A stretch of 64,000 nt of DNA, taken from positions 8,900 to 72,899 of the forward strand of contig CALAYL010000049.1 in the NCBI GenBank assembly GCA_937894725.1, read 5' to 3'. The stretch is from an uncultured Bacteroidota bacterium. Its GTDB lineage: Bacteria > Bacteroidota > Bacteroidia > Chitinophagales > LD1. Under the pieces are notes generated by a model, which did not search any database, had not been told where the DNA came from, and was given only the letters and a program-made list of their open reading frames with translations. How positions within the stretch are numbered: the stretch's first letter is position 1; every line of letters begins with the position of its first letter. Both the position numbers and the translations under genes were made by a program. Positions 1 through 64,000 of this stretch are shown here, piece after piece.

Positions 1-184
1 CCGTAGAAATAAAAAGTGAAACAAAAAAGATAGTTACTGCGTAAAAGTACTTAGTCATAAGATATTATTAGAGATTTTTTACAAAATTAGAAAAAACAAA
101 TTGATTTATCGACACAAAACTGAAATTTCGTATCAATAAGACGACATTTTATGTTTTTTGGTTGCAAAAAAAAGTGGCATGGCT

Positions 185-213
185 TTTGTTTTAAAATAAA
201 AGTGCTACTTTTG
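185..213 (+). promoter_or_regulatory. Candidate Bacteroidota-type promoter (-33 TTTG / -7 TAnnTTTG) for the 243..665 gene
   Basis: TTTG at 185-188 and TACTTTTG at 206-213 with a 17-nt spacer, 30 nt upstream of the ATG at 243. This has the form of the published Bacteroides -33/-7 consensus. Confidence 0.35.
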
Positions 214-242
214 GCACTAATTAATTAACAAAAAACAAAAAA

Positions 243-665
243 ATGAAAAAAGTAATTTATTCTGCCCTAATGATGGGTGCACTAGCATTCAGTACGACAT
301 CTTGTACTAAAACTTGTGATCCAGGTTACGAAGGATCTGATTGTAAGACTGAAGTAAGAACTAAGTTTTTGGCTAACAACAAAGTAACTACAGACAATTG
401 TGCTGGATCTGGATACAACATGTCTATCACAGCTGATTCAGATGTAGAGTATGTAGTATTTAGCAACCTAGGCAATTTCGCTACTCCAGCAGTGGTAAAA
501 GCTAAAGTTGATGGTTCAACATTGTCATTCACAAGCTTTATTGATGCTACTGGAAGAAAATTCACTGGTACAGGAACTTTGGCTGGTAACACAATTACAC
601 TTACTTATACTGTAGTTTATACTGACAACACTTCAGAATCTTGCAACGTAACTATTGCGCTATAA
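243..665 (+). CDS. Hypothetical lipoprotein (Cys-rich EGF-like N-terminus, beta-rich body)
   Basis: 140-aa ORF with a signal peptide plus lipobox (ALAFSTTSC). It is followed by a strong intrinsic terminator. No recognisable catalytic motif. Confidence 0.75.
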   Translation: MKKVIYSALMMGALAFSTTSCTKTCDPGYEGSDCKTEVRTKFLANNKVTTDNCAGSGYNMSITADSDVEYVVFSNLGNFATPAVVKAKVDGSTLSFTSFIDATGRKFTGTGTLAGNTITLTYTVVYTDNTSESCNVTIAL

Positions 666-683
666 TTCTAAGTTTAATTTCTA

Positions 684-718
684 AAAAAAGGCTGGTCAAA
701 TGACCAGCCTTTTTTTAT
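684..718 (+). terminator. Rho-independent terminator of 243..665
   Basis: GGCTGGTCA/TGACCAGCC stem at 691-710 followed by T7 at 711-717. Confidence 0.85.
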
Positions 719-856
719 TTACCCGCACCTTGCTTGCGATTATTTCCGTTACAAACCAACTCAATGCATTGTGGTTAGTAAACATCTAACTCAGCACAAT
801 GTCGCATGCATATTTTAGTAATAATGTATCAAGTTTGTTGCTCGAAAATAGGAAAT

Positions 857-892
857 AAAAAACGGGTTTGAAAAAAATCAAACCCGTTTTTT
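857..892 (-). terminator. Rho-independent terminator of 913..1332 (bidirectional shape)
   Basis: CGGGTTTGA/TCAAACCCG stem at 863-886, flanked by an A-run and a T-run, 20 nt downstream of the minus-strand stop codon. Confidence 0.8.
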
Positions 893-912
893 AATAATAA
901 AGATTAAAGAAA

Positions 913-1332
913 TTAGTTTCTTTTCTTTTGATTTTCAACCTCTGTTTTTGTAGCATCAGAGTTACGTTGTTTTTGAATTTCTTCAACTGATCCAGATCCA
1001 CCTGCACGCTCTTTTTGAGGGTCTTTCGGTGCTACAGGTGCTGGAGCTGGCTTTGCAGCTGGTTTAGATTTAGGCTTTGCAGCTACTACCGCCTTCAAAG
1101 CTGGTTTTGCTTTTACCAAAGAATCTACTACTAACTGAGCAGCGGCAGTTGCTTTTTCTTCGCATGCTGCGGTTACTTCTTCATCTAGTGTAGCTACTTT
1201 AGCATCTACAAGCGCCTGCACGGCTGCGTTGTCAGATTCTAATGCTTTTGTGTTTGCTTCTTCATTGTTGCAGCTAGCCAATACTAGACCGATAGTCGCG
1301 ATGGCTGATATTCTTACAAATAACTTTTTCAT
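913..1332 (-). CDS. Small Ala/Lys/Pro-rich lipoprotein, hypothetical
   Basis: 139-aa ORF with a lipobox (LVLASC), Ala-rich helices and a low-complexity KPKSKPAAKPAPAPVAPK tract. It shares the (L/M)VDAKVA..(L/M) motif with the next gene. Confidence 0.7.
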   Translation of the reverse strand: MKKLFVRISAIATIGLVLASCNNEEANTKALESDNAAVQALVDAKVATLDEEVTAACEEKATAAAQLVVDSLVKAKPALKAVVAAKPKSKPAAKPAPAPVAPKDPQKERAGGSGSVEEIQKQRNSDATKTEVENQKKRN

Positions 1333-1361
1333 TGTATTTCGTTTTTTTTAGGTTAGTTAAA

Positions 1362-1595
1362 TTAGTTTGCTGCAGTTGGTTCCGCAGTCATTTCAGCTAC
1401 TTTGGCATCTACCATAGCCTGCATACCATCAGCGCAGCTTGCTTCTTTAGCAGCACGCAAGTCAGTAGCAGTAGCATTAAAAATAGAGTCAGCTTTTGCA
1501 GCTTTCGCTTCTTCTGTAAGCGGCACATATTTGTCGCCACAGCTCATAAATGAGAGCGCAAATAAACTAACCGCAGCAAGTGTTATCTTTTTCAT
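1362..1595 (-). CDS. Small Ala-rich lipoprotein, paralogue of 913..1332
   Basis: The track ORF 1362..1691 was trimmed to the internal Met (ATG at 1595-1593), which starts a signal peptide plus lipobox (MKKITLAAVSLFALSFMSC). The upstream extension is hydrophobic junk. Confidence 0.65.
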   Translation of the reverse strand: MKKITLAAVSLFALSFMSCGDKYVPLTEEAKAAKADSIFNATATDLRAAKEASCADGMQAMVDAKVAEMTAEPTAAN

Positions 1596-1746
1596 AGTTT
1601 TTATTTTTTTAGTTAAGATGCAAAAATACACAGTTTGCATAAAATCAAGAATAAATGATTCACAAAAACAGAAAAAAATGTTAATAATCAAGCTATTCAG
1701 CTATTCACTAGCTATGTTTTACTTGATGATTTCATTATATGTATTA

Positions 1747-3039
1747 TCACTTTGCTACTATTCTGCCGTTTGCAGCGGCCAAAACGGCCTTCCGTTTCAG
1801 CACCAACTCTTCATATTCGGCAGATGAGTCAGCATCAAAAGTGATGGCACTACCGGTTTTTATAGATGCCAGTTTATTTTTTTTATCATAAAACAACGCT
1901 CGTATCACTACATTAAAATCAGCATCGCCATGGCTGTCGATATACCCCATAGTGCCTGAAAACAATCCACGAGCCGTTTTCTCTCTGCTCGCTATCTCCT
2001 TCATCACGGCTAGTTTGGGTGCGCCTGTCATACTCCCCATAGGATAGGCTATTTTCAAAGCCTTGAAAAAATCATTTTCATCTGCTAAATTAGCGACTAC
2101 CGTAGATATCATCTGGTGTAGGGTATTGAACGTATAAATACCAAACAGCTCCTCAACTTGGATACTGCCTGTAATGGAAAATGGCGTTAAGTCATTGCGC
2201 ACAAGGTCCACAATCATTACGTTTTCAGCTCTTTCTTTGGGCGATGATAGCAATTTTTCTTTTTGCCTTTTATCGTCTGCTTCGTCCTTACCTCGAGGCA
2301 TAGTTCCCTTGATGGGTTGGCTTATCAATTTTGTATCTCGTTTGGCCAAAAAGCGCTCTGGACTAGCACATAGACAGTATTTATCTCCGTATTTCAATAA
2401 AGTTGAAAATGGAGATTGGCTTCGTTCATTTAGTTGAAAAAAAACAGCTAGGGGGTCGAGGTCGCTGTGTTGTGCCAGTACTTCGGTACAATAATTTAGT
2501 TCATAATAATCACCATCTGCTATCTGCGATTGTATCTGCTCCACATGGTTTATGTATTCGGCTTTAGATGTTTGTTCCTTGAAAAAAGATTCAGGTTGCT
2601 CATTTTGGGGTAGTGCTACTGCTTCGATTTGGCTTATTATTTCAAATGTTTCGGGATAATTTCGATTGATAGTGAGCGATTGCCCATTGATTTCAAAAAT
2701 ATATCTAGGCGAAAAAAAATAGGTGTTTGGAAAGGTGACTGTAGAAGGTGTAGTATGTGATACGCCATGCGTTTCAGCTTGCAAATCATAAGTCATAAAT
2801 CCATAAATGGCTGATTTTTTTTGAATAAAAAAATCAGCTAGTTCGGTAAATGTATAGGAGGTAGGCGCACAAAAATCTACGGCATCTACTACTAATCGCC
2901 AATCAAATTTTGAATACCTGTCGAGTGCATAGCTGTTCGAATCGAACGCCATAAATACTGCAAAACGATTTGCCCAGATAATCGCCTTTTGTTTAAAGAC
3001 AAAAGGATCTGCTATCTGAACAGTAGTCTCATTTTGCAT
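1747..3039 (-). CDS. pabB: Chorismate-binding enzyme, probably aminodeoxychorismate synthase component I
   Basis: 430 aa. The C-terminal chorismate-utilising signature is present (AYPMGSMTGAPK, GSAITFDADS). The N-terminal half is short, as in PabB rather than TrpE. Confidence 0.75.
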   Translation of the reverse strand: MQNETTVQIADPFVFKQKAIIWANRFAVFMAFDSNSYALDRYSKFDWRLVVDAVDFCAPTSYTFTELADFFIQKKSAIYGFMTYDLQAETHGVSHTTPSTVTFPNTYFFSPRYIFEINGQSLTINRNYPETFEIISQIEAVALPQNEQPESFFKEQTSKAEYINHVEQIQSQIADGDYYELNYCTEVLAQHSDLDPLAVFFQLNERSQSPFSTLLKYGDKYCLCASPERFLAKRDTKLISQPIKGTMPRGKDEADDKRQKEKLLSSPKERAENVMIVDLVRNDLTPFSITGSIQVEELFGIYTFNTLHQMISTVVANLADENDFFKALKIAYPMGSMTGAPKLAVMKEIASREKTARGLFSGTMGYIDSHGDADFNVVIRALFYDKKNKLASIKTGSAITFDADSSAEYEELVLKRKAVLAAANGRIVAK

Positions 3040-3051
3040 ACGGTGAGCAGG

Positions 3052-4317
3052 CTATTTTACCATCAATTTTTCACGTTCAGGCCCCGTAGATAAAAGCGAT
3101 ACTGGCGCGCCTAAATATTGCTCAATAAACTTTAAGTATTGTGTAGCCGCTAGGGGCAAATCTGCAAATGAGGTAAAGATGGATAGGTCGGTTTTCCAGC
3201 CTTCAAATGATTGATATACTGGTGTGATTTTGCTGTACTCCATATCAAAGGGCACTTGCTCTGTTATTGCTCCATCGATATCATAAGATACTGCCATATC
3301 TATGGCTTCAAAGTCATTGAGAATATCGGCTTTGGTGATAGCGATTTTGGTTACGCCATTGATATAGGTAGCATATCTGAGTGCGACCAAATCTATCCAA
3401 CCGGTGCGTCTCGGTCGGCCAGTAGTAGCCCCAAATTCATTGCCCACTTTACGGATTCTTTCGCCCATATCATTGTCGAGTTCGGTAGGAAATGGCCCAC
3501 TCCCTACACGGGTACAATACGCTTTGGCAATCCCGATTACATCTCTAATTTTGGTAGGAGCTACGCCCAAACCGTTGCAAGCGCCCGAAGAAATAGTGTT
3601 TGATGAAGTCACAAAAGGATAGGTGCCGAAATCTATATCCAGCATAGTACCTTGCGCTCCTTCTGCCAATATTTTTTTGCCTGTCTGTAATGCCTCATTG
3701 AGGTAATATTCAGAATCTACAATCTTAAAGTCGCGAATAAATTCGATACTTTTCATCCACTCTGTCTCTGCTGCTGCTACATCAAACTCAAAATCATATT
3801 GCTTGAGTATATGCAGGTGCTTTTCTTTGAGCGTATGATATTGCTGCGCAAAATCTGCCCTCAAGATATCGCCTATGCGTAAGCCATTTCGGCCAGTTTT
3901 GTCCATATAAGTAGGCGATATACCTCTCAAAGTAGAACCAATTTTTGATTTTCCTTTTGCTTGCTCTGATGCTGCATCGAGCACTTTATGCGTAGGCAAA
4001 ATCAGGTGAGCTTTTTTAGAAATAAGCAAATTGCCTTTTACATCAAATCCTTTTGCTGTAAGTGTTTCAATCTCCTTGACCAAGGTCACTGGATCTATCA
4101 CTACGCCATTGCCTATCACATTGGTAACCCCTGGCTGCATGATTCCGCTCGGTATGGTATGCAAAACTGTTTTTACACCATCTATTACTAAGGTGTGTCC
4201 TGCATTTGGCCCGCCCTGAAAGCGGGCTATAATATCGTAAGATGGGGCTAAAAAATCTACGATTTTCCCTTTCCCTTCATCGCCCCATTGCATTCCTAAT
4301 AGTACATCTACAAACAT
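3052..4317 (-). CDS. purA: Adenylosuccinate synthetase
   Basis: 421 aa with QWGDEGKGK, GNGVVIDP and TTGRPRRTGW motifs across the full length. Confidence 0.97.
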   Translation of the reverse strand: MFVDVLLGMQWGDEGKGKIVDFLAPSYDIIARFQGGPNAGHTLVIDGVKTVLHTIPSGIMQPGVTNVIGNGVVIDPVTLVKEIETLTAKGFDVKGNLLISKKAHLILPTHKVLDAASEQAKGKSKIGSTLRGISPTYMDKTGRNGLRIGDILRADFAQQYHTLKEKHLHILKQYDFEFDVAAAETEWMKSIEFIRDFKIVDSEYYLNEALQTGKKILAEGAQGTMLDIDFGTYPFVTSSNTISSGACNGLGVAPTKIRDVIGIAKAYCTRVGSGPFPTELDNDMGERIRKVGNEFGATTGRPRRTGWIDLVALRYATYINGVTKIAITKADILNDFEAIDMAVSYDIDGAITEQVPFDMEYSKITPVYQSFEGWKTDLSIFTSFADLPLAATQYLKFIEQYLGAPVSLLSTGPEREKLMVK

Positions 4318-4343
4318 GTTGAATTATATTTTTTCGGTAAAAA

Positions 4344-4691
4344 TTATTTAAGTAAAGCTAGTCGTTCTTGAGCATCTTGTACAGAAACTGATATCAAGAA
4401 TATAGCATCCAATTTCATCATATTCATCAATTTTTGCACATTATCGGGCAGTTCAGCCAAAATCAGCTCTCCACCTGCGTTGCGCACTCTCGCCAATGCG
4501 CTCATAAACATTCCAAAGCCTGTGCTATTGATAAACTTCACCTCTTTGAGAGAGAAAATAATCTTGTTTACACCAGATTCTAAATTTTGTCTTACGAGTT
4601 CAAGTATAGGGCCATTTGCATGCTCTCCTAGCAGATTTCCAGAGAGATATACGACCAAAACGCCTTGTTCTATTTTCTTATTTATTTCCAT
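4344..4691 (-). CDS. STAS-domain protein (anti-sigma-factor antagonist family)
   Basis: 115 aa with SpoIIAA-like topology and an INSTGFG motif at the phosphorylatable-Ser position. Its start codon overlaps the fur stop codon by 1 nt. Confidence 0.75.
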   Translation of the reverse strand: MEINKKIEQGVLVVYLSGNLLGEHANGPILELVRQNLESGVNKIIFSLKEVKFINSTGFGMFMSALARVRNAGGELILAELPDNVQKLMNMMKLDAIFLISVSVQDAQERLALLK

Positions 4692-5161
4692 TATTTAAGA
4701 TTGTTTTTTTTAACCAAGCAATTGCCACAGATTCCGTAGCAATTTAGCGAATGATGGGTTATTTTAAAATTGAGCAAATCGCCTACCATTGTTTTTATCT
4801 GTTGGATACGAGGATCACAAAACTCCACTACTTTTTTACATTCTATACAGATGACATGGTCGTGTTGCTTGTAGCCAAATGACTTTTCGTATTGTGCTTG
4901 ATTGCGCCCAAACTGGTGTTTTTTAATCAAATCGCAGGTGACGAGCAGATCTAGTGAGTTGTAAACAGTGGCACGACTCACATTTATTTTTTTGGCTGTA
5001 AGGTCTATATAAAATTGCTCCGCCTCAAAATGGTCGGTTCGTGCATATACCTCCTCAAGTATAGCAAAGCGTTCGGGAGTTTTGCGCAAGCCTCTCTGCT
5101 CCAAGTAGGCGGAGAATATCTTTTTTACCTCTTCAAATGTTTCAATCGATGTCACCCACAA
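4691..5161 (-). CDS. fur: Fur-family metal-responsive transcriptional regulator
   Basis: 156 aa with a wHTH N-terminus, HDHVICIECKKVVEF and a C-terminal CxxC (CGNC). Only TTG (5161) or GTG (5155) starts are available. Confidence 0.85.
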   Translation of the reverse strand: MWVTSIETFEEVKKIFSAYLEQRGLRKTPERFAILEEVYARTDHFEAEQFYIDLTAKKINVSRATVYNSLDLLVTCDLIKKHQFGRNQAQYEKSFGYKQHDHVICIECKKVVEFCDPRIQQIKTMVGDLLNFKITHHSLNCYGICGNCLVKKNNLK

Positions 5162-5217
5162 ATATACCCTTTTTGCCTATCATTTTTGTGATGTTGATAG
5201 AAATTGGAAAAGATAGT

Positions 5218-8200
5218 CTAATGGTAGTTTTTATGGTAAAAATGTAAGTAATTGCCTACTCGCTTTGTATTAATAAGCGTAGTGTAATTTAGCGAAGATA
5301 TGGCGAAAATATAGACCTGATTTGACTCAAGCCCAGTAGCTAATTTCAAATTCTGGCGTAGTTTGTTTTCAAAACTGAGTGCTTGTGCTTTGTTATCAAA
5401 GGGCTTTATTACAATCAACTTATTATTTGCATCAATAAAAACAGAACGGTTAGAAAATCTAGTTTCTGGCGTTTTGTCCTGCTCAAATGCATCTATTTTT
5501 GCAAAAATATCATTAGAATAATAAATCGGATTTGCATAATAGATGATAATCATATGCGGTGCATTGTCACTCAATCCGTATAGGTCTTCTTGATCGGTAG
5601 TATCGGAATTTATGGTTTCTACAATTTTTGGTGCTGGTGGAGCTACTGCTTTTGTAGTGTCTATAGGCTTCACCTCGGTATTGATTAGAGGGGCAGTTGA
5701 CTTTGCAGTGTCTTTGACTTCGACATTCGGCTTAGTCTTAGCCACGGTATCTTTGACTACCGGCTTTTCAATAGGCTTAGCAGGCTCTTCGATAGTTGTT
5801 TTTGGCACTTCGATTGGTTTCTTTGGCTCAGTAGTAGTTGACTTAGCAGTGCTCAGGGTGTCTTTAACTGTAGCTATATTTGCAGGCACAGTGTCGATAA
5901 CTGGGACTGGCACTTCCTTACTCAAATCCTTCATAGGCAATTGTGAGCTATTGAGGGTTGCCAATAGGTTTTCGGCTACTGCTCCTTCTGGCGTATCCTT
6001 GTGCTTTTGGATAATTTTATTGAGTGATTGTATGTAGTCGTCAAGGCGATTTTGCTTGGATTCTACAAGCGCATTAAGCAAATCAAATTTGGGCTTTAAC
6101 GGATTAGGGTTGTACTCTACATCCGCTAGCTTACACTTTTGAATAGCAGAAGCGTACAATCCGTTTTCATAATCTACATAAGCAGATTGATAGAAAGTAT
6201 TGAGTGCATTTTGCTCTTTTTTCTCTGCTTCAAAATAAGATGGGTCTTGTAAAAACTTAGCAATTTTACTTTCAGGATATTCATTGATGATTCGTGATCT
6301 ATAATCTTGTTTTTGCGTGTTTTTATTCATCAAATCGCCTAGAAGATAAAGCTGATAATAAGTTTCGAGGCTTAGCTTATTATTAGGAAAACGCTTGCTG
6401 AGCTCATCAAATTTTTGATTTGCTTTTCGATTATTTTTCAAATCTGATTTATAGATAACGCCCGCTGTGTAAAATGCGTCAATCAATTTTTCATTTGAAA
6501 GATTGATTTTTTCGGGTGTCATAGGTAGTCCAGCTATCATCTTGTCTATGTCTGAACCTGTATCGGCTTTGCTATCTTGATCGCTAGTGCCGGAGTTTGT
6601 ATCCGTATTGCTTGACATATCTGCAATAGTGCTTTTCGCTTTTCTACGCCAATTTTCTTCTAATTTTCGCTGTCCCCATCGTTTTATAAATTCAGTGTAT
6701 CCATTGCTACGCATTACCGTATTAGAAAAGTACCACGCACCTGCTGTGTTGGTATTTGAATTAGTATTGAGCGTGTTATTGTTGTTATTAAACACATTGT
6801 TGACTTGGGCTTGCGACTCTTTTTCCGATTTTTTCTCACGGTCGTCCATCAGCTTTTTGATAGTCCTTTCTCTCTCGCTCACCGACATTTTAGCCAACCG
6901 TTGCAAACTATCTTCGCTAGATATGATAGAAAGTTGCTCCACTAATTTGCCTAACACATTTGCACGCATCGCCACTTCCTCATAGGCAGTATCTTTCTTA
7001 GGCAATCCGAGTAGTGTACTGTCGTAATAGAATTTTGCAGAAGTGTACATTTCTTCTTCATAATCCATGTGCGCCAATCGTAGAAAAGAAAGCGATTTTT
7101 GTTCTAGATTGCTGGTAGAACTCGCCACCGATTTTTGATACCATTCTCTTGCTTTAGGTCGATTGTTTTCATCTTGTGCGATTTCACCCAATTCAAAATA
7201 AATCTGATCTAAGTAATCGCTATATTTTCCATCGCGCGACATTTTTACCAATGCCTTTTTTACACCATCGATATTAATTTTGCCTTTTCGAGCTATACGA
7301 TTTTGTTGAATTTGCGCAAAAAACTCAGCATCATAGCCAGGATTTGACTTTAGCGCGAGTGCATAGTATTGTACAGACTTAGCTTTATCACCCAGTCTTT
7401 CATATATCTGCGCTAATGCGATAGCAGGTCGAAGGCGGAGTTTTTTCTTTTTTACTTTTGCTAAATAGAGCGCTAAGGGCAGGGTCGCTTGGCTCCAATC
7501 CTTTTTGGCTATGTAAAGATTAGCCTCGACAAGCAACAACTCATTGTCTAGGTTTTTGTAAAACTGATCATCGTTTTTAGCATATTGGATAATACTTGCT
7601 GCTTCATTAAATTTGCCTTTGGCCGTATATGCCTTTGCCATCCAAAGCATGGCTTCAGCTCTAGCTGGCTCATGTACAAAAATACTGTAACTAGGTCGCT
7701 CATCAATTTTTTCGAGTACTAAATTCCCTTTTTCGTCAAGTCTCTTTTTGAATTTTGCTCTTTTTTTCGGCTTTTTCTTTTTTGATGGCTTTACATTTTT
7801 GCCCTTTAGTCTTTTGACCTCTTTTACATAATCCACTCCATCTTTATACTCGGTAGTGACAAAACGCAGGTTCTGTATAGACTTGTCATAATCGCCTTTG
7901 AGAAAATTAGCTCGGGCTATCATTAAGAAATGGTCATCTACAAAATTTGAATACTTATGTATCTGAATCGATTTTTCACAACGCTTTTCGATATCTTCAA
8001 GATCGCCTTTAAAACTAGCACAAGCTGTTTTGTCGGAATAAAAATAAACAGGTATAACTTCTTTGTAATCGTCCTTATAGCCTTTTTGAGCGCCTTGCAA
8101 CACGACCTTCATCTTTTCCTTAGCATTGAAATAGGCGTTGTATCGCGAAGTAAGATCGCTATACTGCTGCACAGGGAAAGGTGCCTGATTGGTAGTAGCG

Positions 8201-8262
8201 CATCCTGATATGCCAAGAATGATAAAAAGAATTAAAAAATGATGTAACTTACCGTATCGCAA
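5218..8262 (-). CDS. Large TPR-repeat lipoprotein, possibly the SprE/PorW-type T9SS/gliding component
   Basis: 1014 aa with a lipobox (LGISGC) and multiple TPR-like repeats. It also has basic (KKKKPKKRAKFKKR), Asn-rich and Pro/Lys/Thr-rich low-complexity linkers. The SprE/PorW assignment rests on architecture only. Confidence 0.5.
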   Translation of the reverse strand: MRYGKLHHFLILFIILGISGCATTNQAPFPVQQYSDLTSRYNAYFNAKEKMKVVLQGAQKGYKDDYKEVIPVYFYSDKTACASFKGDLEDIEKRCEKSIQIHKYSNFVDDHFLMIARANFLKGDYDKSIQNLRFVTTEYKDGVDYVKEVKRLKGKNVKPSKKKKPKKRAKFKKRLDEKGNLVLEKIDERPSYSIFVHEPARAEAMLWMAKAYTAKGKFNEAASIIQYAKNDDQFYKNLDNELLLVEANLYIAKKDWSQATLPLALYLAKVKKKKLRLRPAIALAQIYERLGDKAKSVQYYALALKSNPGYDAEFFAQIQQNRIARKGKINIDGVKKALVKMSRDGKYSDYLDQIYFELGEIAQDENNRPKAREWYQKSVASSTSNLEQKSLSFLRLAHMDYEEEMYTSAKFYYDSTLLGLPKKDTAYEEVAMRANVLGKLVEQLSIISSEDSLQRLAKMSVSERERTIKKLMDDREKKSEKESQAQVNNVFNNNNNTLNTNSNTNTAGAWYFSNTVMRSNGYTEFIKRWGQRKLEENWRRKAKSTIADMSSNTDTNSGTSDQDSKADTGSDIDKMIAGLPMTPEKINLSNEKLIDAFYTAGVIYKSDLKNNRKANQKFDELSKRFPNNKLSLETYYQLYLLGDLMNKNTQKQDYRSRIINEYPESKIAKFLQDPSYFEAEKKEQNALNTFYQSAYVDYENGLYASAIQKCKLADVEYNPNPLKPKFDLLNALVESKQNRLDDYIQSLNKIIQKHKDTPEGAVAENLLATLNSSQLPMKDLSKEVPVPVIDTVPANIATVKDTLSTAKSTTTEPKKPIEVPKTTIEEPAKPIEKPVVKDTVAKTKPNVEVKDTAKSTAPLINTEVKPIDTTKAVAPPAPKIVETINSDTTDQEDLYGLSDNAPHMIIIYYANPIYYSNDIFAKIDAFEQDKTPETRFSNRSVFIDANNKLIVIKPFDNKAQALSFENKLRQNLKLATGLESNQVYIFAISSLNYTTLINTKRVGNYLHFYHKNYH

Positions 8263-8347
8263 AATAATAGTTCTAATTTTTTTCTAGTCTTAAACGACAA
8301 ATTTATTGTTTTGTAGGACAATTAAACGAAAGTACGCATTTTTTATT

Positions 8348-9229
8348 ATGGCAAAAAAGATTAAAACATCGCAAAACGAATCTCTCAAATCAAAGTTTCG
8401 CTTTGTAGTATTGAATGATGCGACCTTTGAAGAGAAGTTTTCGATGATATTGAGCAGGAGAAATGTGTGGGTATTTATAAGTGCCATGGTATTTATTTTG
8501 GTCATACTCACCGCTAGTGCTATTGTTTACACCCCTTTGAAATATTTTATTCCTGGTTTTGGTGACTATAATTACAGAAGTCAGATAATGGCATTAAAAA
8601 TAGATACAGATTCACTGGAGCGCACTTTGACGGCAAGAAATCTTAAAACAGAAGTGATGCTCAAAATCTTAAATGATAGTGTAATGACTGACCCTTCAGA
8701 TTATACGTTAAATGATACACAAAAAAAGACAAGCGGGCAAATAGAGCTGCCACCCGTATCTGATGCAGAAAAAGAATTGAGGAGTGAGATCAACGACTTA
8801 GAAAGTTTTGCTATAAATTATGGAAAAAGAGGAAAAGTAGATGCTGCGGCATTGCTCAATGAATATCATTTTATGCAACCTACATCGGGTGTGGTGACCG
8901 ATGAATATAATATAAACACCGGGCATTATGGTATAGATATAGCCGCAAAAAGTGATGAACCAGTACAAGCAACACTTGATGGAACGGTTATCAGCACTGG
9001 ATTTGAAGTAGAAACAGGATATTCTATCACCATACAGCATAAAGACAATTTAGTGACACTATATAAGCACAATGCGAAGCTATTCAAATCTGTGGGCAAC
9101 CTGGTAAAAGCAGGCGATATTATAGCCGCTGTAGGCTCTACGGGCTCCACCTCCACTGGTCCACATTTGCACTTTGAGATTTGGCATCTTGGAAAACCCT
9201 TGAATCCTAAAGATTTTATTGTATTTTAG
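8348..9229 (+). CDS. M23 (LytM) family metallopeptidase with an N-terminal membrane anchor
   Basis: HYGIDIAA (HxxxD) and GPHLHFEIW (HxH) motifs plus one TM helix. The start was moved to the ATG at 8348 (MAKKIKT). Confidence 0.9.
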   Translation: MAKKIKTSQNESLKSKFRFVVLNDATFEEKFSMILSRRNVWVFISAMVFILVILTASAIVYTPLKYFIPGFGDYNYRSQIMALKIDTDSLERTLTARNLKTEVMLKILNDSVMTDPSDYTLNDTQKKTSGQIELPPVSDAEKELRSEINDLESFAINYGKRGKVDAAALLNEYHFMQPTSGVVTDEYNINTGHYGIDIAAKSDEPVQATLDGTVISTGFEVETGYSITIQHKDNLVTLYKHNAKLFKSVGNLVKAGDIIAAVGSTGSTSTGPHLHFEIWHLGKPLNPKDFIVF

Positions 9230-9253
9230 CTAGACAAAACTAGTACAAAACCC

Positions 9254-9670
9254 ATGAGTATGTTCGGTAAAAAAGAAGAAGGCACGTCAAACCCTAAGTC
9301 AATGAATCAATTGGGAGCTGGCACTTCGATAGTCGGTAATATTGAGTCAGATGCAGATATTAGAATAGATGGAAAGCTACATGGCAACGTATATACAAAA
9401 GGCAAATTGGTATTAGGAACTAATGCTATAATAGAGGGTGACGCAACATGCGTAAATGGCTATATTGAAGGCAAAATCAATGGCAAAATAGAATGCAGCG
9501 ATTTGCTGATTTTAGCTAAGACCTCTTTTGTATCAGGCGATATCGTAATCAAAAAACTAGTGGTAGAAGAAGGGGCTAAATTTAATGGCCGCTGTACCAT
9601 GGGAGTACAAGTAGCCCGCAATACGGATGGTGTAGAAACTACTACCGTAAAATCTATGAAGCAGGCCTAA
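9254..9670 (+). CDS. Bactofilin (polymer-forming cytoskeletal protein)
   Basis: 138 aa with the repetitive beta-helix pattern typical of the bactofilin/CcmA domain (G.I..D..I.IDGKL.G.V...GKLVLG....IEGD). Confidence 0.85.
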   Translation: MSMFGKKEEGTSNPKSMNQLGAGTSIVGNIESDADIRIDGKLHGNVYTKGKLVLGTNAIIEGDATCVNGYIEGKINGKIECSDLLILAKTSFVSGDIVIKKLVVEEGAKFNGRCTMGVQVARNTDGVETTTVKSMKQA

Positions 9671-9681
9671 AAAAGGCTAAC

Positions 9682-10047
9682 CTATTTCTTAAAAAAAATA
9701 CGAACGGCAATTAGTATCAGGAGTACAGAAAATATTTTCTCCATGTATTCGCGCTTTATCAAGTAATTTGTCTTAGCACCCAACAATGCTCCGAAGAAAA
9801 AGCCTAGTGCAATTAATGCAGCTGCTTTGATATTTAGATTTCCATTTTGATAAAAAGTAATTGCAGCTAAAATACCTACTGGTGCTAAGATAGCACCCAA
9901 AGATGTTCCTTGTGCATCACGGAGCGAAAACCCATAAATAAACATCAAGGCAGGCACGATAATCACCCCACCGCCTATACCCATCAATCCACTAAGCCAT
10001 CCCGCAGCTAAGCCAATGGCCAAAAAACCTAAGAGTTGTAAATCCAT
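9682..10047 (-). CDS. TauE/SafE (TSUP/DUF81) family membrane protein, half-size
   Basis: 121 aa with about 4 TM helices and a Gly-rich GLMGIGGGVIIVPAL motif. Confidence 0.7.
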   Translation of the reverse strand: MDLQLLGFLAIGLAAGWLSGLMGIGGGVIIVPALMFIYGFSLRDAQGTSLGAILAPVGILAAITFYQNGNLNIKAAALIALGFFFGALLGAKTNYLIKREYMEKIFSVLLILIAVRIFFKK

Positions 10048-10058
10048 TAAGTAATAAA

Positions 10059-10790
10059 TTATCGTTCGTTAAAATGCTTTTCTGCTTCTGCCCAATTGAC
10101 TAAATTCCAATAGGCATTGATATAATCAGCGCGTCTATTTTGGTATTTTAAATAGTACGCATGCTCCCATACATCCAAATTGATAATTGGGGTTCCTTTT
10201 TCGACCATTATTTTCGTCATTAGGGGATTGTCTTGATTAGCTGTAGAGACGATGCTTAACTTGCCCTTTTTATCAGTAATCAGCCATGCCCAACCTGACC
10301 CAAATCTGCTTTTTGCGGCTGTATCAAACTCAGATTTCATTTTTTCAAAACTACCAAAATCTCTATCTATAGCCGTAGCCAAATTTCCGATAGGTATCTT
10401 AATCGGATTTGGAGAGATTATTTTCCAAAAGAGGGAATGGTTATAGTGGCCTCCGCCATTATTTCTAATGGGGGTATCGGTAGATTGTATTTTTGACAAA
10501 AGACGTTCGATTGAGTATCGCTCCAGCCTAGTGTCCTTGACCGCTTCGTTTAGTTTAAAAACATAACCAGCATGATGCTTAGTATAGTGTATTTCCATGG
10601 TGCGAGCATCAATATAAGGTTCAAGTGAATCATAAGAAAAACCAAGTTCTGGCAGCTTAAATCCACCCATACCATCATCTAGGGATATGGACGAAAATTC
10701 GCTTGGCAAACTGGCCGTAAGTGAATTAGGTTTTAAAAACAAAGTAAGCGAACCAAGTGCCGCTGTTTTCAAAAAATTACGTTTATTCAT
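10059..10790 (-). CDS. Fe/Mn superoxide dismutase with an export signal
   Basis: EIHYTKHH, NHSLFW and DVWEHAYYL motifs. A ~45-aa N-terminal extension carries a Tat-like KRNFLKTAALG signal. Confidence 0.93.
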   Translation of the reverse strand: MNKRNFLKTAALGSLTLFLKPNSLTASLPSEFSSISLDDGMGGFKLPELGFSYDSLEPYIDARTMEIHYTKHHAGYVFKLNEAVKDTRLERYSIERLLSKIQSTDTPIRNNGGGHYNHSLFWKIISPNPIKIPIGNLATAIDRDFGSFEKMKSEFDTAAKSRFGSGWAWLITDKKGKLSIVSTANQDNPLMTKIMVEKGTPIINLDVWEHAYYLKYQNRRADYINAYWNLVNWAEAEKHFNER

Positions 10791-10866
10791 TTTCTTGTTC
10801 TCTATAAACGCAAGGTACTAAATTGGATTCAGCTTGCATCAAAAAAAATCATAACATTTTCAAAAA

Positions 10867-12162
10867 CTACTGCTTCATTCGAGGGTCTAAAGCATCTGTA
10901 AGACCCTCTCCTATTAGGTTAAAGATGGTAACAGTAATAAAGATGGCAAAACCAGGAAAAATAGCCAACCACCAAGCTTGCGGCACTTGTCGGGCATAAG
11001 AGAGTAGCTGCCCCCAAGTCACGGTGTCGGCAGGTCCTAATCCTAAAAATGAAAGGGTGGACTCTGTAAGAATAGCCGATGCTATACCAAAAGCAATAGA
11101 TATCAATACTGGAGAAAGTGCATTGGGAATGGCATGTTTGAAAAGTGTGCGTGCATTTGAGTAACCAAGGGAATTAGCAGCTTCGATAAATTCGAGGCTA
11201 CGTACTTTCAACAGTTCTGCACGAATAAATCGAGCAATACCTGTCCATCCTGTAAGACCGATTATCATCATAATGACATAAAGATTCGGTTTTTTGATAA
11301 TAGAGATTATCAAGAGAATCAAAAACAAAGTAGGCACCGAATTGAGTATCTCAATAATACGGGAGATAATCATATCGAAAGGTACATTGACTTGCTTGCC
11401 TAAAAAAGGAATTTTCTTTAAGGGTATTACCAATAAATTGAGCGCAAATAAAACTGCTGCAAAAATGACTAAACTAATAGCTAATTGAAACAAACCTGCG
11501 CCCAAAGATTTACCCAAAGCATCGGTAATTTGATATGAGCGGGCCGAAAATCCTATGAAAAAAGAGAAGTAAAGTCCTATAATATTTATCCAAAATCGTA
11601 TTCGAGAAATCTTAAAATTATCATCACCCAAAAAACCCGCTAAAGCGCCCATCAAAATACCAATCAATGAGGCAATAGCCATAGATATAATCCCTACGGT
11701 CATGGCTATTTTAGTACCATGAATCATACCCGAAAGCACATCTCTACCTAGCTCATCTGTACCAAACCAATGCTTATATCTGAGTGATGGGATATTCTGC
11801 TCCTCGAGTGGACTCACCGAGTGGATGTTGTTGTCATCTTGATTCATTGGCAAGTATGGCACTGGTGGAAATATGGCAAAATCGTAGTTTATTTCTTTCC
11901 AATTGGTGCTAGAAAAACCATTCGGCAAGCTCACTATGCCCATATCTGAAAAATATTCTCTCACTATCGGCATGCGAATTTCTCCATTGTACTTGCAGAT
12001 AAGCGGTTTTTCATTGGCCAAAAATGGAGCAAACAATGCTATCACAACTAAAAAACCTGCGATCCAAAGTGATACTACAGCCGTTTTTTTCTTGTTGAAC
12101 TGACGTTTTACATACGCCCAATAACGTTGATCTTTTTCTTTATTTTCAATCTGGTTAGCCAT
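10867..12162 (-). CDS. ABC transporter permease (Opp/Dpp C-type)
   Basis: 431 aa, polytopic, with a binding-protein-dependent transport inner-membrane component pattern. It is adjacent to a second permease and a family-5 SBP. Confidence 0.85.
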   Translation of the reverse strand: MANQIENKEKDQRYWAYVKRQFNKKKTAVVSLWIAGFLVVIALFAPFLANEKPLICKYNGEIRMPIVREYFSDMGIVSLPNGFSSTNWKEINYDFAIFPPVPYLPMNQDDNNIHSVSPLEEQNIPSLRYKHWFGTDELGRDVLSGMIHGTKIAMTVGIISMAIASLIGILMGALAGFLGDDNFKISRIRFWINIIGLYFSFFIGFSARSYQITDALGKSLGAGLFQLAISLVIFAAVLFALNLLVIPLKKIPFLGKQVNVPFDMIISRIIEILNSVPTLFLILLIISIIKKPNLYVIMMIIGLTGWTGIARFIRAELLKVRSLEFIEAANSLGYSNARTLFKHAIPNALSPVLISIAFGIASAILTESTLSFLGLGPADTVTWGQLLSYARQVPQAWWLAIFPGFAIFITVTIFNLIGEGLTDALDPRMKQ

Positions 12163-12168
12163 TATTTC

Positions 12169-13704
12169 TTATTTCTTTGAGTAGGAGATACGAGGGTCAA
12201 CAATCGCATACATAATATCTGCAACTAAGTAACCTACGAGCGTCAATATTGCCGCAAACATAGTGGTGGTCAATATCATCGGATAATCTTTTTGTATCAC
12301 GGCCATATAGGTGGTCTGCCCTAATCCAGGTATGGTGAATAGAAACTCGAGGATAATCGAACCGCCAATCAGTGCAGGAAATACATGAGCAAATATAGTA
12401 ATGATGGGTAGAAGGGAGTTTCTGAAAGCATGCTTCCAAACTACAGTTTTATCAGAAAGTCCTTTGGCACGAGCTGTGCGCACAAAGTCTTGTCTAAGTA
12501 CGCCTAGCATCGCTCCTCGCATTTGTCGAGAGAGAAATGCAAAAGAACCATAAGTAGCCACTATTAATGGCAAAATCAAGTGATGAGCTAAATCACCGAA
12601 TTTGTACAAAAACCCATCTTCCCATGTAGCATCGCCCAATCCATAAGGAGGAAAAACATCTAGGTAATCGCCTCCTCCCAAAAAGAAAATTGCCAGTGTA
12701 CCTATCCAGAAACTAGGTAATGAATAGAGAATAAAAAGCACTACTGTGCTTATCCTATCGCCTCTACTATCTTTATTTACCGCTGAAAAAACACCCAAAG
12801 GAATAGATACAATGTATTGAATAATGATGGATAAAATACTGATTAAAAAAGTCCAAACGATAGCATCTTTGATGATAGAAATGACTGGACGCTTTGAAAA
12901 ATAGGATATGCCAAAATCCATACGGATAAAGCCTTTGGTTTTTAGAGGATCTGTCTCCTCTCCAATCCAGCTAGCAGTACCAAAGAGCCATCTATGATAC
13001 TGATTGGATGTACCATGCCAATGAAATGAAGGAATGTATCGTTTCCATGGAGTAGCTTTAGATTCAACTTCTGCTAAACTAGCTTTTGCTTGTGCCAATG
13101 TTTCGTTCACAGCTGGTATTGATACAGGAGCCAATGTTTCGGCTATTTGACCAAAAATCCGTTTGATGTCCTTGGGTTCAGATTTTAAATACAATCGGGC
13201 AGCTTCGTTTCTCAAAGCTATGAGCGCGTTGGTATTGAGTGAATCTTTGGCTGTGCCCAAGATACTCAACTCTAACTTATTGATAGCGGTGTAATAGGCA
13301 GAAATCTGATCCCAGTTTCCGTAATAAAAGGTCATGCGATCAAGCACCTCTCGGTGGTCACGTTTGGCTATTCTATTGAGGGTATCGCAGGTAGCAGCAT
13401 TTGAAAATGAAAAGTAAAAAGTAGGTAAATCAAGCCCTAATTTAGCTCTCACCTGCCTGTATGCTGCATCACTTGCTAGTCGATCCGAAGCTTGACCTTC
13501 TCCGCTGTTTCGGTTGAGCATGGTTTCTGCAGGATCGCCAGGGGCAGATGAAATAAGCAAGAAAGTAATAAGAGATATAAAAAACAAGGTAGGTAGAAAT
13601 ATCACCATCCTCTTTAGTATGTAACCAAACAATGGAAAAGAAAGCGATTGAAAAAACGATTTCTTTTTCGCAGCTGGTGATTGCGTATTGGGTTGATTTG
13701 ACAT
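12169..13704 (-). CDS. ABC transporter permease (Opp/Dpp B-type) with a large extracytoplasmic insertion
   Basis: 511 aa. An N-terminal TM helix is followed by a ~200-aa soluble insert and then a typical OppB-like 5-TM core. Confidence 0.85.
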   Translation of the reverse strand: MSNQPNTQSPAAKKKSFFQSLSFPLFGYILKRMVIFLPTLFFISLITFLLISSAPGDPAETMLNRNSGEGQASDRLASDAAYRQVRAKLGLDLPTFYFSFSNAATCDTLNRIAKRDHREVLDRMTFYYGNWDQISAYYTAINKLELSILGTAKDSLNTNALIALRNEAARLYLKSEPKDIKRIFGQIAETLAPVSIPAVNETLAQAKASLAEVESKATPWKRYIPSFHWHGTSNQYHRWLFGTASWIGEETDPLKTKGFIRMDFGISYFSKRPVISIIKDAIVWTFLISILSIIIQYIVSIPLGVFSAVNKDSRGDRISTVVLFILYSLPSFWIGTLAIFFLGGGDYLDVFPPYGLGDATWEDGFLYKFGDLAHHLILPLIVATYGSFAFLSRQMRGAMLGVLRQDFVRTARAKGLSDKTVVWKHAFRNSLLPIITIFAHVFPALIGGSIILEFLFTIPGLGQTTYMAVIQKDYPMILTTTMFAAILTLVGYLVADIMYAIVDPRISYSKK

Positions 13705-13722
13705 GGGTCTTTACAGATTGTA

Positions 13723-15465
13723 TTAATTAGCTAACTCGAAAGATGCCTCGTTATAACCCGGACGAGCTATAAATGTTTTCACATCTTTAAATCGTTTTGA
13801 TATCGCCATAGTGTTTTTAGGCGAAGACAAAAAGATATAAGGCACCTGATCGTGTATAATCACTTGAAACTTTTTGTACAAATCGTTACGTTTTGTCTCG
13901 TCTAGCTCAGAGCGAATATCATCTATCAACTTGTCTGTTTCGGCATTGCCAAAATAAACGTAATTGCTACCTCCGTTGATAGATTCTGTATGCCAGATTT
14001 GCTTAGGATCATCTGGCTGAGTAGAACCTATCCATGCGCCATAAAACATTTCAAAATTGTGGTTTTTTTGGTTCTCAATATAGATAGCCCACTCTTGCGG
14101 CACTACATCTACACCTATCCCGATTTGACGAGCAGCTTCCTTGAATATCAATGCGGCATCTCTACGAGAATCATTGCCGGCATTGTAAGTAAAGGTGATA
14201 TTAAATTCTGTAAGCTGCCCATTGATTACTTTATCTATAGTACCATCTCCATTACTATCTTTCCAACCTGCATCTGACAAAATCGCTTTCGCTTTTTCTA
14301 CATTAAAATCGTAGGGTGTGATAGTATCATTAAATGCACCCTTTTTATATGGGTTCACTGGCCCATTCACTCGTGTAGCCATATCGTATCCGATCACGTG
14401 CATAATTTTTTCTACATCTACCAAATGAGCTAATGCCTTACGAACACGCTTATCTTCAAACTTTGGATTTCGCATGTTCAATCCGAAATAACTATACGCC
14501 ATTTGGTCTGGGGTAAAGAGGTTGTAATTTTCTAATACTTTTTCAGATTTTTGCATTTGCTCTACAAAATCTTTTGGTTTGATACCAGACATCAAATCTA
14601 AACGCTTGCCTTTGAGCGCAGTCAGCGCGGCTGTTTGGTCTTTGATAATAGTATAAATAAACTTGTCAGGTTTTGCAACAAATGCATATTCTTTGTCTGC
14701 ATATTTGTTTCCCCACCAGTCTTTCTTTTTTGACAATACGATTCGCTGACCAGTCACCCATTCTGTAAACTCATACGGTCCAGATCCTCCGATAAATCCT
14801 TTTTGTCGTTGAAATTTTTCTGAATTATACTCTGCTGCAAACTCTTTCATTTGCGGATCGCTTTCTACTGATTTGATATCTTCACTCAGTTGCTTGATGG
14901 TAAATTTATCCATCAATTTTTTAGGATCATATCGGTATTGAGGTATAGCATAAAACTCACCACAAACATTTTTTGCCAAAATATATTTCTTGTTGCAAAC
15001 TATAGTTCCCTTCTGCTTATTGTCTGGGTAAGTGATAAAATCACTAATCAATTCAAAGTAAGGCCGGATTTGATCATTGTTTATTTGCGGTGCTTTGTAA
15101 AGTTTCAAGCTAAAGATTAAATCGTTCATAGTAATTGGCTCTCCATTGTCCCATTTAGCGTCATCACGCAACTCAAATGTATATTTAAGCAACTGTGTAG
15201 CTTCATCAAACTCTTCGATAGGCAATTCTTTTGCCAATACAGGCTCTAGCTGAAGTGTGATTGGATTTGTGCCCCAGAGAGGTTGAAACATTTGCGACAA
15301 ATAATATCCAGCATCAGCCGACTGATAGTTTGTAGGATTGAGCATATCTGTATCTGACAGCTCATGAATGACAACTTCATTTTTTTCTTTTTTCTTGCCA
15401 CATCCAAAAAGAATAAGTCCAGCAAGAACTATAGATAAAAAGCGATAAGAGTTTTTTACAACCAT
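13723..15465 (-). CDS. ABC transporter substrate-binding lipoprotein (family 5, peptide/nickel type)
   Basis: 580 aa with a lipobox (LILFGC) and the length and sequence pattern of an SBP_bac_5 protein. Confidence 0.85.
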   Translation of the reverse strand: MVVKNSYRFLSIVLAGLILFGCGKKKEKNEVVIHELSDTDMLNPTNYQSADAGYYLSQMFQPLWGTNPITLQLEPVLAKELPIEEFDEATQLLKYTFELRDDAKWDNGEPITMNDLIFSLKLYKAPQINNDQIRPYFELISDFITYPDNKQKGTIVCNKKYILAKNVCGEFYAIPQYRYDPKKLMDKFTIKQLSEDIKSVESDPQMKEFAAEYNSEKFQRQKGFIGGSGPYEFTEWVTGQRIVLSKKKDWWGNKYADKEYAFVAKPDKFIYTIIKDQTAALTALKGKRLDLMSGIKPKDFVEQMQKSEKVLENYNLFTPDQMAYSYFGLNMRNPKFEDKRVRKALAHLVDVEKIMHVIGYDMATRVNGPVNPYKKGAFNDTITPYDFNVEKAKAILSDAGWKDSNGDGTIDKVINGQLTEFNITFTYNAGNDSRRDAALIFKEAARQIGIGVDVVPQEWAIYIENQKNHNFEMFYGAWIGSTQPDDPKQIWHTESINGGSNYVYFGNAETDKLIDDIRSELDETKRNDLYKKFQVIIHDQVPYIFLSSPKNTMAISKRFKDVKTFIARPGYNEASFELAN

Positions 15466-15524
15466 TTTTTTGATATTTTGTTAGACAACAAACATAAAGA
15501 TTTTTTATTCACTTTATAGTATCT

Positions 15525-16433
15525 ATGAAAACCATACTTATCACAGGCGCAAGCGGGCTTATAGGAGGCCATCTTATAAAATCACTCCAAAAAAAGGGTC
15601 ACACCGTCAAAACACTTACTCGTACAGCATTTGACTCTGGTACAAATGTCGAACAATACCACTGGGATATTGAGAAAAAAACGATAGATGCAAAATGCCT
15701 TGAAGGCGTAGATAGTATCATCCACCTAGCAGGTGCAGGGGTAGCCGAAAAACGCTGGACAGCTGATAGAAAAAAAGAACTTTGGGAAAGTAGGACTAAA
15801 TCGACCCAACTTTTGTACGATTGCCTAAAAAACAATTCTCATCAAGTAAAATCTTTTGTAAGCACATCAGCCGTAGGCTACTATGGGGATAGAGGCAATG
15901 AAATATTGACTGAAAAAAGCACAAAAGGAGAAGGTTTTTTGGCAGACCTCTGTGAAGTATGGGAAAATGAAGCGATGAAAATAAGCGAACTTGGAATAAA
16001 CGTAGCTATAGGCCGTATAGGCATAGTATTGGCTAAAGAAGGTGGTGCCTTGCCCGAAATGATGAAACCGCTCATATTTGGTGCAGGAGGCTATTTTGCA
16101 AAACATCCACTTTTTTACCCATGGATTCATATCGAAGATATAGTGCGTGCATTTACTTTTTTAGTACAAAAAGAAAAAGTGGAGGGTGTTTACAACTTCA
16201 CATCTCCACATCCGGTATCGCAAAAAGCACTCATAGAGGCAGCCATAAAAGCTAAGGGATTAAAACCTATTTTAGCACCTACACCTAAGGTTATGCTGAG
16301 CTTGATGATGGGGGAAATGGCTGATATGCTTTTCAATAGCCAAAATTGTAGTGCTACAAAACTACAAAAAGCAGGCTTCACATTTTCGTATGAAAAAATA
16401 GAAAAAGCGATGACCGATTTAATAACCAACTAA
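15525..16433 (+). CDS. TIGR01777/YfcH-like NAD-dependent epimerase family protein (with DUF1731)
   Basis: 302 aa with an N-terminal GASGLIGG Rossmann motif and a C-terminal region typical of YfcH-like proteins. Confidence 0.8.
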   Translation: MKTILITGASGLIGGHLIKSLQKKGHTVKTLTRTAFDSGTNVEQYHWDIEKKTIDAKCLEGVDSIIHLAGAGVAEKRWTADRKKELWESRTKSTQLLYDCLKNNSHQVKSFVSTSAVGYYGDRGNEILTEKSTKGEGFLADLCEVWENEAMKISELGINVAIGRIGIVLAKEGGALPEMMKPLIFGAGGYFAKHPLFYPWIHIEDIVRAFTFLVQKEKVEGVYNFTSPHPVSQKALIEAAIKAKGLKPILAPTPKVMLSLMMGEMADMLFNSQNCSATKLQKAGFTFSYEKIEKAMTDLITN

Positions 16434-16438
16434 ATGCG

Positions 16439-16771
16439 CTAAGGCTTAAGAAAAACATATTCTGAAACTAGATTGCCCTGTGTGCCTGTGGTAGAAGTGC
16501 CTACTAAAGTATAGCCTTTCTGTCGCATCTCATTTAGTGTAGCTACAACAAGTTTCAAATTGTTAGGCTCATCCTTTTCGCTATAAGTAGCTAAATCGAT
16601 GACCTCCGACTCTCCTGATTCATACGTAATCAATATTTGAGGTTCTAGAAATTCTTTTCCCATTGCGGCACCCTTAGTGCAGTCTATAACCCGAATAATG
16701 GCATAGCCGCCAGAAGCAAAACTACTTAAGTAAAACAAACAGATAACAACAAACAGACTTCCTTTTTTCAT
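16439..16771 (-). CDS. Hypothetical secreted protein
   Basis: 110-aa ORF with a signal peptide. No known motif. Confidence 0.55.
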   Translation of the reverse strand: MKKGSLFVVICLFYLSSFASGGYAIIRVIDCTKGAAMGKEFLEPQILITYESGESEVIDLATYSEKDEPNNLKLVVATLNEMRQKGYTLVGTSTTGTQGNLVSEYVFLKP

Positions 16772-16829
16772 TTAGCTAAAATAAATCTTCTAATAGTAGA
16801 AAACGGTTTATTCGAGTATTTATTATTAC

Positions 16830-19142
16830 TTAAAATTTAAAATTCACTTGCAATGTGTAAGAGCGAGGTGGATTTGGTTTAGCTACACGCAATGCATAGT
16901 CTGAGTTCAAGATATTTTTAATCAAGAAATTAAAGGTGATATGCGTGTTTAAATCATACCCAAAGCGCATGTCCCAAATCCAGTCTCCTTTGCCATATCG
17001 AGCTTTTCGAACTTCTGATAGTCCAGGAATAGCAAAATCAAATACTGGGTCTATACCATCCATGTAGCTATAATACATAACTGAGGTTCCTACTCTATAA
17101 TGCTTATATACCAAGGCATCTAAGTCGAATTTGAACGTGTGTCTATTTCTATATTTTAACATAGGAATACGGCTTGCAGAATCCGTTTTTACAAAATTGG
17201 CAAAGGTCTGCTTTATCATCCATCCTATATTGCTACTTGCATTGGGGCTACTCAAATCGAGTGGATAAAAATAAGTGTACCCTCCTTGGAAACTCAAATC
17301 TACCGGACCTATTTGACCCTCACCCACTAGGGCAAACTCCCAGCCTAATATACGAGCACGGGTAATGTTTTTAGACTGAAAAAATGCTTGCAAGCCACCA
17401 CTATTAATTGCCGCACTATCTAGGTTAAACTCTATCATTTGTTTAAACTCATTGTAGAAAATAGCTGCATCTGCATATCCTCGCCATTTCTTACCTATAT
17501 TGAAACTTCGCTTATACCCTAACTCTCCAGTATAGCCAGATTCGGGCTTGAGATTAAAGTTTGGTTTGATAAAGATATACCCCAACTGATAATCTACGAA
17601 GCGTTCAGCAATACTGCCATAGCGGAAACCTTGACCAAATCCAAAGCGGATGTAATTGTACTTTTTGAACTGATAGTTGATTCCAAAACGAGTAACAGGA
17701 AGTGTAAACTTGGTAATGCTATCTAGGTTGATATACTCTGAACGAATACCTAAGTTGACGGTAAGCCCTCGCCAACTAACATCGCCTTGCAGGTATGCAC
17801 CACCCTGATTCCCTTTATGAATACCGAGTGTATTATCTTGCACTACAGAAAAATTATTGTTAAATCCTACGATGATTTTGGCAAGGCTCCCAAAGTCGTG
17901 ACGATATTGTAAATCTGTATAAAACTGATGAAACAAAGGGCGTCCTTGTTTGTCTGCTAAACTCTTTTGAAAATAATATCGAGTCAAGAGTTTAACCTGA
18001 TTATTTTTTTTATCCATGTAGGTAATACTAGGATCAATAGCGGTATAGAAATAGTTTTCCTTTATCACTACACCATCGGCTGAGATGTATGGATTTTCAG
18101 CATTTTTCCAAAAAAACTGAAACGAACTTTTTCTAAAAAGGGCATATCCGCTCAATCCAAAAATGAGTCTATTTTCAAACTTTTTAGGGAGAAAACGAAG
18201 TTTTGTACTGATACGAGCACGATGATCTATTTCACTTTGAAGATAGCTATTCTGCTGGTGTGCATTGCCCCCTAGCTGCCATTCAAAACCACCTTTCGTT
18301 TTTTCACGATGGTTGAATGTCATACCTATTGTATAGGGTGTGCTGTTAAATGGATCTTTTCCATAATTCCACCATTGGTAGCTTTTTACCTTAGGCTTAT
18401 CATAGATTTCCATATAAGTAGTAAAGGTGGTTTGTGGCTTATCCGTAGGGTTGGCAGTCGAAACTTGAATAATACCATTGAGCGCAGATGACCCAAACTG
18501 AACTGAAGATGCACCTTTAAGTACCTCTACTTGAGCGAGATTTTCGAGTGGTACAAACTCCCATTTTATCTCTCCTCTATCTGGTGTCAAGAGGGGCATA
18601 CCATCAATAACCATCGTAACACGACTACCACTTCCATATGAGTAGCCACTACCTCCACGTATCGAAATCGAATTGTCAGCAACCGTTACCCCAGGTACTT
18701 TTGCTATAGCTTGTATTACATTTGTGATGTTATTGTTTTCGATTACTCTTGGCTTATACACCTCTATAGTTACTGACTCTTTTTGAATACGGGTAGATGA
18801 TTTTCCTGAACTTACCACTATCGTATTGAGCTCCATATCAGCATATTTGAGCGTTTTATTATCCGTTTTAGTTTGACCAGAGGTAAGTACGTAATCTACG
18901 GTATCTGCCTTATAACCTGTAAAATAGAATATCAAAGACGTGTTGCCCGTTGATACTTCGATGCTAAATGCCCCAGATTGGTCAGTAAGTACTCGATTGA
19001 GCGTACCTAATTCGGTAACGCTTGCGCCTACCATAGGTGCACGTGAATCAGCTTCTCTTAAGATGCCTTTTACTGTGGCTTTTTGGGCAATAGCACAGGT
19101 AGATATCAATAAAAATATTGCGAGTAAAAATTTAATTTTCAT
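16830..19142 (-). CDS. TonB-dependent receptor with an N-terminal carboxypeptidase-regulatory-like domain
   Basis: 770 aa with a signal peptide, a CarbopepD_reg-like start (VKGILREADSRAPMVGASV), a plug region and a beta-barrel ending in a terminal Phe. Confidence 0.9.
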   Translation of the reverse strand: MKIKFLLAIFLLISTCAIAQKATVKGILREADSRAPMVGASVTELGTLNRVLTDQSGAFSIEVSTGNTSLIFYFTGYKADTVDYVLTSGQTKTDNKTLKYADMELNTIVVSSGKSSTRIQKESVTIEVYKPRVIENNNITNVIQAIAKVPGVTVADNSISIRGGSGYSYGSGSRVTMVIDGMPLLTPDRGEIKWEFVPLENLAQVEVLKGASSVQFGSSALNGIIQVSTANPTDKPQTTFTTYMEIYDKPKVKSYQWWNYGKDPFNSTPYTIGMTFNHREKTKGGFEWQLGGNAHQQNSYLQSEIDHRARISTKLRFLPKKFENRLIFGLSGYALFRKSSFQFFWKNAENPYISADGVVIKENYFYTAIDPSITYMDKKNNQVKLLTRYYFQKSLADKQGRPLFHQFYTDLQYRHDFGSLAKIIVGFNNNFSVVQDNTLGIHKGNQGGAYLQGDVSWRGLTVNLGIRSEYINLDSITKFTLPVTRFGINYQFKKYNYIRFGFGQGFRYGSIAERFVDYQLGYIFIKPNFNLKPESGYTGELGYKRSFNIGKKWRGYADAAIFYNEFKQMIEFNLDSAAINSGGLQAFFQSKNITRARILGWEFALVGEGQIGPVDLSFQGGYTYFYPLDLSSPNASSNIGWMIKQTFANFVKTDSASRIPMLKYRNRHTFKFDLDALVYKHYRVGTSVMYYSYMDGIDPVFDFAIPGLSEVRKARYGKGDWIWDMRFGYDLNTHITFNFLIKNILNSDYALRVAKPNPPRSYTLQVNFKF

Positions 19143-19262
19143 TTAAATAGTTTCAGTCAAACACTTCATTTTCCGCACCAAATAAACAAAATTTATGAAA
19201 TAGATTGCGAATGTAATAGTTCACATATAGTGGATTGTGTAAAAAAAATAGATATTTACCCT

Positions 19263-19490
19263 ATGGAACTTACCGACTTTGTGGCGCGATTTGCCAGTTG
19301 CTTTTCTCAAACTGAATCTTCAAAAATCAATGCCAATACGGCTTACAGAGCATTAGAGGAATGGAATTCGATGCTGGCACTCATCATTATAGCCATGGTA
19401 GATACTGACTACAAAAAAGAACTAACAGCAGACGATATACGACATTCTCAGACCGTAAAAGACCTTTTTGATAGACTTAATAGTAAATAA
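19263..19490 (+). CDS. Acyl-carrier-protein-like small protein
   Basis: 75 aa from the ATG at 19263 (the track ORF starts at the GTG at 19230). LEEWNSMLALIIIAMVD resembles ACP helix II with Ser at the DSL position. The stop abuts the KAS III start. Confidence 0.6.
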   Translation: MELTDFVARFASCFSQTESSKINANTAYRALEEWNSMLALIIIAMVDTDYKKELTADDIRHSQTVKDLFDRLNSK

Positions 19491-20537
19491 ATGGCACTTT
19501 TGACTATCGAAAATATAGGAATAGCGGGTATAGCTACTACTTTACCGAGCACTATACACGACAATAGCGAATATGCACTCTTCTCTAAAAATGATTTTGC
19601 CCTTTTTTTAAAAACGGTAGGTATTCGGTATAGAAGAATAGTAGCGAGTGGTACTACCGCTGCTGACCTTTGCACTATAGCGGCCGCTAAATTGATTGAA
19701 AAACTAGCATGGGAAAAAGAAGATATTGAATTGCTTGTATTTGTAACACAAACTCCCGACTACCAAATACCTTACACCGCCAGCAGTATTCAACATCGAC
19801 TTGGATTATCAAAAAACTGTATGGCTTTTGATGTTAATTTAGGTTGCTCTGGTTATGTATATGGACTATCTATAGTATCCTCGCTATTATCAAAAATGGG
19901 AAATAAAAAAGCCTTGCTTTTGGTAGGCGACTGCTCTTCCTCTTGTATTTCAATGCTCGACAAAAGTGTAGCTCCCTTGTTTTCAGATGCAGGGAGTGCT
20001 ACTGCACTAACATCCAATCAAGGTAAAAAACTTGCCTTTAACTTACAAACAGATGGTGCCGAATTTGACGCTATCATTACTCCTCATGGAGGTATGCGTT
20101 TCCCTTTTCAAATCGACTCCTTGATGTATGAAGAAATCACCAATGGGATTTCGCGACATAAAAATCACATGATTTTAGATGGCTTGAAAATATTTAATTT
20201 TGCACTACGCGAAGTACCTAGCAATGTGATGCATCTACTCGAAAATAAACAGCTAAAAATAGAGGATATAGATCTGGCAGTTTTTCATCAAGCCAATCTA
20301 TTGATGAATGAAACCGTGAGAAAAAAGCTGCATCTTGATATAGAAAAAACAGCTTATACACTCTATGAATATGGCAATACAAGCTCTGCATCTATACCGG
20401 TAACACTAACGGCAAAAGCAGATGATTTTTCTAATAAAAATAACGTTTTACTAACTGGCTTTGGGGTAGGACTATCGTGGGGTAGTTGTATTGCTGATCT
20501 CTCGGATTGTGTCATCTTGCCCATCATAGTAGTCTAA
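19491..20537 (+). CDS. 3-oxoacyl-ACP synthase III (FabH-like) family protein
   Basis: 348 aa with an intact Cys-His-Asn triad in the context CSGYVYG / FHQAN / YGNTSSASIP. Confidence 0.88.
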   Translation: MALLTIENIGIAGIATTLPSTIHDNSEYALFSKNDFALFLKTVGIRYRRIVASGTTAADLCTIAAAKLIEKLAWEKEDIELLVFVTQTPDYQIPYTASSIQHRLGLSKNCMAFDVNLGCSGYVYGLSIVSSLLSKMGNKKALLLVGDCSSSCISMLDKSVAPLFSDAGSATALTSNQGKKLAFNLQTDGAEFDAIITPHGGMRFPFQIDSLMYEEITNGISRHKNHMILDGLKIFNFALREVPSNVMHLLENKQLKIEDIDLAVFHQANLLMNETVRKKLHLDIEKTAYTLYEYGNTSSASIPVTLTAKADDFSNKNNVLLTGFGVGLSWGSCIADLSDCVILPIIVV

Positions 20538-20588
20538 AAAATTTCACCACCCGAACTTTATTGTTAGTTTTAGTCCACAAATTTCCAT

Positions 20589-21494
20589 TTGGCACTTATA
20601 TCTATCATAGTACCGGTATATAACAGCGCATCATCGTTAGAAATGCTTTGCGAGGCTGTAGCCGAAGGGTGCAAGAGTTTTGACTACGAACTCATCTTAG
20701 TTGATGATGGAAGCCAGGATGATAGTTGGTCTAAAATCGAACAACTCAAACCAAGGTGCAAAAACCTACATGCTATTGAACTACACAAAAACTCTGGTCA
20801 ACACAAAGCATTGCTGTGCGGTATTGAGATAGCAAAAGGAGAATGGATAGTAACCCTTGATGATGACCTCCAGTTTGCCCCAGCTGATATTGCAATTTTA
20901 TTGGCAAAAGCTACCAGCTGCTCTTCGCATCTGGTGTATGGAATTCCAGAAAAAAAGCAACATGCTTTTTGGCGCAATTTGGGCAGTCGATTTGTAGCCT
21001 TCATTTTTAGAAGATATGCTAATATGCGGGTGAGTGGGTCCTCTTTCAAACTAATACACCGTTCCCTTACAGAAAAACTAATCTCTCACAATCATCCTTT
21101 TTTATTTATAGACGAAGTATTACAATGGCATGCGATAAACATAGCTCGAGTCAAAGTATCGCATGTAGAAAGAGCACAGGGCAAATCGAACTATACTTTT
21201 TGGAAACTTTTGCGACTTGGACTAAAATACTTGATTAGCTACACCACCTTTCCACTCAGATTTATTTCTATGATAGGTTTGTTATCATTTTTAATTTGTT
21301 TGGCTTTAATTATTTTCTTTTTATACCAAAAATATTCGGTAGGTGCAGAGCTAGGTTTTACTGCCCTCATCGTTTCTATTTTTATGTCCACAGGCTTGAT
21401 TTTATTTAGCTTGGGGGTTATAGGAGAGTACCTCAATCGGCTATTTTTACTGCAATCTGGCAAACCTACTTTTGTAATCAAGAAGCGGATATGA
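20589..21494 (+). CDS. GT2 glycosyltransferase of the ArnC/GtrB/polyprenyl-phosphate sugar transferase type
   Basis: 301 aa with IIVPVYN, VDDGSQD and LDDD motifs plus two C-terminal TM helices. TTG is the only available start, because an in-frame stop lies at 20571. Confidence 0.8.
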   Translation: MALISIIVPVYNSASSLEMLCEAVAEGCKSFDYELILVDDGSQDDSWSKIEQLKPRCKNLHAIELHKNSGQHKALLCGIEIAKGEWIVTLDDDLQFAPADIAILLAKATSCSSHLVYGIPEKKQHAFWRNLGSRFVAFIFRRYANMRVSGSSFKLIHRSLTEKLISHNHPFLFIDEVLQWHAINIARVKVSHVERAQGKSNYTFWKLLRLGLKYLISYTTFPLRFISMIGLLSFLICLALIIFFLYQKYSVGAELGFTALIVSIFMSTGLILFSLGVIGEYLNRLFLLQSGKPTFVIKKRI

Positions 21495-22087
21495 TTTTAA
21501 AAAAATACAATCTAGAACTTCATCGAATTACATGGTCCGATATCGAAACTATCCGTACATGGCGCAATGACCCAAAGATACAACAGCACATGTTTTTCAA
21601 ACAAACCATCACTACAGAAATGCAGCAAAATTGGTTTAAAAAAGCAGATACAATTCACAACTTTTATTTTAAAATAGTGTATCTAAATCAAGCTGTAGGT
21701 TTGATACATGTATCAGATATTGATTTTAAAAAAAGGGATGCGTTTTCTGGTCTTTTTATCTATGACGATAACTATCTATCTACCGATGTGCCGGCTCGCG
21801 CTTCCCTCTGCATGCTCGATTATTTTTTTGAAGAAAATATACTTTACACTCTTTATGCAAAAACAAAAAAAGATAACGTTACAGCTATCAAATACAATCA
21901 ATCACTGGGTTTTGAAATAGCAGGTGATATTGAAAACGAAACCGGCTATCTGCTCCGTCTCACTCGCGAAAATTACCTGCATAAATGCCAACCTTTTAAA
22001 ACGTTTTTTGGCAAGTCGGGCATAGCCATTGAGTATGACGATACCTTGTCTGTTGATAGGCTTTGGCAAGAAAAAATTAAATCATAA
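21491..22087 (+). CDS. GNAT-family N-acyltransferase (PseH-like)
   Basis: 198 aa with an N-terminal WRNDP motif and GNAT core pattern. A 4-nt ATGA overlap joins it to the GT2 gene. Confidence 0.7.
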   Translation: MILKKYNLELHRITWSDIETIRTWRNDPKIQQHMFFKQTITTEMQQNWFKKADTIHNFYFKIVYLNQAVGLIHVSDIDFKKRDAFSGLFIYDDNYLSTDVPARASLCMLDYFFEENILYTLYAKTKKDNVTAIKYNQSLGFEIAGDIENETGYLLRLTRENYLHKCQPFKTFFGKSGIAIEYDDTLSVDRLWQEKIKS

Positions 22088-22120
22088 AAAAAGCCTCGAA
22101 AATTAGTTTCGAGGCTTTTG
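22086..22120. terminator. Bidirectional intrinsic terminator between convergent genes
   Basis: AAAGCCTCGAAA/TTTCGAGGCTTT stem flanked by an A-run and a T-run. Confidence 0.85.
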
Positions 22121-22138
22121 CACTTTATGTGAAAGTGG

Positions 22139-24412
22139 TTATTTTCCCGCCACTTCTTTACGGATAATGTTTAGTGCTCCACCTGCTTTAAACCACTCAA
22201 TTTGCTGAGCGTTGTAAGTATGATTTGCCTTGATTTCGTCTTTAGTTCCATCTGCATGGTTCAACACTAATGTCAATGGCACTCCTGGTGCAAATGTGGT
22301 CAAGCCTAAAATATCTATTGAATCGTCTTCTTGAAATTTGTTGTAGTCTTCTTTGTTTGCAAAAGTAAGACCCAGCATACCTTGTTTTTTCAAGTTGGTT
22401 TCGTGGATACGAGCAAATGATTTTACCAATACTACTCGCACACCAAGGTGACGTGGCTCCATAGCCGCATGCTCTCTCGAAGAACCCTCACCGTAGTTTT
22501 CATCGCCTACTACGATAGAGCCTATGCCTGCCGCCTTGTATGCACGCTGTACAGCTGGCACTGTATCATACTGCCCAGTCAACTGGTTTTTTACTGAGTT
22601 TGGTGTTTCATTAAAGAAGTTCACCGCACCAATAAGCATATTGTTTGAAATATTATCTAAATGACCACGATATTTCAACCAAGGTCCGGCCATTGAAATA
22701 TGGTCTGTCGTACACTTACCTTTTGCTTTTATCAATAACTTTAATCCTTTCAAATCAGTACCTTCCCATGCAGTGAATGGATCTAATAACTGTAGTCTGT
22801 CCGATTTTGGATCTACAATCACTTTTACAAGGCTACCATCAGCTACAGGAGCTTGAAAACCTGCATCTTCTACTCCAAAACCTTTTGGAGGCAATTCTAA
22901 GCCTGTAGGCTCATCAAACATGACTTGTTCGCCATTTTTATTGGTGAGGGTATCGGTCATTGGATTGAAATCTAAACGGCCTGCAATGGCAATAGCGGCT
23001 ACCATCTCAGGTGAGGTTACAAATGCATGCGTATTTGGATTTCCATCTGCACGTTTAGAAAAATTTCTATTAAATGAATGTACAATACTGTTCTTAGGTG
23101 CATTTTTAGGGTCACTATATCTAGCCCATTGCCCTATACATGGCCCACAAGCATTGGTAAATATAGTCGCATTCAAATCTTCAAATATTTTAAGCAAACC
23201 ATCTCGTTCTGCGGTATATCTCACTTGCTCAGAACCCGGATTGATACCAAATTCTGCTTTGGTTTCTAATCCCTTATCTACGGCCTGTTTGGCTATAGAT
23301 GCCGCTCTGGTCAAATCTTCATAAGAAGAGTTTGTACATGACCCTATCAAGCCCCACTCTATATCTAACGGCCATCCGTTAGCTTTTGCTTTTTCAGTCA
23401 TTTGTCCTACCTCAGTAGCTAAATCTGGTGTGAAAGGTCCGTTTAATAAGGGTTTCAATGTATTCAAGTCAATTTCTATCAATTGGTCAAAATACTTTTC
23501 AGGATTTGCATACACCTCAGGGTCTCCCGTCAAGTGCTCTTTTATTGCATTAGCAGCATCTGCCACCTCTGCTCTATCTGTAGCTCTAAGATAACGCTCC
23601 ATTGAATCATCATAGCCAAAGGTAGAAGTGGTAGCTCCTACTTCTGCGCCCATGTTACAAATCGTTCCTTTTCCTGTACAAGAAAGAGAGATAGCGCCCT
23701 CACCGAAGTATTCGATTATAGCACCTGTACCACCTTTTACTGTTAAGATTTCAGCTACTTTCAAAATCACATCTTTCGCAGAGCTCCATCCACTAAGTTT
23801 GCCTGTTAATTTTACACCTATCAATTTAGGAAATTTCAATTCCCAAGACATTCCTGCCATTACATCTACTGCATCTGCACCACCCACACCTATAGCTACC
23901 ATACCCAATCCACCAGCATTCACAGTATGTGAGTCGGTACCTATCATCATGCCTCCTGGGAACGCGTAATTTTCTAAAACTACTTGGTGAATAATACCAG
24001 CGCCTGGTTTCCAAAAACCAATGCCATACTTGTTAGATACAGAAGCTAGGAAATTAAACACTTCATTGCTGGTGTTTAACGCTTCTTGTAAATCTTTTTC
24101 TGCACCTAGTTTCGCTTGAATTAAGTGGTCACAATGCACCGTAGATGGCACTGCTACTTGCGGACGACCTGCTTGCATAAACTGCAATAATGCCATCTGA
24201 GCAGTAGCATCTTGCATTGCTACTCGGTCTGGGGCAAAATCTACATACGAGTTGCCTCTTTCAAAACTGCTCAACACGGTGTCTGCATGTAAGTGCGAAT
24301 ACAATATTTTTTCGGATAGCGTCAATGGTTTATTCAAAACTTTTCGCGCTGCTGCTACCTTCTCAGGAAGTTCGGCATATACTTTTCGGATCATTTCGAT
24401 ATCAAAAGCCAT
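22139..24412 (-). CDS. acnA: Aconitate hydratase (~757-aa mitochondrial-type)
   Basis: Full-length aconitase pattern including the Fe-S ligand motifs GSCTNSS and NACGPCIG. Confidence 0.96.
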
Positions 24413-24522
24413 GATATTTATTTTTTAATTTAGTGAGAAAATGGGTTGTCTTTTGTTTGGCGGTGTAAAGGTAAAAAAACCAAGTGAAAAAGGGTAATGC
24501 TTAGCTAGTAAAGTAGTAGTAG

Positions 24523-24560
24523 AAATCTCTTTTTAGCGAATTTTCGCTAAAAAGAGATTT
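24523..24560. other. 38-bp perfect palindrome in the divergent acnA/osmC intergenic region
   Basis: AAATCTCTTTTTAGCGAA TT TTCGCTAAAAAGAGATTT. No flanking T-tract on either strand. Confidence 0.9.
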
Positions 24561-24723
24561 GGAATTATAAAAAGGGGAATTAAGCATTCTATTTTTAAAG
24601 TGCTTTTTAGTCCCTATATTTTTTTCAATAAGAAAAAACAAACTCCACTAGAAAACATAAATCTTCCCCCTGCCTGTTGTTTTTTTTGATTTAATCATCG
24701 TATATTTAAGAAAAAAAGCAAAT

Positions 24724-25146
24724 ATGAGCGCCACACACCACATCGACCTCGCACACAGATCGGGTATGACTTTTTCGATTACTCAAGATGGGCATAAATA
24801 CCTAGTAGATGCGCACAAAGAGAATGGAGGCGAGGACAATGGCCCTGCACCCAAAGCGTTTATTTTGTCTGCCTTAGCAGGTTGTACAGCTATGGATGTA
24901 GTATCGCTTTTAGCTAAAATGAAAGTAGTTTATACCGACTTTTCTATTGCTGTAGATGGCACACTCACCGAAGATCACCCCAAAACCTACCACCTAGTCA
25001 ATCTGGTTTACAAAATTAAAATAGACAGCGAAGAAGATAGAGCTAAAATGGCTAAGAGTGTAGAGCTATCTCAAACTAAATACTGCGGGGTGGCTGCAAT
25101 GGTAAGAAGTTTTGCTATTTTAAATTATACTATTGAATATATTTAA
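24724..25146 (+). CDS. OsmC/Ohr-family peroxiredoxin-like protein
   Basis: 140 aa with two conserved Cys in AGCTAMD and KYCGV contexts. Confidence 0.85.
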   Translation: MSATHHIDLAHRSGMTFSITQDGHKYLVDAHKENGGEDNGPAPKAFILSALAGCTAMDVVSLLAKMKVVYTDFSIAVDGTLTEDHPKTYHLVNLVYKIKIDSEEDRAKMAKSVELSQTKYCGVAAMVRSFAILNYTIEYI

Positions 25147-25149
25147 AAC

Positions 25150-26172
25150 ATGCTTAGAACTGCCCTTGTCCGCAATCTCAAAAACCCTGTATTTAATCTG
25201 GCACGCTTATTTTTCCTATTTGGCCTAGTATTAGGCATAGGAGTAGTCGGCTATATACTGATAGAGCATTTTACATTATTAGATGCTATCTATATGACCG
25301 TGATAACGCTATCTACTGTAGGATTCAATGAGGTAAATCATTTGAGTGATCATGGTCGAATGTTTACCATATTTCTGATCATCACCAATATCGGTTTGTT
25401 CGCGTACTTCATAGCCCTTATCACTCGCTATTTTCTCGATGGCGATTTTTTGAAAGAATATAAATTATACAAAATGATGAATAAAGTAAACCTCCTCACC
25501 GACCATGTGATAGTCTGCGGCTTGGGTAGAAATGGCATAGCCACCTGCGAAACCTTGTTACTAAACAAAATCCCATTTGTGGTAATAGAACAAGAGCTAG
25601 AGCGTATCGAAAATTGCCCATTAGAAATAGGCTACTACATAATATCTGACGCTACACGTGATGACACATTGATAGAGGCAGGCATAGACAAAGCAAGGGC
25701 GTTAATTGTCACTTTGCCCGAAGATGCCGACAATCTCTTTACGGTGCTTACCGCAAGAGAGCTAAATAAAAATCTATTGATAGTATCCAGAGCATCTAAA
25801 GATAGTTCTGTAAAAAAATTAAAAATAGCAGGTGCTGATAATGTGCTGATGCCCGACAAACTGGGCGGTGTACACATGGCTACCTTAGTGCTTTCGCCCG
25901 ATGTCAAAGAATTTATAGATATTCTTTCTAGTCGTTCGTCAGATGAGTTTATGATAAAAGAAATCATAGCTAAGCGCACTTTCATCATGCACAAAGCAGA
26001 ATGTTGGGAAAAAACAGGAGCTACGATTTTGGGTATAAAAAAGCAGGACAATGAATACATTCTCAATCCTCAGCCCGAACAAGAAGTGCTAGAAGGCTGG
26101 CGGCTGATAGTGATGGGCTCTTCTCTCCAACTCCAAAATATAGAGGAGCATATAGCGGAAATGAAGAGTTAG
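25150..26172 (+). CDS. Two-TM pore-loop cation channel with an RCK (TrkA-N/TrkA-C) domain
   Basis: TM1, pore helix, TLSTVGFNEV, TM2, then a VIVCGLGRNG Rossmann motif and a C-terminal TrkA-C-like region. Confidence 0.85.
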   Translation: MLRTALVRNLKNPVFNLARLFFLFGLVLGIGVVGYILIEHFTLLDAIYMTVITLSTVGFNEVNHLSDHGRMFTIFLIITNIGLFAYFIALITRYFLDGDFLKEYKLYKMMNKVNLLTDHVIVCGLGRNGIATCETLLLNKIPFVVIEQELERIENCPLEIGYYIISDATRDDTLIEAGIDKARALIVTLPEDADNLFTVLTARELNKNLLIVSRASKDSSVKKLKIAGADNVLMPDKLGGVHMATLVLSPDVKEFIDILSSRSSDEFMIKEIIAKRTFIMHKAECWEKTGATILGIKKQDNEYILNPQPEQEVLEGWRLIVMGSSLQLQNIEEHIAEMKS

Positions 26173-26324
26173 GGTTTTTTTAAAGTAAATTGCCCCACCC
26201 TCTCGCTAAGTTTAGAAAGGCGTAACTTGTGATGGAAAATAGACCTACTATTCTCAAATAGTTTTATCTTTCACTTTTAAAATAAAAACGCAGATACTGC
26301 GTTACAGAGCTACAATTTATCTAC

Positions 26325-27779
26325 ATGCGTTTGTTCCCTCTTTTTCTTTTTATCGGACTATTTGGTCTATCACTTTCGCTCACCCAATGCAAAAAAGAAC
26401 CTCCTATAAACGGCACAGGCATTAGCTTTACGACCGATACATTGACGTTTGATACGGTATTTACTTCGCTGGGTTCTACGACTCGCTATTTCAAAGTGAA
26501 AAACAATACCACTAAAGACATTACAATTTCCAACATACAACTCATGGGCCTTCAGGGCAATCAGTTTAGACTTAATGTTGATGGCGTATCGGGCAAAAGC
26601 TTTACTAATGTAGAAGTGCTCGCCAAAGACAGCATGTATGTATTTGTAGAAGTGACCGTAAACCCCAATGCCTCAAACGCACCTTTTGTGATACAAGATG
26701 AAGTCGTATTTTCGGTTAAAGGGCAAGTTCAAAAAGTAATACTCGAAGCTTGGGGTCAAAATGCTTACTATCACTTAGGCGAACAGTATTCGACCTCAAA
26801 CCCACCTGGGCTTTGGCTTACAGATAAACCACACATCATTCTCGCTAAAAGAGATAGTTTTCCGGGCATGGAAGTCAAAGCGGGGGTTACACTCAATATT
26901 CCATCAGGAGCTCGTTTGTTTTTCGGGCCTGGAGCGCTACTTTCTGTTGATGGCACCTTGAATGCTTTGTCAAATCAAGGCGATAGTATTTCGTTTGATG
27001 GTCTTCGGTTAGAATCTTTCTATCAAGATAGGCCTGGCCAGTGGTTAGGGATTATTTTTGGGCGTACTGCCAAAATATATATGAGAAGTTGCATGATTAC
27101 CGAATCCACATTTGGCCTCTCTGATGAGCATATTTTGAACGTACTAGTAGGAAAGCGTATCACTACTTCTGCCCTGCCCAGTTATGGCAGCGCCACTCCT
27201 GAAATAACACTCGATAAATGTATCATCAAGCACACGGCTGGCACAGCGCTCACGGCTATATCGACTAAGCTGAGGGCTACTAATTGCCTTCTCCATACGG
27301 CTGGGGGCAATGTTACTGGACTTTTCCTAGGGGGCGATTATGAATTTACTCATTGCACTATGGCGAATGTTTACACCAAATATGTAGATCATCGATCGCC
27401 TTGTCTGGTAGTAGCAGATAGAATAGTAGATATTGATAACACCCCTATCTCAAACCCCAACTTGACCGCAAAGTTTACGAACTGCATCGTATATGGCAAT
27501 CTGCAAGATGAATTTGGTTTTGTAACCGCTTTGCCTTCGAGCCAGATTACATTCGAAAATTGTTTACTTAAAACTGATGTAGATTCTTTCGCTATGGTAG
27601 GCAATACAAATTGCACATTGAACAAAGACCCGAAATTTAAAGACTCTACTAAAGAAATATATACTCCCGACAGTATCCCATCGCCCGCAGTCAATAGTGG
27701 CAAAGTCACTGGTATCACCAACGATTTATTTTATAAACTCCGAGATGCATTGCCTGATATGGGTGCTTTGGAATGGTAA
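26325..27779 (+). CDS. Hypothetical lipoprotein (N-terminal Ig-like domain plus probable right-handed beta-helix)
   Basis: 484 aa with a lipobox (LSLTQC). The first ~130 aa resemble a PapD/HYDIN-like Ig domain, and the rest is repetitive and beta-rich. Confidence 0.7.
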   Translation: MRLFPLFLFIGLFGLSLSLTQCKKEPPINGTGISFTTDTLTFDTVFTSLGSTTRYFKVKNNTTKDITISNIQLMGLQGNQFRLNVDGVSGKSFTNVEVLAKDSMYVFVEVTVNPNASNAPFVIQDEVVFSVKGQVQKVILEAWGQNAYYHLGEQYSTSNPPGLWLTDKPHIILAKRDSFPGMEVKAGVTLNIPSGARLFFGPGALLSVDGTLNALSNQGDSISFDGLRLESFYQDRPGQWLGIIFGRTAKIYMRSCMITESTFGLSDEHILNVLVGKRITTSALPSYGSATPEITLDKCIIKHTAGTALTAISTKLRATNCLLHTAGGNVTGLFLGGDYEFTHCTMANVYTKYVDHRSPCLVVADRIVDIDNTPISNPNLTAKFTNCIVYGNLQDEFGFVTALPSSQITFENCLLKTDVDSFAMVGNTNCTLNKDPKFKDSTKEIYTPDSIPSPAVNSGKVTGITNDLFYKLRDALPDMGALEW

Positions 27780-27798
27780 AAATTACTAGCTTTAGTGC

Positions 27799-30012
27799 AT
27801 GGGTATCCTAAAAAAAATATATTACTTTTTTCCAGTACAGCTACTGCTTTTAAACCTCCGAAAATACCCTGCATTTCTCCTTACGTGGCTGCTATGCTTT
27901 GGTATAGCTACAGGTGTAATCGGCATAGAGTACGGAGCTCCCAATCTATTTTTTGACCCTGAATATCTAGGCAAAACTGGCTATCTAAGTTTTGCATTGG
28001 TAGGTATCGGTTTCGGCTCATTTTTTGTAGCATGGAATCTCAATTGCTATATACTCCACAATCATCGTTTTCCATTTTTGACACGGTATAAAAAACCCAT
28101 GGGGCTTTTTTTTCTTAACAATGCCATCATTCCTATCATCTTTATCGTAGGTTATTTTCGAAATGTAATTATTTACCAACGACAATATGAGTACAGCACC
28201 TATAAACATATCGCTATCGACTTACTAGGGTTTACTGCTGGCGCGTCTTTGATCATATTGCTCACCGCATTTTATTACTCTTTTACCAATCGCGAAAAGT
28301 TATACTCCAAAGAAGACAAAAGCAAACGATGGAGATTTTGGATTATGAAAAGAGAATTCTTTTCATACGACCAAGATGAGCGGGTAAAGGTGACTTCTTT
28401 TTTATCGAGAGGTATCCATATCGTAAATATAGACCCACTCCTGCCTACCGAATACGAAGATGCTCGGTTGGTTTTTCGTCAACATCACCTCAATGCACTC
28501 TTAGCTCAAGGAGTCATTTTTATCATCATTATATCGATTGGTTTTTATATCGAAAATCCCATTTTTCAGCTGCCTGTAATCGGTAGCGCACTCCTCTTTT
28601 TATCCCTCCTGATTTCTATTTTTGGAAGCCTCACCTACTGGACAGGACGCTGGGCAACGGTGATGATAATTTGTATTTTGATTTTTACGAACTATCTCAG
28701 CCAGTTTGATTTTCTGGGTTATAAAAGTGCTGCTTATGGACTTACCTACAATATAGATAACCTACGAAAATACAGTATGCAAGAATTTAGGGACCTAGCC
28801 TCTGATAGCAATATTCGTGAAGACTCTCGTTATTTTACCGCCATTTTAAATAACTGGAAGAAAAAGCAACCTCGTGCCACAAAACCCAAACTCCTTTTTA
28901 TCAATGCCAGTGGTGGTGGCTCTAGAGCCAGTATGTTTAGCACCGTTATACTTCAGCATGCAGATAGTTTACTCCAAAACACCCTCTTCGACCGCATCTT
29001 TATGATGAGCGGTGCATCTGGTGGCATGTTTGGATTAGCTACTATTCGAGAATTGTTTTTGGAAAAAAAACTAGGCGCTTATATTGATTTGACAGATAAA
29101 AAATATGCCCGACAGCTGGCAGGCGACCTACTTAATCCTATGTTTATATCTATGCTCAGCAATGATATTTTACTCCCTATTCATAAGTTTAAGTTTGATA
29201 GTATCACTTACTTTAGAGATAGAGGATATATGATGGAGCAACAGTTTATAAAAAATGTAGAAGGCAGATTAAACAAACGGGTGAGCGATTATAAGAGTTT
29301 TGAATACAGTGGACTGATTCCATTGCTCACTATGCATACTACAGTGATAAACGATTCAAGGAGATTTTTTATTAGTCCACATCCTGTAAGTTTTTTGATG
29401 CGTCAGCGAAAAGAGTATCAATCTAATACTTTACCAGAAATAGATGCGATTGATTTTGGTGCTTTCTTCAAAAATCAACGCGGCAATAATCTTCGATTTA
29501 CTTCCGCACTACGTATGAATGCTACTTTCCCATTCATTCTTCCAAACACCCAATTGCCGACAGATCCACCTACCTTTGTGATGGATGGTGGTGCCGCTGA
29601 TAATTTTGGCACTGAGACTTCACTTAGATTTATTCAAACCTTTAGAGATTGGATTAATCAAAATACAAGTGGCGTAATTATTATTCAAATTAGAGATACT
29701 AAAAAAGAGGATGACCTAAGTACCTATTATGAAAAGAAAACTGTGTTAAGTCAGATGCTCGACCCTATTGGCCAATTTATTTCTAACTTAGAAAACTATC
29801 AAGATTTTAGAGTAGATCAACAGCTCAACTCTATCAATTTGAATGTAAAATTACAGATGGTCACATTTGAGTATGTACCTGAAAAGAAAGAAGAGAAAGC
29901 CGCTCTCAGCTTACATCTTACCGAGCGAGAAAAGCGCGATATTTTTAGCGCAGTACATTCAACAAACAATACAAAAGCATTTATACTTTTAGATAAATGG
30001 CTAAAGGAGTAA
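27799..30012 (+). CDS. Patatin-like phospholipase fused to an N-terminal polytopic membrane domain
   Basis: 737 aa with about 6-7 TM helices in the first ~300 aa. These are followed by the oxyanion GGGSRAS, the nucleophile elbow GASGG (GxSxG) and the catalytic DGGAADNFG. Confidence 0.85.
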   Translation: MGILKKIYYFFPVQLLLLNLRKYPAFLLTWLLCFGIATGVIGIEYGAPNLFFDPEYLGKTGYLSFALVGIGFGSFFVAWNLNCYILHNHRFPFLTRYKKPMGLFFLNNAIIPIIFIVGYFRNVIIYQRQYEYSTYKHIAIDLLGFTAGASLIILLTAFYYSFTNREKLYSKEDKSKRWRFWIMKREFFSYDQDERVKVTSFLSRGIHIVNIDPLLPTEYEDARLVFRQHHLNALLAQGVIFIIIISIGFYIENPIFQLPVIGSALLFLSLLISIFGSLTYWTGRWATVMIICILIFTNYLSQFDFLGYKSAAYGLTYNIDNLRKYSMQEFRDLASDSNIREDSRYFTAILNNWKKKQPRATKPKLLFINASGGGSRASMFSTVILQHADSLLQNTLFDRIFMMSGASGGMFGLATIRELFLEKKLGAYIDLTDKKYARQLAGDLLNPMFISMLSNDILLPIHKFKFDSITYFRDRGYMMEQQFIKNVEGRLNKRVSDYKSFEYSGLIPLLTMHTTVINDSRRFFISPHPVSFLMRQRKEYQSNTLPEIDAIDFGAFFKNQRGNNLRFTSALRMNATFPFILPNTQLPTDPPTFVMDGGAADNFGTETSLRFIQTFRDWINQNTSGVIIIQIRDTKKEDDLSTYYEKKTVLSQMLDPIGQFISNLENYQDFRVDQQLNSINLNVKLQMVTFEYVPEKKEEKAALSLHLTEREKRDIFSAVHSTNNTKAFILLDKWLKE

Positions 30013-30013
30013 A

Positions 30014-30045
30014 CATGGTAAAGAAGCTTATGCTTCTTTACCATG
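30014..30045. terminator. Perfect 14-bp hairpin at the convergent patatin/secA gene ends
   Basis: CATGGTAAAGAAGC-ttat-GCTTCTTTACCATG. The right arm is the last secA codons. The T-tracts are only weak. Confidence 0.45.
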
Positions 30046-33000
30046 ACATTGCTTAAATTTTTTACCGCTACCACATGGGCAAGGCTCATTTCTTCCTATC
30101 TGAGGTCCTGAACGTACTGGCTCTTGTTTTCGTTCATGTGTAGGCACATCTCCAGGATTTCCTTGAGCATCTATCTCCTCTTTGTTCGTTTGTAGCTTGC
30201 TCATGTCAGTCTCCTCTACACGTCCTTCTCTTACCTGATTTGCGTTATTATCGCTCGATGGCAAATGGGCTTTAAACAAGAAAGTCGCTATCTCCCCATT
30301 GACTTGCGAAACCAAGCGTTTGAACAAATTAAATGATTCGATTTTATAAATTACTAATGGATCCTTCTGCTCAAAATGTGCGGTCTGCACTTCTTGCTTC
30401 AAATCGTCCATAAGGCGCAGGTGGTCTTTCCAGGCTTCATCTATGATAGCTAGCGAAACTGATTTTTCAAAATGCTTCCACAAATCTTTTCCTTGGTTTT
30501 CTACTACTGTTTTGAGATGTACCAGTACATTCAATCCTCTCTTAGCATCAGAAAATGGAATAGCAATCATGTTTATACTATCACCTCTATCGCGATAAAT
30601 ATTGGTCAAAATAGGTAAGCTCATACTCACTACCTCAGCGGCTTTCTGCTTATAAACAGTAGATACTGTTTCAAACAACTTTTCGGTTAAACTCACAGCA
30701 CTATCTTTCATAAATTCGTCCTTAGAAACAGGACTATCTATACCAAAAAACTTGACTAGATCTAGCTCAAATCCTTCGTAATCCTTGATAGGCGAAAAGG
30801 TGTGTGCAATCTCATCGCACAAATCAAAAAGGGCATTTTGAATATCGAGTGAAAGTCGCTCTCCGAAGAGGGCATGCTTGCGTTTGCCATAAATCACTTC
30901 ACGCTGGCGGTTCATCACATCATCGTATTCGAGCAAACGTTTACGAATACCAAAGTTGTTTTCTTCTACTTTCTTTTGCGCACGTTCGATAGATTTTGTA
31001 ATCATGCTGTGCTGAATCACTTCGCCATCTTCGTAGCCCAATTTATCCATCACTTTTGAGATTCGCTCTGATCCGAAAAGGCGCATCAAATCATCTTCAA
31101 GCGAAACATAAAACTGAGATGAACCTGGATCACCTTGACGACCAGCTCTACCTCTAAGCTGCCTATCTACCCTTCGCGAATCATGTCGCTCTGAGCCTAT
31201 GATAGCCAATCCGCCTGCTGCCTTTACTTTATCTGAAATTTTAATATCCGTACCTCTACCAGCCATGTTGGTAGCTATGGTCACCGCTCCATCCATACCT
31301 GCACTCTCTACTATCTCCGCCTCCCGTTGGTGATGCTTTGCATTGAGTACATTATGTTTCACTTTGCGAATCGTAAGCATACGGCTCAAAAGCTCCGATA
31401 CTTCAACGTTGGTCGTTCCAACGAGCACAGGTCTTTCTGCCTTGGTTAGCGCTTCGATCTCTTCGATTATCGCATTGTATTTTTCACGTTTAGTTTTATA
31501 AATCAAATCTTCTCTATCATCGCGGATGATAGGGCGATTGGTAGGGATAGTAGATACATCGAGCTTGTAGATATCCCAAAGCTCACCCGCCTCGGTGATA
31601 GCTGTACCAGTCATACCGCACAGTTTATGAAACATCCTAAAATAATTTTGCAAAGTGATAGTCGCCATAGTCTGAGATGCAGCCTCAATTTTTACACTTT
31701 CTTTGGCTTCGATAGCTTGGTGCAAACCATCTGAATATCTACGTCCGTCTAGAATACGACCCGTATTTTCATCCACGATTTTCACCTTATTTTCCATCAC
31801 TACATATTGAATATCTTTTTCAAAAATAGTGTAGGCTTTGAGCAATTGTTGTACGGTATGGATACGCTCTGTTTTTTCACCAAAGTCAGACATGAGCGTT
31901 TCTTTTTTCTTCAATTTTTCCTCAGCAGAAAGTGTCGATTTTTCAATTTCTGCCACAGCAGAACCTACATCTGGTATTACAAAAAAGTGTGGATCTTCTC
32001 CTGCTCCAGTGATAAGTTCTATTCCCTTATCTGTAAGGTCAACTGAGTTGTTTTTTTCATCAATGGTAAAATAAAGTTCCTTGTCTGCATGGGGCATTTG
32101 TTTTTGTTGTTCGGCCAAAAAATAATTTTCAGCATCACGCATTACTTGCATCATACCTGGCTCAGACAAAAATTTTATCAATGCACTATTTCTAGGATAA
32201 CCTCTAAATGAACGGAAAAGGGCGATACCTCCTTCACCTTCTTTCACGCCTGTACTGCCTTCTTTTATCAATCGTTTAGCATCAATCAAAAACTGATTAC
32301 ACACCTTACGCTGCGCCTCTACAAGTTTTGAGATACGTGGCTTGAGTTCAAAAAACTGCTGTTCATCATTGCTCTCCACTTGACCTGAAATAATGAGCGG
32401 AGTACGTGCGTCATCTATCAATACCGAATCCACCTCATCTACCATCGCAAAATGGTGTTTACGCTGTACCATTTCATCAGGATTATTGACCATATTATCT
32501 CTCAAATAGTCAAAGCCAAATTCATTGTTAGTGCCATAAGTGATATCTGCGTTATAGGCATTTTTTCGGGCATCAGAGTGGGGTTGATAAAGATCTATAC
32601 AATCTACTCGCAAACCCAAGAAGTTAAAAATAGGTGCATTCCATTCCGAGTCACGTTGGGCGAGGTAGTTATTCACTGTTACGATATGCACCCCCTCTCC
32701 TGCCAATGCATTGAGATATGCCGGCAGTGTAGCCACGAGCGTTTTTCCCTCACCGGTAGCCATTTCGGCTACTTTACCTTGATGCAAAATAATCCCTCCA
32801 ATGAGCTGTACATCGTAGTGGATCATATTCCATTTTACGGTATTGCCTGCGGCTTTCCACTCATTGTGATATACTACAGAGTTACCTTCGATTTTGATAC
32901 TCGGATTTTTTACAGACAAAAACTTATCTAAATCAGTAGCTGTAGCTGACAATTCTGTATGCTGTGTAAATCGTCTAGCCGTTTCTTTTACTACTGCAAA

Positions 33001-33339
33001 AGCTTCTGGCAAAATCGCTAATAACACATCTTCGAGACGTTGATCTTTCTCTTTCTTGAGGGCATCTATTTCTTTGTAAATTGTTTCCTTTCGTTGCAAA
33101 TCTTCCTCACTCTCTGCCTGTGTGTTGAGTGTATCCTTTTGCGTATCAAAATCAGCTAAGTACTCTTTGATTCTAGTTTTAAATTCGTTTGTCTTATTTC
33201 GAAGTGCATCGTTTGAAAGCGATGATAGCTTCTCATACTCTTGATTGATTTGCACTACGATGCTATCGAGTTTTTTGAGCTCTCTATTGTTTTTTGAACC
33301 AAAAAAAGAAGTAAGTAAGCGTTCTAATACATTTGCCAT
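30028..33339 (-). CDS. secA: Preprotein translocase ATPase SecA
   Basis: 1103 aa with DEAD-motor motifs ([24 protein letters not shown]) and a C-terminal zinc finger [14 protein letters not shown]. Confidence 0.98.
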
Positions 33340-33525
33340 GAAAGTGGTGTTCGTTTGATAGGGTTAAACTTTTTTAAAAAAGTCTGCTAAAATAAATTTT
33401 TGTTGCGATTATTTTTGGACAAAGGCTGTACCAGCTTATTTAATTACAGCATTTTGGCATAGATTTACGCAAAAGTGCCGTAAATTTGCCAACTTATTGG
33501 TTAATTGCAGACAAAATAACAGGGA

Positions 33526-34257
33526 ATGCCCCTTTACTACGAAGCCTTTTTAAAACATAGTGCCCAAAAACAGGTAGCCGCCCTTATCGACCCCGAAAAG
33601 GCCGAGGAGAAATATCTCTGGGAACTGATACAAGTGGCCAAAGCAACGCAGCTTGATTGGTTTTTTGTGGGTGGTAGTACGGTAATGTTTGAAGATTTAG
33701 ACCGTGTAGTCCGCTTTTTGAAAGGAAATAGTGCCATCCCAGTGATTTTATTTCCAGGTAGCGCCAATCAATTACATCCAAAAGCAGATGCAATTTTGTT
33801 TATGAGCCTGTTGAGCGGTCGAAACCCTACATATCTCATCGATGAGCAAAAAAAAGCCGCACAGGCTGTATTTGACACAAAAATAGGCGTGATACCTACG
33901 GCCTATATTTTGATAGCAAGTGGGAGCCAATCTACTACTGCCAGGGTGAGCGATACCATGCCTATTGAGCAACTCGAAGAAGCTCGCCATACGGCACTCG
34001 CTGGTCAATACATGGGTATGCAAGCTGTGTACTTAGAGGCTGGTAGTGGCTCTGTCGAAACCATAAAAACCGATTGGATAATGGATATACGAAAGCATCT
34101 TTCGACCAAGCTGGTGGTAGGAGGAGGCATCAAAGATGGCTCTACGGCCAAAGCTATAGTGGATGCGGGGGCTGATGTGGTAGTGGTAGGTAATGCATTG
34201 GAAAACAAACCACAATTATTGAGTGAGATTTGTGCAGCGGTAAAAATTAAAGTATGA
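33526..34257 (+). CDS. Geranylgeranylglyceryl/heptaprenylglyceryl phosphate synthase family protein (GGGPS/PcrB-like)
   Basis: 243 aa TIM-barrel pattern with LFPGS, SGRNPTYLI, YLEAGSG and VGGGIK motifs. Confidence 0.85.
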   Translation: MPLYYEAFLKHSAQKQVAALIDPEKAEEKYLWELIQVAKATQLDWFFVGGSTVMFEDLDRVVRFLKGNSAIPVILFPGSANQLHPKADAILFMSLLSGRNPTYLIDEQKKAAQAVFDTKIGVIPTAYILIASGSQSTTARVSDTMPIEQLEEARHTALAGQYMGMQAVYLEAGSGSVETIKTDWIMDIRKHLSTKLVVGGGIKDGSTAKAIVDAGADVVVVGNALENKPQLLSEICAAVKIKV

Positions 34258-35192
34258 TAGAAGGAGTAGTTCGAAAATCGACAGGAAGTTGGTATGAAGT
34301 ATGGATAGCCAATGACAGCTTGGTGATGGCTAGACTCAAAGGATTGATTCGCTTAGATTATAGCAAAGATACTAACCCAGTAGCTGTAGGCGATGTGGTA
34401 TATCTAGAAAACGATGGCGATACCAACGACTGGATGATAGTGCAAGTCAAAGACCGCAAAAACTATATTGTACGTGCCTCGCCAAAACACAAAGGCGCAA
34501 GACAGGTGATAGCCGCTAATTTAGACCAGTGTGTTTTGATAGCTACATTAGATTCACCTCGAACTTCAACTGGTTTTATCGACCGCTTTTTGATGGCCGC
34601 AGAGGCTTATGGAGTGCCCACTATCATTGTGTTTAACAAGCAAGACCTTCTTGACCCAAAAGGACAAAGTAAACAAAAAGCGACTCGCAACATTTATGAA
34701 CAAATAGGGTATCAAACAATCGAAACATCTACGGTGAGCGGAATAGGGCTAGAAGAATTAAAACAAGCTATGACAAAAAAAACGAGCTTGATTTTTGGTC
34801 ATTCGGGGGTTGGAAAATCTTCGTTGATGAATGCTATAGACCCTAGTCTCAATCTCCGTATTGGCGGGCTTTCTCGCTTTGCCAATAGAGGTATGCATAC
34901 CACTACCTTTGCAGAAATGTTTGCGCTAGATAATGATATAAAAGTAATCGACACTCCAGGGGTGAGAGAGTTTGGCCACCATAGTTTAGCACCTCATGAA
35001 GTGAGCCATTACTTCAAAGAAATGAGTGCTTTACTACCCCACTGTAAATTTAATAACTGTACCCATACAGATGAGCCCGACTGTGCTGTGATTGAAGCTT
35101 GGCACGAAAAATTAATATCAGAGGAGCGATACAAAAACTATCTGAACATCTATTTTGAGATTAAAACAAACTATAAATATTGGGAGCAATAA
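34254..35192 (+). CDS. rsgA: Ribosome small-subunit-dependent GTPase A
   Basis: 312 aa with an OB-fold N-terminus, circularly permuted GTPase motifs (NKQDL ... GHSGVGKSSL) and a zinc motif CKFNNCTHTDEPDC. A 4-nt overlap joins it to the upstream gene. Confidence 0.93.
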   Translation: MIEGVVRKSTGSWYEVWIANDSLVMARLKGLIRLDYSKDTNPVAVGDVVYLENDGDTNDWMIVQVKDRKNYIVRASPKHKGARQVIAANLDQCVLIATLDSPRTSTGFIDRFLMAAEAYGVPTIIVFNKQDLLDPKGQSKQKATRNIYEQIGYQTIETSTVSGIGLEELKQAMTKKTSLIFGHSGVGKSSLMNAIDPSLNLRIGGLSRFANRGMHTTTFAEMFALDNDIKVIDTPGVREFGHHSLAPHEVSHYFKEMSALLPHCKFNNCTHTDEPDCAVIEAWHEKLISEERYKNYLNIYFEIKTNYKYWEQ

Positions 35193-35195
35193 ATC

Positions 35196-35645
35196 ATGCG
35201 TATTATCATACAACGAGTAAGTGAAGCAAGTGTAACTATCGAACAAAAACTACACGTAGCTATCCATCAAGGACTGCTGCTACTAGTGGGTTTTGAGGAA
35301 ATGGACAGTGAATCCGATATAACTTGGGCGGTAGCGAAAATAGCGCAAATGCGCATATTTAATGACAGTGAAAACAAGATGAATCTTTCAATAAAAGAGG
35401 TCAAGGGCGAAATATTGGCGGTATCACAGTTTACTCTATTTGCAGATACACGCAAAGGCAACCGACCTAGTTTTACAAGGGCTGCTCCACCTGCTGTGGC
35501 CATTCCGCTGTACGAAAGTTTTAAGCAAAAAATGAGCGATTTTTTAGGCCAACAAATCCAGTCTGGGATTTTCGGAGCAGATATGAAAGTAAATATACTA
35601 AATGATGGCCCAGTAACGATTTTGCTAGATTCAAAAAATAAATAA
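35196..35645 (+). CDS. dtd: D-aminoacyl-tRNA deacylase
   Basis: 149 aa with SQFTLFADT and NDGPVT motifs. Confidence 0.93.
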   Translation: MRIIIQRVSEASVTIEQKLHVAIHQGLLLLVGFEEMDSESDITWAVAKIAQMRIFNDSENKMNLSIKEVKGEILAVSQFTLFADTRKGNRPSFTRAAPPAVAIPLYESFKQKMSDFLGQQIQSGIFGADMKVNILNDGPVTILLDSKNK

Positions 35646-35648
35646 GGT

Positions 35649-36026
35649 ATGAAAATTGCATTGATTAGACACACTATATTGAGTGTAATTTTAGGAATGA
35701 TGCTGTATATTGTCTTAAAGAATTATAGCCCGATAAAAGACTATACCACGTATTTATGGCTAAGTCTTTTGTTTCTAAATGTACTTTTCGTAATACTGTA
35801 TAGACTCATATTTATGACTATGCAAACGCAAAGTCAGCGTGCGTTTATGCCCCTTTTTGCTCTCACCTTTGGACTCAAATTTTTTAGCACTCTAGCCCTA
35901 TTGCTTTACTTGATATTCGTAGAAGGTATAAACAGTAAGGCTTTCGTACTACTCTTTTTCATGCAATATTTATCCTTTACATTTATGTGGATGTATGCCG
36001 TGTGGCAAAAATCTAGCTCAAAATAG
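35649..36026 (+). CDS. Hypothetical small membrane protein (4 TM)
   Basis: 125-aa hydrophobic ORF tightly following dtd. Its 3' end overlaps the convergent acyl-CoA dehydrogenase gene by 14 nt. Confidence 0.6.
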   Translation: MKIALIRHTILSVILGMMLYIVLKNYSPIKDYTTYLWLSLLFLNVLFVILYRLIFMTMQTQSQRAFMPLFALTFGLKFFSTLALLLYLIFVEGINSKAFVLLFFMQYLSFTFMWMYAVWQKSSSK

Positions 36027-37152
36027 CTCTTGAAATTACGATACGCTGTATCTCTGAAGTGCCTTCATAGATTTGGGTAATCTTGGCATCACGCATCAAT
36101 CGCTCTACATGGTATTCTTTCACAAAACCATACCCTCCGTGCACCTGTACCGCCTCTACAGTAGTTTTCATCGCTACCTCCGATGCAAATACTTTTGCCA
36201 TAGAGGAAGATAGATCATAGTTTTCTCCAGCATCTTTTTGTGCAGCTGCTTTATAAACTAAAAGACGTGCAGCTGCTATTTCTGTAGCCATATCGGCTAG
36301 CTTGAAAGCAATGGCTTGATGATTGATAATTTCTTTTTTGAATGCTTTACGCTGTTGAGCATAAGCAGCAGCCAACTCATACGCACCAGCGGCTATGCCT
36401 AATGCCTGAGCTGCTATACCGATACGTCCTCCTGCGAGTGTTTTCATCGCAAACTTAAAACCAAAACCATCTTCACCTATTCGATTTGCTTTCGGTACTT
36501 TGACATCGTTAAACAAAAGCGTGTGAGTATCTGATGAGCGAATTCCGAGTTTATCTTCTTTCTTTCCTACTACAAAACCTTCCATACCCTTTTCGATAAT
36601 CAGTACGTTGATACCTTTGTGCCCTTTCGCCACATCGGTTTGTGCTATCACTAAATACACATCAGCACAGCCTCCATTGGTAATCCAATTTTTAGTGCCA
36701 TTCACTATGTAATGATCGCCTTTGTCTATAGCTGTAGTAGTCTGCGATGTAGCATCAGAGCCAGCTTCTGGCTCACTCAAACAAAAAGCACCTAGTTTTT
36801 CGCCTTTGGCAAGTGGAGTTAAATATTTCTTCTTTTGCTCTTCTGTACCAAATTCTTGTAATCCCCAGCAAACCAATGAATTGTTGACCGACATCAATAC
36901 AGAAGATGAATTATCTACCTTAGATATTTCTTCCAAAGCTATTACATAACTCAGTGTATCGAGTCCGCTACCGCCATATTTTGTATCTACCATCATACCC
37001 AAAAAACCTAACTCAGCCATTCCTTTTACTTGCTCTGCTGGCCAAATCTGGTCGCTATCACGCTCTATCACGCCAGGTTTACAAACAGTTTGCGCAAAAT
37101 CGTTAGCAGCTTTGCGAATCATTAAATGTTCTTCGGATAATGAGAAATTCAT
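36013..37152 (-). CDS. Acyl-CoA dehydrogenase (short/branched-chain type)
   Basis: 379 aa with a full ACAD pattern, including the C-terminal IYEGTSEIQR with the catalytic Glu. Confidence 0.93.
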   Translation of the reverse strand: MNFSLSEEHLMIRKAANDFAQTVCKPGVIERDSDQIWPAEQVKGMAELGFLGMMVDTKYGGSGLDTLSYVIALEEISKVDNSSSVLMSVNNSLVCWGLQEFGTEEQKKKYLTPLAKGEKLGAFCLSEPEAGSDATSQTTTAIDKGDHYIVNGTKNWITNGGCADVYLVIAQTDVAKGHKGINVLIIEKGMEGFVVGKKEDKLGIRSSDTHTLLFNDVKVPKANRIGEDGFGFKFAMKTLAGGRIGIAAQALGIAAGAYELAAAYAQQRKAFKKEIINHQAIAFKLADMATEIAAARLLVYKAAAQKDAGENYDLSSSMAKVFASEVAMKTTVEAVQVHGGYGFVKEYHVERLMRDAKITQIYEGTSEIQRIVISRAILS

Positions 37153-37322
37153 AATGGTGTTTTTTTGAAGCTCGAATATAACAGAAAACTGATAAACATA
37201 GCTTTGAAATGCGAAATCAGTTGAATAGCACTCCTCTGTGGGTATAGTATGAATTCAACAAAATGTACGAACTCTAAATTGTAAGAAAACAAAGACGCCC
37301 ACTTAGCATATAATACACTTAA

Positions 37323-37354
37323 ACAAAAAAATCCCGCTCTTAGTAGAGCAGGAT
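37323..37354 (-). terminator. Intrinsic terminator of the 37376..42541 gene
   Basis: ATCCCGCTCT/AGAGCAGGAT stem with 1 mismatch, followed on the minus strand by a T-run. Confidence 0.7.
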
Positions 37355-37375
37355 TTAAAACAAAACACGAAAAAA

Positions 37376-40300
37376 TTATTCTTTGATAAATCGTTTAGTT
37401 GTATTGCCTTTGGCTGTTTTTATAACCAAGGTATAAGGCGCAGATGATAGTGTCGATATATCTAGTTGAGCTGTTGCGTGATCTATAACCATTGCCCTTT
37501 TTCCCAACACATCAACAATCTCAATGGACTCTATCGATGCTGCGCAATTGATAAATAATCTTTCACTTGCTGGATTTGGATAAACAGATACCGCTATTTC
37601 TGTAATGTCATTAATGCCTACTCCCATCACATTCGTGATAGCACTCGTTTCGCTACATCCATTGGCATCTGTGACTGCTACTGTGTAGTTTCCATTGGTA
37701 GTAGCGGTGTAGGTTTGTGCATTTGCAGAAGGTATGTTTGAGCCATTGAGTTTCCATTGATAGCTCACAAAACCCGATGATGCGGTGAGTGTATTGCCCG
37801 CTTTTGCGATTGCAACACTAACAGCAGGTCTTACAAAAAGATTCAATGTTATCACCGAATCACAACCTGCTGCATTTGGGATAGTTCTGGTGTATGTACC
37901 TCCCTGAGTCAAGGTTTGTGTACCAAAGGTATAGCTCGCGCCATTGCAGATAGTGTCTGCTATGGTACTGGCACTTGATTGTTTGATAGTAAGATTAAGG
38001 GTAATGATTGAATCACAACCATTGACAGCACCGCCTGCAACAGTAAACATTGCCGTGTTGTTATTAGCTGTATAGGTGTTTCCATCTATCCAGCTAAAGC
38101 TATTACAAGCAGATTTAGTATCAATGCCGGTAGTTGGATTATTGATAGTTAAATTTAGCGTAACCACGCTATCGCATCCATTTGCAGCTCCACCAGCAAT
38201 GGTGAAAGTAGCCGAATTGTTACTTGAGGTGTAGGTAGTACCATTAATCCACGTAAAGCTACCACATGCCGTTTTCGTTTCTGTGCCTGAAGCTGGGGCT
38301 TTGATGGTTAAATTTAATGTAATAATCGAGTCGCAACCATTAGCCGCACCATTAGGAATAGTAAATGTAGCCGAGTTGTTGTTAGCGGTATAATTGGTGC
38401 CATTAATCCATGTGTAGTTACCACATGCCGTTTTGGTATCTATACTAGTTGCAGGATTATTAATTGTAAGTCTTAGAGAGTCACTATTGCAGTTTACAGT
38501 ATTTGCATATACTCCAGAGCTAGTGTAGGTTTGTCCATTTTTATACCATGTGAAAGAGCCACATGCTACTACCGATGTGTCGGTAATCGTAGAAGTGGTG
38601 ATAACTGCACGCACAGGCACTCTCGGCCCTTCACAACCTGTTGTTACTTGCCAGTTGTAGAAATAATAATACAAATCTAGTCTTGCAGTGTTCGCTGGGG
38701 CAGCAGTCAATGTACTATGGTTAATATTTACAACACCTGGTATTGAAAATGGATAACCATAGTTTCCTCCTACTGGAGCTTGAGCAGATGGGTCAAAAAG
38801 CAAACCGGTAATACCTGTACTTCTCGCCCCTGGTCTTAATTTTAGGTTTGTTCCAGGCTGAATATTGAAGTTCAATAAGACTGTTTGAGCAGTAGCTTGA
38901 GCTAGTGGATTTCCAATCACATTCACAGTAGCTGTATGTAAAATTACATTATTAGCATCTATCACATCTATAGTGACTGTACCTGCTGTATTTGCCGTAG
39001 AGGCTATTGGATAAACAACTACCGATTGAAGTGTAAATGCTGATAATGCATCAAATACCAAACCGAAAGCAGTAGTTCCTGCTCCACTAGTGGGAGATGC
39101 AACTGGTACCGTTTTACCCACATTCGTAATGCCACCTCCCGAAGTTGGAGCAGCATAATACGTAGTGGAAGATGTAATGGCAGGCGTAGTGAAAGAAGTA
39201 CCTGTAAACAACTTTGCGCCTCCCGTTGGATTTGCATACCAATTGACATCAGAGTTGATATCTGGCGTAGCACCTAATGTTGCTGTAATTGGTCCTGGCC
39301 CGCACACAGTATCATTGAATGTAGCTAATAAGCTTGGCTTATTGACTGCTACCAAAATAGGAGCAGAAGGAGAAGCCGAAATAGGTGTGCCACCACATGA
39401 GATTTCACATCTAAAAAAATATGAACTGTCTAAGCCCGTGACAGCATAAGTCAAGGCAGTTGCGCCTGCTATATCTACCCATGGATTACTACCTGTAAGT
39501 GATTTTTGCCATTGATAAGTAGCTCCAGTAATAGTATCTCCTGTAATGGTAAAAGAAACATCGCCTATTTCACAAAGTTGATTTGTAGAGGCATTTGTAA
39601 CCAAAGTAACAGGTGTAGAAATGATACGATAGGTCTTAGTATTTGAGACAGGGAAATTAGCCGCCATCAAACTTACAGACGTAGGCGCAGTAGCAAAAGT
39701 AGCGCTGTTTACACCAAAATTATTACTCAAAGCCGAATCTTGAGCTACTACGAAATAGTCTAAATTATCACCTCCTACCACAGGGCTATTGAGCAAGCTA
39801 TAATCTATGTTGAAAGTAAAAGGGGATGAGCTATTGGCTGCTTCTACATATTTCCAGCCATTATCTGCAGCAGTGTTTGTAGCTGCTAGCACATTATTTT
39901 CTGTCGATTTTTTATACCAAAGTCTTGGCTTCAAACCTGCTCCTACATGTACTCCTGACGGATCAGTGATAGTAGCAGAAAGGGTAAGTGCATTGGTACA
40001 AATCGAATTGGGGATATTAGTATAAGAAATCGTAGGACCAGATAAATCCGCCCCAATGAATATGCCTTCGTCAGCGCCAATATCTGGTGTGCTTACGTTT
40101 CGCACATCTCCATCAAAATCATCAGAAATACCTGCTACAGGCACTCCTCCGCTCTCTATCTGGGTCGGTACTGTTGGATTTATGTGTAAAAAATTAGGTG
40201 ATGAACCTACTAAACTTAAGAAAGTTGGGTTTTCAGCCACTGAGTTTGCATCAGCAGGGCTCACCCTTGCTTTGTATCCACTAATAGTCTGATCAGCATT

Positions 40301-42541
40301 TGTACCGTCAAAATAAATCAAATTATTAGCTCCTGGTGTACCCGCAAAAAAAAGATTGCTAGTAGATGCCGAATTGTAATTGGTGAGTGAAGTAGAAGAA
40401 CGCTGATATGCTACCGCATTGCCAATGCCAGCAGGTAAAGAAGTATTGATAAAAATATTGTTTTGTAGTGTTAAATTTGCTGTTGTAGCGCTAGTACTAG
40501 TCGTTACATATAAAGCTGTAGTGGCAAAATCAGTACCTGAAGAAGATGCGTCAATTCGCACTGTATTAAATGATAGATTTACATTGGTAGATGTAGAAGT
40601 AACCGTTATATTCACCCCTCTTATAGAAGGCGAGCTTGCAGTAGTAGAAGTAGCATTTGGCGCTCTCAAATCTCCTATATAGTTGTTATATACATTTGCA
40701 ATTCCCGCAGTACCCAAAGTGGATATAATCAATCCAGAAACAGTAGGACTGCCAGTCGAAGAGCTACTTATATCATACACTTTGTTCTTAAAAATAGTCG
40801 GAGAGCTCGTGGTCATTAAGATGGCAGCAACAGTAGTACCTCCTGTACTCAATGTGTGAATCAAATTGTTTGAAACAGTTCTAACTCCAGTTACTGTATT
40901 GGTATAAATTCCATATACAATTCCAGTTCCTACATGATTAAGGTTTCGAATGATATTGTACTTATAGTTTTCATCTATTGGTGAGCTAATGTTATATATG
41001 CCATACAAAGCACCAGTTCCAGTACTTTTTAAGCAAGATAAGTTGTCAATTAAATTGCTATCTACCACTATAGTTCCAGTGGATATTTGTATCCCATATA
41101 AAAGAGAAGAAGTACCTGTGCCATCTATGGATAAATTTTGAATAGTGTTTCTCTTAACATTTACCCCCATTCCATTAACACCTGCAGAAACATAGATTCC
41201 AATAGTATTTCCGCCCGTAGAACCAGTTCGGCTTATATTGCTGATTATGTTGTCATTTGCATTTATGGTCATAGCGGCATTACTACCACCAGTATAGATA
41301 GGATACACTACACCACTTCCTGCCAATGTACTAGTGCCATACGTCCAGTTCGTGATGGTATTATTATTCATATTCAAAACTGCTGGGGTAGAGCCGTTAT
41401 GATAAATCCCTCTCATTGCTCCTGTAGTAGCCGTAAGATAATCGCCTGTTAGTCTATTGCTATTGATGTTTATGGTATTGCCAGCAGGTGTAGATCCAAA
41501 AACATTTTCAATAAATGTAAGGTCTGATGTAGTAGCACCTCCGTGGAGGGTGATGTTATTAAAATTGCAATCTGCACTAGCACTTGTAGAAGATGAGTTT
41601 AGAAAGATACCTCTCATAGTAGTAGTATGATTTACTCCTGAGCCATTGTTGTTGTTTATAGTATTGTAGGATAAATTTAATCCCCACTGATTATTGACAA
41701 AAATACCCGTAGCAGGGTTTGTGGCTCCTCCGCCTCCAAAATTCAAAATCGTATTGCCTGTAGCTAAACTACCTCCTCCAATGTCGTTGCCAGTATCACC
41801 CAAAGCAAAAGGAGAGGGAGCTGCGTAGCCGATAAATGTAATTCCCGCATTGCAGTTTTGGATTGTATTGGCATAAATTTTATTGAATGAGTTTGAACCG
41901 CTCGCAGCAGTCACGGTCACTAATCCTGTGGCAGTGTTTAACCCATTTAAAACAGCTATCCCGATAGAGCCATTATGACCTGGAGAAGTCCATGCTGTAT
42001 TTTGAAGTCTATTTAAAGTGATGGTGCAATTTTTGATAGTATTATACTGGCATCCATCTGTGGCACTTGCTTTAAATAAGCCATATCCAAATTCCATAAC
42101 ATTAGTAGTGGTAGTGTTTGCAGGGTTTTCTGCCAAATCCAAACCATCAATAGTCACATAATCGCTACCTGCCAAAACGAAAAAACCATCTGCAAGTACA
42201 GAAGGAGTAGCTACAATACCTGGGTAAGCTATCAATTGAGGATTTGCTCCAATGCCAGATTTTTGAAAAACGATTGGGTTAGCCAAGGATCCAGTTGCAG
42301 TGAGTGTGATTTTTCCTGTAAGGGTTTCTGTATATCCAGCTGCAATGTTTATGGTTACCCCTCCTGCTCCTACACCTTGAGTATTCAAGTCAGTAACTGC
42401 GGCAGCTACAGTGAAATAATCACCCGGTATAGTTTTGACTCCAGATAGCTGGGCCAGCACATTTAGCGAGATAAAGCAAGTCACAAGGAAAGAGAAAAGT
42501 CTAGTGTGCGTTTTTTTTGAGATTGTGAAGAATTGCGCCAT
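37376..42541 (-). CDS. Giant T9SS-sorted surface protein (beta-helix repeats, Ig-like modules, GCDS repeats, type A C-terminal sorting domain)
   Basis: 1721 aa with a signal peptide. About 700 aa of N-x-I-x-N-type parallel beta-helix repeats are followed by five ~50-aa Cys-pair repeats. The C-terminus (VYPNPASERLFI...) is typical of a Por_Secre_tail. Confidence 0.9.
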   Translation of the reverse strand: MAQFFTISKKTHTRLFSFLVTCFISLNVLAQLSGVKTIPGDYFTVAAAVTDLNTQGVGAGGVTINIAAGYTETLTGKITLTATGSLANPIVFQKSGIGANPQLIAYPGIVATPSVLADGFFVLAGSDYVTIDGLDLAENPANTTTTNVMEFGYGLFKASATDGCQYNTIKNCTITLNRLQNTAWTSPGHNGSIGIAVLNGLNTATGLVTVTAASGSNSFNKIYANTIQNCNAGITFIGYAAPSPFALGDTGNDIGGGSLATGNTILNFGGGGATNPATGIFVNNQWGLNLSYNTINNNNGSGVNHTTTMRGIFLNSSSTSASADCNFNNITLHGGATTSDLTFIENVFGSTPAGNTININSNRLTGDYLTATTGAMRGIYHNGSTPAVLNMNNNTITNWTYGTSTLAGSGVVYPIYTGGSNAAMTINANDNIISNISRTGSTGGNTIGIYVSAGVNGMGVNVKRNTIQNLSIDGTGTSSLLYGIQISTGTIVVDSNLIDNLSCLKSTGTGALYGIYNISSPIDENYKYNIIRNLNHVGTGIVYGIYTNTVTGVRTVSNNLIHTLSTGGTTVAAILMTTSSPTIFKNKVYDISSSSTGSPTVSGLIISTLGTAGIANVYNNYIGDLRAPNATSTTASSPSIRGVNITVTSTSTNVNLSFNTVRIDASSSGTDFATTALYVTTSTSATTANLTLQNNIFINTSLPAGIGNAVAYQRSSTSLTNYNSASTSNLFFAGTPGANNLIYFDGTNADQTISGYKARVSPADANSVAENPTFLSLVGSSPNFLHINPTVPTQIESGGVPVAGISDDFDGDVRNVSTPDIGADEGIFIGADLSGPTISYTNIPNSICTNALTLSATITDPSGVHVGAGLKPRLWYKKSTENNVLAATNTAADNGWKYVEAANSSSPFTFNIDYSLLNSPVVGGDNLDYFVVAQDSALSNNFGVNSATFATAPTSVSLMAANFPVSNTKTYRIISTPVTLVTNASTNQLCEIGDVSFTITGDTITGATYQWQKSLTGSNPWVDIAGATALTYAVTGLDSSYFFRCEISCGGTPISASPSAPILVAVNKPSLLATFNDTVCGPGPITATLGATPDINSDVNWYANPTGGAKLFTGTSFTTPAITSSTTYYAAPTSGGGITNVGKTVPVASPTSGAGTTAFGLVFDALSAFTLQSVVVYPIASTANTAGTVTIDVIDANNVILHTATVNVIGNPLAQATAQTVLLNFNIQPGTNLKLRPGARSTGITGLLFDPSAQAPVGGNYGYPFSIPGVVNINHSTLTAAPANTARLDLYYYFYNWQVTTGCEGPRVPVRAVITTSTITDTSVVACGSFTWYKNGQTYTSSGVYANTVNCNSDSLRLTINNPATSIDTKTACGNYTWINGTNYTANNNSATFTIPNGAANGCDSIITLNLTIKAPASGTETKTACGSFTWINGTTYTSSNNSATFTIAGGAANGCDSVVTLNLTINNPTTGIDTKSACNSFSWIDGNTYTANNNTAMFTVAGGAVNGCDSIITLNLTIKQSSASTIADTICNGASYTFGTQTLTQGGTYTRTIPNAAGCDSVITLNLFVRPAVSVAIAKAGNTLTASSGFVSYQWKLNGSNIPSANAQTYTATTNGNYTVAVTDANGCSETSAITNVMGVGINDITEIAVSVYPNPASERLFINCAASIESIEIVDVLGKRAMVIDHATAQLDISTLSSAPYTLVIKTAKGNTTKRFIKE
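37832..38590 (-). repeat. Five tandem ~150-bp coding repeats (C..F.W.....YT..........GCDS..TLNL)
   Basis: Read from the translation, for example KTACGSFTWINGTTYTSSNNSATFTIAGGAANGCDSVVTLNLTI. The same repeat type recurs in genes 42718..47481 and 55466..60013. Confidence 0.85.
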
Positions 42542-42662
42542 AATGCGTGATTTTAGTTGTTAAAAAAGAAGATTTGTTTTTTAGAAAATAGTTGAATTAT
42601 AAATCAATAATAAGCAAAATGTCTAGGTTTAGGTAGTTTCTCATAGTAAGATCTTTTTAAAG

Positions 42663-42695
42663 CAAAAAAAACCTCGCCCATTTTGTGAGCGAGGT
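42663..42695 (-). terminator. Intrinsic terminator of the 42718..47481 gene
   Basis: ACCTCGC/GCGAGGT stem followed on the minus strand by T8. Confidence 0.75.
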
Positions 42696-42717
42696 GATAA
42701 AACAAAACACGAGATTC

Positions 42718-45700
42718 TTATTCTTTTGTAAAAGAGATTCGTTGGATGCCTTTTGCTGTTTTTAGTAAAATCATATAGCGAGCTGAACTAAGTGAAGAAA
42801 TATCTACTAGTTCATTTACATGGTCAGATGAAAGAACTTTTCTGCCAACCATGTCCGTTATTTCTAAGGATTTAATAACCTCTGTTGTGGTGATAATAAG
42901 CTTATCACTTGCAGGATTTGGATATATAGATACCGCTATTTCTGTAATATGATTTATCCCTACACCAGTTACATTGGTGATAGCACTAATTCCGCTACAT
43001 CCATTAGCATCCGTTACTTGCACCGTATAGTTGCCATTGGCAGGAGCTGTGTAGCTTTGATTTTCTGCACCGTTTATGTCACTACTGTTCAACTGCCATT
43101 GATAACTAGCAAATGTTTGTGTGCTTAGATCAAAGCCGTTTTGGGTGATGGTCGGTTGTGGTAAGCTGTTCACGGTGAGAGTAAGGGTAACAATACTATC
43201 ACATCCGCCCGATGAGATGAGTGTGTCAAGGTATTGACCTTGTTGCATCAAGGCTTGACCATTGAAGGTAAATGTTTCGCCTTGGCAGATGGCTTTGTTA
43301 ATACTTCCTGTCACAAAAGTATTCACCACCAAGTTAAGTACAATAAAACTATCGCAACCAAATGTAGTTTGCAGTGTATCAAAATACTGTCCAGCTTGGG
43401 TTAAACCTTGTCCATCGAAGTTGTATGACTGTCCGGAGCAGATGCTGGCGTTGATTGTGCTAGTTGGGCTTGGATTTACCACTACTGTAACGCTAGCTGT
43501 ATCAGAACAAGCATTGGCATTAGTTGCTGTAGCAATGTAAGTGGTGGTTTGGGTAGGTGATACTGTTTTTATAGTGCCGCTGCCTAATCCATTGTTCCAA
43601 GCGCCACCAGTACCGCCCGAAACGATAAGCGTAACCGATTCGCCTTGACAAATTACTGCCGCGGCAGGTGAAACTACAGCCACGGGTGCTGTGCGTATGG
43701 TAACCGCTATTGATGCAGTGGCGGTGCAGTTAGCAGCGTTAGCTACGGTGACTGAATAGGTAGTAGCAGCTGTAGGAGTAAAGTTAGCTAGCGCATTATT
43801 ACCTCCGCCATTGCTCCAAGTATAAGTGTCCCCACCAGTAGCAGTGAGTGCAATAGAATTACCAGGGCAAACCGATGGAATTACTGTAGTAATGCCCGCT
43901 GTAGGGTTGGCATTTACAGAGATAGATTTTGTAGCCGTTGCAGAGCAATTGGCTCCAATACTTACGGTAACTGTGTAAGTGGTAGTAGCAGAAGGCGAAA
44001 CAGTAATGTCGGCAGAAGATGCACTAGTACTCCAAGCGTAAGTATTGCCACCATTAGCAGTTAGTGTTACACTACTTCCTGCGCATACCGATGATGGGCC
44101 TGCAATAGTTGCAGTAGGTGCAGATTGCACACTAATCGTTTGAGATGCAGTGGCAGTGCAGTTGCCTGTTCCGGTTACAGTTACAGTATAAGTGGTGTTT
44201 GTAGTTGGTGAGAATGTTGCCGATGCATTGCTTCCTCCACTATTGCTCCATGCATAAGTGCCGCCTCCGCTTGCAGTCAATGTAGCAGATAAGCCCGAAC
44301 AAATAGTTGTAGGTCCGTTAATAGCAACATTTGGAATTGCGTTCACCGTAACTAATCTTGATGCTGTAGCCGAACAGTTGGTAGCGTTGGTAACAGTAAC
44401 AGTGTATGCAGTATTTGCAGTTGGTGAGAACGTTGCCGCAGCATTACTTCCGCCTGAGTTACTCCATGCATAAGCTGTACCACCACTTGCAGTAAGTGTT
44501 GCACTTGCACCATTACAAATAGCCACTGTAGTAGGTGAAATTGCTGCTGTTGGATTGGCATTCACCGTTACTAATCTTGATGCTGTAGCCGAGCAGTTTG
44601 CTGCATTGGTTACGGTTACTGTGTAAGTAGTATTTGTAGTTGGTGAAAAAGTTGCCGCAGCATTGCTTCCGCCCGAATTGCTCCAAGCGTATTGTGTGCC
44701 ACCGCTTACTGTGAGTGTTGCACTTGCGCCATTACAAATAGCCACTGTAGCCGGTGAAATCGCTGCTGTAGGATTTGCATTTACAGTTACCAATCTTGAT
44801 GCTGTTGCTGAACAGTTATTCGCATTAGTTATGGTTACAGTATATGTTGTATTTGTAGTTGGTGAGAACGTTGCCGCAGCATTACTTCCGCCTGAGTTAC
44901 TCCATGCATAAGCTGTGCCACCACTTGCTGTAAGGCTTGCGCTTGTTCCTGAACAAATAGTAGCCGTTGCAGGAGAAATAGTAGCCGTTGGATTTACATT
45001 TACTGTTACTGAACGAACAGCCGTAGCCGAACAATTATTCGCATTGGTTACGGTTACGGTGTAGGTAGTATTGGTAGTGGGCGAGAATGTAGCTGCTGCG
45101 CTATTGCCTCCGCTATTGCTCCAGACAAAAGAAGTTCCCCCACTAGCTGTTAGCGTAGCTGATTGTCCATTACATATAGCCAAAGTAGCTGGAGCGATAG
45201 CTGCTGTAGGTAGCGCATTTACAACTACTGTTACTGCCACCCTTGATGAAGCGCAAGCACCTAAACCTGATTGCACATAGAAAGTTTTGTTGGCCGTTAA
45301 TGCGCCTGTATTAAAGCTTGTGCCACTGCCTAAATTCGTGCCGTTTGTCGGTACATCAAACCAATACAAAGTACCAGAGCCGCTGGCGGTGAGTGTGGTA
45401 GAACTGCCTCTGCACACCGTAAGTGCGGGTGTAACGGTGGTGTTGGTTGGAGCAGAAGCAGGTGTGCTTACTACGTTTACGGTAATTTGTATATAACTAT
45501 AGCATTCCGGCCCCGAAGTAATGGCATCGAAAGTGGTATTAGCCGTTAATATAGGTGTGGTAAGTGTCAAACCTGAAGGAAGTTGTGTAAATCCCTCATA
45601 CCAATCTACACTTGGAGCAGTAGTAGAAACCGATAAAGTGGTAGAAGTACCCGAACAGATAGTAAGATTGCTTGCAGGCGTAGTGTTTACTGGGTTAGCA

Positions 45701-47481
45701 TATTGGTATTTTACATTAATGGTAATAGGAGTTCTTGCTGAATTACCGCAACTACTACCTGCTTCTGCATAATAGGTAAGAGGCGCGGTTTGACCTGGCC
45801 CCGAAGCAATGTTGGGCAAGTAGGGTGTAGTAAACGTTGTACCCGTTCCTAAAACTGTACCTCCACTAGCTTGACTATACCAAGAAATAGTTCCTGTTCC
45901 CGTCACTGTCAACACGGCAGATTGACCAGCACAAATGGTCGTATTACTTGCTGTGGTAGTGTTTGTCGGAGCTGCGGGTATTGCAGCTCCAACAGTTACT
46001 GGTACTGTTACTGCAAAACTACATTGATTGCTACTCGGGTCAATAGCTCTGAAACTGTATGAAGCGTTTGCGTTAAGGACAGGTGTAGTATAACTTGTAG
46101 TTGTACTTAATGTTGTAAATGGAGGTTGATTAAGATACCACTCCACATTAGGGGCATTTGATGTTCCAGTTAATACAGTAGAAGTACCGGCACAAATATT
46201 AAGATTAGCTGGAGGTGTTGTGTTCTGAGCTGAATACTGATAGTTTACAGTTATGTTGATTGGTGTTCTTACCGAAGTGCCACAGCCACTGCTTGCTTCG
46301 GCATAATAGGTAACGGTTGTAGTTTGCCCAGGCCCTGGTGTGTTAGGTAAAGCAGGGGTAGTAAATGTTGTCCCTGTGCCAAGTGATGTTCCACCTGTAG
46401 ATTGGTTGTACCAGTTTACTGTGCCGGTTGCAGTTACTGTAAGATTAGTGGTATTTGTTCCGCATCTGGATAAAAAGAAAGACTGTGTTGCATTTACCGG
46501 TGCAGCAGGCGGAGTTGATGGTGTAATTGTTACGGTAATAGGTACTCGAGCATAAGATCGACAATTTCCTGGACTTCCTGCCTGCTCTACCCAATAGGTA
46601 GTAGTAGTAGTTAAATTAGGTGTAGTAAAAGTTCCGCCAGTAGCTAGTGGATTGCCTCCAACTGAAGTTGGATACCATACTTGCAAGGAATTTGGGTTGC
46701 TTAAACTTAAAGTAGTACTTCCGCCATTGCATACAGATAAATTTGCAACTGGTGTATTACTAGCAGGCGGCACAGCAGTGCAAAGAAAAGGAGTAAGCGA
46801 TATTGCATCGTTATAGTAAAACACATCCTGAATTCTACCCTCAAATTGTTGATCACCAGTCCAAACATTGCCTATTCTGAAAATCCGGTTACTCGTGCCA
46901 TAAGCAATCGAGGTTGTATTTACAGTTGAACTTACAGCCACACCATCTACATAGAGTTGTAAAAGGCCAGAACTGTTTCTTGTGAGTGAAACCAATTTCC
47001 ATGTATTCAAGTAGTTGGCTGAAGTAACAGCTACTATTCCACCCACAAATCCTCCTGTTCTGCGATAACCATATTGTAGATTTAAAACGCCTGCGTTGTT
47101 AGTAAATCGCAGATAAATGTCATTATCCCCCATCGTTAAAATGCTGGATAATCCATTGGTAGGTGTTACTGCATCCATATAAACCCAAGCAGATAAAGTA
47201 AATGTTTGGTTTTGGAAAGGTGTAGGATTGCTAAAATAGTTGTACAAAACAGCATCGGTAGAGCCTTGTCCAAATCGGGTTGATGTGTTTGGTAACGAAT
47301 TTCTGCCAACCTCTTGCGTACAGGCACAACCGGAACTATCTGCATTATAGCCGTTGCCCGAGTAATCTTTGTAGTTGGTATTGCCTAAAGGATAATAGGC
47401 AATCAATCCCGTGGTGGAAATTTGCGCAAAGCTGAGCATAAATGCCATCGTTGCGATCAGTGTAGTCCATAATTTTTTCAT
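42718..47481 (-). CDS. Giant T9SS-sorted adhesin-like protein (LamG/ConA-like lectin domain, ~100-aa Ig-like modules, 8 x ~73-aa repeats, GCDS repeats, type A CTD)
   Basis: The track ORF was trimmed to the Met at 47481 (MKKLWTTLIATMAFMLSFAQ signal peptide). The LamG_3-like region runs LIAYYPL...SAWVY...LYVDG...GRIQDVFYYNDAIS. The C-terminus has IYPNPASDKLII. Confidence 0.9.
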   Translation of the reverse strand: MKKLWTTLIATMAFMLSFAQISTTGLIAYYPLGNTNYKDYSGNGYNADSSGCACTQEVGRNSLPNTSTRFGQGSTDAVLYNYFSNPTPFQNQTFTLSAWVYMDAVTPTNGLSSILTMGDNDIYLRFTNNAGVLNLQYGYRRTGGFVGGIVAVTSANYLNTWKLVSLTRNSSGLLQLYVDGVAVSSTVNTTSIAYGTSNRIFRIGNVWTGDQQFEGRIQDVFYYNDAISLTPFLCTAVPPASNTPVANLSVCNGGSTTLSLSNPNSLQVWYPTSVGGNPLATGGTFTTPNLTTTTTYWVEQAGSPGNCRSYARVPITVTITPSTPPAAPVNATQSFFLSRCGTNTTNLTVTATGTVNWYNQSTGGTSLGTGTTFTTPALPNTPGPGQTTTVTYYAEASSGCGTSVRTPINITVNYQYSAQNTTPPANLNICAGTSTVLTGTSNAPNVEWYLNQPPFTTLSTTTSYTTPVLNANASYSFRAIDPSSNQCSFAVTVPVTVGAAIPAAPTNTTTASNTTICAGQSAVLTVTGTGTISWYSQASGGTVLGTGTTFTTPYLPNIASGPGQTAPLTYYAEAGSSCGNSARTPITINVKYQYANPVNTTPASNLTICSGTSTTLSVSTTAPSVDWYEGFTQLPSGLTLTTPILTANTTFDAITSGPECYSYIQITVNVVSTPASAPTNTTVTPALTVCRGSSTTLTASGSGTLYWFDVPTNGTNLGSGTSFNTGALTANKTFYVQSGLGACASSRVAVTVVVNALPTAAIAPATLAICNGQSATLTASGGTSFVWSNSGGNSAAATFSPTTNTTYTVTVTNANNCSATAVRSVTVNVNPTATISPATATICSGTSASLTASGGTAYAWSNSGGSNAAATFSPTTNTTYTVTITNANNCSATASRLVTVNANPTAAISPATVAICNGASATLTVSGGTQYAWSNSGGSNAAATFSPTTNTTYTVTVTNAANCSATASRLVTVNANPTAAISPTTVAICNGASATLTASGGTAYAWSNSGGSNAAATFSPTANTAYTVTVTNATNCSATASRLVTVNAIPNVAINGPTTICSGLSATLTASGGGTYAWSNSGGSNASATFSPTTNTTYTVTVTGTGNCTATASQTISVQSAPTATIAGPSSVCAGSSVTLTANGGNTYAWSTSASSADITVSPSATTTYTVTVSIGANCSATATKSISVNANPTAGITTVIPSVCPGNSIALTATGGDTYTWSNGGGNNALANFTPTAATTYSVTVANAANCTATASIAVTIRTAPVAVVSPAAAVICQGESVTLIVSGGTGGAWNNGLGSGTIKTVSPTQTTTYIATATNANACSDTASVTVVVNPSPTSTINASICSGQSYNFDGQGLTQAGQYFDTLQTTFGCDSFIVLNLVVNTFVTGSINKAICQGETFTFNGQALMQQGQYLDTLISSGGCDSIVTLTLTVNSLPQPTITQNGFDLSTQTFASYQWQLNSSDINGAENQSYTAPANGNYTVQVTDANGCSGISAITNVTGVGINHITEIAVSIYPNPASDKLIITTTEVIKSLEITDMVGRKVLSSDHVNELVDISSLSSARYMILLKTAKGIQRISFTKE
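43477..45220 (-). repeat. Tandem array of eight ~218-bp coding repeats (Ig-like, Cys-pair)
   Basis: Units resemble NANPTAAISPATVAICNGASATLTASGGTAYAWSNSGGSNAAATFSPTTNTTYTVTVTNAANCSATASRLVTV. The central copies are nearly identical at the protein level. Confidence 0.9.
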
Positions 47482-47606
47482 AATTTTTAAGTTTTGTCTA
47501 GTGCAAAAGTGCACTTCGAATTCATTGAATTTCCACTCAACTAACGAGCTACGTGTAGCCGATGTACGAAAGTGCCATTTGGGTGTACGAAAGTGGTTTT
47601 TGGGCA
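47482..47606 (-). promoter_or_regulatory. Conserved upstream cassette, copy 1: 21-bp-phased direct repeats plus a -7-like box
   Basis: Plus-strand TGTACGAAAGTG occurs at 47563-47574 and 47584-47595. A CACTTTTG (-7-like) box lies at 47504-47511 on the gene strand. Only a few mismatches separate it from copies 2 and 3 over the distal half. Confidence 0.7.
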
Positions 47607-47641
47607 AGAAAAATCCCGACACTTTTGTAGCATCGGGATTT
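47604..47641 (-). terminator. Intrinsic terminator of the 47660..49540 gene
   Basis: AATCCCGA/TCGGGATT stem followed by TTTTTCTTG on the minus strand. Confidence 0.75.
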
Positions 47642-47659
47642 TTTATTGAGAATTAAATA

Positions 47660-49540
47660 TTAGTTACCAACTGTCAATCGCTTTACGCTGCGCTGACCTT
47701 CTACCTCTACCGATACTAGATATACGCCTTTAGCGAAGTTAGATACGTTGATAGTTTCACGCTCCGATGGATTCACTAATTCAAAAGCTACTTTACCTAG
47801 CATATCTATGATTTTTACGCTAGATGCTTTTTCAGCAATTTCTAATGTTACAATAGTATTTGCTGGATTCGGATATAAATTGAAATCAAACCCACCCGTA
47901 GCTTCTTTGATACCTACTGACCCTGGTGTAAACTGAGCACAGGCTGATTGTGTAGAGCAAAATCCCTTTTCAATTTTTACAAATGCATTAGTGCTTTGGG
48001 CAAGTACTACACTTTGTGTGGTACCTGCTGCCAATGGCTGATTAGTAGCGCAATTTACCCACTCATAGCTTGCTGCATCTGCAATATTTGCGGTGAGGCC
48101 TGTAGCTGTAGCGCTTGCGGTAGCAGGACAAGCAGCAAAAGTATGCTTGGAAAAGAACGCACAGCTTTGACCAGGTTTATCAGCCGCATAAATAGACTCA
48201 GCTGTACCTAAATTTAAATCAACAGTATCTGTCGAAAAACGACCCACCGACAACACCTCATCGTTGATTACTTTTACGCTATTGAAAAAGCCACTGGCTT
48301 TTGCTTTCAAATCTGCTACACCCGAAAACTGCCCGCCTTTTGTTAACTTCAGAATGAATGGTGTGTTGATATTAGGTCTAATTAAATTGTTCACTGCTGT
48401 AGAGTCAGGATTGAAATCAACCGTGTCTTTGTAGTAACCGCTTGCATATATATTGCCACTTTTGTCTAACATTATTCTTTCAGTAGTGTTTGCTCCTGTG
48501 CCTACTAACTGCTTTGCCCATTGAGCCACACCAGCAGCATTGTATTTAATGATAAATGCGTTTATCACATCTGGTGAATTAAGTGATAGGCTTGCACCAA
48601 AATCAACAGGGAAGGTGCATCTAAAAAAACCAGAAAAATAGACGTTGCTAGCTTCATCTGTAGTAACACACGTGCCACTGCTGAGATAATCACATCTAAA
48701 GCTTTTGATATACCCATAACTTCCAGTGCTATTAATTTTTAATAAATAAGGCTGACTGTTAGAAAAATTAGAATTAATAACCTGACTAGAATTGGCGGGA
48801 TTGTAGTATAAAGTACCATTATAGCTGCCCGTCAAATACACATTACCAGCAGTGTCTATTGTAAAGTCATTTCCTGAAACTTGGCTACTGCCAGGATTCG
48901 CAGTTATAAAATATTGCCAACTAGAACTTGCGCTTGATTTTATGACTACTTCTGCCTTGGCTCCGCTAATGGAAAAATCTCTAAAGTTGTAGTATAATGC
49001 TCCATCTTTATCTTGTTTGAGTTTCCCAAAAGTTTGAGTTCCAGCTGCTGGTTGTGCAGCAACGGTTACATATTGCCCTGCAGGATTTAATCTCAAAATA
49101 AACCAATCACCTCCATTAGATGTAACTAACTGGTCGGCAACACCCGGATCAAAGTCAGCTGTACCAGCAAAATCACCACCGATTAAAACGTCTTGGCTGG
49201 GGCGCACAATCACAGATTTCGCAATCACACCTGAATTGCCTTGAATTAGTTTTGCCCAAAGAAGGTCTCCAACATTGCTGTACTTGGCCACAAATGCTGC
49301 AAGACTGCCATCAGGGCTTAATTGGGTAACTCCTGCTTTAATATCCATATCTACCGTGTCGCCATTTCCGATTGTTCCCACTACGTAATAATTCCCAGAG
49401 CTGTCTCTGTCAATATCATAAATAAACGGTTGATTAGATCCTGTAGTTTGAAATAGCCCTCCCCATTTAAAATCGAGGTCTTGTGCAAATGCGAAGGCGC
49501 TAAGCACCATCGCTGTCATGAATGTAATTGTCTTTTTCAT
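47660..49540 (-). CDS. T9SS-sorted protein with SBBP-type beta-propeller repeats
   Basis: The track ORF was trimmed to the Met at 49540 (MKKTITFMTAMVLSAFAFAQ). It has repeated D..GN.Y..G.F.GT.DFDP motifs and a C-terminal LYPNPANTIVTLE sorting domain. Confidence 0.88.
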   Translation of the reverse strand: MKKTITFMTAMVLSAFAFAQDLDFKWGGLFQTTGSNQPFIYDIDRDSSGNYYVVGTIGNGDTVDMDIKAGVTQLSPDGSLAAFVAKYSNVGDLLWAKLIQGNSGVIAKSVIVRPSQDVLIGGDFAGTADFDPGVADQLVTSNGGDWFILRLNPAGQYVTVAAQPAAGTQTFGKLKQDKDGALYYNFRDFSISGAKAEVVIKSSASSSWQYFITANPGSSQVSGNDFTIDTAGNVYLTGSYNGTLYYNPANSSQVINSNFSNSQPYLLKINSTGSYGYIKSFRCDYLSSGTCVTTDEASNVYFSGFFRCTFPVDFGASLSLNSPDVINAFIIKYNAAGVAQWAKQLVGTGANTTERIMLDKSGNIYASGYYKDTVDFNPDSTAVNNLIRPNINTPFILKLTKGGQFSGVADLKAKASGFFNSVKVINDEVLSVGRFSTDTVDLNLGTAESIYAADKPGQSCAFFSKHTFAACPATASATATGLTANIADAASYEWVNCATNQPLAAGTTQSVVLAQSTNAFVKIEKGFCSTQSACAQFTPGSVGIKEATGGFDFNLYPNPANTIVTLEIAEKASSVKIIDMLGKVAFELVNPSERETINVSNFAKGVYLVSVEVEGQRSVKRLTVGN

Positions 49541-49665
49541 ATTGTTTAAATTTTGTTTACTGCAAAAGTGCATTTCGATTTCTATGAAATACCGCCCAAC
49601 TAACGAGTTCCGTGTAGCCGATGTACGAAAGTGCCTTTTGGGTGTATGAAAGTAGTTTTTGGGCA
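49541..49665 (-). promoter_or_regulatory. Conserved upstream cassette, copy 2
   Basis: TGTACGAAAGTG at 49622-49633 and TGTATGAAAGTA at 49643-49654, a 21-bp period. The distance to the ATG (82 nt) is the same as in copy 1. Confidence 0.7.
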
Positions 49666-49731
49666 AAAAAAATCCCGCCTCCATTACTGAAAGCGGGAAA
49701 ACAAAATCCACCTTATGAAAAAATGGATTTT
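49664..49731 (-). terminator. Terminator region of the 49749..51245 gene (two hairpins)
   Basis: AAATCCA/TGGATTT at 49704-49730 and TCCCGC/GCGGGA at 49673-49698, the latter followed by T8 on the minus strand. Confidence 0.7.
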
Positions 49732-49748
49732 TTTTAGAGTAGTTTATG

Positions 49749-51245
49749 CTATTTACCTACTATCAATTTACGCGATGCGTTTTCGTTTTTGCTTTGTATT
49801 TTCACGATATATAATCCTGTATTAAAATCAGCTACAGAGATAGTCATTTTATTGCCTTCAAGTTGTTTTTCGAATACTATTTTGCCTACTAGATCTGTGA
49901 TAATCACCATAGCATCTTTCGCATCTGTTTCTAATAAAAATGTGCCTACTGCTGGATTAGGATATACCGATAACTTACTTTCACGAATGGCTTGTATTCC
50001 ATTAGGAGTAGCAGCTCTTCCACATACATACTCTTCTCTAGTTACCGAACTAAATCCACCTTGATTCACATTGAAACCAGTCCTAGTTTCGATAGCCACT
50101 AGGTCATCATCTGTGTTGAATTCATAGAGTGTCTCATTTACAGGTAGCAATGTAGGATTCGTACCAATACTGAATGTCGCAAATCTAGCCAATTTGCCAG
50201 AGGCGGAATAATTTCTTACCTCTTCGTAGGTAGTAGAAAACTGCATGGTTGTTTTATTATAGGTTTTGTTGCTTTTGCGTGTTTCTTGATTGGAAGTATT
50301 GTATGCATACTCTATTCTTGACTCATTCTGTAATGTAGGTGGATTACCTGGCGTACTTTGTTGAAGCGTTTGCTTAGTTATGCTGCTTACATTTCCATTC
50401 GCATCGTATGCGTAGAAGCTTTGCTCGACTGTTGTCCAAGTTCCTTGATTAATAGATACAAATGTACCAGCGATTTTGCCATTAGACCAAGTAGTTCCAA
50501 ATCGAATGGTAGCTGTGTATGCTGAACCATTCCAGTCTCTTCCTTCCCTTTGTGTTTCATTATTGTTAGCGTCATAGGTATAGGCAAATTGCTGCCCGTT
50601 GGTATAGGTCATAGTACCTTGATTGTAGCCAAAGTTGGTTAAGGTTGACACCTTGTTATTGGCATTATAAGTTCTTTCTTCCTTACTGTTCGGTATCCAT
50701 GCACCGCTAGACCATCCGAAAAATTCTTTTTTAGTTTCGTTTTGCGAGGCATCATAAGTGTATTCAACTTTATTGTTATTTACGCCCTGTAGTTTTACTA
50801 TTGCAGATGCAACCTTTCCTTGTGTAGTGTATGTGTAGGAAATTCTAGCATTTTCTTCCCAGATGCTTGATGAGGGATTCCAAGTAGAAGAAATAGTATC
50901 TACAAGATTAGCACCTGTATAGCTATTTTCGTATTTCTTAGAGTTGTCCCAAGCGCTTGTTCCTGCATTAAAAAGCTGTTCTAAATAAACAAGTACTTTA
51001 TTATTGGAATTGTATGTAATAGTCTTTAATCGGTTATTGTTCCATGTACCGCTGTTATTGATTTGCCTAAGCTCTGTTAGCTGGTTGCCTTGCGCATCAA
51101 AAGTACTTATATTACGCGCTGTTTGGGTTTTTGCTCCGCCAGCCGGAATGTTGTAAAAATTCACCGTATCCTTTCTGCAGTCTGCAAAAGATTGGGTGGT
51201 CAGTAATAATGCCGCTGAGGCAAGAACGAGTAGTTTCTTTTTCAT
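49749..51245 (-). CDS. T9SS-sorted protein with degenerate YD-like repeats
   Basis: Trimmed to the Met at 51245 (MKKKLLVLASAALLL). It has repeated ..Y(T/A)YDAN.N......W motifs and a C-terminal VYPNPAVGTFLLE sorting domain. Confidence 0.85.
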   Translation of the reverse strand: MKKKLLVLASAALLLTTQSFADCRKDTVNFYNIPAGGAKTQTARNISTFDAQGNQLTELRQINNSGTWNNNRLKTITYNSNNKVLVYLEQLFNAGTSAWDNSKKYENSYTGANLVDTISSTWNPSSSIWEENARISYTYTTQGKVASAIVKLQGVNNNKVEYTYDASQNETKKEFFGWSSGAWIPNSKEERTYNANNKVSTLTNFGYNQGTMTYTNGQQFAYTYDANNNETQREGRDWNGSAYTATIRFGTTWSNGKIAGTFVSINQGTWTTVEQSFYAYDANGNVSSITKQTLQQSTPGNPPTLQNESRIEYAYNTSNQETRKSNKTYNKTTMQFSTTYEEVRNYSASGKLARFATFSIGTNPTLLPVNETLYEFNTDDDLVAIETRTGFNVNQGGFSSVTREEYVCGRAATPNGIQAIRESKLSVYPNPAVGTFLLETDAKDAMVIITDLVGKIVFEKQLEGNKMTISVADFNTGLYIVKIQSKNENASRKLIVGK

Positions 51246-51368
51246 GGTATATAAATTTTGTTTCCGCAAATGTCATTCTAAGGGATTGGAAATTTTTGCT
51301 CAACCAACGAGTTACGTGTGGCAGATGTACGAAAGTGCCATTTGGGTGTACGAAAGGGATTTTTTGGA
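51246..51368 (-). promoter_or_regulatory. Conserved upstream cassette, copy 3
   Basis: TGTACGAAAGTG at 51326-51337 and TGTACGAAAGGG at 51347-51358, a 21-bp period. The 33-nt core at 51324-51356 is identical to 47561-47593. Confidence 0.7.
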
Positions 51369-51426
51369 GATACCTCATAAAAAGCCATCAAAAAAGAAGA
51401 ATTTTAGAAAACATTACACATAAAAA

Positions 51427-51491
51427 CGTTAATTCAGTCAGTACACTGACTGAATTAACGTAAATTTGGTCAGTCTATTGACTGAATTTAC
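51427..51491. repeat. Left ~65-bp double-hairpin element flanking the AAA+ ATPase gene
   Basis: A perfect palindrome CGTTAATTCAGTCAG-taca-CTGACTGAATTAACG at 51427-51460 is followed by an imperfect palindrome at 51460-51491. The element is the reverse complement of 52667-52730. Confidence 0.85.
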
Positions 51492-51517
51492 AAAAAAAAT
51501 AGCTTACGTAGATTTCA

Positions 51518-52654
51518 TTAAGCCAAAAAATCAAGTAGCGTATCTTGACTCACGCAACTAAACTTTGCTTTAGGATAATTCTCTTCAAAAAACTTTGGTG
51601 GTTTTACGCCCTTGCATTTTTTCCATTTAAACTCAAAGGCGCGTAGCTGCCTACTTTCTGTTTCTATCATGTCTATCTCTTGATTGTCATACGTTCGCCA
51701 AAAGAAATACTCAGGTGTTTTGGCAGCATATTCACGTACTTTTATCCGCTCATAAAAACAGTAGTTTTCCCACAAAACTCCCATGTCGTTGCGCGAATTT
51801 ACTTCTCTAAAATCATTGATCACAGCATTGCGAATCCCATTATCATAAAAATACCACTTAGATGATTTCACTACCTCCTTGCGTAGATTGGAGCTATAGC
51901 CCCCTACCCTAAAAATCACAAATACTTTGGATAGCAAATCAAGATAACGCACCACCGTATTTTTGCTCATGCCTAGATTTCTGCCTAGTTCATCTAGCGA
52001 TACTTCATTACCCACTTGATAGGCTAGTAGCTTTAGTAGGTCGAAAATCTTACTCGCATTTTTTACAGTTTCATACATCAAAATATCTTTGAGTAAATAG
52101 GTCTGCACCAATGACTTTAAATAGTCCTCTTTCTCGTCATTGCCAGTGAGGGTGATCAACTCTGGATAGCTGCCATATATTAATCGCTCTTGTAGCTGCT
52201 GCTGCGCGCCAAGATGCCCTACATACCCTTCTACCTCCGCATATGACACAGGATAAAGGGTGTATTGATAGCTACGCCCAGTGAGCGGCTCGCCCGATTT
52301 ATTCATCAAGTCAAACGAAGATGAACCAGTAGCAATAATCGTGATTTTAGGAAAGCTGTCAATCATAAATTTGAGGTGCGTGCCTATGGCTGGCACTGCC
52401 TGAGCCTCATCTATCATGATAAGTTTATGCTTGCCGATTAGTCGTTTGTAATTTGCAGCTGTTCGATTAGTAATAGTTGCTTGTACATCCAAATCTTCTG
52501 CATTAAGTACCAAGCAGGGCTTACGATAGTTTTGCTGTATGGCTTGCAGTAGCTTGGTTTTGCCCACTCTGCGTGTGCCAAAAAGTAGCAATACTTTGTT
52601 GTCACCGATGCGCTTTTCGATTGCTTTTTGGAGCTGTCTTTTGATATCTTTCAT
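51518..52654 (-). CDS. AAA+ ATPase of the AAA_14/DUF4143 family
   Basis: 378 aa with Walker A GTRRVGKT, Walker B LIMIDEAQ, a central wHTH-like segment (KNTVVRYLDLLSKVF) and a C-terminal EIDMIE...EFKW module (nuclease-fold-like). Confidence 0.85.
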   Translation of the reverse strand: MKDIKRQLQKAIEKRIGDNKVLLLFGTRRVGKTKLLQAIQQNYRKPCLVLNAEDLDVQATITNRTAANYKRLIGKHKLIMIDEAQAVPAIGTHLKFMIDSFPKITIIATGSSSFDLMNKSGEPLTGRSYQYTLYPVSYAEVEGYVGHLGAQQQLQERLIYGSYPELITLTGNDEKEDYLKSLVQTYLLKDILMYETVKNASKIFDLLKLLAYQVGNEVSLDELGRNLGMSKNTVVRYLDLLSKVFVIFRVGGYSSNLRKEVVKSSKWYFYDNGIRNAVINDFREVNSRNDMGVLWENYCFYERIKVREYAAKTPEYFFWRTYDNQEIDMIETESRQLRAFEFKWKKCKGVKPPKFFEENYPKAKFSCVSQDTLLDFLA

Positions 52655-52666
52655 ACTTCAAATATA

Positions 52667-52730
52667 CCCAAAAATGTTAATTCAGTCAGTCTGTTGACCA
52701 AATTTACGTTAATTGAGTCAGTTGGCTGAC
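52667..52730. repeat. Right ~65-bp double-hairpin element flanking the AAA+ ATPase gene
   Basis: An imperfect palindrome at 52667-52698 is followed by TTAATTGAGTCAG-ttgg-CTGACTGAATTAA at 52700-52729. This is the mirror order of the left element. It starts 12 nt upstream of the ATPase start codon. Confidence 0.85.
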
Positions 52731-52802
52731 TGAATTAAGAAAATAATCGCATTTAATCCCTTTATACATTTCCATTTTTAATTATATTCGTCCAAACATA
52801 GT

Positions 52803-54668
52803 ATGAGTCAAATGATGCTACTGACAGCTACCAGCACCCTAGAACGGCTCAATACTTATATTGTGGCTAGGGAATACGACTTTGCGTTAAAGCAACTCAC
52901 CCTACTCTCCCACCAAAATCTACATCTGTTAAAACAGCTAATACAACAGCTTGCAAACGACCCCCAAATAAAGGAGTTGTGTTTCCGACTACAAATAAAA
53001 CTCTACCTGTCAGAGCAATCACTAAATGAGCAAAAAATAGAAGATGCCGAAAAACAACTGACCCAAATAATAAAACAAGCAGGTGAATGTGAGTGTACAG
53101 AAGTATTGATATTAGGGTATTTGCAGCTAGCTGTGCTAAAGTCATACCAACAAAAAGAAACAGAAGCGCTTGCGATTTTTGCTCAATGCGACCAACTATC
53201 AACTACCCTAAAATCTGTAGAAATCGATATACAAATAGCCATCTACCGCTACCATTTTTATTCTGAAAGCGATGCAGGTAAAGCTGGCAAACAGCTCTAT
53301 CATGCCCTACAACTAAGCCAGGAGACGAAGTTAGATTACTGGCAGGCATACTGTTTGTTGCACTTGGGAACACTTAACACAGTATTAGGAAACCACTCCG
53401 TGGCGCTCAATTTTTTTAAAGAGGCGCATACACTTTTTGAACAACTTGGCTGCAATTTATCAATGGCTGATAATTTGATGTGTCAGTTTAATATCTACTA
53501 TCGTCAAAAAGAATTTGAACAAGCTATCCAGTGTTTGAAGCAGGCAATAGCTTTAGCTACTGACTGTGGATGGGAACACAAAATTGCACTATGCTATGGT
53601 AATTTATCTACCGTGTATTTGCAATTAGAAAAATACGATGAAGCTGCCAATGCATCTGAAAAAGATATTCAAATAAGTACCAAGCTGAAAAACAAGCAAA
53701 ATGTAGGCGTAGCTTACTTTAGGTTGGGCAGAATAGAAGCCGCCAAAGGAAATACATCCAAAGCCATAGAGCTATTAAAGGACTCTATCGAAATCCGAAA
53801 AAATCAGATTAGCAATACACAACTTTCACAGGTATATTTTCACCTACATCGGCAATACGAAATTATAAGCGATTTTGAAAATGCATACAAAACGCAGTCG
53901 CTGTACTTGGAGCAGAAGTTTAAAATTTTGGATGCCGAAAAAGCAAAAGAAAACGAAGCCTTGAGAGAAAAGTATGAATCCGAAAAAAGAGAGACAGAAC
54001 TCAAAGAAGCTAGGATTCTACAAACAGAAAGTGAACTAAAAGCATTAAAGGCACAGATGAATCCGCATTTTATTTTTAATGCGTTGAATTCGATTCAAGA
54101 AATTTTCTTTTTGGGTGACAAGCGATTAGCCAATAAACACCTCAGCAACTTTAGCCAACTGACTCGAAAAATTCTGCACGCTTCTACCAAATCATCTATC
54201 ACACTCCAAGAAGAAATTGAAACCCTAGAGCAATACCTATCACTAGAAGCCCTACGCTTTTCGGATAATTTTGAGTATGATTTAAGAATAGACGAAAACA
54301 TAGACCCTTACCTCATAGACCTACCACCCATGCTGCTACAGCCCTTTGTTGAGAATGCTATAAAACATGGCTTGATGCACAAAACGGAAAACCGTAAACT
54401 AGCCATCGCTATGAGCTTGAAGGAAGAAACTGACGAAACAGCTATTTTGAAAGTAAGCATCAAAGACAATGGCGTAGGACGTGCTGCCTCCACTGTTATC
54501 AATGCCCAAAAAGCCCGCATTGGTCAGTCGTTTGCGAGCGAGGCTACTGAAAAAAGACTTTCGTTATTAAATCTAAGTAGCGATGAATCGGTGAGCTATA
54601 TAGACCTCGAAGAGGCTGGCATGCCAGCTGGCACAGAAGTGCAAATTTCAATACCCATAAAATTTTAA
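52803..54668 (+). CDS. Soluble TPR-repeat sensor histidine kinase (LytS/His_kinase PF06580-type plus HATPase)
   Basis: 621 aa with ~380 aa of TPR-like repeats and a coiled coil (EKAKENEALREKYESEKRETELKEA). The kinase part has LKAQMNPHFIFNALNSI (phospho-His) and LLQPFVENAIKHG. I could find no TM segment. Confidence 0.85.
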   Translation: MSQMMLLTATSTLERLNTYIVAREYDFALKQLTLLSHQNLHLLKQLIQQLANDPQIKELCFRLQIKLYLSEQSLNEQKIEDAEKQLTQIIKQAGECECTEVLILGYLQLAVLKSYQQKETEALAIFAQCDQLSTTLKSVEIDIQIAIYRYHFYSESDAGKAGKQLYHALQLSQETKLDYWQAYCLLHLGTLNTVLGNHSVALNFFKEAHTLFEQLGCNLSMADNLMCQFNIYYRQKEFEQAIQCLKQAIALATDCGWEHKIALCYGNLSTVYLQLEKYDEAANASEKDIQISTKLKNKQNVGVAYFRLGRIEAAKGNTSKAIELLKDSIEIRKNQISNTQLSQVYFHLHRQYEIISDFENAYKTQSLYLEQKFKILDAEKAKENEALREKYESEKRETELKEARILQTESELKALKAQMNPHFIFNALNSIQEIFFLGDKRLANKHLSNFSQLTRKILHASTKSSITLQEEIETLEQYLSLEALRFSDNFEYDLRIDENIDPYLIDLPPMLLQPFVENAIKHGLMHKTENRKLAIAMSLKEETDETAILKVSIKDNGVGRAASTVINAQKARIGQSFASEATEKRLSLLNLSSDESVSYIDLEEAGMPAGTEVQISIPIKF

Positions 54669-54670
54669 CC

Positions 54671-55411
54671 ATGCGTGCTATTCTCGTAGATGATGAACAA
54701 AAAGCCAGAAACATGTTGCGCAACTTGCTCGAAGAGTACTGCCCATCCATAGAGATATTGGCAGCGTGCGAAAATGTACCTACCGCAGTGGCGGCTATTC
54801 ATGAGCACAGACCCGATGTCGTTTTCTTAGATATAGATATGCCTGGCTACAATGGTTTTCAGCTCTTAGAGTTTTTTAGCCCTATAAATTTTGAGGTTAT
54901 TTTCACTACTGCATTTAGTGAATATGCATTGAAAGCATTTCAAGTAAGCGCACTAGATTTTTTACAAAAACCAATAGATATAGACCTGCTCATAGCTGCG
55001 GTAGAGAAATTGAAAAAGCGAAAAGGCCAGTCTTTTATCAATCAACAAATGGCTTTGATAAAAGAAAACAATGAGGCAAAAGCAGTAAAAAAGATAGCGA
55101 TTCAAGTAGCCGATGGAATTGTATTCTTGAAAGTAAAAGAAATCTTATACCTAAAAGCAGACCGCTCCTATACAGAAATATACCTAGAGAATAGCGAAAT
55201 AATAATAGCCAGCAAAAATATCAAAGAATTTGATGAAATATTAGCAGGAAATCCCGACTTTCTGCGTGTACAACGCAGTTATATAGCCAATCTGACCAAA
55301 GTAGAAAAGTATAACAGAACAGATGGTGGCACACTCCAAATACAAGGAGGAAATGAAATACCTATTAGCAAAGAGGTAAGAGAGGAAGTACTGAAGAGGT
55401 TAGAGATTTAA
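54671..55411 (+). CDS. LytTR-family response regulator (REC plus LytTR DNA-binding domain)
   Basis: 246 aa with receiver motifs (DDE ... VVFLDIDMPGYNG ... TAF) and a C-terminal LytTR pattern (YLKADRSYTEIYL ... FLRVQRSYIANL). Confidence 0.92.
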   Translation: MRAILVDDEQKARNMLRNLLEEYCPSIEILAACENVPTAVAAIHEHRPDVVFLDIDMPGYNGFQLLEFFSPINFEVIFTTAFSEYALKAFQVSALDFLQKPIDIDLLIAAVEKLKKRKGQSFINQQMALIKENNEAKAVKKIAIQVADGIVFLKVKEILYLKADRSYTEIYLENSEIIIASKNIKEFDEILAGNPDFLRVQRSYIANLTKVEKYNRTDGGTLQIQGGNEIPISKEVREEVLKRLEI

Positions 55412-55412
55412 C

Positions 55413-55447
55413 CAAAAAAAATCCCACTCTTTTCAGAGCAGGATTTA
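55413..55447. terminator. Terminator between the convergent response-regulator and adhesin genes
   Basis: ATCCCACTCT/AGAGCAGGAT stem with 2 mismatches, flanked by an A-run and a T-run. It is homologous to the terminator at 37323-37354. Confidence 0.55.
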
Positions 55448-55465
55448 AAACAAAACACGAGATTC

Positions 55466-58400
55466 TTATTCTTTTACAAAAGAAATTCGTTGGATGCCTT
55501 TGGCTGTTTTTAGTGAAATCATATAGCGTGATGAGCTGAGCGATGATATATCTATTTGCTCATTTACATGGTCAGATGAAAGCACTTTTCTGCCCAACAT
55601 ATCCGTAATTTCTACAGATTCGATAGCCTCTGTAGTGCTGATGTATAGCCTCTCGCTCGCAGGACTTGGATATATAGATACCGCTATTTCTGTAATGTCA
55701 TCTATGCCTACTCCAGTTACATTGGTGATAGCACTCGTTGCGCTACATCCATTGGCATCTGTGACTTGCACTGTATAGTTTCCATTGGCAGTAGCCGTGT
55801 AGGTTTGTGCATTTGCAGATGGGATATTTGTGCCATTGAGTTTCCACTGATAGCTAGCAAAACCTGCTGATGCGCTGAGCGTATTGCCTGATTTTGTGAC
55901 AGAAACACTCACTGCTGGTCGTACAAATAAACTAAGCGTAATCACTGAATCGCAACCTGCTATGTTTTGAATAGCTCTGGTGTATGTCCCTCCCTGAGTC
56001 AAGGTTTGTGTACCAAAGATATAGCTAGCGCCATTGCAGATAGTGTCTGCTTTGGTACTGGCACTTGATTGACCTAGACTTACATTCAATGTGATAAAAC
56101 TATCACAGCCTGCTACACTCATTAGGGTATCTAAATATTGCCCTGCTTGAGTGATGGTTTGTCCGTTGAAAGTGATGCTACTTCCGTTGCAAATAGATTG
56201 GCTTTGGATGCTTGCAATTCGCGGACGAACCGTAAAGTTTAATGCCAAAATACTATCACAACCATTGCTAGCGGTGAGTGTATCACGGTAGTTTCCGTTT
56301 TGTGTCAAGGTTTGTCCGTTGAATACAAAGCTCTCGCCAAAACAAACTGTACGGCTGATATTCCCTGTGATTTGCGGACGAACCGTGAGGTTCAAGGTCA
56401 AGAAAGAATCACATCCTGCAACATTCACAAGGGTATCTCTATAGCTACCACTTTGGTTTCTTGTGATTCCGTTGAAAACGATACTTTGCCCTGCACAAAT
56501 AGTTTGCGCTATACTGCCAGATGTAGCTTGTTTGATAGTTACCGTTTGCGTAGCTGTAGCGGTACATCCTGCACCAAGACTTGCAGTAACTGTGTAAGTA
56601 GTAGTAGCCGTAGGCGATACGGTGATAGCTGCATTACTGCCTAATCCATTTGACCATGAGTATGTATTACCCCCATTGGCAGTTAAAGTCAATGAACTTC
56701 CAGCACATACAGAGCTAGCTCCGTTTATCACGGCTGTTGGAGTTGATTGTACACTCACTGTTTGCGAAGCAGTAGCGGTACAGCTATTGTTTGTAACAGT
56801 TACGGTATAAGTTGTAGCTGCAGTAGGCGTTACAGTTGTTGAAGATGATGTGGCTGCATTGCTCCAAGCGTAAGTTCCTCCACCCGATGCAGTCAAGGTT
56901 GCAGATAATCCAGAGCAGATGGTACTTGGCCCATTGATAGCAGCTGTTGGTAGTGGATTTACTGCTACGGCTCTTGTAGCTGTAGCGGAGCAGTTGTTGG
57001 CATTAGTCACGGTGACTGTGTAGCTGATATTTGCCGTAGGCGAAAAGGTGGCTTGCGCATTTGCTCCTCCACTATTACTCCAATTGTATGTCCCTCCCCC
57101 ACTAGCTGTCAGTGTGACGTTTTGGCCCGCACAAATACTCACGGTTGATGGGGAGATAGCGACAGTTGGAGTAGAATTAACAGTGATTAATCTACTAGCT
57201 GTAGCCGAACAATTTGATGCATTTGTAACGGTGACTGTATAGGTTGTATTAGAAATTGGCGAAAAGCTTGCTTGTGCATTGCTGCCTCCACTGTTGCTCC
57301 ATGCGTAAGTACCTCCTCCACTCGCTGTGAGCGATGCGCTTTGTCCTTCACAAATGGTGACTGATGCAGGTGTAATACTGGCTGTCGGATTAGCATTTAC
57401 AGTTACTAATCTACTTGCTGTAGCCGAACAGCTGGCTGCGTTTGTTACCGTCACTGTATAGGTGGTGTTTGCTGTTGGTGAAAAGGTAGCCGCAGCATTA
57501 CTTCCTCCGCTATTACTCCATGCGTATGTGCCTCCTCCGCTGGCGGTCAGTGTGGCACTTTCCCCTGCACAAATAGCAACTGTAGCGGGTGATATAGCTG
57601 CTGTCGGTTTAGCACTTACAGTTACTTGCTTTGATGAAGTTGCAGAGCAAGATCCATTGCTTACTGTCACTGTATAATTCATAATTACTGTAGAACTAGT
57701 AGTAGGCGTGAATTTTGCTTGGGCATTTGACCCTCCGCCATTACTCCATGTGTATGTGCCGCCTCCGCTAGCGGTGAGCGTAAGTGTATCACCAGAACAT
57801 AAAGTACTTGGTCCAGATATAGCTGCCGAGGCAGCACCCACTACTGTTACTATAGAAGAATCTATTTTACTGCAGTTATTCGTAGAAGAGGTTACAGTCA
57901 CATAATAAGTAGTGTTACTGGCTGGCGAAAAAGTAGCCGACAAGCTATTTCCTCCGCCATTACTCCATATATAATTAAATCCTCCACCGATACCAATTGA
58001 CGCATTGGCGGTAAGTGTAACTGATTGACCAGTACAAACATTTGGATTATTTGGAGTGATGTTTACTGTAGGAGCTGGCAATACTGTTACAAAAAGACTA
58101 AATGCCGCTGATGGGCTACAATTTGATGACCTTACAGATATGCTACCTGATACAGAAGTATTAAAAGTAACATTTATAGAATTAGTAGAAGATGTACCTA
58201 CAAATCCATTGGGCAATGTCCAAATGTAGCTTGTAGCTCCACTAATCAAAGGCGTAGTATAGGTTTCTGTCAATCCCTGACAGGTAGTAGTAGGGCCTGC
58301 AATAGATGTGGGAGTGGCTGGAGGTGCAAGCACCGAAACACTTAAAAAACTTGGATTACTACCGCCACAAGCTCCTTGAGCTATTACCGAAATAGAGCCA

Positions 58401-60013
58401 CTGCTTGCACCTACCGTTGCACTAATAGCGTTAGTAGTTGAAGTGCCCGTCCAGCCATTTGGCAAAGTCCACTGATAAGAAGTAGCACCAGCCACACTCG
58501 GTATGGAGTATGTATAAGTTGTACCTATACAAAGTGCAGAAGCTGTACCCAAAATAGCACTAGGATTAAAAGCTGTAGCACATTGCCCTAGTTTTTGGAC
58601 AAAGCCATCTGCTAATCCAGAGGCAAGCAAATTGTCTGTACCAGCCAATGGATTAAAATCTACTGTAGTTTGAAAAAATCCACTTAAATATAAATTGTTT
58701 AAATTGTCAGTTGTAATACCGCTGACCTCATCATTGCCAGTACCAGCATAATTATAAGCCCAAATAAAATTTCCAACAGAGTCAAGTTTTTGAATGAAGG
58801 CATCTACACTTCCCCCATTCCCAATTAAGTTAACAACTCCAGCATCAGGATCTGCATCAAAAGAGTTTTTATGTGCGCCTACTGTATATACAGCACCTAT
58901 GTCATCTAGCTGCACTCCTGTAGCCCTAACCTCTGTCGCATTCCCTACTCTTTTTACCCATTTTCTTACTCCAGTGTCAGACAGTTTTAAGGTAAACGCA
59001 TTCCCTGCACTTCCAGTTCCTCCTATAAAAGTCACTGACAGTCCATCAAAATCTACAGTACCTCGCATGTGTCCCGCCACAGCCACTTCTCCATTTCGCA
59101 CACTGATAGCTATGCCTCTGTCATCAAAAGACCCTGTGCCTGCGTATGCCTTTGCCCATGAATAAGCACCTGTAGAGCTATATTTAGCCACAAAAATATC
59201 GGCATTACCACCAGAGGTTCTATTCTGTACTCCCGCACTTGGGTCAAAATCGGCTGTTTGGCTAAATCGTCCTGTTATGTATATATTATTAGAATTGTCT
59301 GTAGTGATGGCATGCCCTACGTCCACTTGAGAGCCACCAATGCTAAAAGCCCAGTTAAATGCACCTGCACTACTAAGCTGCACTACAAAACACTCAAAAC
59401 TACCTACGGCAGTTAAATTAAAAGTACCAGCTGGGTTGAAATTTGCTGTTCCAGAAAAAGTACCTGTGATATTTACATTACCAGCGCCATCTACCGCTAC
59501 ACCATATCCTGCATCATCGCCAGTACCGCCCATTTTTTTAGCCCAAGAAAAAACTCCAGCGCTAGTAATCTTTAATACAAATATGTCTATGCTACCCGAT
59601 GAAACTAGATTTGAAGTATTTGGACTAGGGTCAAAATCTACTGTGCCAGTAAATGAGCCAGTTACATATACATCTCCAGCTCCTGAAACATAAATACCCG
59701 AAGCATTATCTGCTCCACTACCACCTATAGGATATGTCCATAATAAAGCACCTGAAGCATTATATTTTGATACAAAAATGTCAGACCCTCCTGCCGAATT
59801 GTAATTCAAAACAGTAGCACTTGGATCAAGGTCGGCAGTACCAGTGAATGCCCCTGCGGTATAAACATTGCCTGCATTATCTACTCCTACTGCGTTTGAG
59901 TAATTAGAGCCGCTACCCGTTGCACTATTGATTGTCCAATCATAACTCGGTTGAGCTAAAATGGAAAAAGTGCTAAGTAGTAAAAAAGCAAAAAAGTGTA
60001 ATATCTTTTTCAT
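55466..60013 (-). CDS. Giant T9SS-sorted adhesin-like protein (SBBP beta-propeller, PKD-like modules, 7 x ~74-aa repeats, GCDS repeats, type A CTD)
   Basis: Trimmed to the Met at 60013 (MKKILHFFAFLLLSTFSILAQ). The N-terminus has D.AGNVY..G.F.GT.D.DP repeats, followed by GATSYQWTLPNGW modules. The C-terminus has IYPSPASERLYI. Confidence 0.9.
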   Translation of the reverse strand: MKKILHFFAFLLLSTFSILAQPSYDWTINSATGSGSNYSNAVGVDNAGNVYTAGAFTGTADLDPSATVLNYNSAGGSDIFVSKYNASGALLWTYPIGGSGADNASGIYVSGAGDVYVTGSFTGTVDFDPSPNTSNLVSSGSIDIFVLKITSAGVFSWAKKMGGTGDDAGYGVAVDGAGNVNITGTFSGTANFNPAGTFNLTAVGSFECFVVQLSSAGAFNWAFSIGGSQVDVGHAITTDNSNNIYITGRFSQTADFDPSAGVQNRTSGGNADIFVAKYSSTGAYSWAKAYAGTGSFDDRGIAISVRNGEVAVAGHMRGTVDFDGLSVTFIGGTGSAGNAFTLKLSDTGVRKWVKRVGNATEVRATGVQLDDIGAVYTVGAHKNSFDADPDAGVVNLIGNGGSVDAFIQKLDSVGNFIWAYNYAGTGNDEVSGITTDNLNNLYLSGFFQTTVDFNPLAGTDNLLASGLADGFVQKLGQCATAFNPSAILGTASALCIGTTYTYSIPSVAGATSYQWTLPNGWTGTSTTNAISATVGASSGSISVIAQGACGGSNPSFLSVSVLAPPATPTSIAGPTTTCQGLTETYTTPLISGATSYIWTLPNGFVGTSSTNSINVTFNTSVSGSISVRSSNCSPSAAFSLFVTVLPAPTVNITPNNPNVCTGQSVTLTANASIGIGGGFNYIWSNGGGNSLSATFSPASNTTYYVTVTSSTNNCSKIDSSIVTVVGAASAAISGPSTLCSGDTLTLTASGGGTYTWSNGGGSNAQAKFTPTTSSTVIMNYTVTVSNGSCSATSSKQVTVSAKPTAAISPATVAICAGESATLTASGGGTYAWSNSGGSNAAATFSPTANTTYTVTVTNAASCSATASRLVTVNANPTASITPASVTICEGQSASLTASGGGTYAWSNSGGSNAQASFSPISNTTYTVTVTNASNCSATASRLITVNSTPTVAISPSTVSICAGQNVTLTASGGGTYNWSNSGGANAQATFSPTANISYTVTVTNANNCSATATRAVAVNPLPTAAINGPSTICSGLSATLTASGGGTYAWSNAATSSSTTVTPTAATTYTVTVTNNSCTATASQTVSVQSTPTAVINGASSVCAGSSLTLTANGGNTYSWSNGLGSNAAITVSPTATTTYTVTASLGAGCTATATQTVTIKQATSGSIAQTICAGQSIVFNGITRNQSGSYRDTLVNVAGCDSFLTLNLTVRPQITGNISRTVCFGESFVFNGQTLTQNGNYRDTLTASNGCDSILALNFTVRPRIASIQSQSICNGSSITFNGQTITQAGQYLDTLMSVAGCDSFITLNVSLGQSSASTKADTICNGASYIFGTQTLTQGGTYTRAIQNIAGCDSVITLSLFVRPAVSVSVTKSGNTLSASAGFASYQWKLNGTNIPSANAQTYTATANGNYTVQVTDANGCSATSAITNVTGVGIDDITEIAVSIYPSPASERLYISTTEAIESVEITDMLGRKVLSSDHVNEQIDISSLSSSRYMISLKTAKGIQRISFVKE
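56534..58084 (-). repeat. Tandem array of seven ~221-bp coding repeats, homologous to 43477..45220
   Basis: Example unit: SAKPTAAISPATVAICAGESATLTASGGGTYAWSNSGGSNAAATFSPTANTTYTVTVTNAASCSATASRLVTV. The order of variant units is the same as in the other array. Confidence 0.9.
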
Positions 60014-60116
60014 GATCGTAATTTTTGTTTGATACAAAATTCACAATATGAAAGAAAAGACTACTATACCAATTCACGAAACCCCCATTTTAAGTTCATG
60101 AATGGAAAATGATTTA

Positions 60117-60869
60117 CTACTTCCCTATTCTTATCTCCTGAAAACTATCTTCAAATTCTTTTTTTCGCTCTTTGGAAATAGGCAAAGAAACTCCATTTTC
60201 CATCACCAAAGATGAATCAAGGCGATTGTATTTTTTGATGAAATTTAGATTGATGATAAACGAGCGGTGTATTCTGAAAAAGTTTTTTCGCTTAGTCAAA
60301 TGCTCTTCAAAAAACTTGATTTTTTTACTGACCAAAAGTGTTGACCCATCTTTCAAAAAAACGTTGGTATAGGCGCCATCAGCCTGAAGTACACTCAGTT
60401 TATTTATCTCTACAAACAACAATCCATCTAAAACAGGAAGTGCTATTTTCGTGAATTCGTCTGCTTTTAGATTTTGTTGGAGTACTTGCAATCGTTCTAA
60501 ACTCGACTTCGCTTCTAGGTTGTCGTTCACTTTCTGTACTGCACTTTTTAGTTTATCTATCTGTACAGGTTTGAGCAGATAATCTATAGCCGAAATCTCA
60601 AATGCCTGTATAGCATACTCACTATATGCAGTCACAAACACTACTTCAAAATTTATGCTATCAAAAAACTTTACTAGTTCAAACCCATTAAAATCAGGCA
60701 TCTCCACATCTAAGAAAACAAGGTCTGGCTTGAATGCTTTGATAGCCAAAACAGCCTTGGGCACATTTTCTACCAAAGCCACCAACTCTACTTCGGGGCA
60801 ATATAGCTGGAGCATTTTTTGGAGTGAACCCCTTGCCCTACTTTCATCATCTACTATGATTGCTTTCAC
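60117..60869 (-). CDS. LytTR-family response regulator
   Basis: 250 aa with LVFLDVEMPDFNG in the receiver domain and a LytTR C-terminus (LQADGAYTNVFL ... FFRIHRSFIINL). A 4-nt overlap joins it to the upstream kinase gene. Confidence 0.92.
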   Translation of the reverse strand: MKAIIVDDESRARGSLQKMLQLYCPEVELVALVENVPKAVLAIKAFKPDLVFLDVEMPDFNGFELVKFFDSINFEVVFVTAYSEYAIQAFEISAIDYLLKPVQIDKLKSAVQKVNDNLEAKSSLERLQVLQQNLKADEFTKIALPVLDGLLFVEINKLSVLQADGAYTNVFLKDGSTLLVSKKIKFFEEHLTKRKNFFRIHRSFIINLNFIKKYNRLDSSLVMENGVSLPISKERKKEFEDSFQEIRIGK

Positions 60870-63757
60870 ACTTTGTCTGATTTTTGTGGTATGATTAATC
60901 GCACTATCGTCCCTTCTACTTTGTCTATAGTTTCGATAGTGATGGCTAAGTTAAAATACTCATTTAATAATCGCAATCTATCTGAGGTAGCACTGGTGCC
61001 AAAACTTTTGTGATTGACTCTCCGTTTGTTTATTTCTGCAGATGCAGCTCTGCCCACTCCATTATCTTCTACTTCACATACCAAATTAGCATCTACTTCT
61101 TTGAAGGTAATTTGCAATTTCTTTTGCCCTTTTTTATGCAAAAGCCCATGCTTCAAGGCATTTTCTACCTGTGGTTGCAAAATCATAGCAGGTAGCTGAA
61201 CACAAGACGCATCTATACTCTCGGGTAAAATTATTTCATAATTCATCTCCTCACCAAAGCGCAGTTTTTCGAGCGAAAGATAAAGCGACAACATCTCTAT
61301 TTCGGTTTCTAATGAAACAAAATCAGCCCCAGAAGCCTCCAATACTTTTCGAGTGAGTTCGCTAAAAAGCCCTAAATATCGCTGTGCATTTTCTGTGTCT
61401 TGCTCAAGGACCAAATCTTGTATAGAGTTGAGGGCATTAAACATAAAGTGAGGATTCATCTGCGATTTGAGGGCAGTGAGTTGGGATACTGCTAATCGCT
61501 TTTCAATTTCATTTTTTCGTTGAATAGTTTGGATTCTTCGCCAAACAAAGAATCCTACAACAGCCAAGACCAAGAAAAACAAACTCAAATAAAACCACCA
61601 CTGTTGCCAAAAAGGTTTTAAAATAACAATGTTGATAGCGGCCGATTGCTCACTTTCTATACCATCTTCATTGAGTGCCTTCACTTCAAAAAAATACCTA
61701 CCAGCAGGTAGCGTAGGATAGCGAGCAAAATTACTTTGACTAGTCGTAAAAACCCATGTGGTATCTAAACCCAAAAGCCTGTATTTATAACGAAAAGAGC
61801 CATGACTTTTAAAGGCTATTCCCTTAAACGTAATATGCAAATTGTTTTGCGCATAGCTAAGCGTATAGCTTTTTTGAAGGCTGGTATCCTTATCCTTTAT
61901 CGCAAAAGAAGAAATGAAAATAGAAGGCGCTATTTTGTTGATGGCATCCCATTTTTTAGGCATAGAAACTAAGCCTTTAGCAGTAGCTAAATACACTTCA
62001 TTATCAGAAAAAGCAATATCGGAAATATCGGTAGTAGGAAGTCCATCGAAGCGATTGTATGCTATGTGTTCTTTCGTTTTTGTGTTATAGGAAATTAGAT
62101 TTTCAGCTGTAACTATCCATAATGTATTTCCGTCTGCACCGAGCTTAAAAGCACTTTGTTTAGCCCCTTCTTTCATGATAGGCAGCGAATTTATTAGCCT
62201 ACCATTATTAAATCCTAGCACGCCATTCTTCATAGTGCTTATCCATACTTTCCCGTCTGATGTAGCTTTTATATCCGTGCCAAAAACTATTTTTCCATTA
62301 TACAAAATCAATTCCGTTTTATCATTTACAGAAGTCCATAATCCATCGGAGCTGCATCCCCAACTTCGCTTGCTTTCTTTTTCATAAAACACCACGTTAG
62401 TTCTGATATTTCTAATACTGTGTAGCTCTTGGATAATTGGCGAAATAGAACAGCTAAAGGCATTGAGAACAGAGCCCATCAAAAAATCGCCTTTCCCAAT
62501 CTCACTAAATGATTTGATATTGCTGATGCCGAGAATGGCTGTTGGCTTTAAAGTGAGAGCATCTACCATCCAAGTACGCTGTTTGCCTACCAAGATTCTT
62601 CCTTCCAATTCATCATAGCTCAATGCTTGTATCTCATCCGTGCTATTATTGACTTGGCAATGTTTGATTTCTTTGTTTTCTAAGTTATACTTAGACAAGA
62701 TACCGTTATGAAAACCTAGCCACAAATTTCCGTTTTTATCTTTGATTATTTTCTTGACACGGGTATCGGGCAATGGTGAGTTTTTATCAGTATAAACCCG
62801 AACTGCGATATTCGGCACTACAAACAAACCCTCTTGTAATGTACTAAACCAATAGTTTCCTTCTTTGTCTTGAATCACATCAGTCACACTTTTAGCAGGA
62901 AAAAAAAGTTGTCCATCATATAACTCTCTCCACAATGTATCAAAACACAAGGCACCACTGCTACCTCCCACCCAGAGCTGATTATTCCCTACTATTGAAA
63001 GTGAAATAATCCTACCCAATGTGTTTGACAAATCCTTCACTTTTATCAAATTATCGTTGGCGATTTTCCAGATTATGTTTCTATTATTAAACTTTGAAAT
63101 GAGATATACCGCATCACCTAATACTTTTAGATGCGAATTGTAAGAGACCTCCATCCAGTCTTGTTTACTTACATTGATTAGTTTCCTTTCTTGCGTTTTG
63201 ACATCAAAAAATCCTATGCTTGTCTTACCTATAAAATAAATTTTGTTTTGTGCATAGGCAATATCCATCAACTCATTATCGATAGATTGATTTGATGAAG
63301 AAAGTAAATTGAACGTTCCTTTTTTGTTTTGTACATAGACTCCACTATCACCCGTTATATACAACTGAGATTTATCATCAAATTGGAAAGTTGGAAAGTT
63401 GCTTTTCTTTGAACTCCAATCTACTGTCAGTTTTAATGAATCCTTTTGTACAGAAAAAATCTGCCCTGAAAAGTTTTGACACCAAAGTTTTTTATCCTTT
63501 GTGAGGGTAAGATGTGATATGGCTTTGCCGCCTTTTGCATTAGTTTCAAAAGGGATAAAATCAGTACCATCGAATCGAAAAAGCCCAGCATTTGTACCTA
63601 ACCAAATGAATCCATATTCATCTTGAAGCAAGTCATATACTTCATCAGTAGGCAGACCACTATCGTCATTGATAGCATAGTAATACGGATGTTGCGAAAA
63701 CAAAGGGATGCTCAAAAGCAAACAATACAAAAATCCAAAAACATTTCGCTTTCGCAT
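60866..63757 (-). CDS. Sensor histidine kinase with periplasmic two-component-regulator propeller repeats and a Y_Y_Y domain (LytS-type kinase core)
   Basis: 963 aa with a signal peptide, repeated W.GT..GL propeller motifs and a Y_Y_Y-like YKYRLLGLDTTW...GRYFFEVKA segment. One TM helix (WWFYLSLFFLVLAVVGFFVW) is followed by LKSQMNPHFMFNALNSI and LQPQVENALKHG. Confidence 0.9.
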   Translation of the reverse strand: MRKRNVFGFLYCLLLSIPLFSQHPYYYAINDDSGLPTDEVYDLLQDEYGFIWLGTNAGLFRFDGTDFIPFETNAKGGKAISHLTLTKDKKLWCQNFSGQIFSVQKDSLKLTVDWSSKKSNFPTFQFDDKSQLYITGDSGVYVQNKKGTFNLLSSSNQSIDNELMDIAYAQNKIYFIGKTSIGFFDVKTQERKLINVSKQDWMEVSYNSHLKVLGDAVYLISKFNNRNIIWKIANDNLIKVKDLSNTLGRIISLSIVGNNQLWVGGSSGALCFDTLWRELYDGQLFFPAKSVTDVIQDKEGNYWFSTLQEGLFVVPNIAVRVYTDKNSPLPDTRVKKIIKDKNGNLWLGFHNGILSKYNLENKEIKHCQVNNSTDEIQALSYDELEGRILVGKQRTWMVDALTLKPTAILGISNIKSFSEIGKGDFLMGSVLNAFSCSISPIIQELHSIRNIRTNVVFYEKESKRSWGCSSDGLWTSVNDKTELILYNGKIVFGTDIKATSDGKVWISTMKNGVLGFNNGRLINSLPIMKEGAKQSAFKLGADGNTLWIVTAENLISYNTKTKEHIAYNRFDGLPTTDISDIAFSDNEVYLATAKGLVSMPKKWDAINKIAPSIFISSFAIKDKDTSLQKSYTLSYAQNNLHITFKGIAFKSHGSFRYKYRLLGLDTTWVFTTSQSNFARYPTLPAGRYFFEVKALNEDGIESEQSAAINIVILKPFWQQWWFYLSLFFLVLAVVGFFVWRRIQTIQRKNEIEKRLAVSQLTALKSQMNPHFMFNALNSIQDLVLEQDTENAQRYLGLFSELTRKVLEASGADFVSLETEIEMLSLYLSLEKLRFGEEMNYEIILPESIDASCVQLPAMILQPQVENALKHGLLHKKGQKKLQITFKEVDANLVCEVEDNGVGRAASAEINKRRVNHKSFGTSATSDRLRLLNEYFNLAITIETIDKVEGTIVRLIIPQKSDKV

Positions 63758-63919
63758 AGTCTAAATATGCAAAGAAAAAAAGAACAAAATCAAAAAAATA
63801 ATGCTTTCGCAACTTATAGCATACCGAATGTTTGTGGAAGTAAACGCATTTTTCATTTCTATTTTTATAGAAAGAAAATTTACTTTACTATACATCTATA
63901 GCGTTATATTCAACGAATT

Positions 63920-64000
63920 TTACAAATGTGCTGACAACTTTTTATCCAATTTTCCTAGTATCACCTCTCCCATTGAATTACCAGCAGCACTAAGTGTTTC
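63920..64000 (-). CDS. Possible 3' end of a minus-strand CDS truncated by the window edge
   Basis: Only one minus-strand frame is open from the window edge. It gives 26 codons (...GEVILGKLDKKLSAHL) and then TAA at 63922-63920. It is too short to identify. Confidence 0.2.
   Translation of the reverse strand, partial: ETLSAAGNSMGEVILGKLDKKLSAHL

Follow-up and report, generated by a model that had tools for sequence, protein, structure and literature searches.

A recurrent upstream cassette ahead of three T9SS cargo genes in a Bacteroidota bacterium: a putative LytTR-type promoter module

Cargo genes and their upstream cassettes

The window analyzed here, a 64,000-nt stretch from an uncultured Bacteroidota bacterium, carries on its minus strand three T9SS cargo genes annotated with Pfam: cargo A (42718..47481; 1587 aa, LamG, Ig_7 and Por_Secre_tail), cargo B (47660..49540; 626 aa, SBBP and Por_Secre_tail) and cargo C (49749..51245; 498 aa, DUF3836-like and Por_Secre_tail), whose ATG starts at 47481, 49540 and 51245 were the same in an independent gene caller. 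As originally predicted, the mature proteins are unrelated, given that their Pfam domains differ and that BLASTP found only the C-terminal sorting domain in common. Ahead of all three genes lies the same minus-strand block of about 125 bp (copy 1, 47482..47606; copy 2, 49541..49665; copy 3, 51246..51368), which our alignment over about 125 nt recovered exactly where it had been reported. Each block had also been described as beginning after a terminator, and intrinsic terminators were indeed found upstream of copies 1 and 2, which share the terminator's 3' half; upstream of copy 3, however, there is instead an 84-nt palindromic repeat element, present on both flanks of the neighboring ATPase gene. 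The neighboring 1721-aa T9SS cargo gene carries no box pair of the type described below.

Conservation across the three cassettes is uneven, with identity concentrated in the boxes. Over the whole block, identity is 86% between copies 1 and 2 and 70% between copy 3 and either of them. The segment from box 1 to box 3 reaches 88–93% whichever two copies are compared, the 27-nt linker of copy 3 retains its length but only 33% identity to copies 1 and 2, and the segment between the -7-like element and the ATG stands at 63–83%. A 33-nt core reads the same at 47561-47593 and 51324-51356 and differs at two positions at 49620-49652, in agreement with the original coordinates. The cassette was probably copied, or homogenized by gene conversion, ahead of the three genes in this lineage.

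Each cassette contains two near-perfect CACTTTCGTACA boxes on the minus strand with a 21-bp period, at the positions and with the variants first described: in copy 1 both the distal (47584..47595) and the middle box (47563..47574) read CACTTTCGTACA, in copy 2 the distal box is TACTTTCATACA (49643..49654) and the middle one CACTTTCGTACA (49622..49633), and in copy 3 they are CCCTTTCGTACA (51347..51358) and CACTTTCGTACA (51326..51337). All six read ACA rather than AAA, and the middle box ends 80–81 nt ahead of the ATG in every copy, consistent with the constant distance noted before. Across the whole 64 kb, the only other match to the 12-mer with at most one mismatch is at 35509, within a coding region. 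Two points of the earlier description had to be amended: the 21-bp period stands, but the unit repeated is the full 21-mer CCCAAAnnnCACTTTCGTACA and not only the 12-mer, and both boxes are accompanied by a third, degenerate one, CTCGTT[AG]G, 22 bp past the middle box (CTCGTTAG at 47541..47548 and 49600..49607, CTCGTTGG at 51304..51311, all on the minus strand), which fits our scan pattern (see below) at just 5 of 8 positions.

From the third box it is exactly 29 nt to a -7-like element, CACTTTTG in copies 1 (47504..47511, starting 30 nt ahead of the ATG) and 2 (49563..49570) and GACATTTG in copy 3 (51267..51274), again on the minus strand. Against the published consensus TAnnTTTG (PMC6847099), these elements read [C/G]AnnTTTG and deviate at T-12; no TTTG is found at -33 in any of the three promoters, so that the original reading of a -7-like box without a good -33 element holds. 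The gap from the strong-box pair to the -7-like element is 51 nt (29 + 22).

LytTR genes and box pairs in the window and in related loci

Two LytTR response regulators had been placed in the same island, and Pfam found LytTR domains in precisely these two proteins of the window. RR1 (REC + LytTR, 54671-55411) follows HK1 (TPR + LytS-type His_kinase, 52803-54668) on the plus strand, the pair spanning 52803..55411 and being assigned by Pfam and synteny, and an ATPase gene has been inserted between HK1 and the cargo genes of this window. The island's second LytTR system (60117..63757, minus strand) comprises HK2 (Reg_prop/Y_Y_Y + His_kinase) and RR2 (REC + LytTR, 60117-60869). A sister operator on the minus strand, TTCATGAA-N14-TTCGTGAA (60073..60102), immediately follows RR2 and precedes cargo D (55466-60013); it is kept in the related loci L104, L105 and L106 and is probably the site of RR2. 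A pattern scan found box pairs in the 64-kb window only in the three cassettes and ahead of cargo D.

Aligning orthologous loci of relatives, as had been proposed, revealed homologous box arrays with the same geometry. The scan pattern, TTC[AG]T[AG][AC]A twice at 20–22 bp with at most one mismatch, was derived from the window only and applied to 215,869 bases comprising the window and related loci (Chitinophagales-like by the names of related proteins). It gave 19 matches, corresponding to 14 distinct sites, against 1.84 +/- 1.38 (maximum 6) in shuffled sequence. Of these sites, 13 precede a T9SS cargo gene or are situated between LytTR two-component genes, and the remaining one (L102, 13-41) points off the edge of its locus. 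In every related island examined, the LytTR genes are adjoined by box pairs that are the same or closely related. No box pair, on the other hand, could be detected at several of the T9SS cargo genes that neighbor LytTR systems in L100, L102, L107 and L109. Other regulators are also encoded in these islands, for example response regulators of OmpR type and GerE type in L093 and L107.

Three families of response regulators can be followed in these loci. Ahead of the gene downstream of RR2, TTCRTGAA-N14-TTCRTGAA is present in 4/4 genomes, and in this family both the LytTR domain (68–74%) and the operator are conserved. Protein and site diverge together in the RR1 family, whose LytTR domain is at 47% compared to 82% in the receiver domain and whose operators vary from genome to genome: of the cargo genes divergent from the HK1/RR1 orthologs, those of L104-L106 have a box pair matching the scan pattern, and those of L090/L092 and L093 have three weaker boxes identified by eye. 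In L090/L092, furthermore, the cargo B ortholog sits beside the RR1 ortholog with a three-box operator colinear with the cassette. The third family, RRa, consists of response regulators paired with a Reg_prop kinase (L090, L102, L107, L109) and is 41–44% identical to RR1 and RR2; its members carry two copies of TTTCGTAAA at 20–21 bp about 42 nt before their own ATG (L090, L107, L109) or, in L102, some 150 nt upstream of it, in the stretch between the HK and RRa genes. To this family belongs the closest match to the cassette boxes among relatives, TTTCGTAAA with CCAAAT..GG and CGGCT flanks (78% over 36 nt by hand count). No RRa ortholog was found in the 64-kb window.

In the relatives, the box pair ends 29–30 nt before nAnnTTTG and 58–61 nt before the ATG, and the third box of the window occupies the position canonical for their box pair. 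Exactly 39 nt separate the end of the exact motif from a canonical TAnnTTTG in four loci from Bacteroidales (L012, L015, L016, L071), two of which have an additional TTTG at N19. Gaps of 29, 39 and 51 nt between box and -7 element differ by roughly whole helical turns.

Proposed regulation and alternative explanations

Taken together, architecture, linkage, geometry and conservation support the view that an operator, probably of LytTR type, stands over several T9SS cargo genes, and we consider it likely that each cassette makes up an entire promoter module of the activator-dependent kind, recognized by the main sigma factor of Bacteroidota and equipped with a putative LytTR-type operator. The three phased boxes, two near-perfect CTTTCGTACA and the degenerate CTCGTT[AG]G, lie on one helix face; with the -7 element numbered -12 to -5, as published, they would be at about -92/-85, -71/-64 and -49/-42. 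A phosphorylated response regulator with a LytTR domain may bind them cooperatively as a multimer and recruit RNA polymerase to a poor core promoter, yielding a transcript with a predicted leader of about 18 nt, and the upstream terminator would insulate each cargo gene from its neighbor. Because the regulator would act at boxes shared by the unrelated genes A, B and C, one signal probably turns on these three surface or secreted-protein genes jointly. Our favored candidate for this regulator, chosen by synteny, is RR1 with HK1, since in relatives the orthologous pair sits divergently beside such cargo genes, and since the cargo B ortholog adjoining the RR1 ortholog in L090/L092 has the colinear three-box operator.

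Alternatively, and this we regard as possible but rather doubtful, the same LytTR-type operator might be served by an RRa-family ortholog encoded outside the window, with RR1 and RR2 acting on other targets. RRa loci do bear the TTTCGTAAA pair upstream of their own gene, as does a DUF3836-type T9SS cargo gene in L090, where spacer and flank (CCAAAT.GG, CGGCT) match the cassette and the boxes differ at one position. All six strong window boxes, however, read ACA and not AAA, the window is without an RRa ortholog, the three-box layout is colinear with the operator beside the RR1 ortholog, and by synteny the cassette-bearing genes hold the place of the HK1-divergent cargo gene.

It is improbable that the boxes serve a non-LytTR transcription factor and that their LytTR neighbors are a coincidence of island structure. 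LytTR binding is deduced from sequence here, and the OmpR-type and GerE-type regulators of L093 and L107 would offer other candidates, but the box pairs track LytTR genes across three paralogous families, orders and phyla, and direct repeats of 9–12 nt with a period of 20–22 bp have been published as characteristic of LytTR sites. In a scan of 185,579 species genomes for two copies of the exact motif, 4 of the 8 matches adjoin LytTR genes (L003, L004, L009, L016) and reach Bacteroidales and Desulfobacterales. On the other hand, none of 66 metagenome loci with the exact motif, mostly tandem arrays or ORF-poor DNA, has a LytTR gene nearby; the three-copy cassette locus was not found among GTDB species representatives, and the window itself has matches in metagenome contigs alone.

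Recent duplication or gene conversion of a non-coding promoter and leader, alike by origin and devoid of a dedicated regulator site, would account for the overall identity of copies 1 and 2 and for their common terminator half. We deem this very improbable, as copy 3 keeps its boxes and not its linker, and as homologous box arrays of the same geometry persist in other species despite diverged flanking DNA. Even less probable is a structured 5' leader or small RNA acting post-transcriptionally. RNAalifold did predict a hairpin of 10 pairs over TCGGCTAcACG...CGTTAGTTGA, in which copy 3 has one compensatory change (T-A to C-G), and its CGGC...GTTG arms are present in L090 too; the stem, however, depends on G-U pairs, and the predicted -7 element is downstream of the hairpin, which would therefore lie outside the mRNA. 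Folding z-scores (-0.37, -0.20 and +0.25 for the three whole copies; -1.28, -1.03 and +0.11 for their proximal 80–81-nt parts), an Rfam search of the cassette with no match, whether at the gathering threshold or with E relaxed to 10, and the terminators just upstream, which speak against read-through, all argue in the same direction. Finally, it is scarcely credible that the repeats are ECF sigma -35/-10 elements, or that they belong to a mobile element as its iterons or recombination sites: some ECF -10 motifs resemble the CGTA of the boxes, and many 21-bp tandem arrays containing CTTTCRTACA occur in unrelated taxa, but no AAC-type -35 is found at 16–17 nt, the relatives' boxes are of the partly palindromic TTCATGAA type and keep a fixed spacing to a primary-sigma -7 element, there are just two or three boxes and always beside a gene start, and the arrays are largely at chance expectation, because a 21-bp tandem repeat matches the pattern with the 10-mer inside just once.

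Comparison with known systems

LytTR sites, as described in PMC4847170, consist of two 9–11 nt repeats 11–13 nt apart with no consensus in common, and the direct repeats of the cassette, 10–12 nt long with a 21-bp period, agree with this layout, in line with the original reading of them as LytTR-like. The mismatch to a classical LytTR consensus, which had been held against the assignment, is no objection, because no common consensus exists. The LytTR regulator YpdB has at the E. coli yhjX promoter a direct repeat of GGCATTTCAT, like the cassette two direct repeats of about 10 nt, with a similar core (TTTCAT compared to TTTC[AG]T; PMC4847170). YpdB is a REC-LytTR regulator paired with a LytS-type (His_kinase PF06580) sensor and binds two sites cooperatively upstream of its promoter, and both features are likewise proposed for the cassette. 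The YpdB spacer is reportedly 11 nt, which gives the same 21-bp period. Unlike the YpdB system, ours belongs to another phylum, uses a -7 TAnnTTTG rather than a -10/-35 promoter, has three boxes in a module present in three copies, has sensors with TPR or Reg_prop/Y_Y_Y domains, and targets T9SS cargo genes rather than a transporter.

AgrA, ComE, PlnC/D and VirR, which control quorum-sensing and virulence regulons in Firmicutes, bind paired 9–11 nt repeats with 11–13 nt spacers, a layout like that of the cassette. Their sites directly precede the -35 region, autoregulation of the regulator gene is common, and most targets are secreted products. The RRa-family loci of the relatives have the same autoregulatory layout as AgrA/ComE-type systems. 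In contrast to these systems, neither a peptide pheromone nor an HPK10-type kinase is evident here, the box sequence differs, the host is a Gram-negative member of the Bacteroidota, and the targets are T9SS substrates.

For PorY-PorX-SigP of Porphyromonas gingivalis we know of no phased direct-repeat operator. This cascade, which controls T9SS genes (PMC4800418), also involves a two-component system tied to the T9SS in Bacteroidota. The effector domain of PorX is PglZ-type (PMC9757075) and not LytTR, and PorY-PorX-SigP acts on the genes of the secretion machinery through an ECF sigma factor, whereas here it is the cargo genes themselves that carry the predicted operator.

Organization of the cassettes and their predicted promoters

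Alignment of about 125 nt upstream of the ATG codons at 47481, 49540 and 51245 bore out the original prediction that one shared block lies ahead of three minus-strand T9SS genes (cargo A, 42718-47481; cargo B, 47660-49540; cargo C, 49749-51245), whose start codons were also obtained with an independent gene caller. We refer to these blocks as cassette copies 1, 2 and 3 (47482-47606, 49541-49665 and 51246-51368). The 12-mer said to recur directly every 21 bp was present in all of them, as CACTTTCGTACA on the minus strand at 47584 and 47563 in copy 1, at 49622 in copy 2 and at 51326 in copy 3, and as the minus-strand variants TACTTTCATACA at 49643 (copy 2) and CCCTTTCGTACA at 51347 (copy 3); the 33-nt core, reported as identical at 47561-47593 and 51324-51356 with 2 mismatches at 49620-49652, was exact in both coordinates and identity. 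Across the three copies, the invariant part of the 12-mer is the 10-nt core CTTTC[AG]TACA, which with an 11-nt spacer makes up the 21-bp period in every case, and the full repeated unit is the 21-mer CCCAAAnnnCACTTTCGTACA. A third, degenerate box, CTCGTT[AG]G, follows 22 bp after the second in each cassette and is near-invariant, its sole change being A/G at position 7, with G in copy 3. Elsewhere in the window, the only match to the 12-mer with no more than one mismatch lies at 35509, and this intragenic match is a chance hit. The terminator proposed to precede every block was found before copies 1 and 2, while copy 3 is preceded by an 84-nt palindromic element; from the sigma-70 promoter scan we used only the terminator calls, as its model is unsuited to Bacteroidota promoters.

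Conservation along the cassette is uneven. The 56-nt segment from box 1 (distal) to box 3 (proximal) is 88-93% identical in all three pairs of copies; the 27-nt linker keeps its length, with 70% identity between copies 1 and 2 and 33% between copy 3 and the others; and the stretch from the -7-like element to the ATG shows 63-83% identity between copies. Such a pattern makes recent duplication alone an unlikely explanation for the blocks.

In Flavobacterium, the -7 element spans -12 to -5 and reads TAnnTTTG, and the -33 motif is generally weak (PMC6847099). The corresponding minus-strand element reads CACTTTTG in copies 1 (47504-47511) and 2 (49563-49570) and GACATTTG in copy 3 (51267-51274); it starts 29-30 nt before the ATG and exactly 29 nt past the end of box 3, and both forms keep five of the six near-invariant positions (T-12, A-11, T-8, T-7, T-6 and G-5), T-12 being the one missing. 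That this -7-like box would lack a good -33 TTTG also held, no TTTG being present about 19 nt upstream of it in any of the three copies, and the two features together would suit a weak promoter that depends on an activator. Box 3 and the -7 element were assigned from geometry and comparison; on the PMC6847099 numbering, the boxes would fall at about -92/-85, -71/-64 and -49/-42, and the predicted leader would be about 18 nt long. Behind box arrays, [G/C]AnnTTTG was consistently observed instead of TAnnTTTG, both in the window (47504-47511, 49563-49570, 51267-51274 and 60035-60042) and in the related loci L090 and L104-L106, and the absence of T-12 may typify this class of activator-dependent promoters.

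Box arrays in related islands and across genomes

When the box TTC[AG]T[AG][AC]A was searched as a pair with a period of 20-22 bp and at most one mismatch, a pattern defined from the window only, 19 matches at 14 distinct sites were found in 215,869 bases of the window and related loci, compared to 1.84 ± 1.38 (maximum 6) in shuffled sequence. Ten of these sites lie beyond the window: seven upstream of T9SS cargo beside LytTR systems, two between a kinase and its LytTR regulator, and the tenth at the edge of its locus, with the downstream gene outside view. In the relatives, 29-30 nt lie between the box pair and nAnnTTTG, and 58-61 nt between the pair and the ATG; in the window cassettes the corresponding distances are 51 nt to the -7-like element and 80-81 nt to the ATG, one period more, and the slot that is canonical in the relatives is occupied by the degenerate third box.

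A scan for CTTTCRTACA-N11-CTTTCRTACA in one genome per species (185,579 species) returned 17 loci, nine of them 21-bp tandem arrays from assorted phyla and eight with two copies, half of which (4/8) adjoin a LytTR gene. The motif begins 37 nt past a REC-LytTR gene in L003, precedes a stand-alone LytTR gene by 133 nt in L004, is followed about 1 kb downstream by a stand-alone LytTR gene on the same strand in L016, and in L009 (Desulfobacterales) heads an operon encoding a membrane protein, a LytS-type kinase and a LytTR regulator. In four independent Bacteroidales loci (L012, L015, L016 and L071), exactly 39 nt separate the end of the exact pair from a canonical TAnnTTTG, and in two of them a TTTG also stands at the canonical N19 distance; with gaps of 29, 39 and 51 nt, the boxes would stay on roughly the same helical face. 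In L016, a short ORF whose start resembles a signal peptide (MKARQILFIAIAAL...) lies downstream of the motif and upstream of the stand-alone LytTR gene, an arrangement that could be a peptide-signalling module.

Long 21-bp tandem arrays containing CTTTC[AG]TACA were seen in L005 and L011 (Prevotellaceae, where the unit ACTTTCGTACATGTACGGAAn is repeated at least six times), L006, L007/L042, L010 (Sporosarcina), L014 (Pseudarthrobacter), L038 and many metagenome loci. Their occurrence in very different taxa is probably mostly due to chance, as one 10-mer per repeat suffices for a match. The metagenome scan with the generic box pair is uninformative for the same kind of reason, in that any 21-bp tandem repeat containing the 10-mer matches: it yielded 66 loci, most of which were 21-bp tandem arrays or eukaryote-like DNA with few ORFs, and none of the 66 had a LytTR gene near the motif. 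The cassette-core pattern TTTCGTACA-N6-ACACG-N3-CTCGTT had no match in the metagenome scan, yet it is contained in the JGI contig L019, which shows that the collection is incomplete for this organism.

The adhesin island and the candidate regulators

The claim that the three downstream proteins are unrelated T9SS cargo was upheld, as the C-terminal sorting domain is the only part they share. All three carry PF18962 (Por_Secre_tail) above cutoff at the C-terminus and an MKK...hydrophobic N-terminus, as expected of a signal peptide, combined with LamG and Ig_7 domains in cargo A, SBBP in cargo B and DUF3836 in cargo C. Cargo D (55466-60013) has a mosaic look, with 29% identity to cargo B in the N-terminal SBBP part and 52% identity to cargo A over the C-terminal 1040 residues; a 1721-aa T9SS cargo (37376-42541), which has no upstream box pair, shares the last ~320 residues at 60% identity. 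Metagenome contigs matching the window include ENA ERZ795037 NODE_231 and others. RR2, the response regulator of the second LytTR system, is 99% and not 100% identical on the ERZ795037 contig, and the window therefore derives from an assembly closely related to that one without being identical to it; the HK2 kinase, a single 963-aa ORF in the window (60866-63757), corresponds there to an 832-aa kinase and a separate 123-aa ORF (L018 16196-19079). Related proteins carry Chitinophagales labels from their sources.

Two LytTR systems lie 1.4-12 kb from the cassettes, namely HK1/RR1 (52803-54668/54671-55411, plus strand) and HK2/RR2 (60117-63757, with RR2 at 60117-60869, minus strand). Homologs of RR1 and RR2 led to syntenic islands with a recurrent order, in which RR1 and HK1 (TPR) are divergent from a T9SS cargo gene and are followed by HK2 (Reg_prop/Y_Y_Y), RR2 and a large T9SS cargo gene. 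Within the RR2 family, identity between genomes is 68-74% in the LytTR domain versus 65-68% in the receiver, and TTCRTGAA-N14-TTCRTGAA with a conserved CAAAACAGGGG-like spacer precedes the gene just downstream of RR2 in 4/4 genomes. In the window that gene is cargo D, with the putative operator TTCATGAA-N14-TTCGTGAA at 60073-60102 (minus strand, 22-bp period), which stands 30 nt ahead of GAATTTTG; L104, L105 and L106 conserve its boxes, spacer and position, and RR2's predicted operator thus seems accounted for by this site.

In L104-L106, a box pair that has a 21-bp period and fits the scan pattern precedes the cargo gene divergent from HK1; in L090/L092 and L093, this gene is preceded by three weaker boxes, read by eye. 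Box sequence before RR1-linked cargo varies between genomes. In the RR1-family comparison (window 54671-55411 against L090 10001-10744 and L093 10001-10744), divergence is far quicker in the LytTR domain than in the receiver, RR1 and its L090 ortholog sharing 47% identity in the former and 82% in the latter. The cargo B ortholog in L090/L092 has nearly the same N-terminus, and its three boxes are colinear with the window cassette. Based on synteny, the colinear three-box layout and the 21-bp period, RR1 is the favoured candidate regulator of the cassettes. In the window, HK1 and the cassette genes are separated by an AAA_14/DUF4143 ATPase gene (51518-52654), flanked on both sides by a palindromic repeat element (51415-51498 and 52663-52746) of 64-84 nt, itself a hairpin pair, whose two copies are 75-84% alike; the gene resembles a cassette whose insertion parted HK1 from the cargo genes that face it in relatives.

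A serious alternative to RR1 is an unseen regulator of the RRa type, a third LytTR response regulator family that is accompanied by a Reg_prop kinase in L090, L102, L107 and L109. RRa genes carry TTTCGTAAA twice at 20-21 bp upstream of themselves (L090 5185-5213, L102 3087-3115, L107 9931-9958 and L109 9949-9977), the distance to the ATG being about 42 nt in L090, L107 and L109 and about 150 nt in L102. The pair is retained at a protein identity of 66-73% and has the look of an autoregulatory site. In L090, moreover, the same type of pair stands before a DUF3836-type cargo gene, with flanks that are the closest to the window cassette. The window itself has no RRa ortholog. We rejected that cargo protein as the ortholog of cargo C, to which it is only 21% identical; it belongs to the same family in a syntenic island. 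No autoregulatory box pair was found upstream of HK1 (52655-52802) or HK2 (63758-64000).

Alternative readings and comparison with known operators

Binding of the boxes by a factor outside the LytTR family is disfavoured, as they accompany LytTR genes of three paralogous families and of distantly related taxa, related pairs adjoining such genes in L003, L004, L009, L016, L090, L102, L104-L107 and L109. The leader RNA that the original prediction offered as an alternative found no support in either Rfam or folding. Rfam 15 gave no hit over the window at gathering score and, at E values up to 10, nothing over the conserved boxes of the cassettes, a few low-scoring hits over the upstream terminators reaching no more than 1-3 nt into copies 1 and 2. 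Folding z-scores of copies 1-3 (-0.37, -0.20 and +0.25) indicate a fold no stabler than shuffled sequence; the covariation term was -0.55 kcal/mol, with a double change in 2 of 21 pairs among three sequences only, and the G-U-rich hairpin, with a single compensatory change among these sequences, lies upstream of the predicted promoter. ECF sigma promoters have xxAAC at -35 and CGT at -10, 16-17 nt apart; when the three copies were read, neither CGTA was preceded by AAC at this distance. Geometry and the fixed relation to a primary-sigma -7 element led us to reject an ECF promoter as well as iterons. Neutral duplication was rejected in view of the uneven conservation of the cassettes and of the box arrays in other species.

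We tentatively propose, as a possible reading that we put at somewhat less than an even chance, that the window represents a conserved type of adhesin island, apparently belonging to the Chitinophagales. Each of several paralogous LytTR systems in it (families RR1, RR2 and RRa) would control the T9SS cargo beside it through its own co-evolving version of a TTCRTxxA phased-box operator, whose spacing from the promoter would be constant and in phase with the helix. Copying of a single operator-promoter module to sites before three unrelated cargo genes would, in this lineage, have joined them in one regulon, while the DNA-binding domain of RR1 diverged much faster than its receiver. If true, nature would here have enlarged a regulon by propagating a promoter cassette as regulator and operator co-evolved, and the island would provide the first cis-regulatory code for expression of T9SS cargo. 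Bacteroidota have very many LytTR two-component systems, and our literature search found no LytTR operator or defined regulon for this phylum, nor a LytTR regulon of T9SS cargo. Confirmation would show how surface adhesin-like proteins are switched on jointly in environmental Bacteroidota, and would provide a motif for predicting LytTR regulons across the phylum. The locus gives a concrete and cheap test set, with a defined box (TTC[AG]T[AG][AC]A at 21-22 bp), a fixed -7 position, and named candidate regulators and targets.

A LytTR-type operator characteristically lies just ahead of the core promoter of its target gene and is linked to the gene of a LytTR regulator, often with an autoregulatory copy. 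PMC4847170 describes LytTR sites as pairs of 9-11-nt repeats with 11-13 nt between them and no consensus shared by all. The cassettes have two repeats with a 10-nt core, an 11-nt spacer and a 21-bp period, followed by the third box at 22 bp, and LytTR regulator genes lie nearby; their layout fits that of a candidate LytTR-type operator. The core of the cassette resembles that of the YpdB site GGCATTTCAT (PMC4847170). Notable in the cassettes are the three boxes, their helix-phased placement, the occurrence of the module in three copies before unrelated genes and an apparent co-divergence of regulator and operator. In the known PorXY-SigP system, regulation of T9SS concerns the genes of the secretion machinery and not its cargo, whereas here it is the cargo genes that carry the putative operator.
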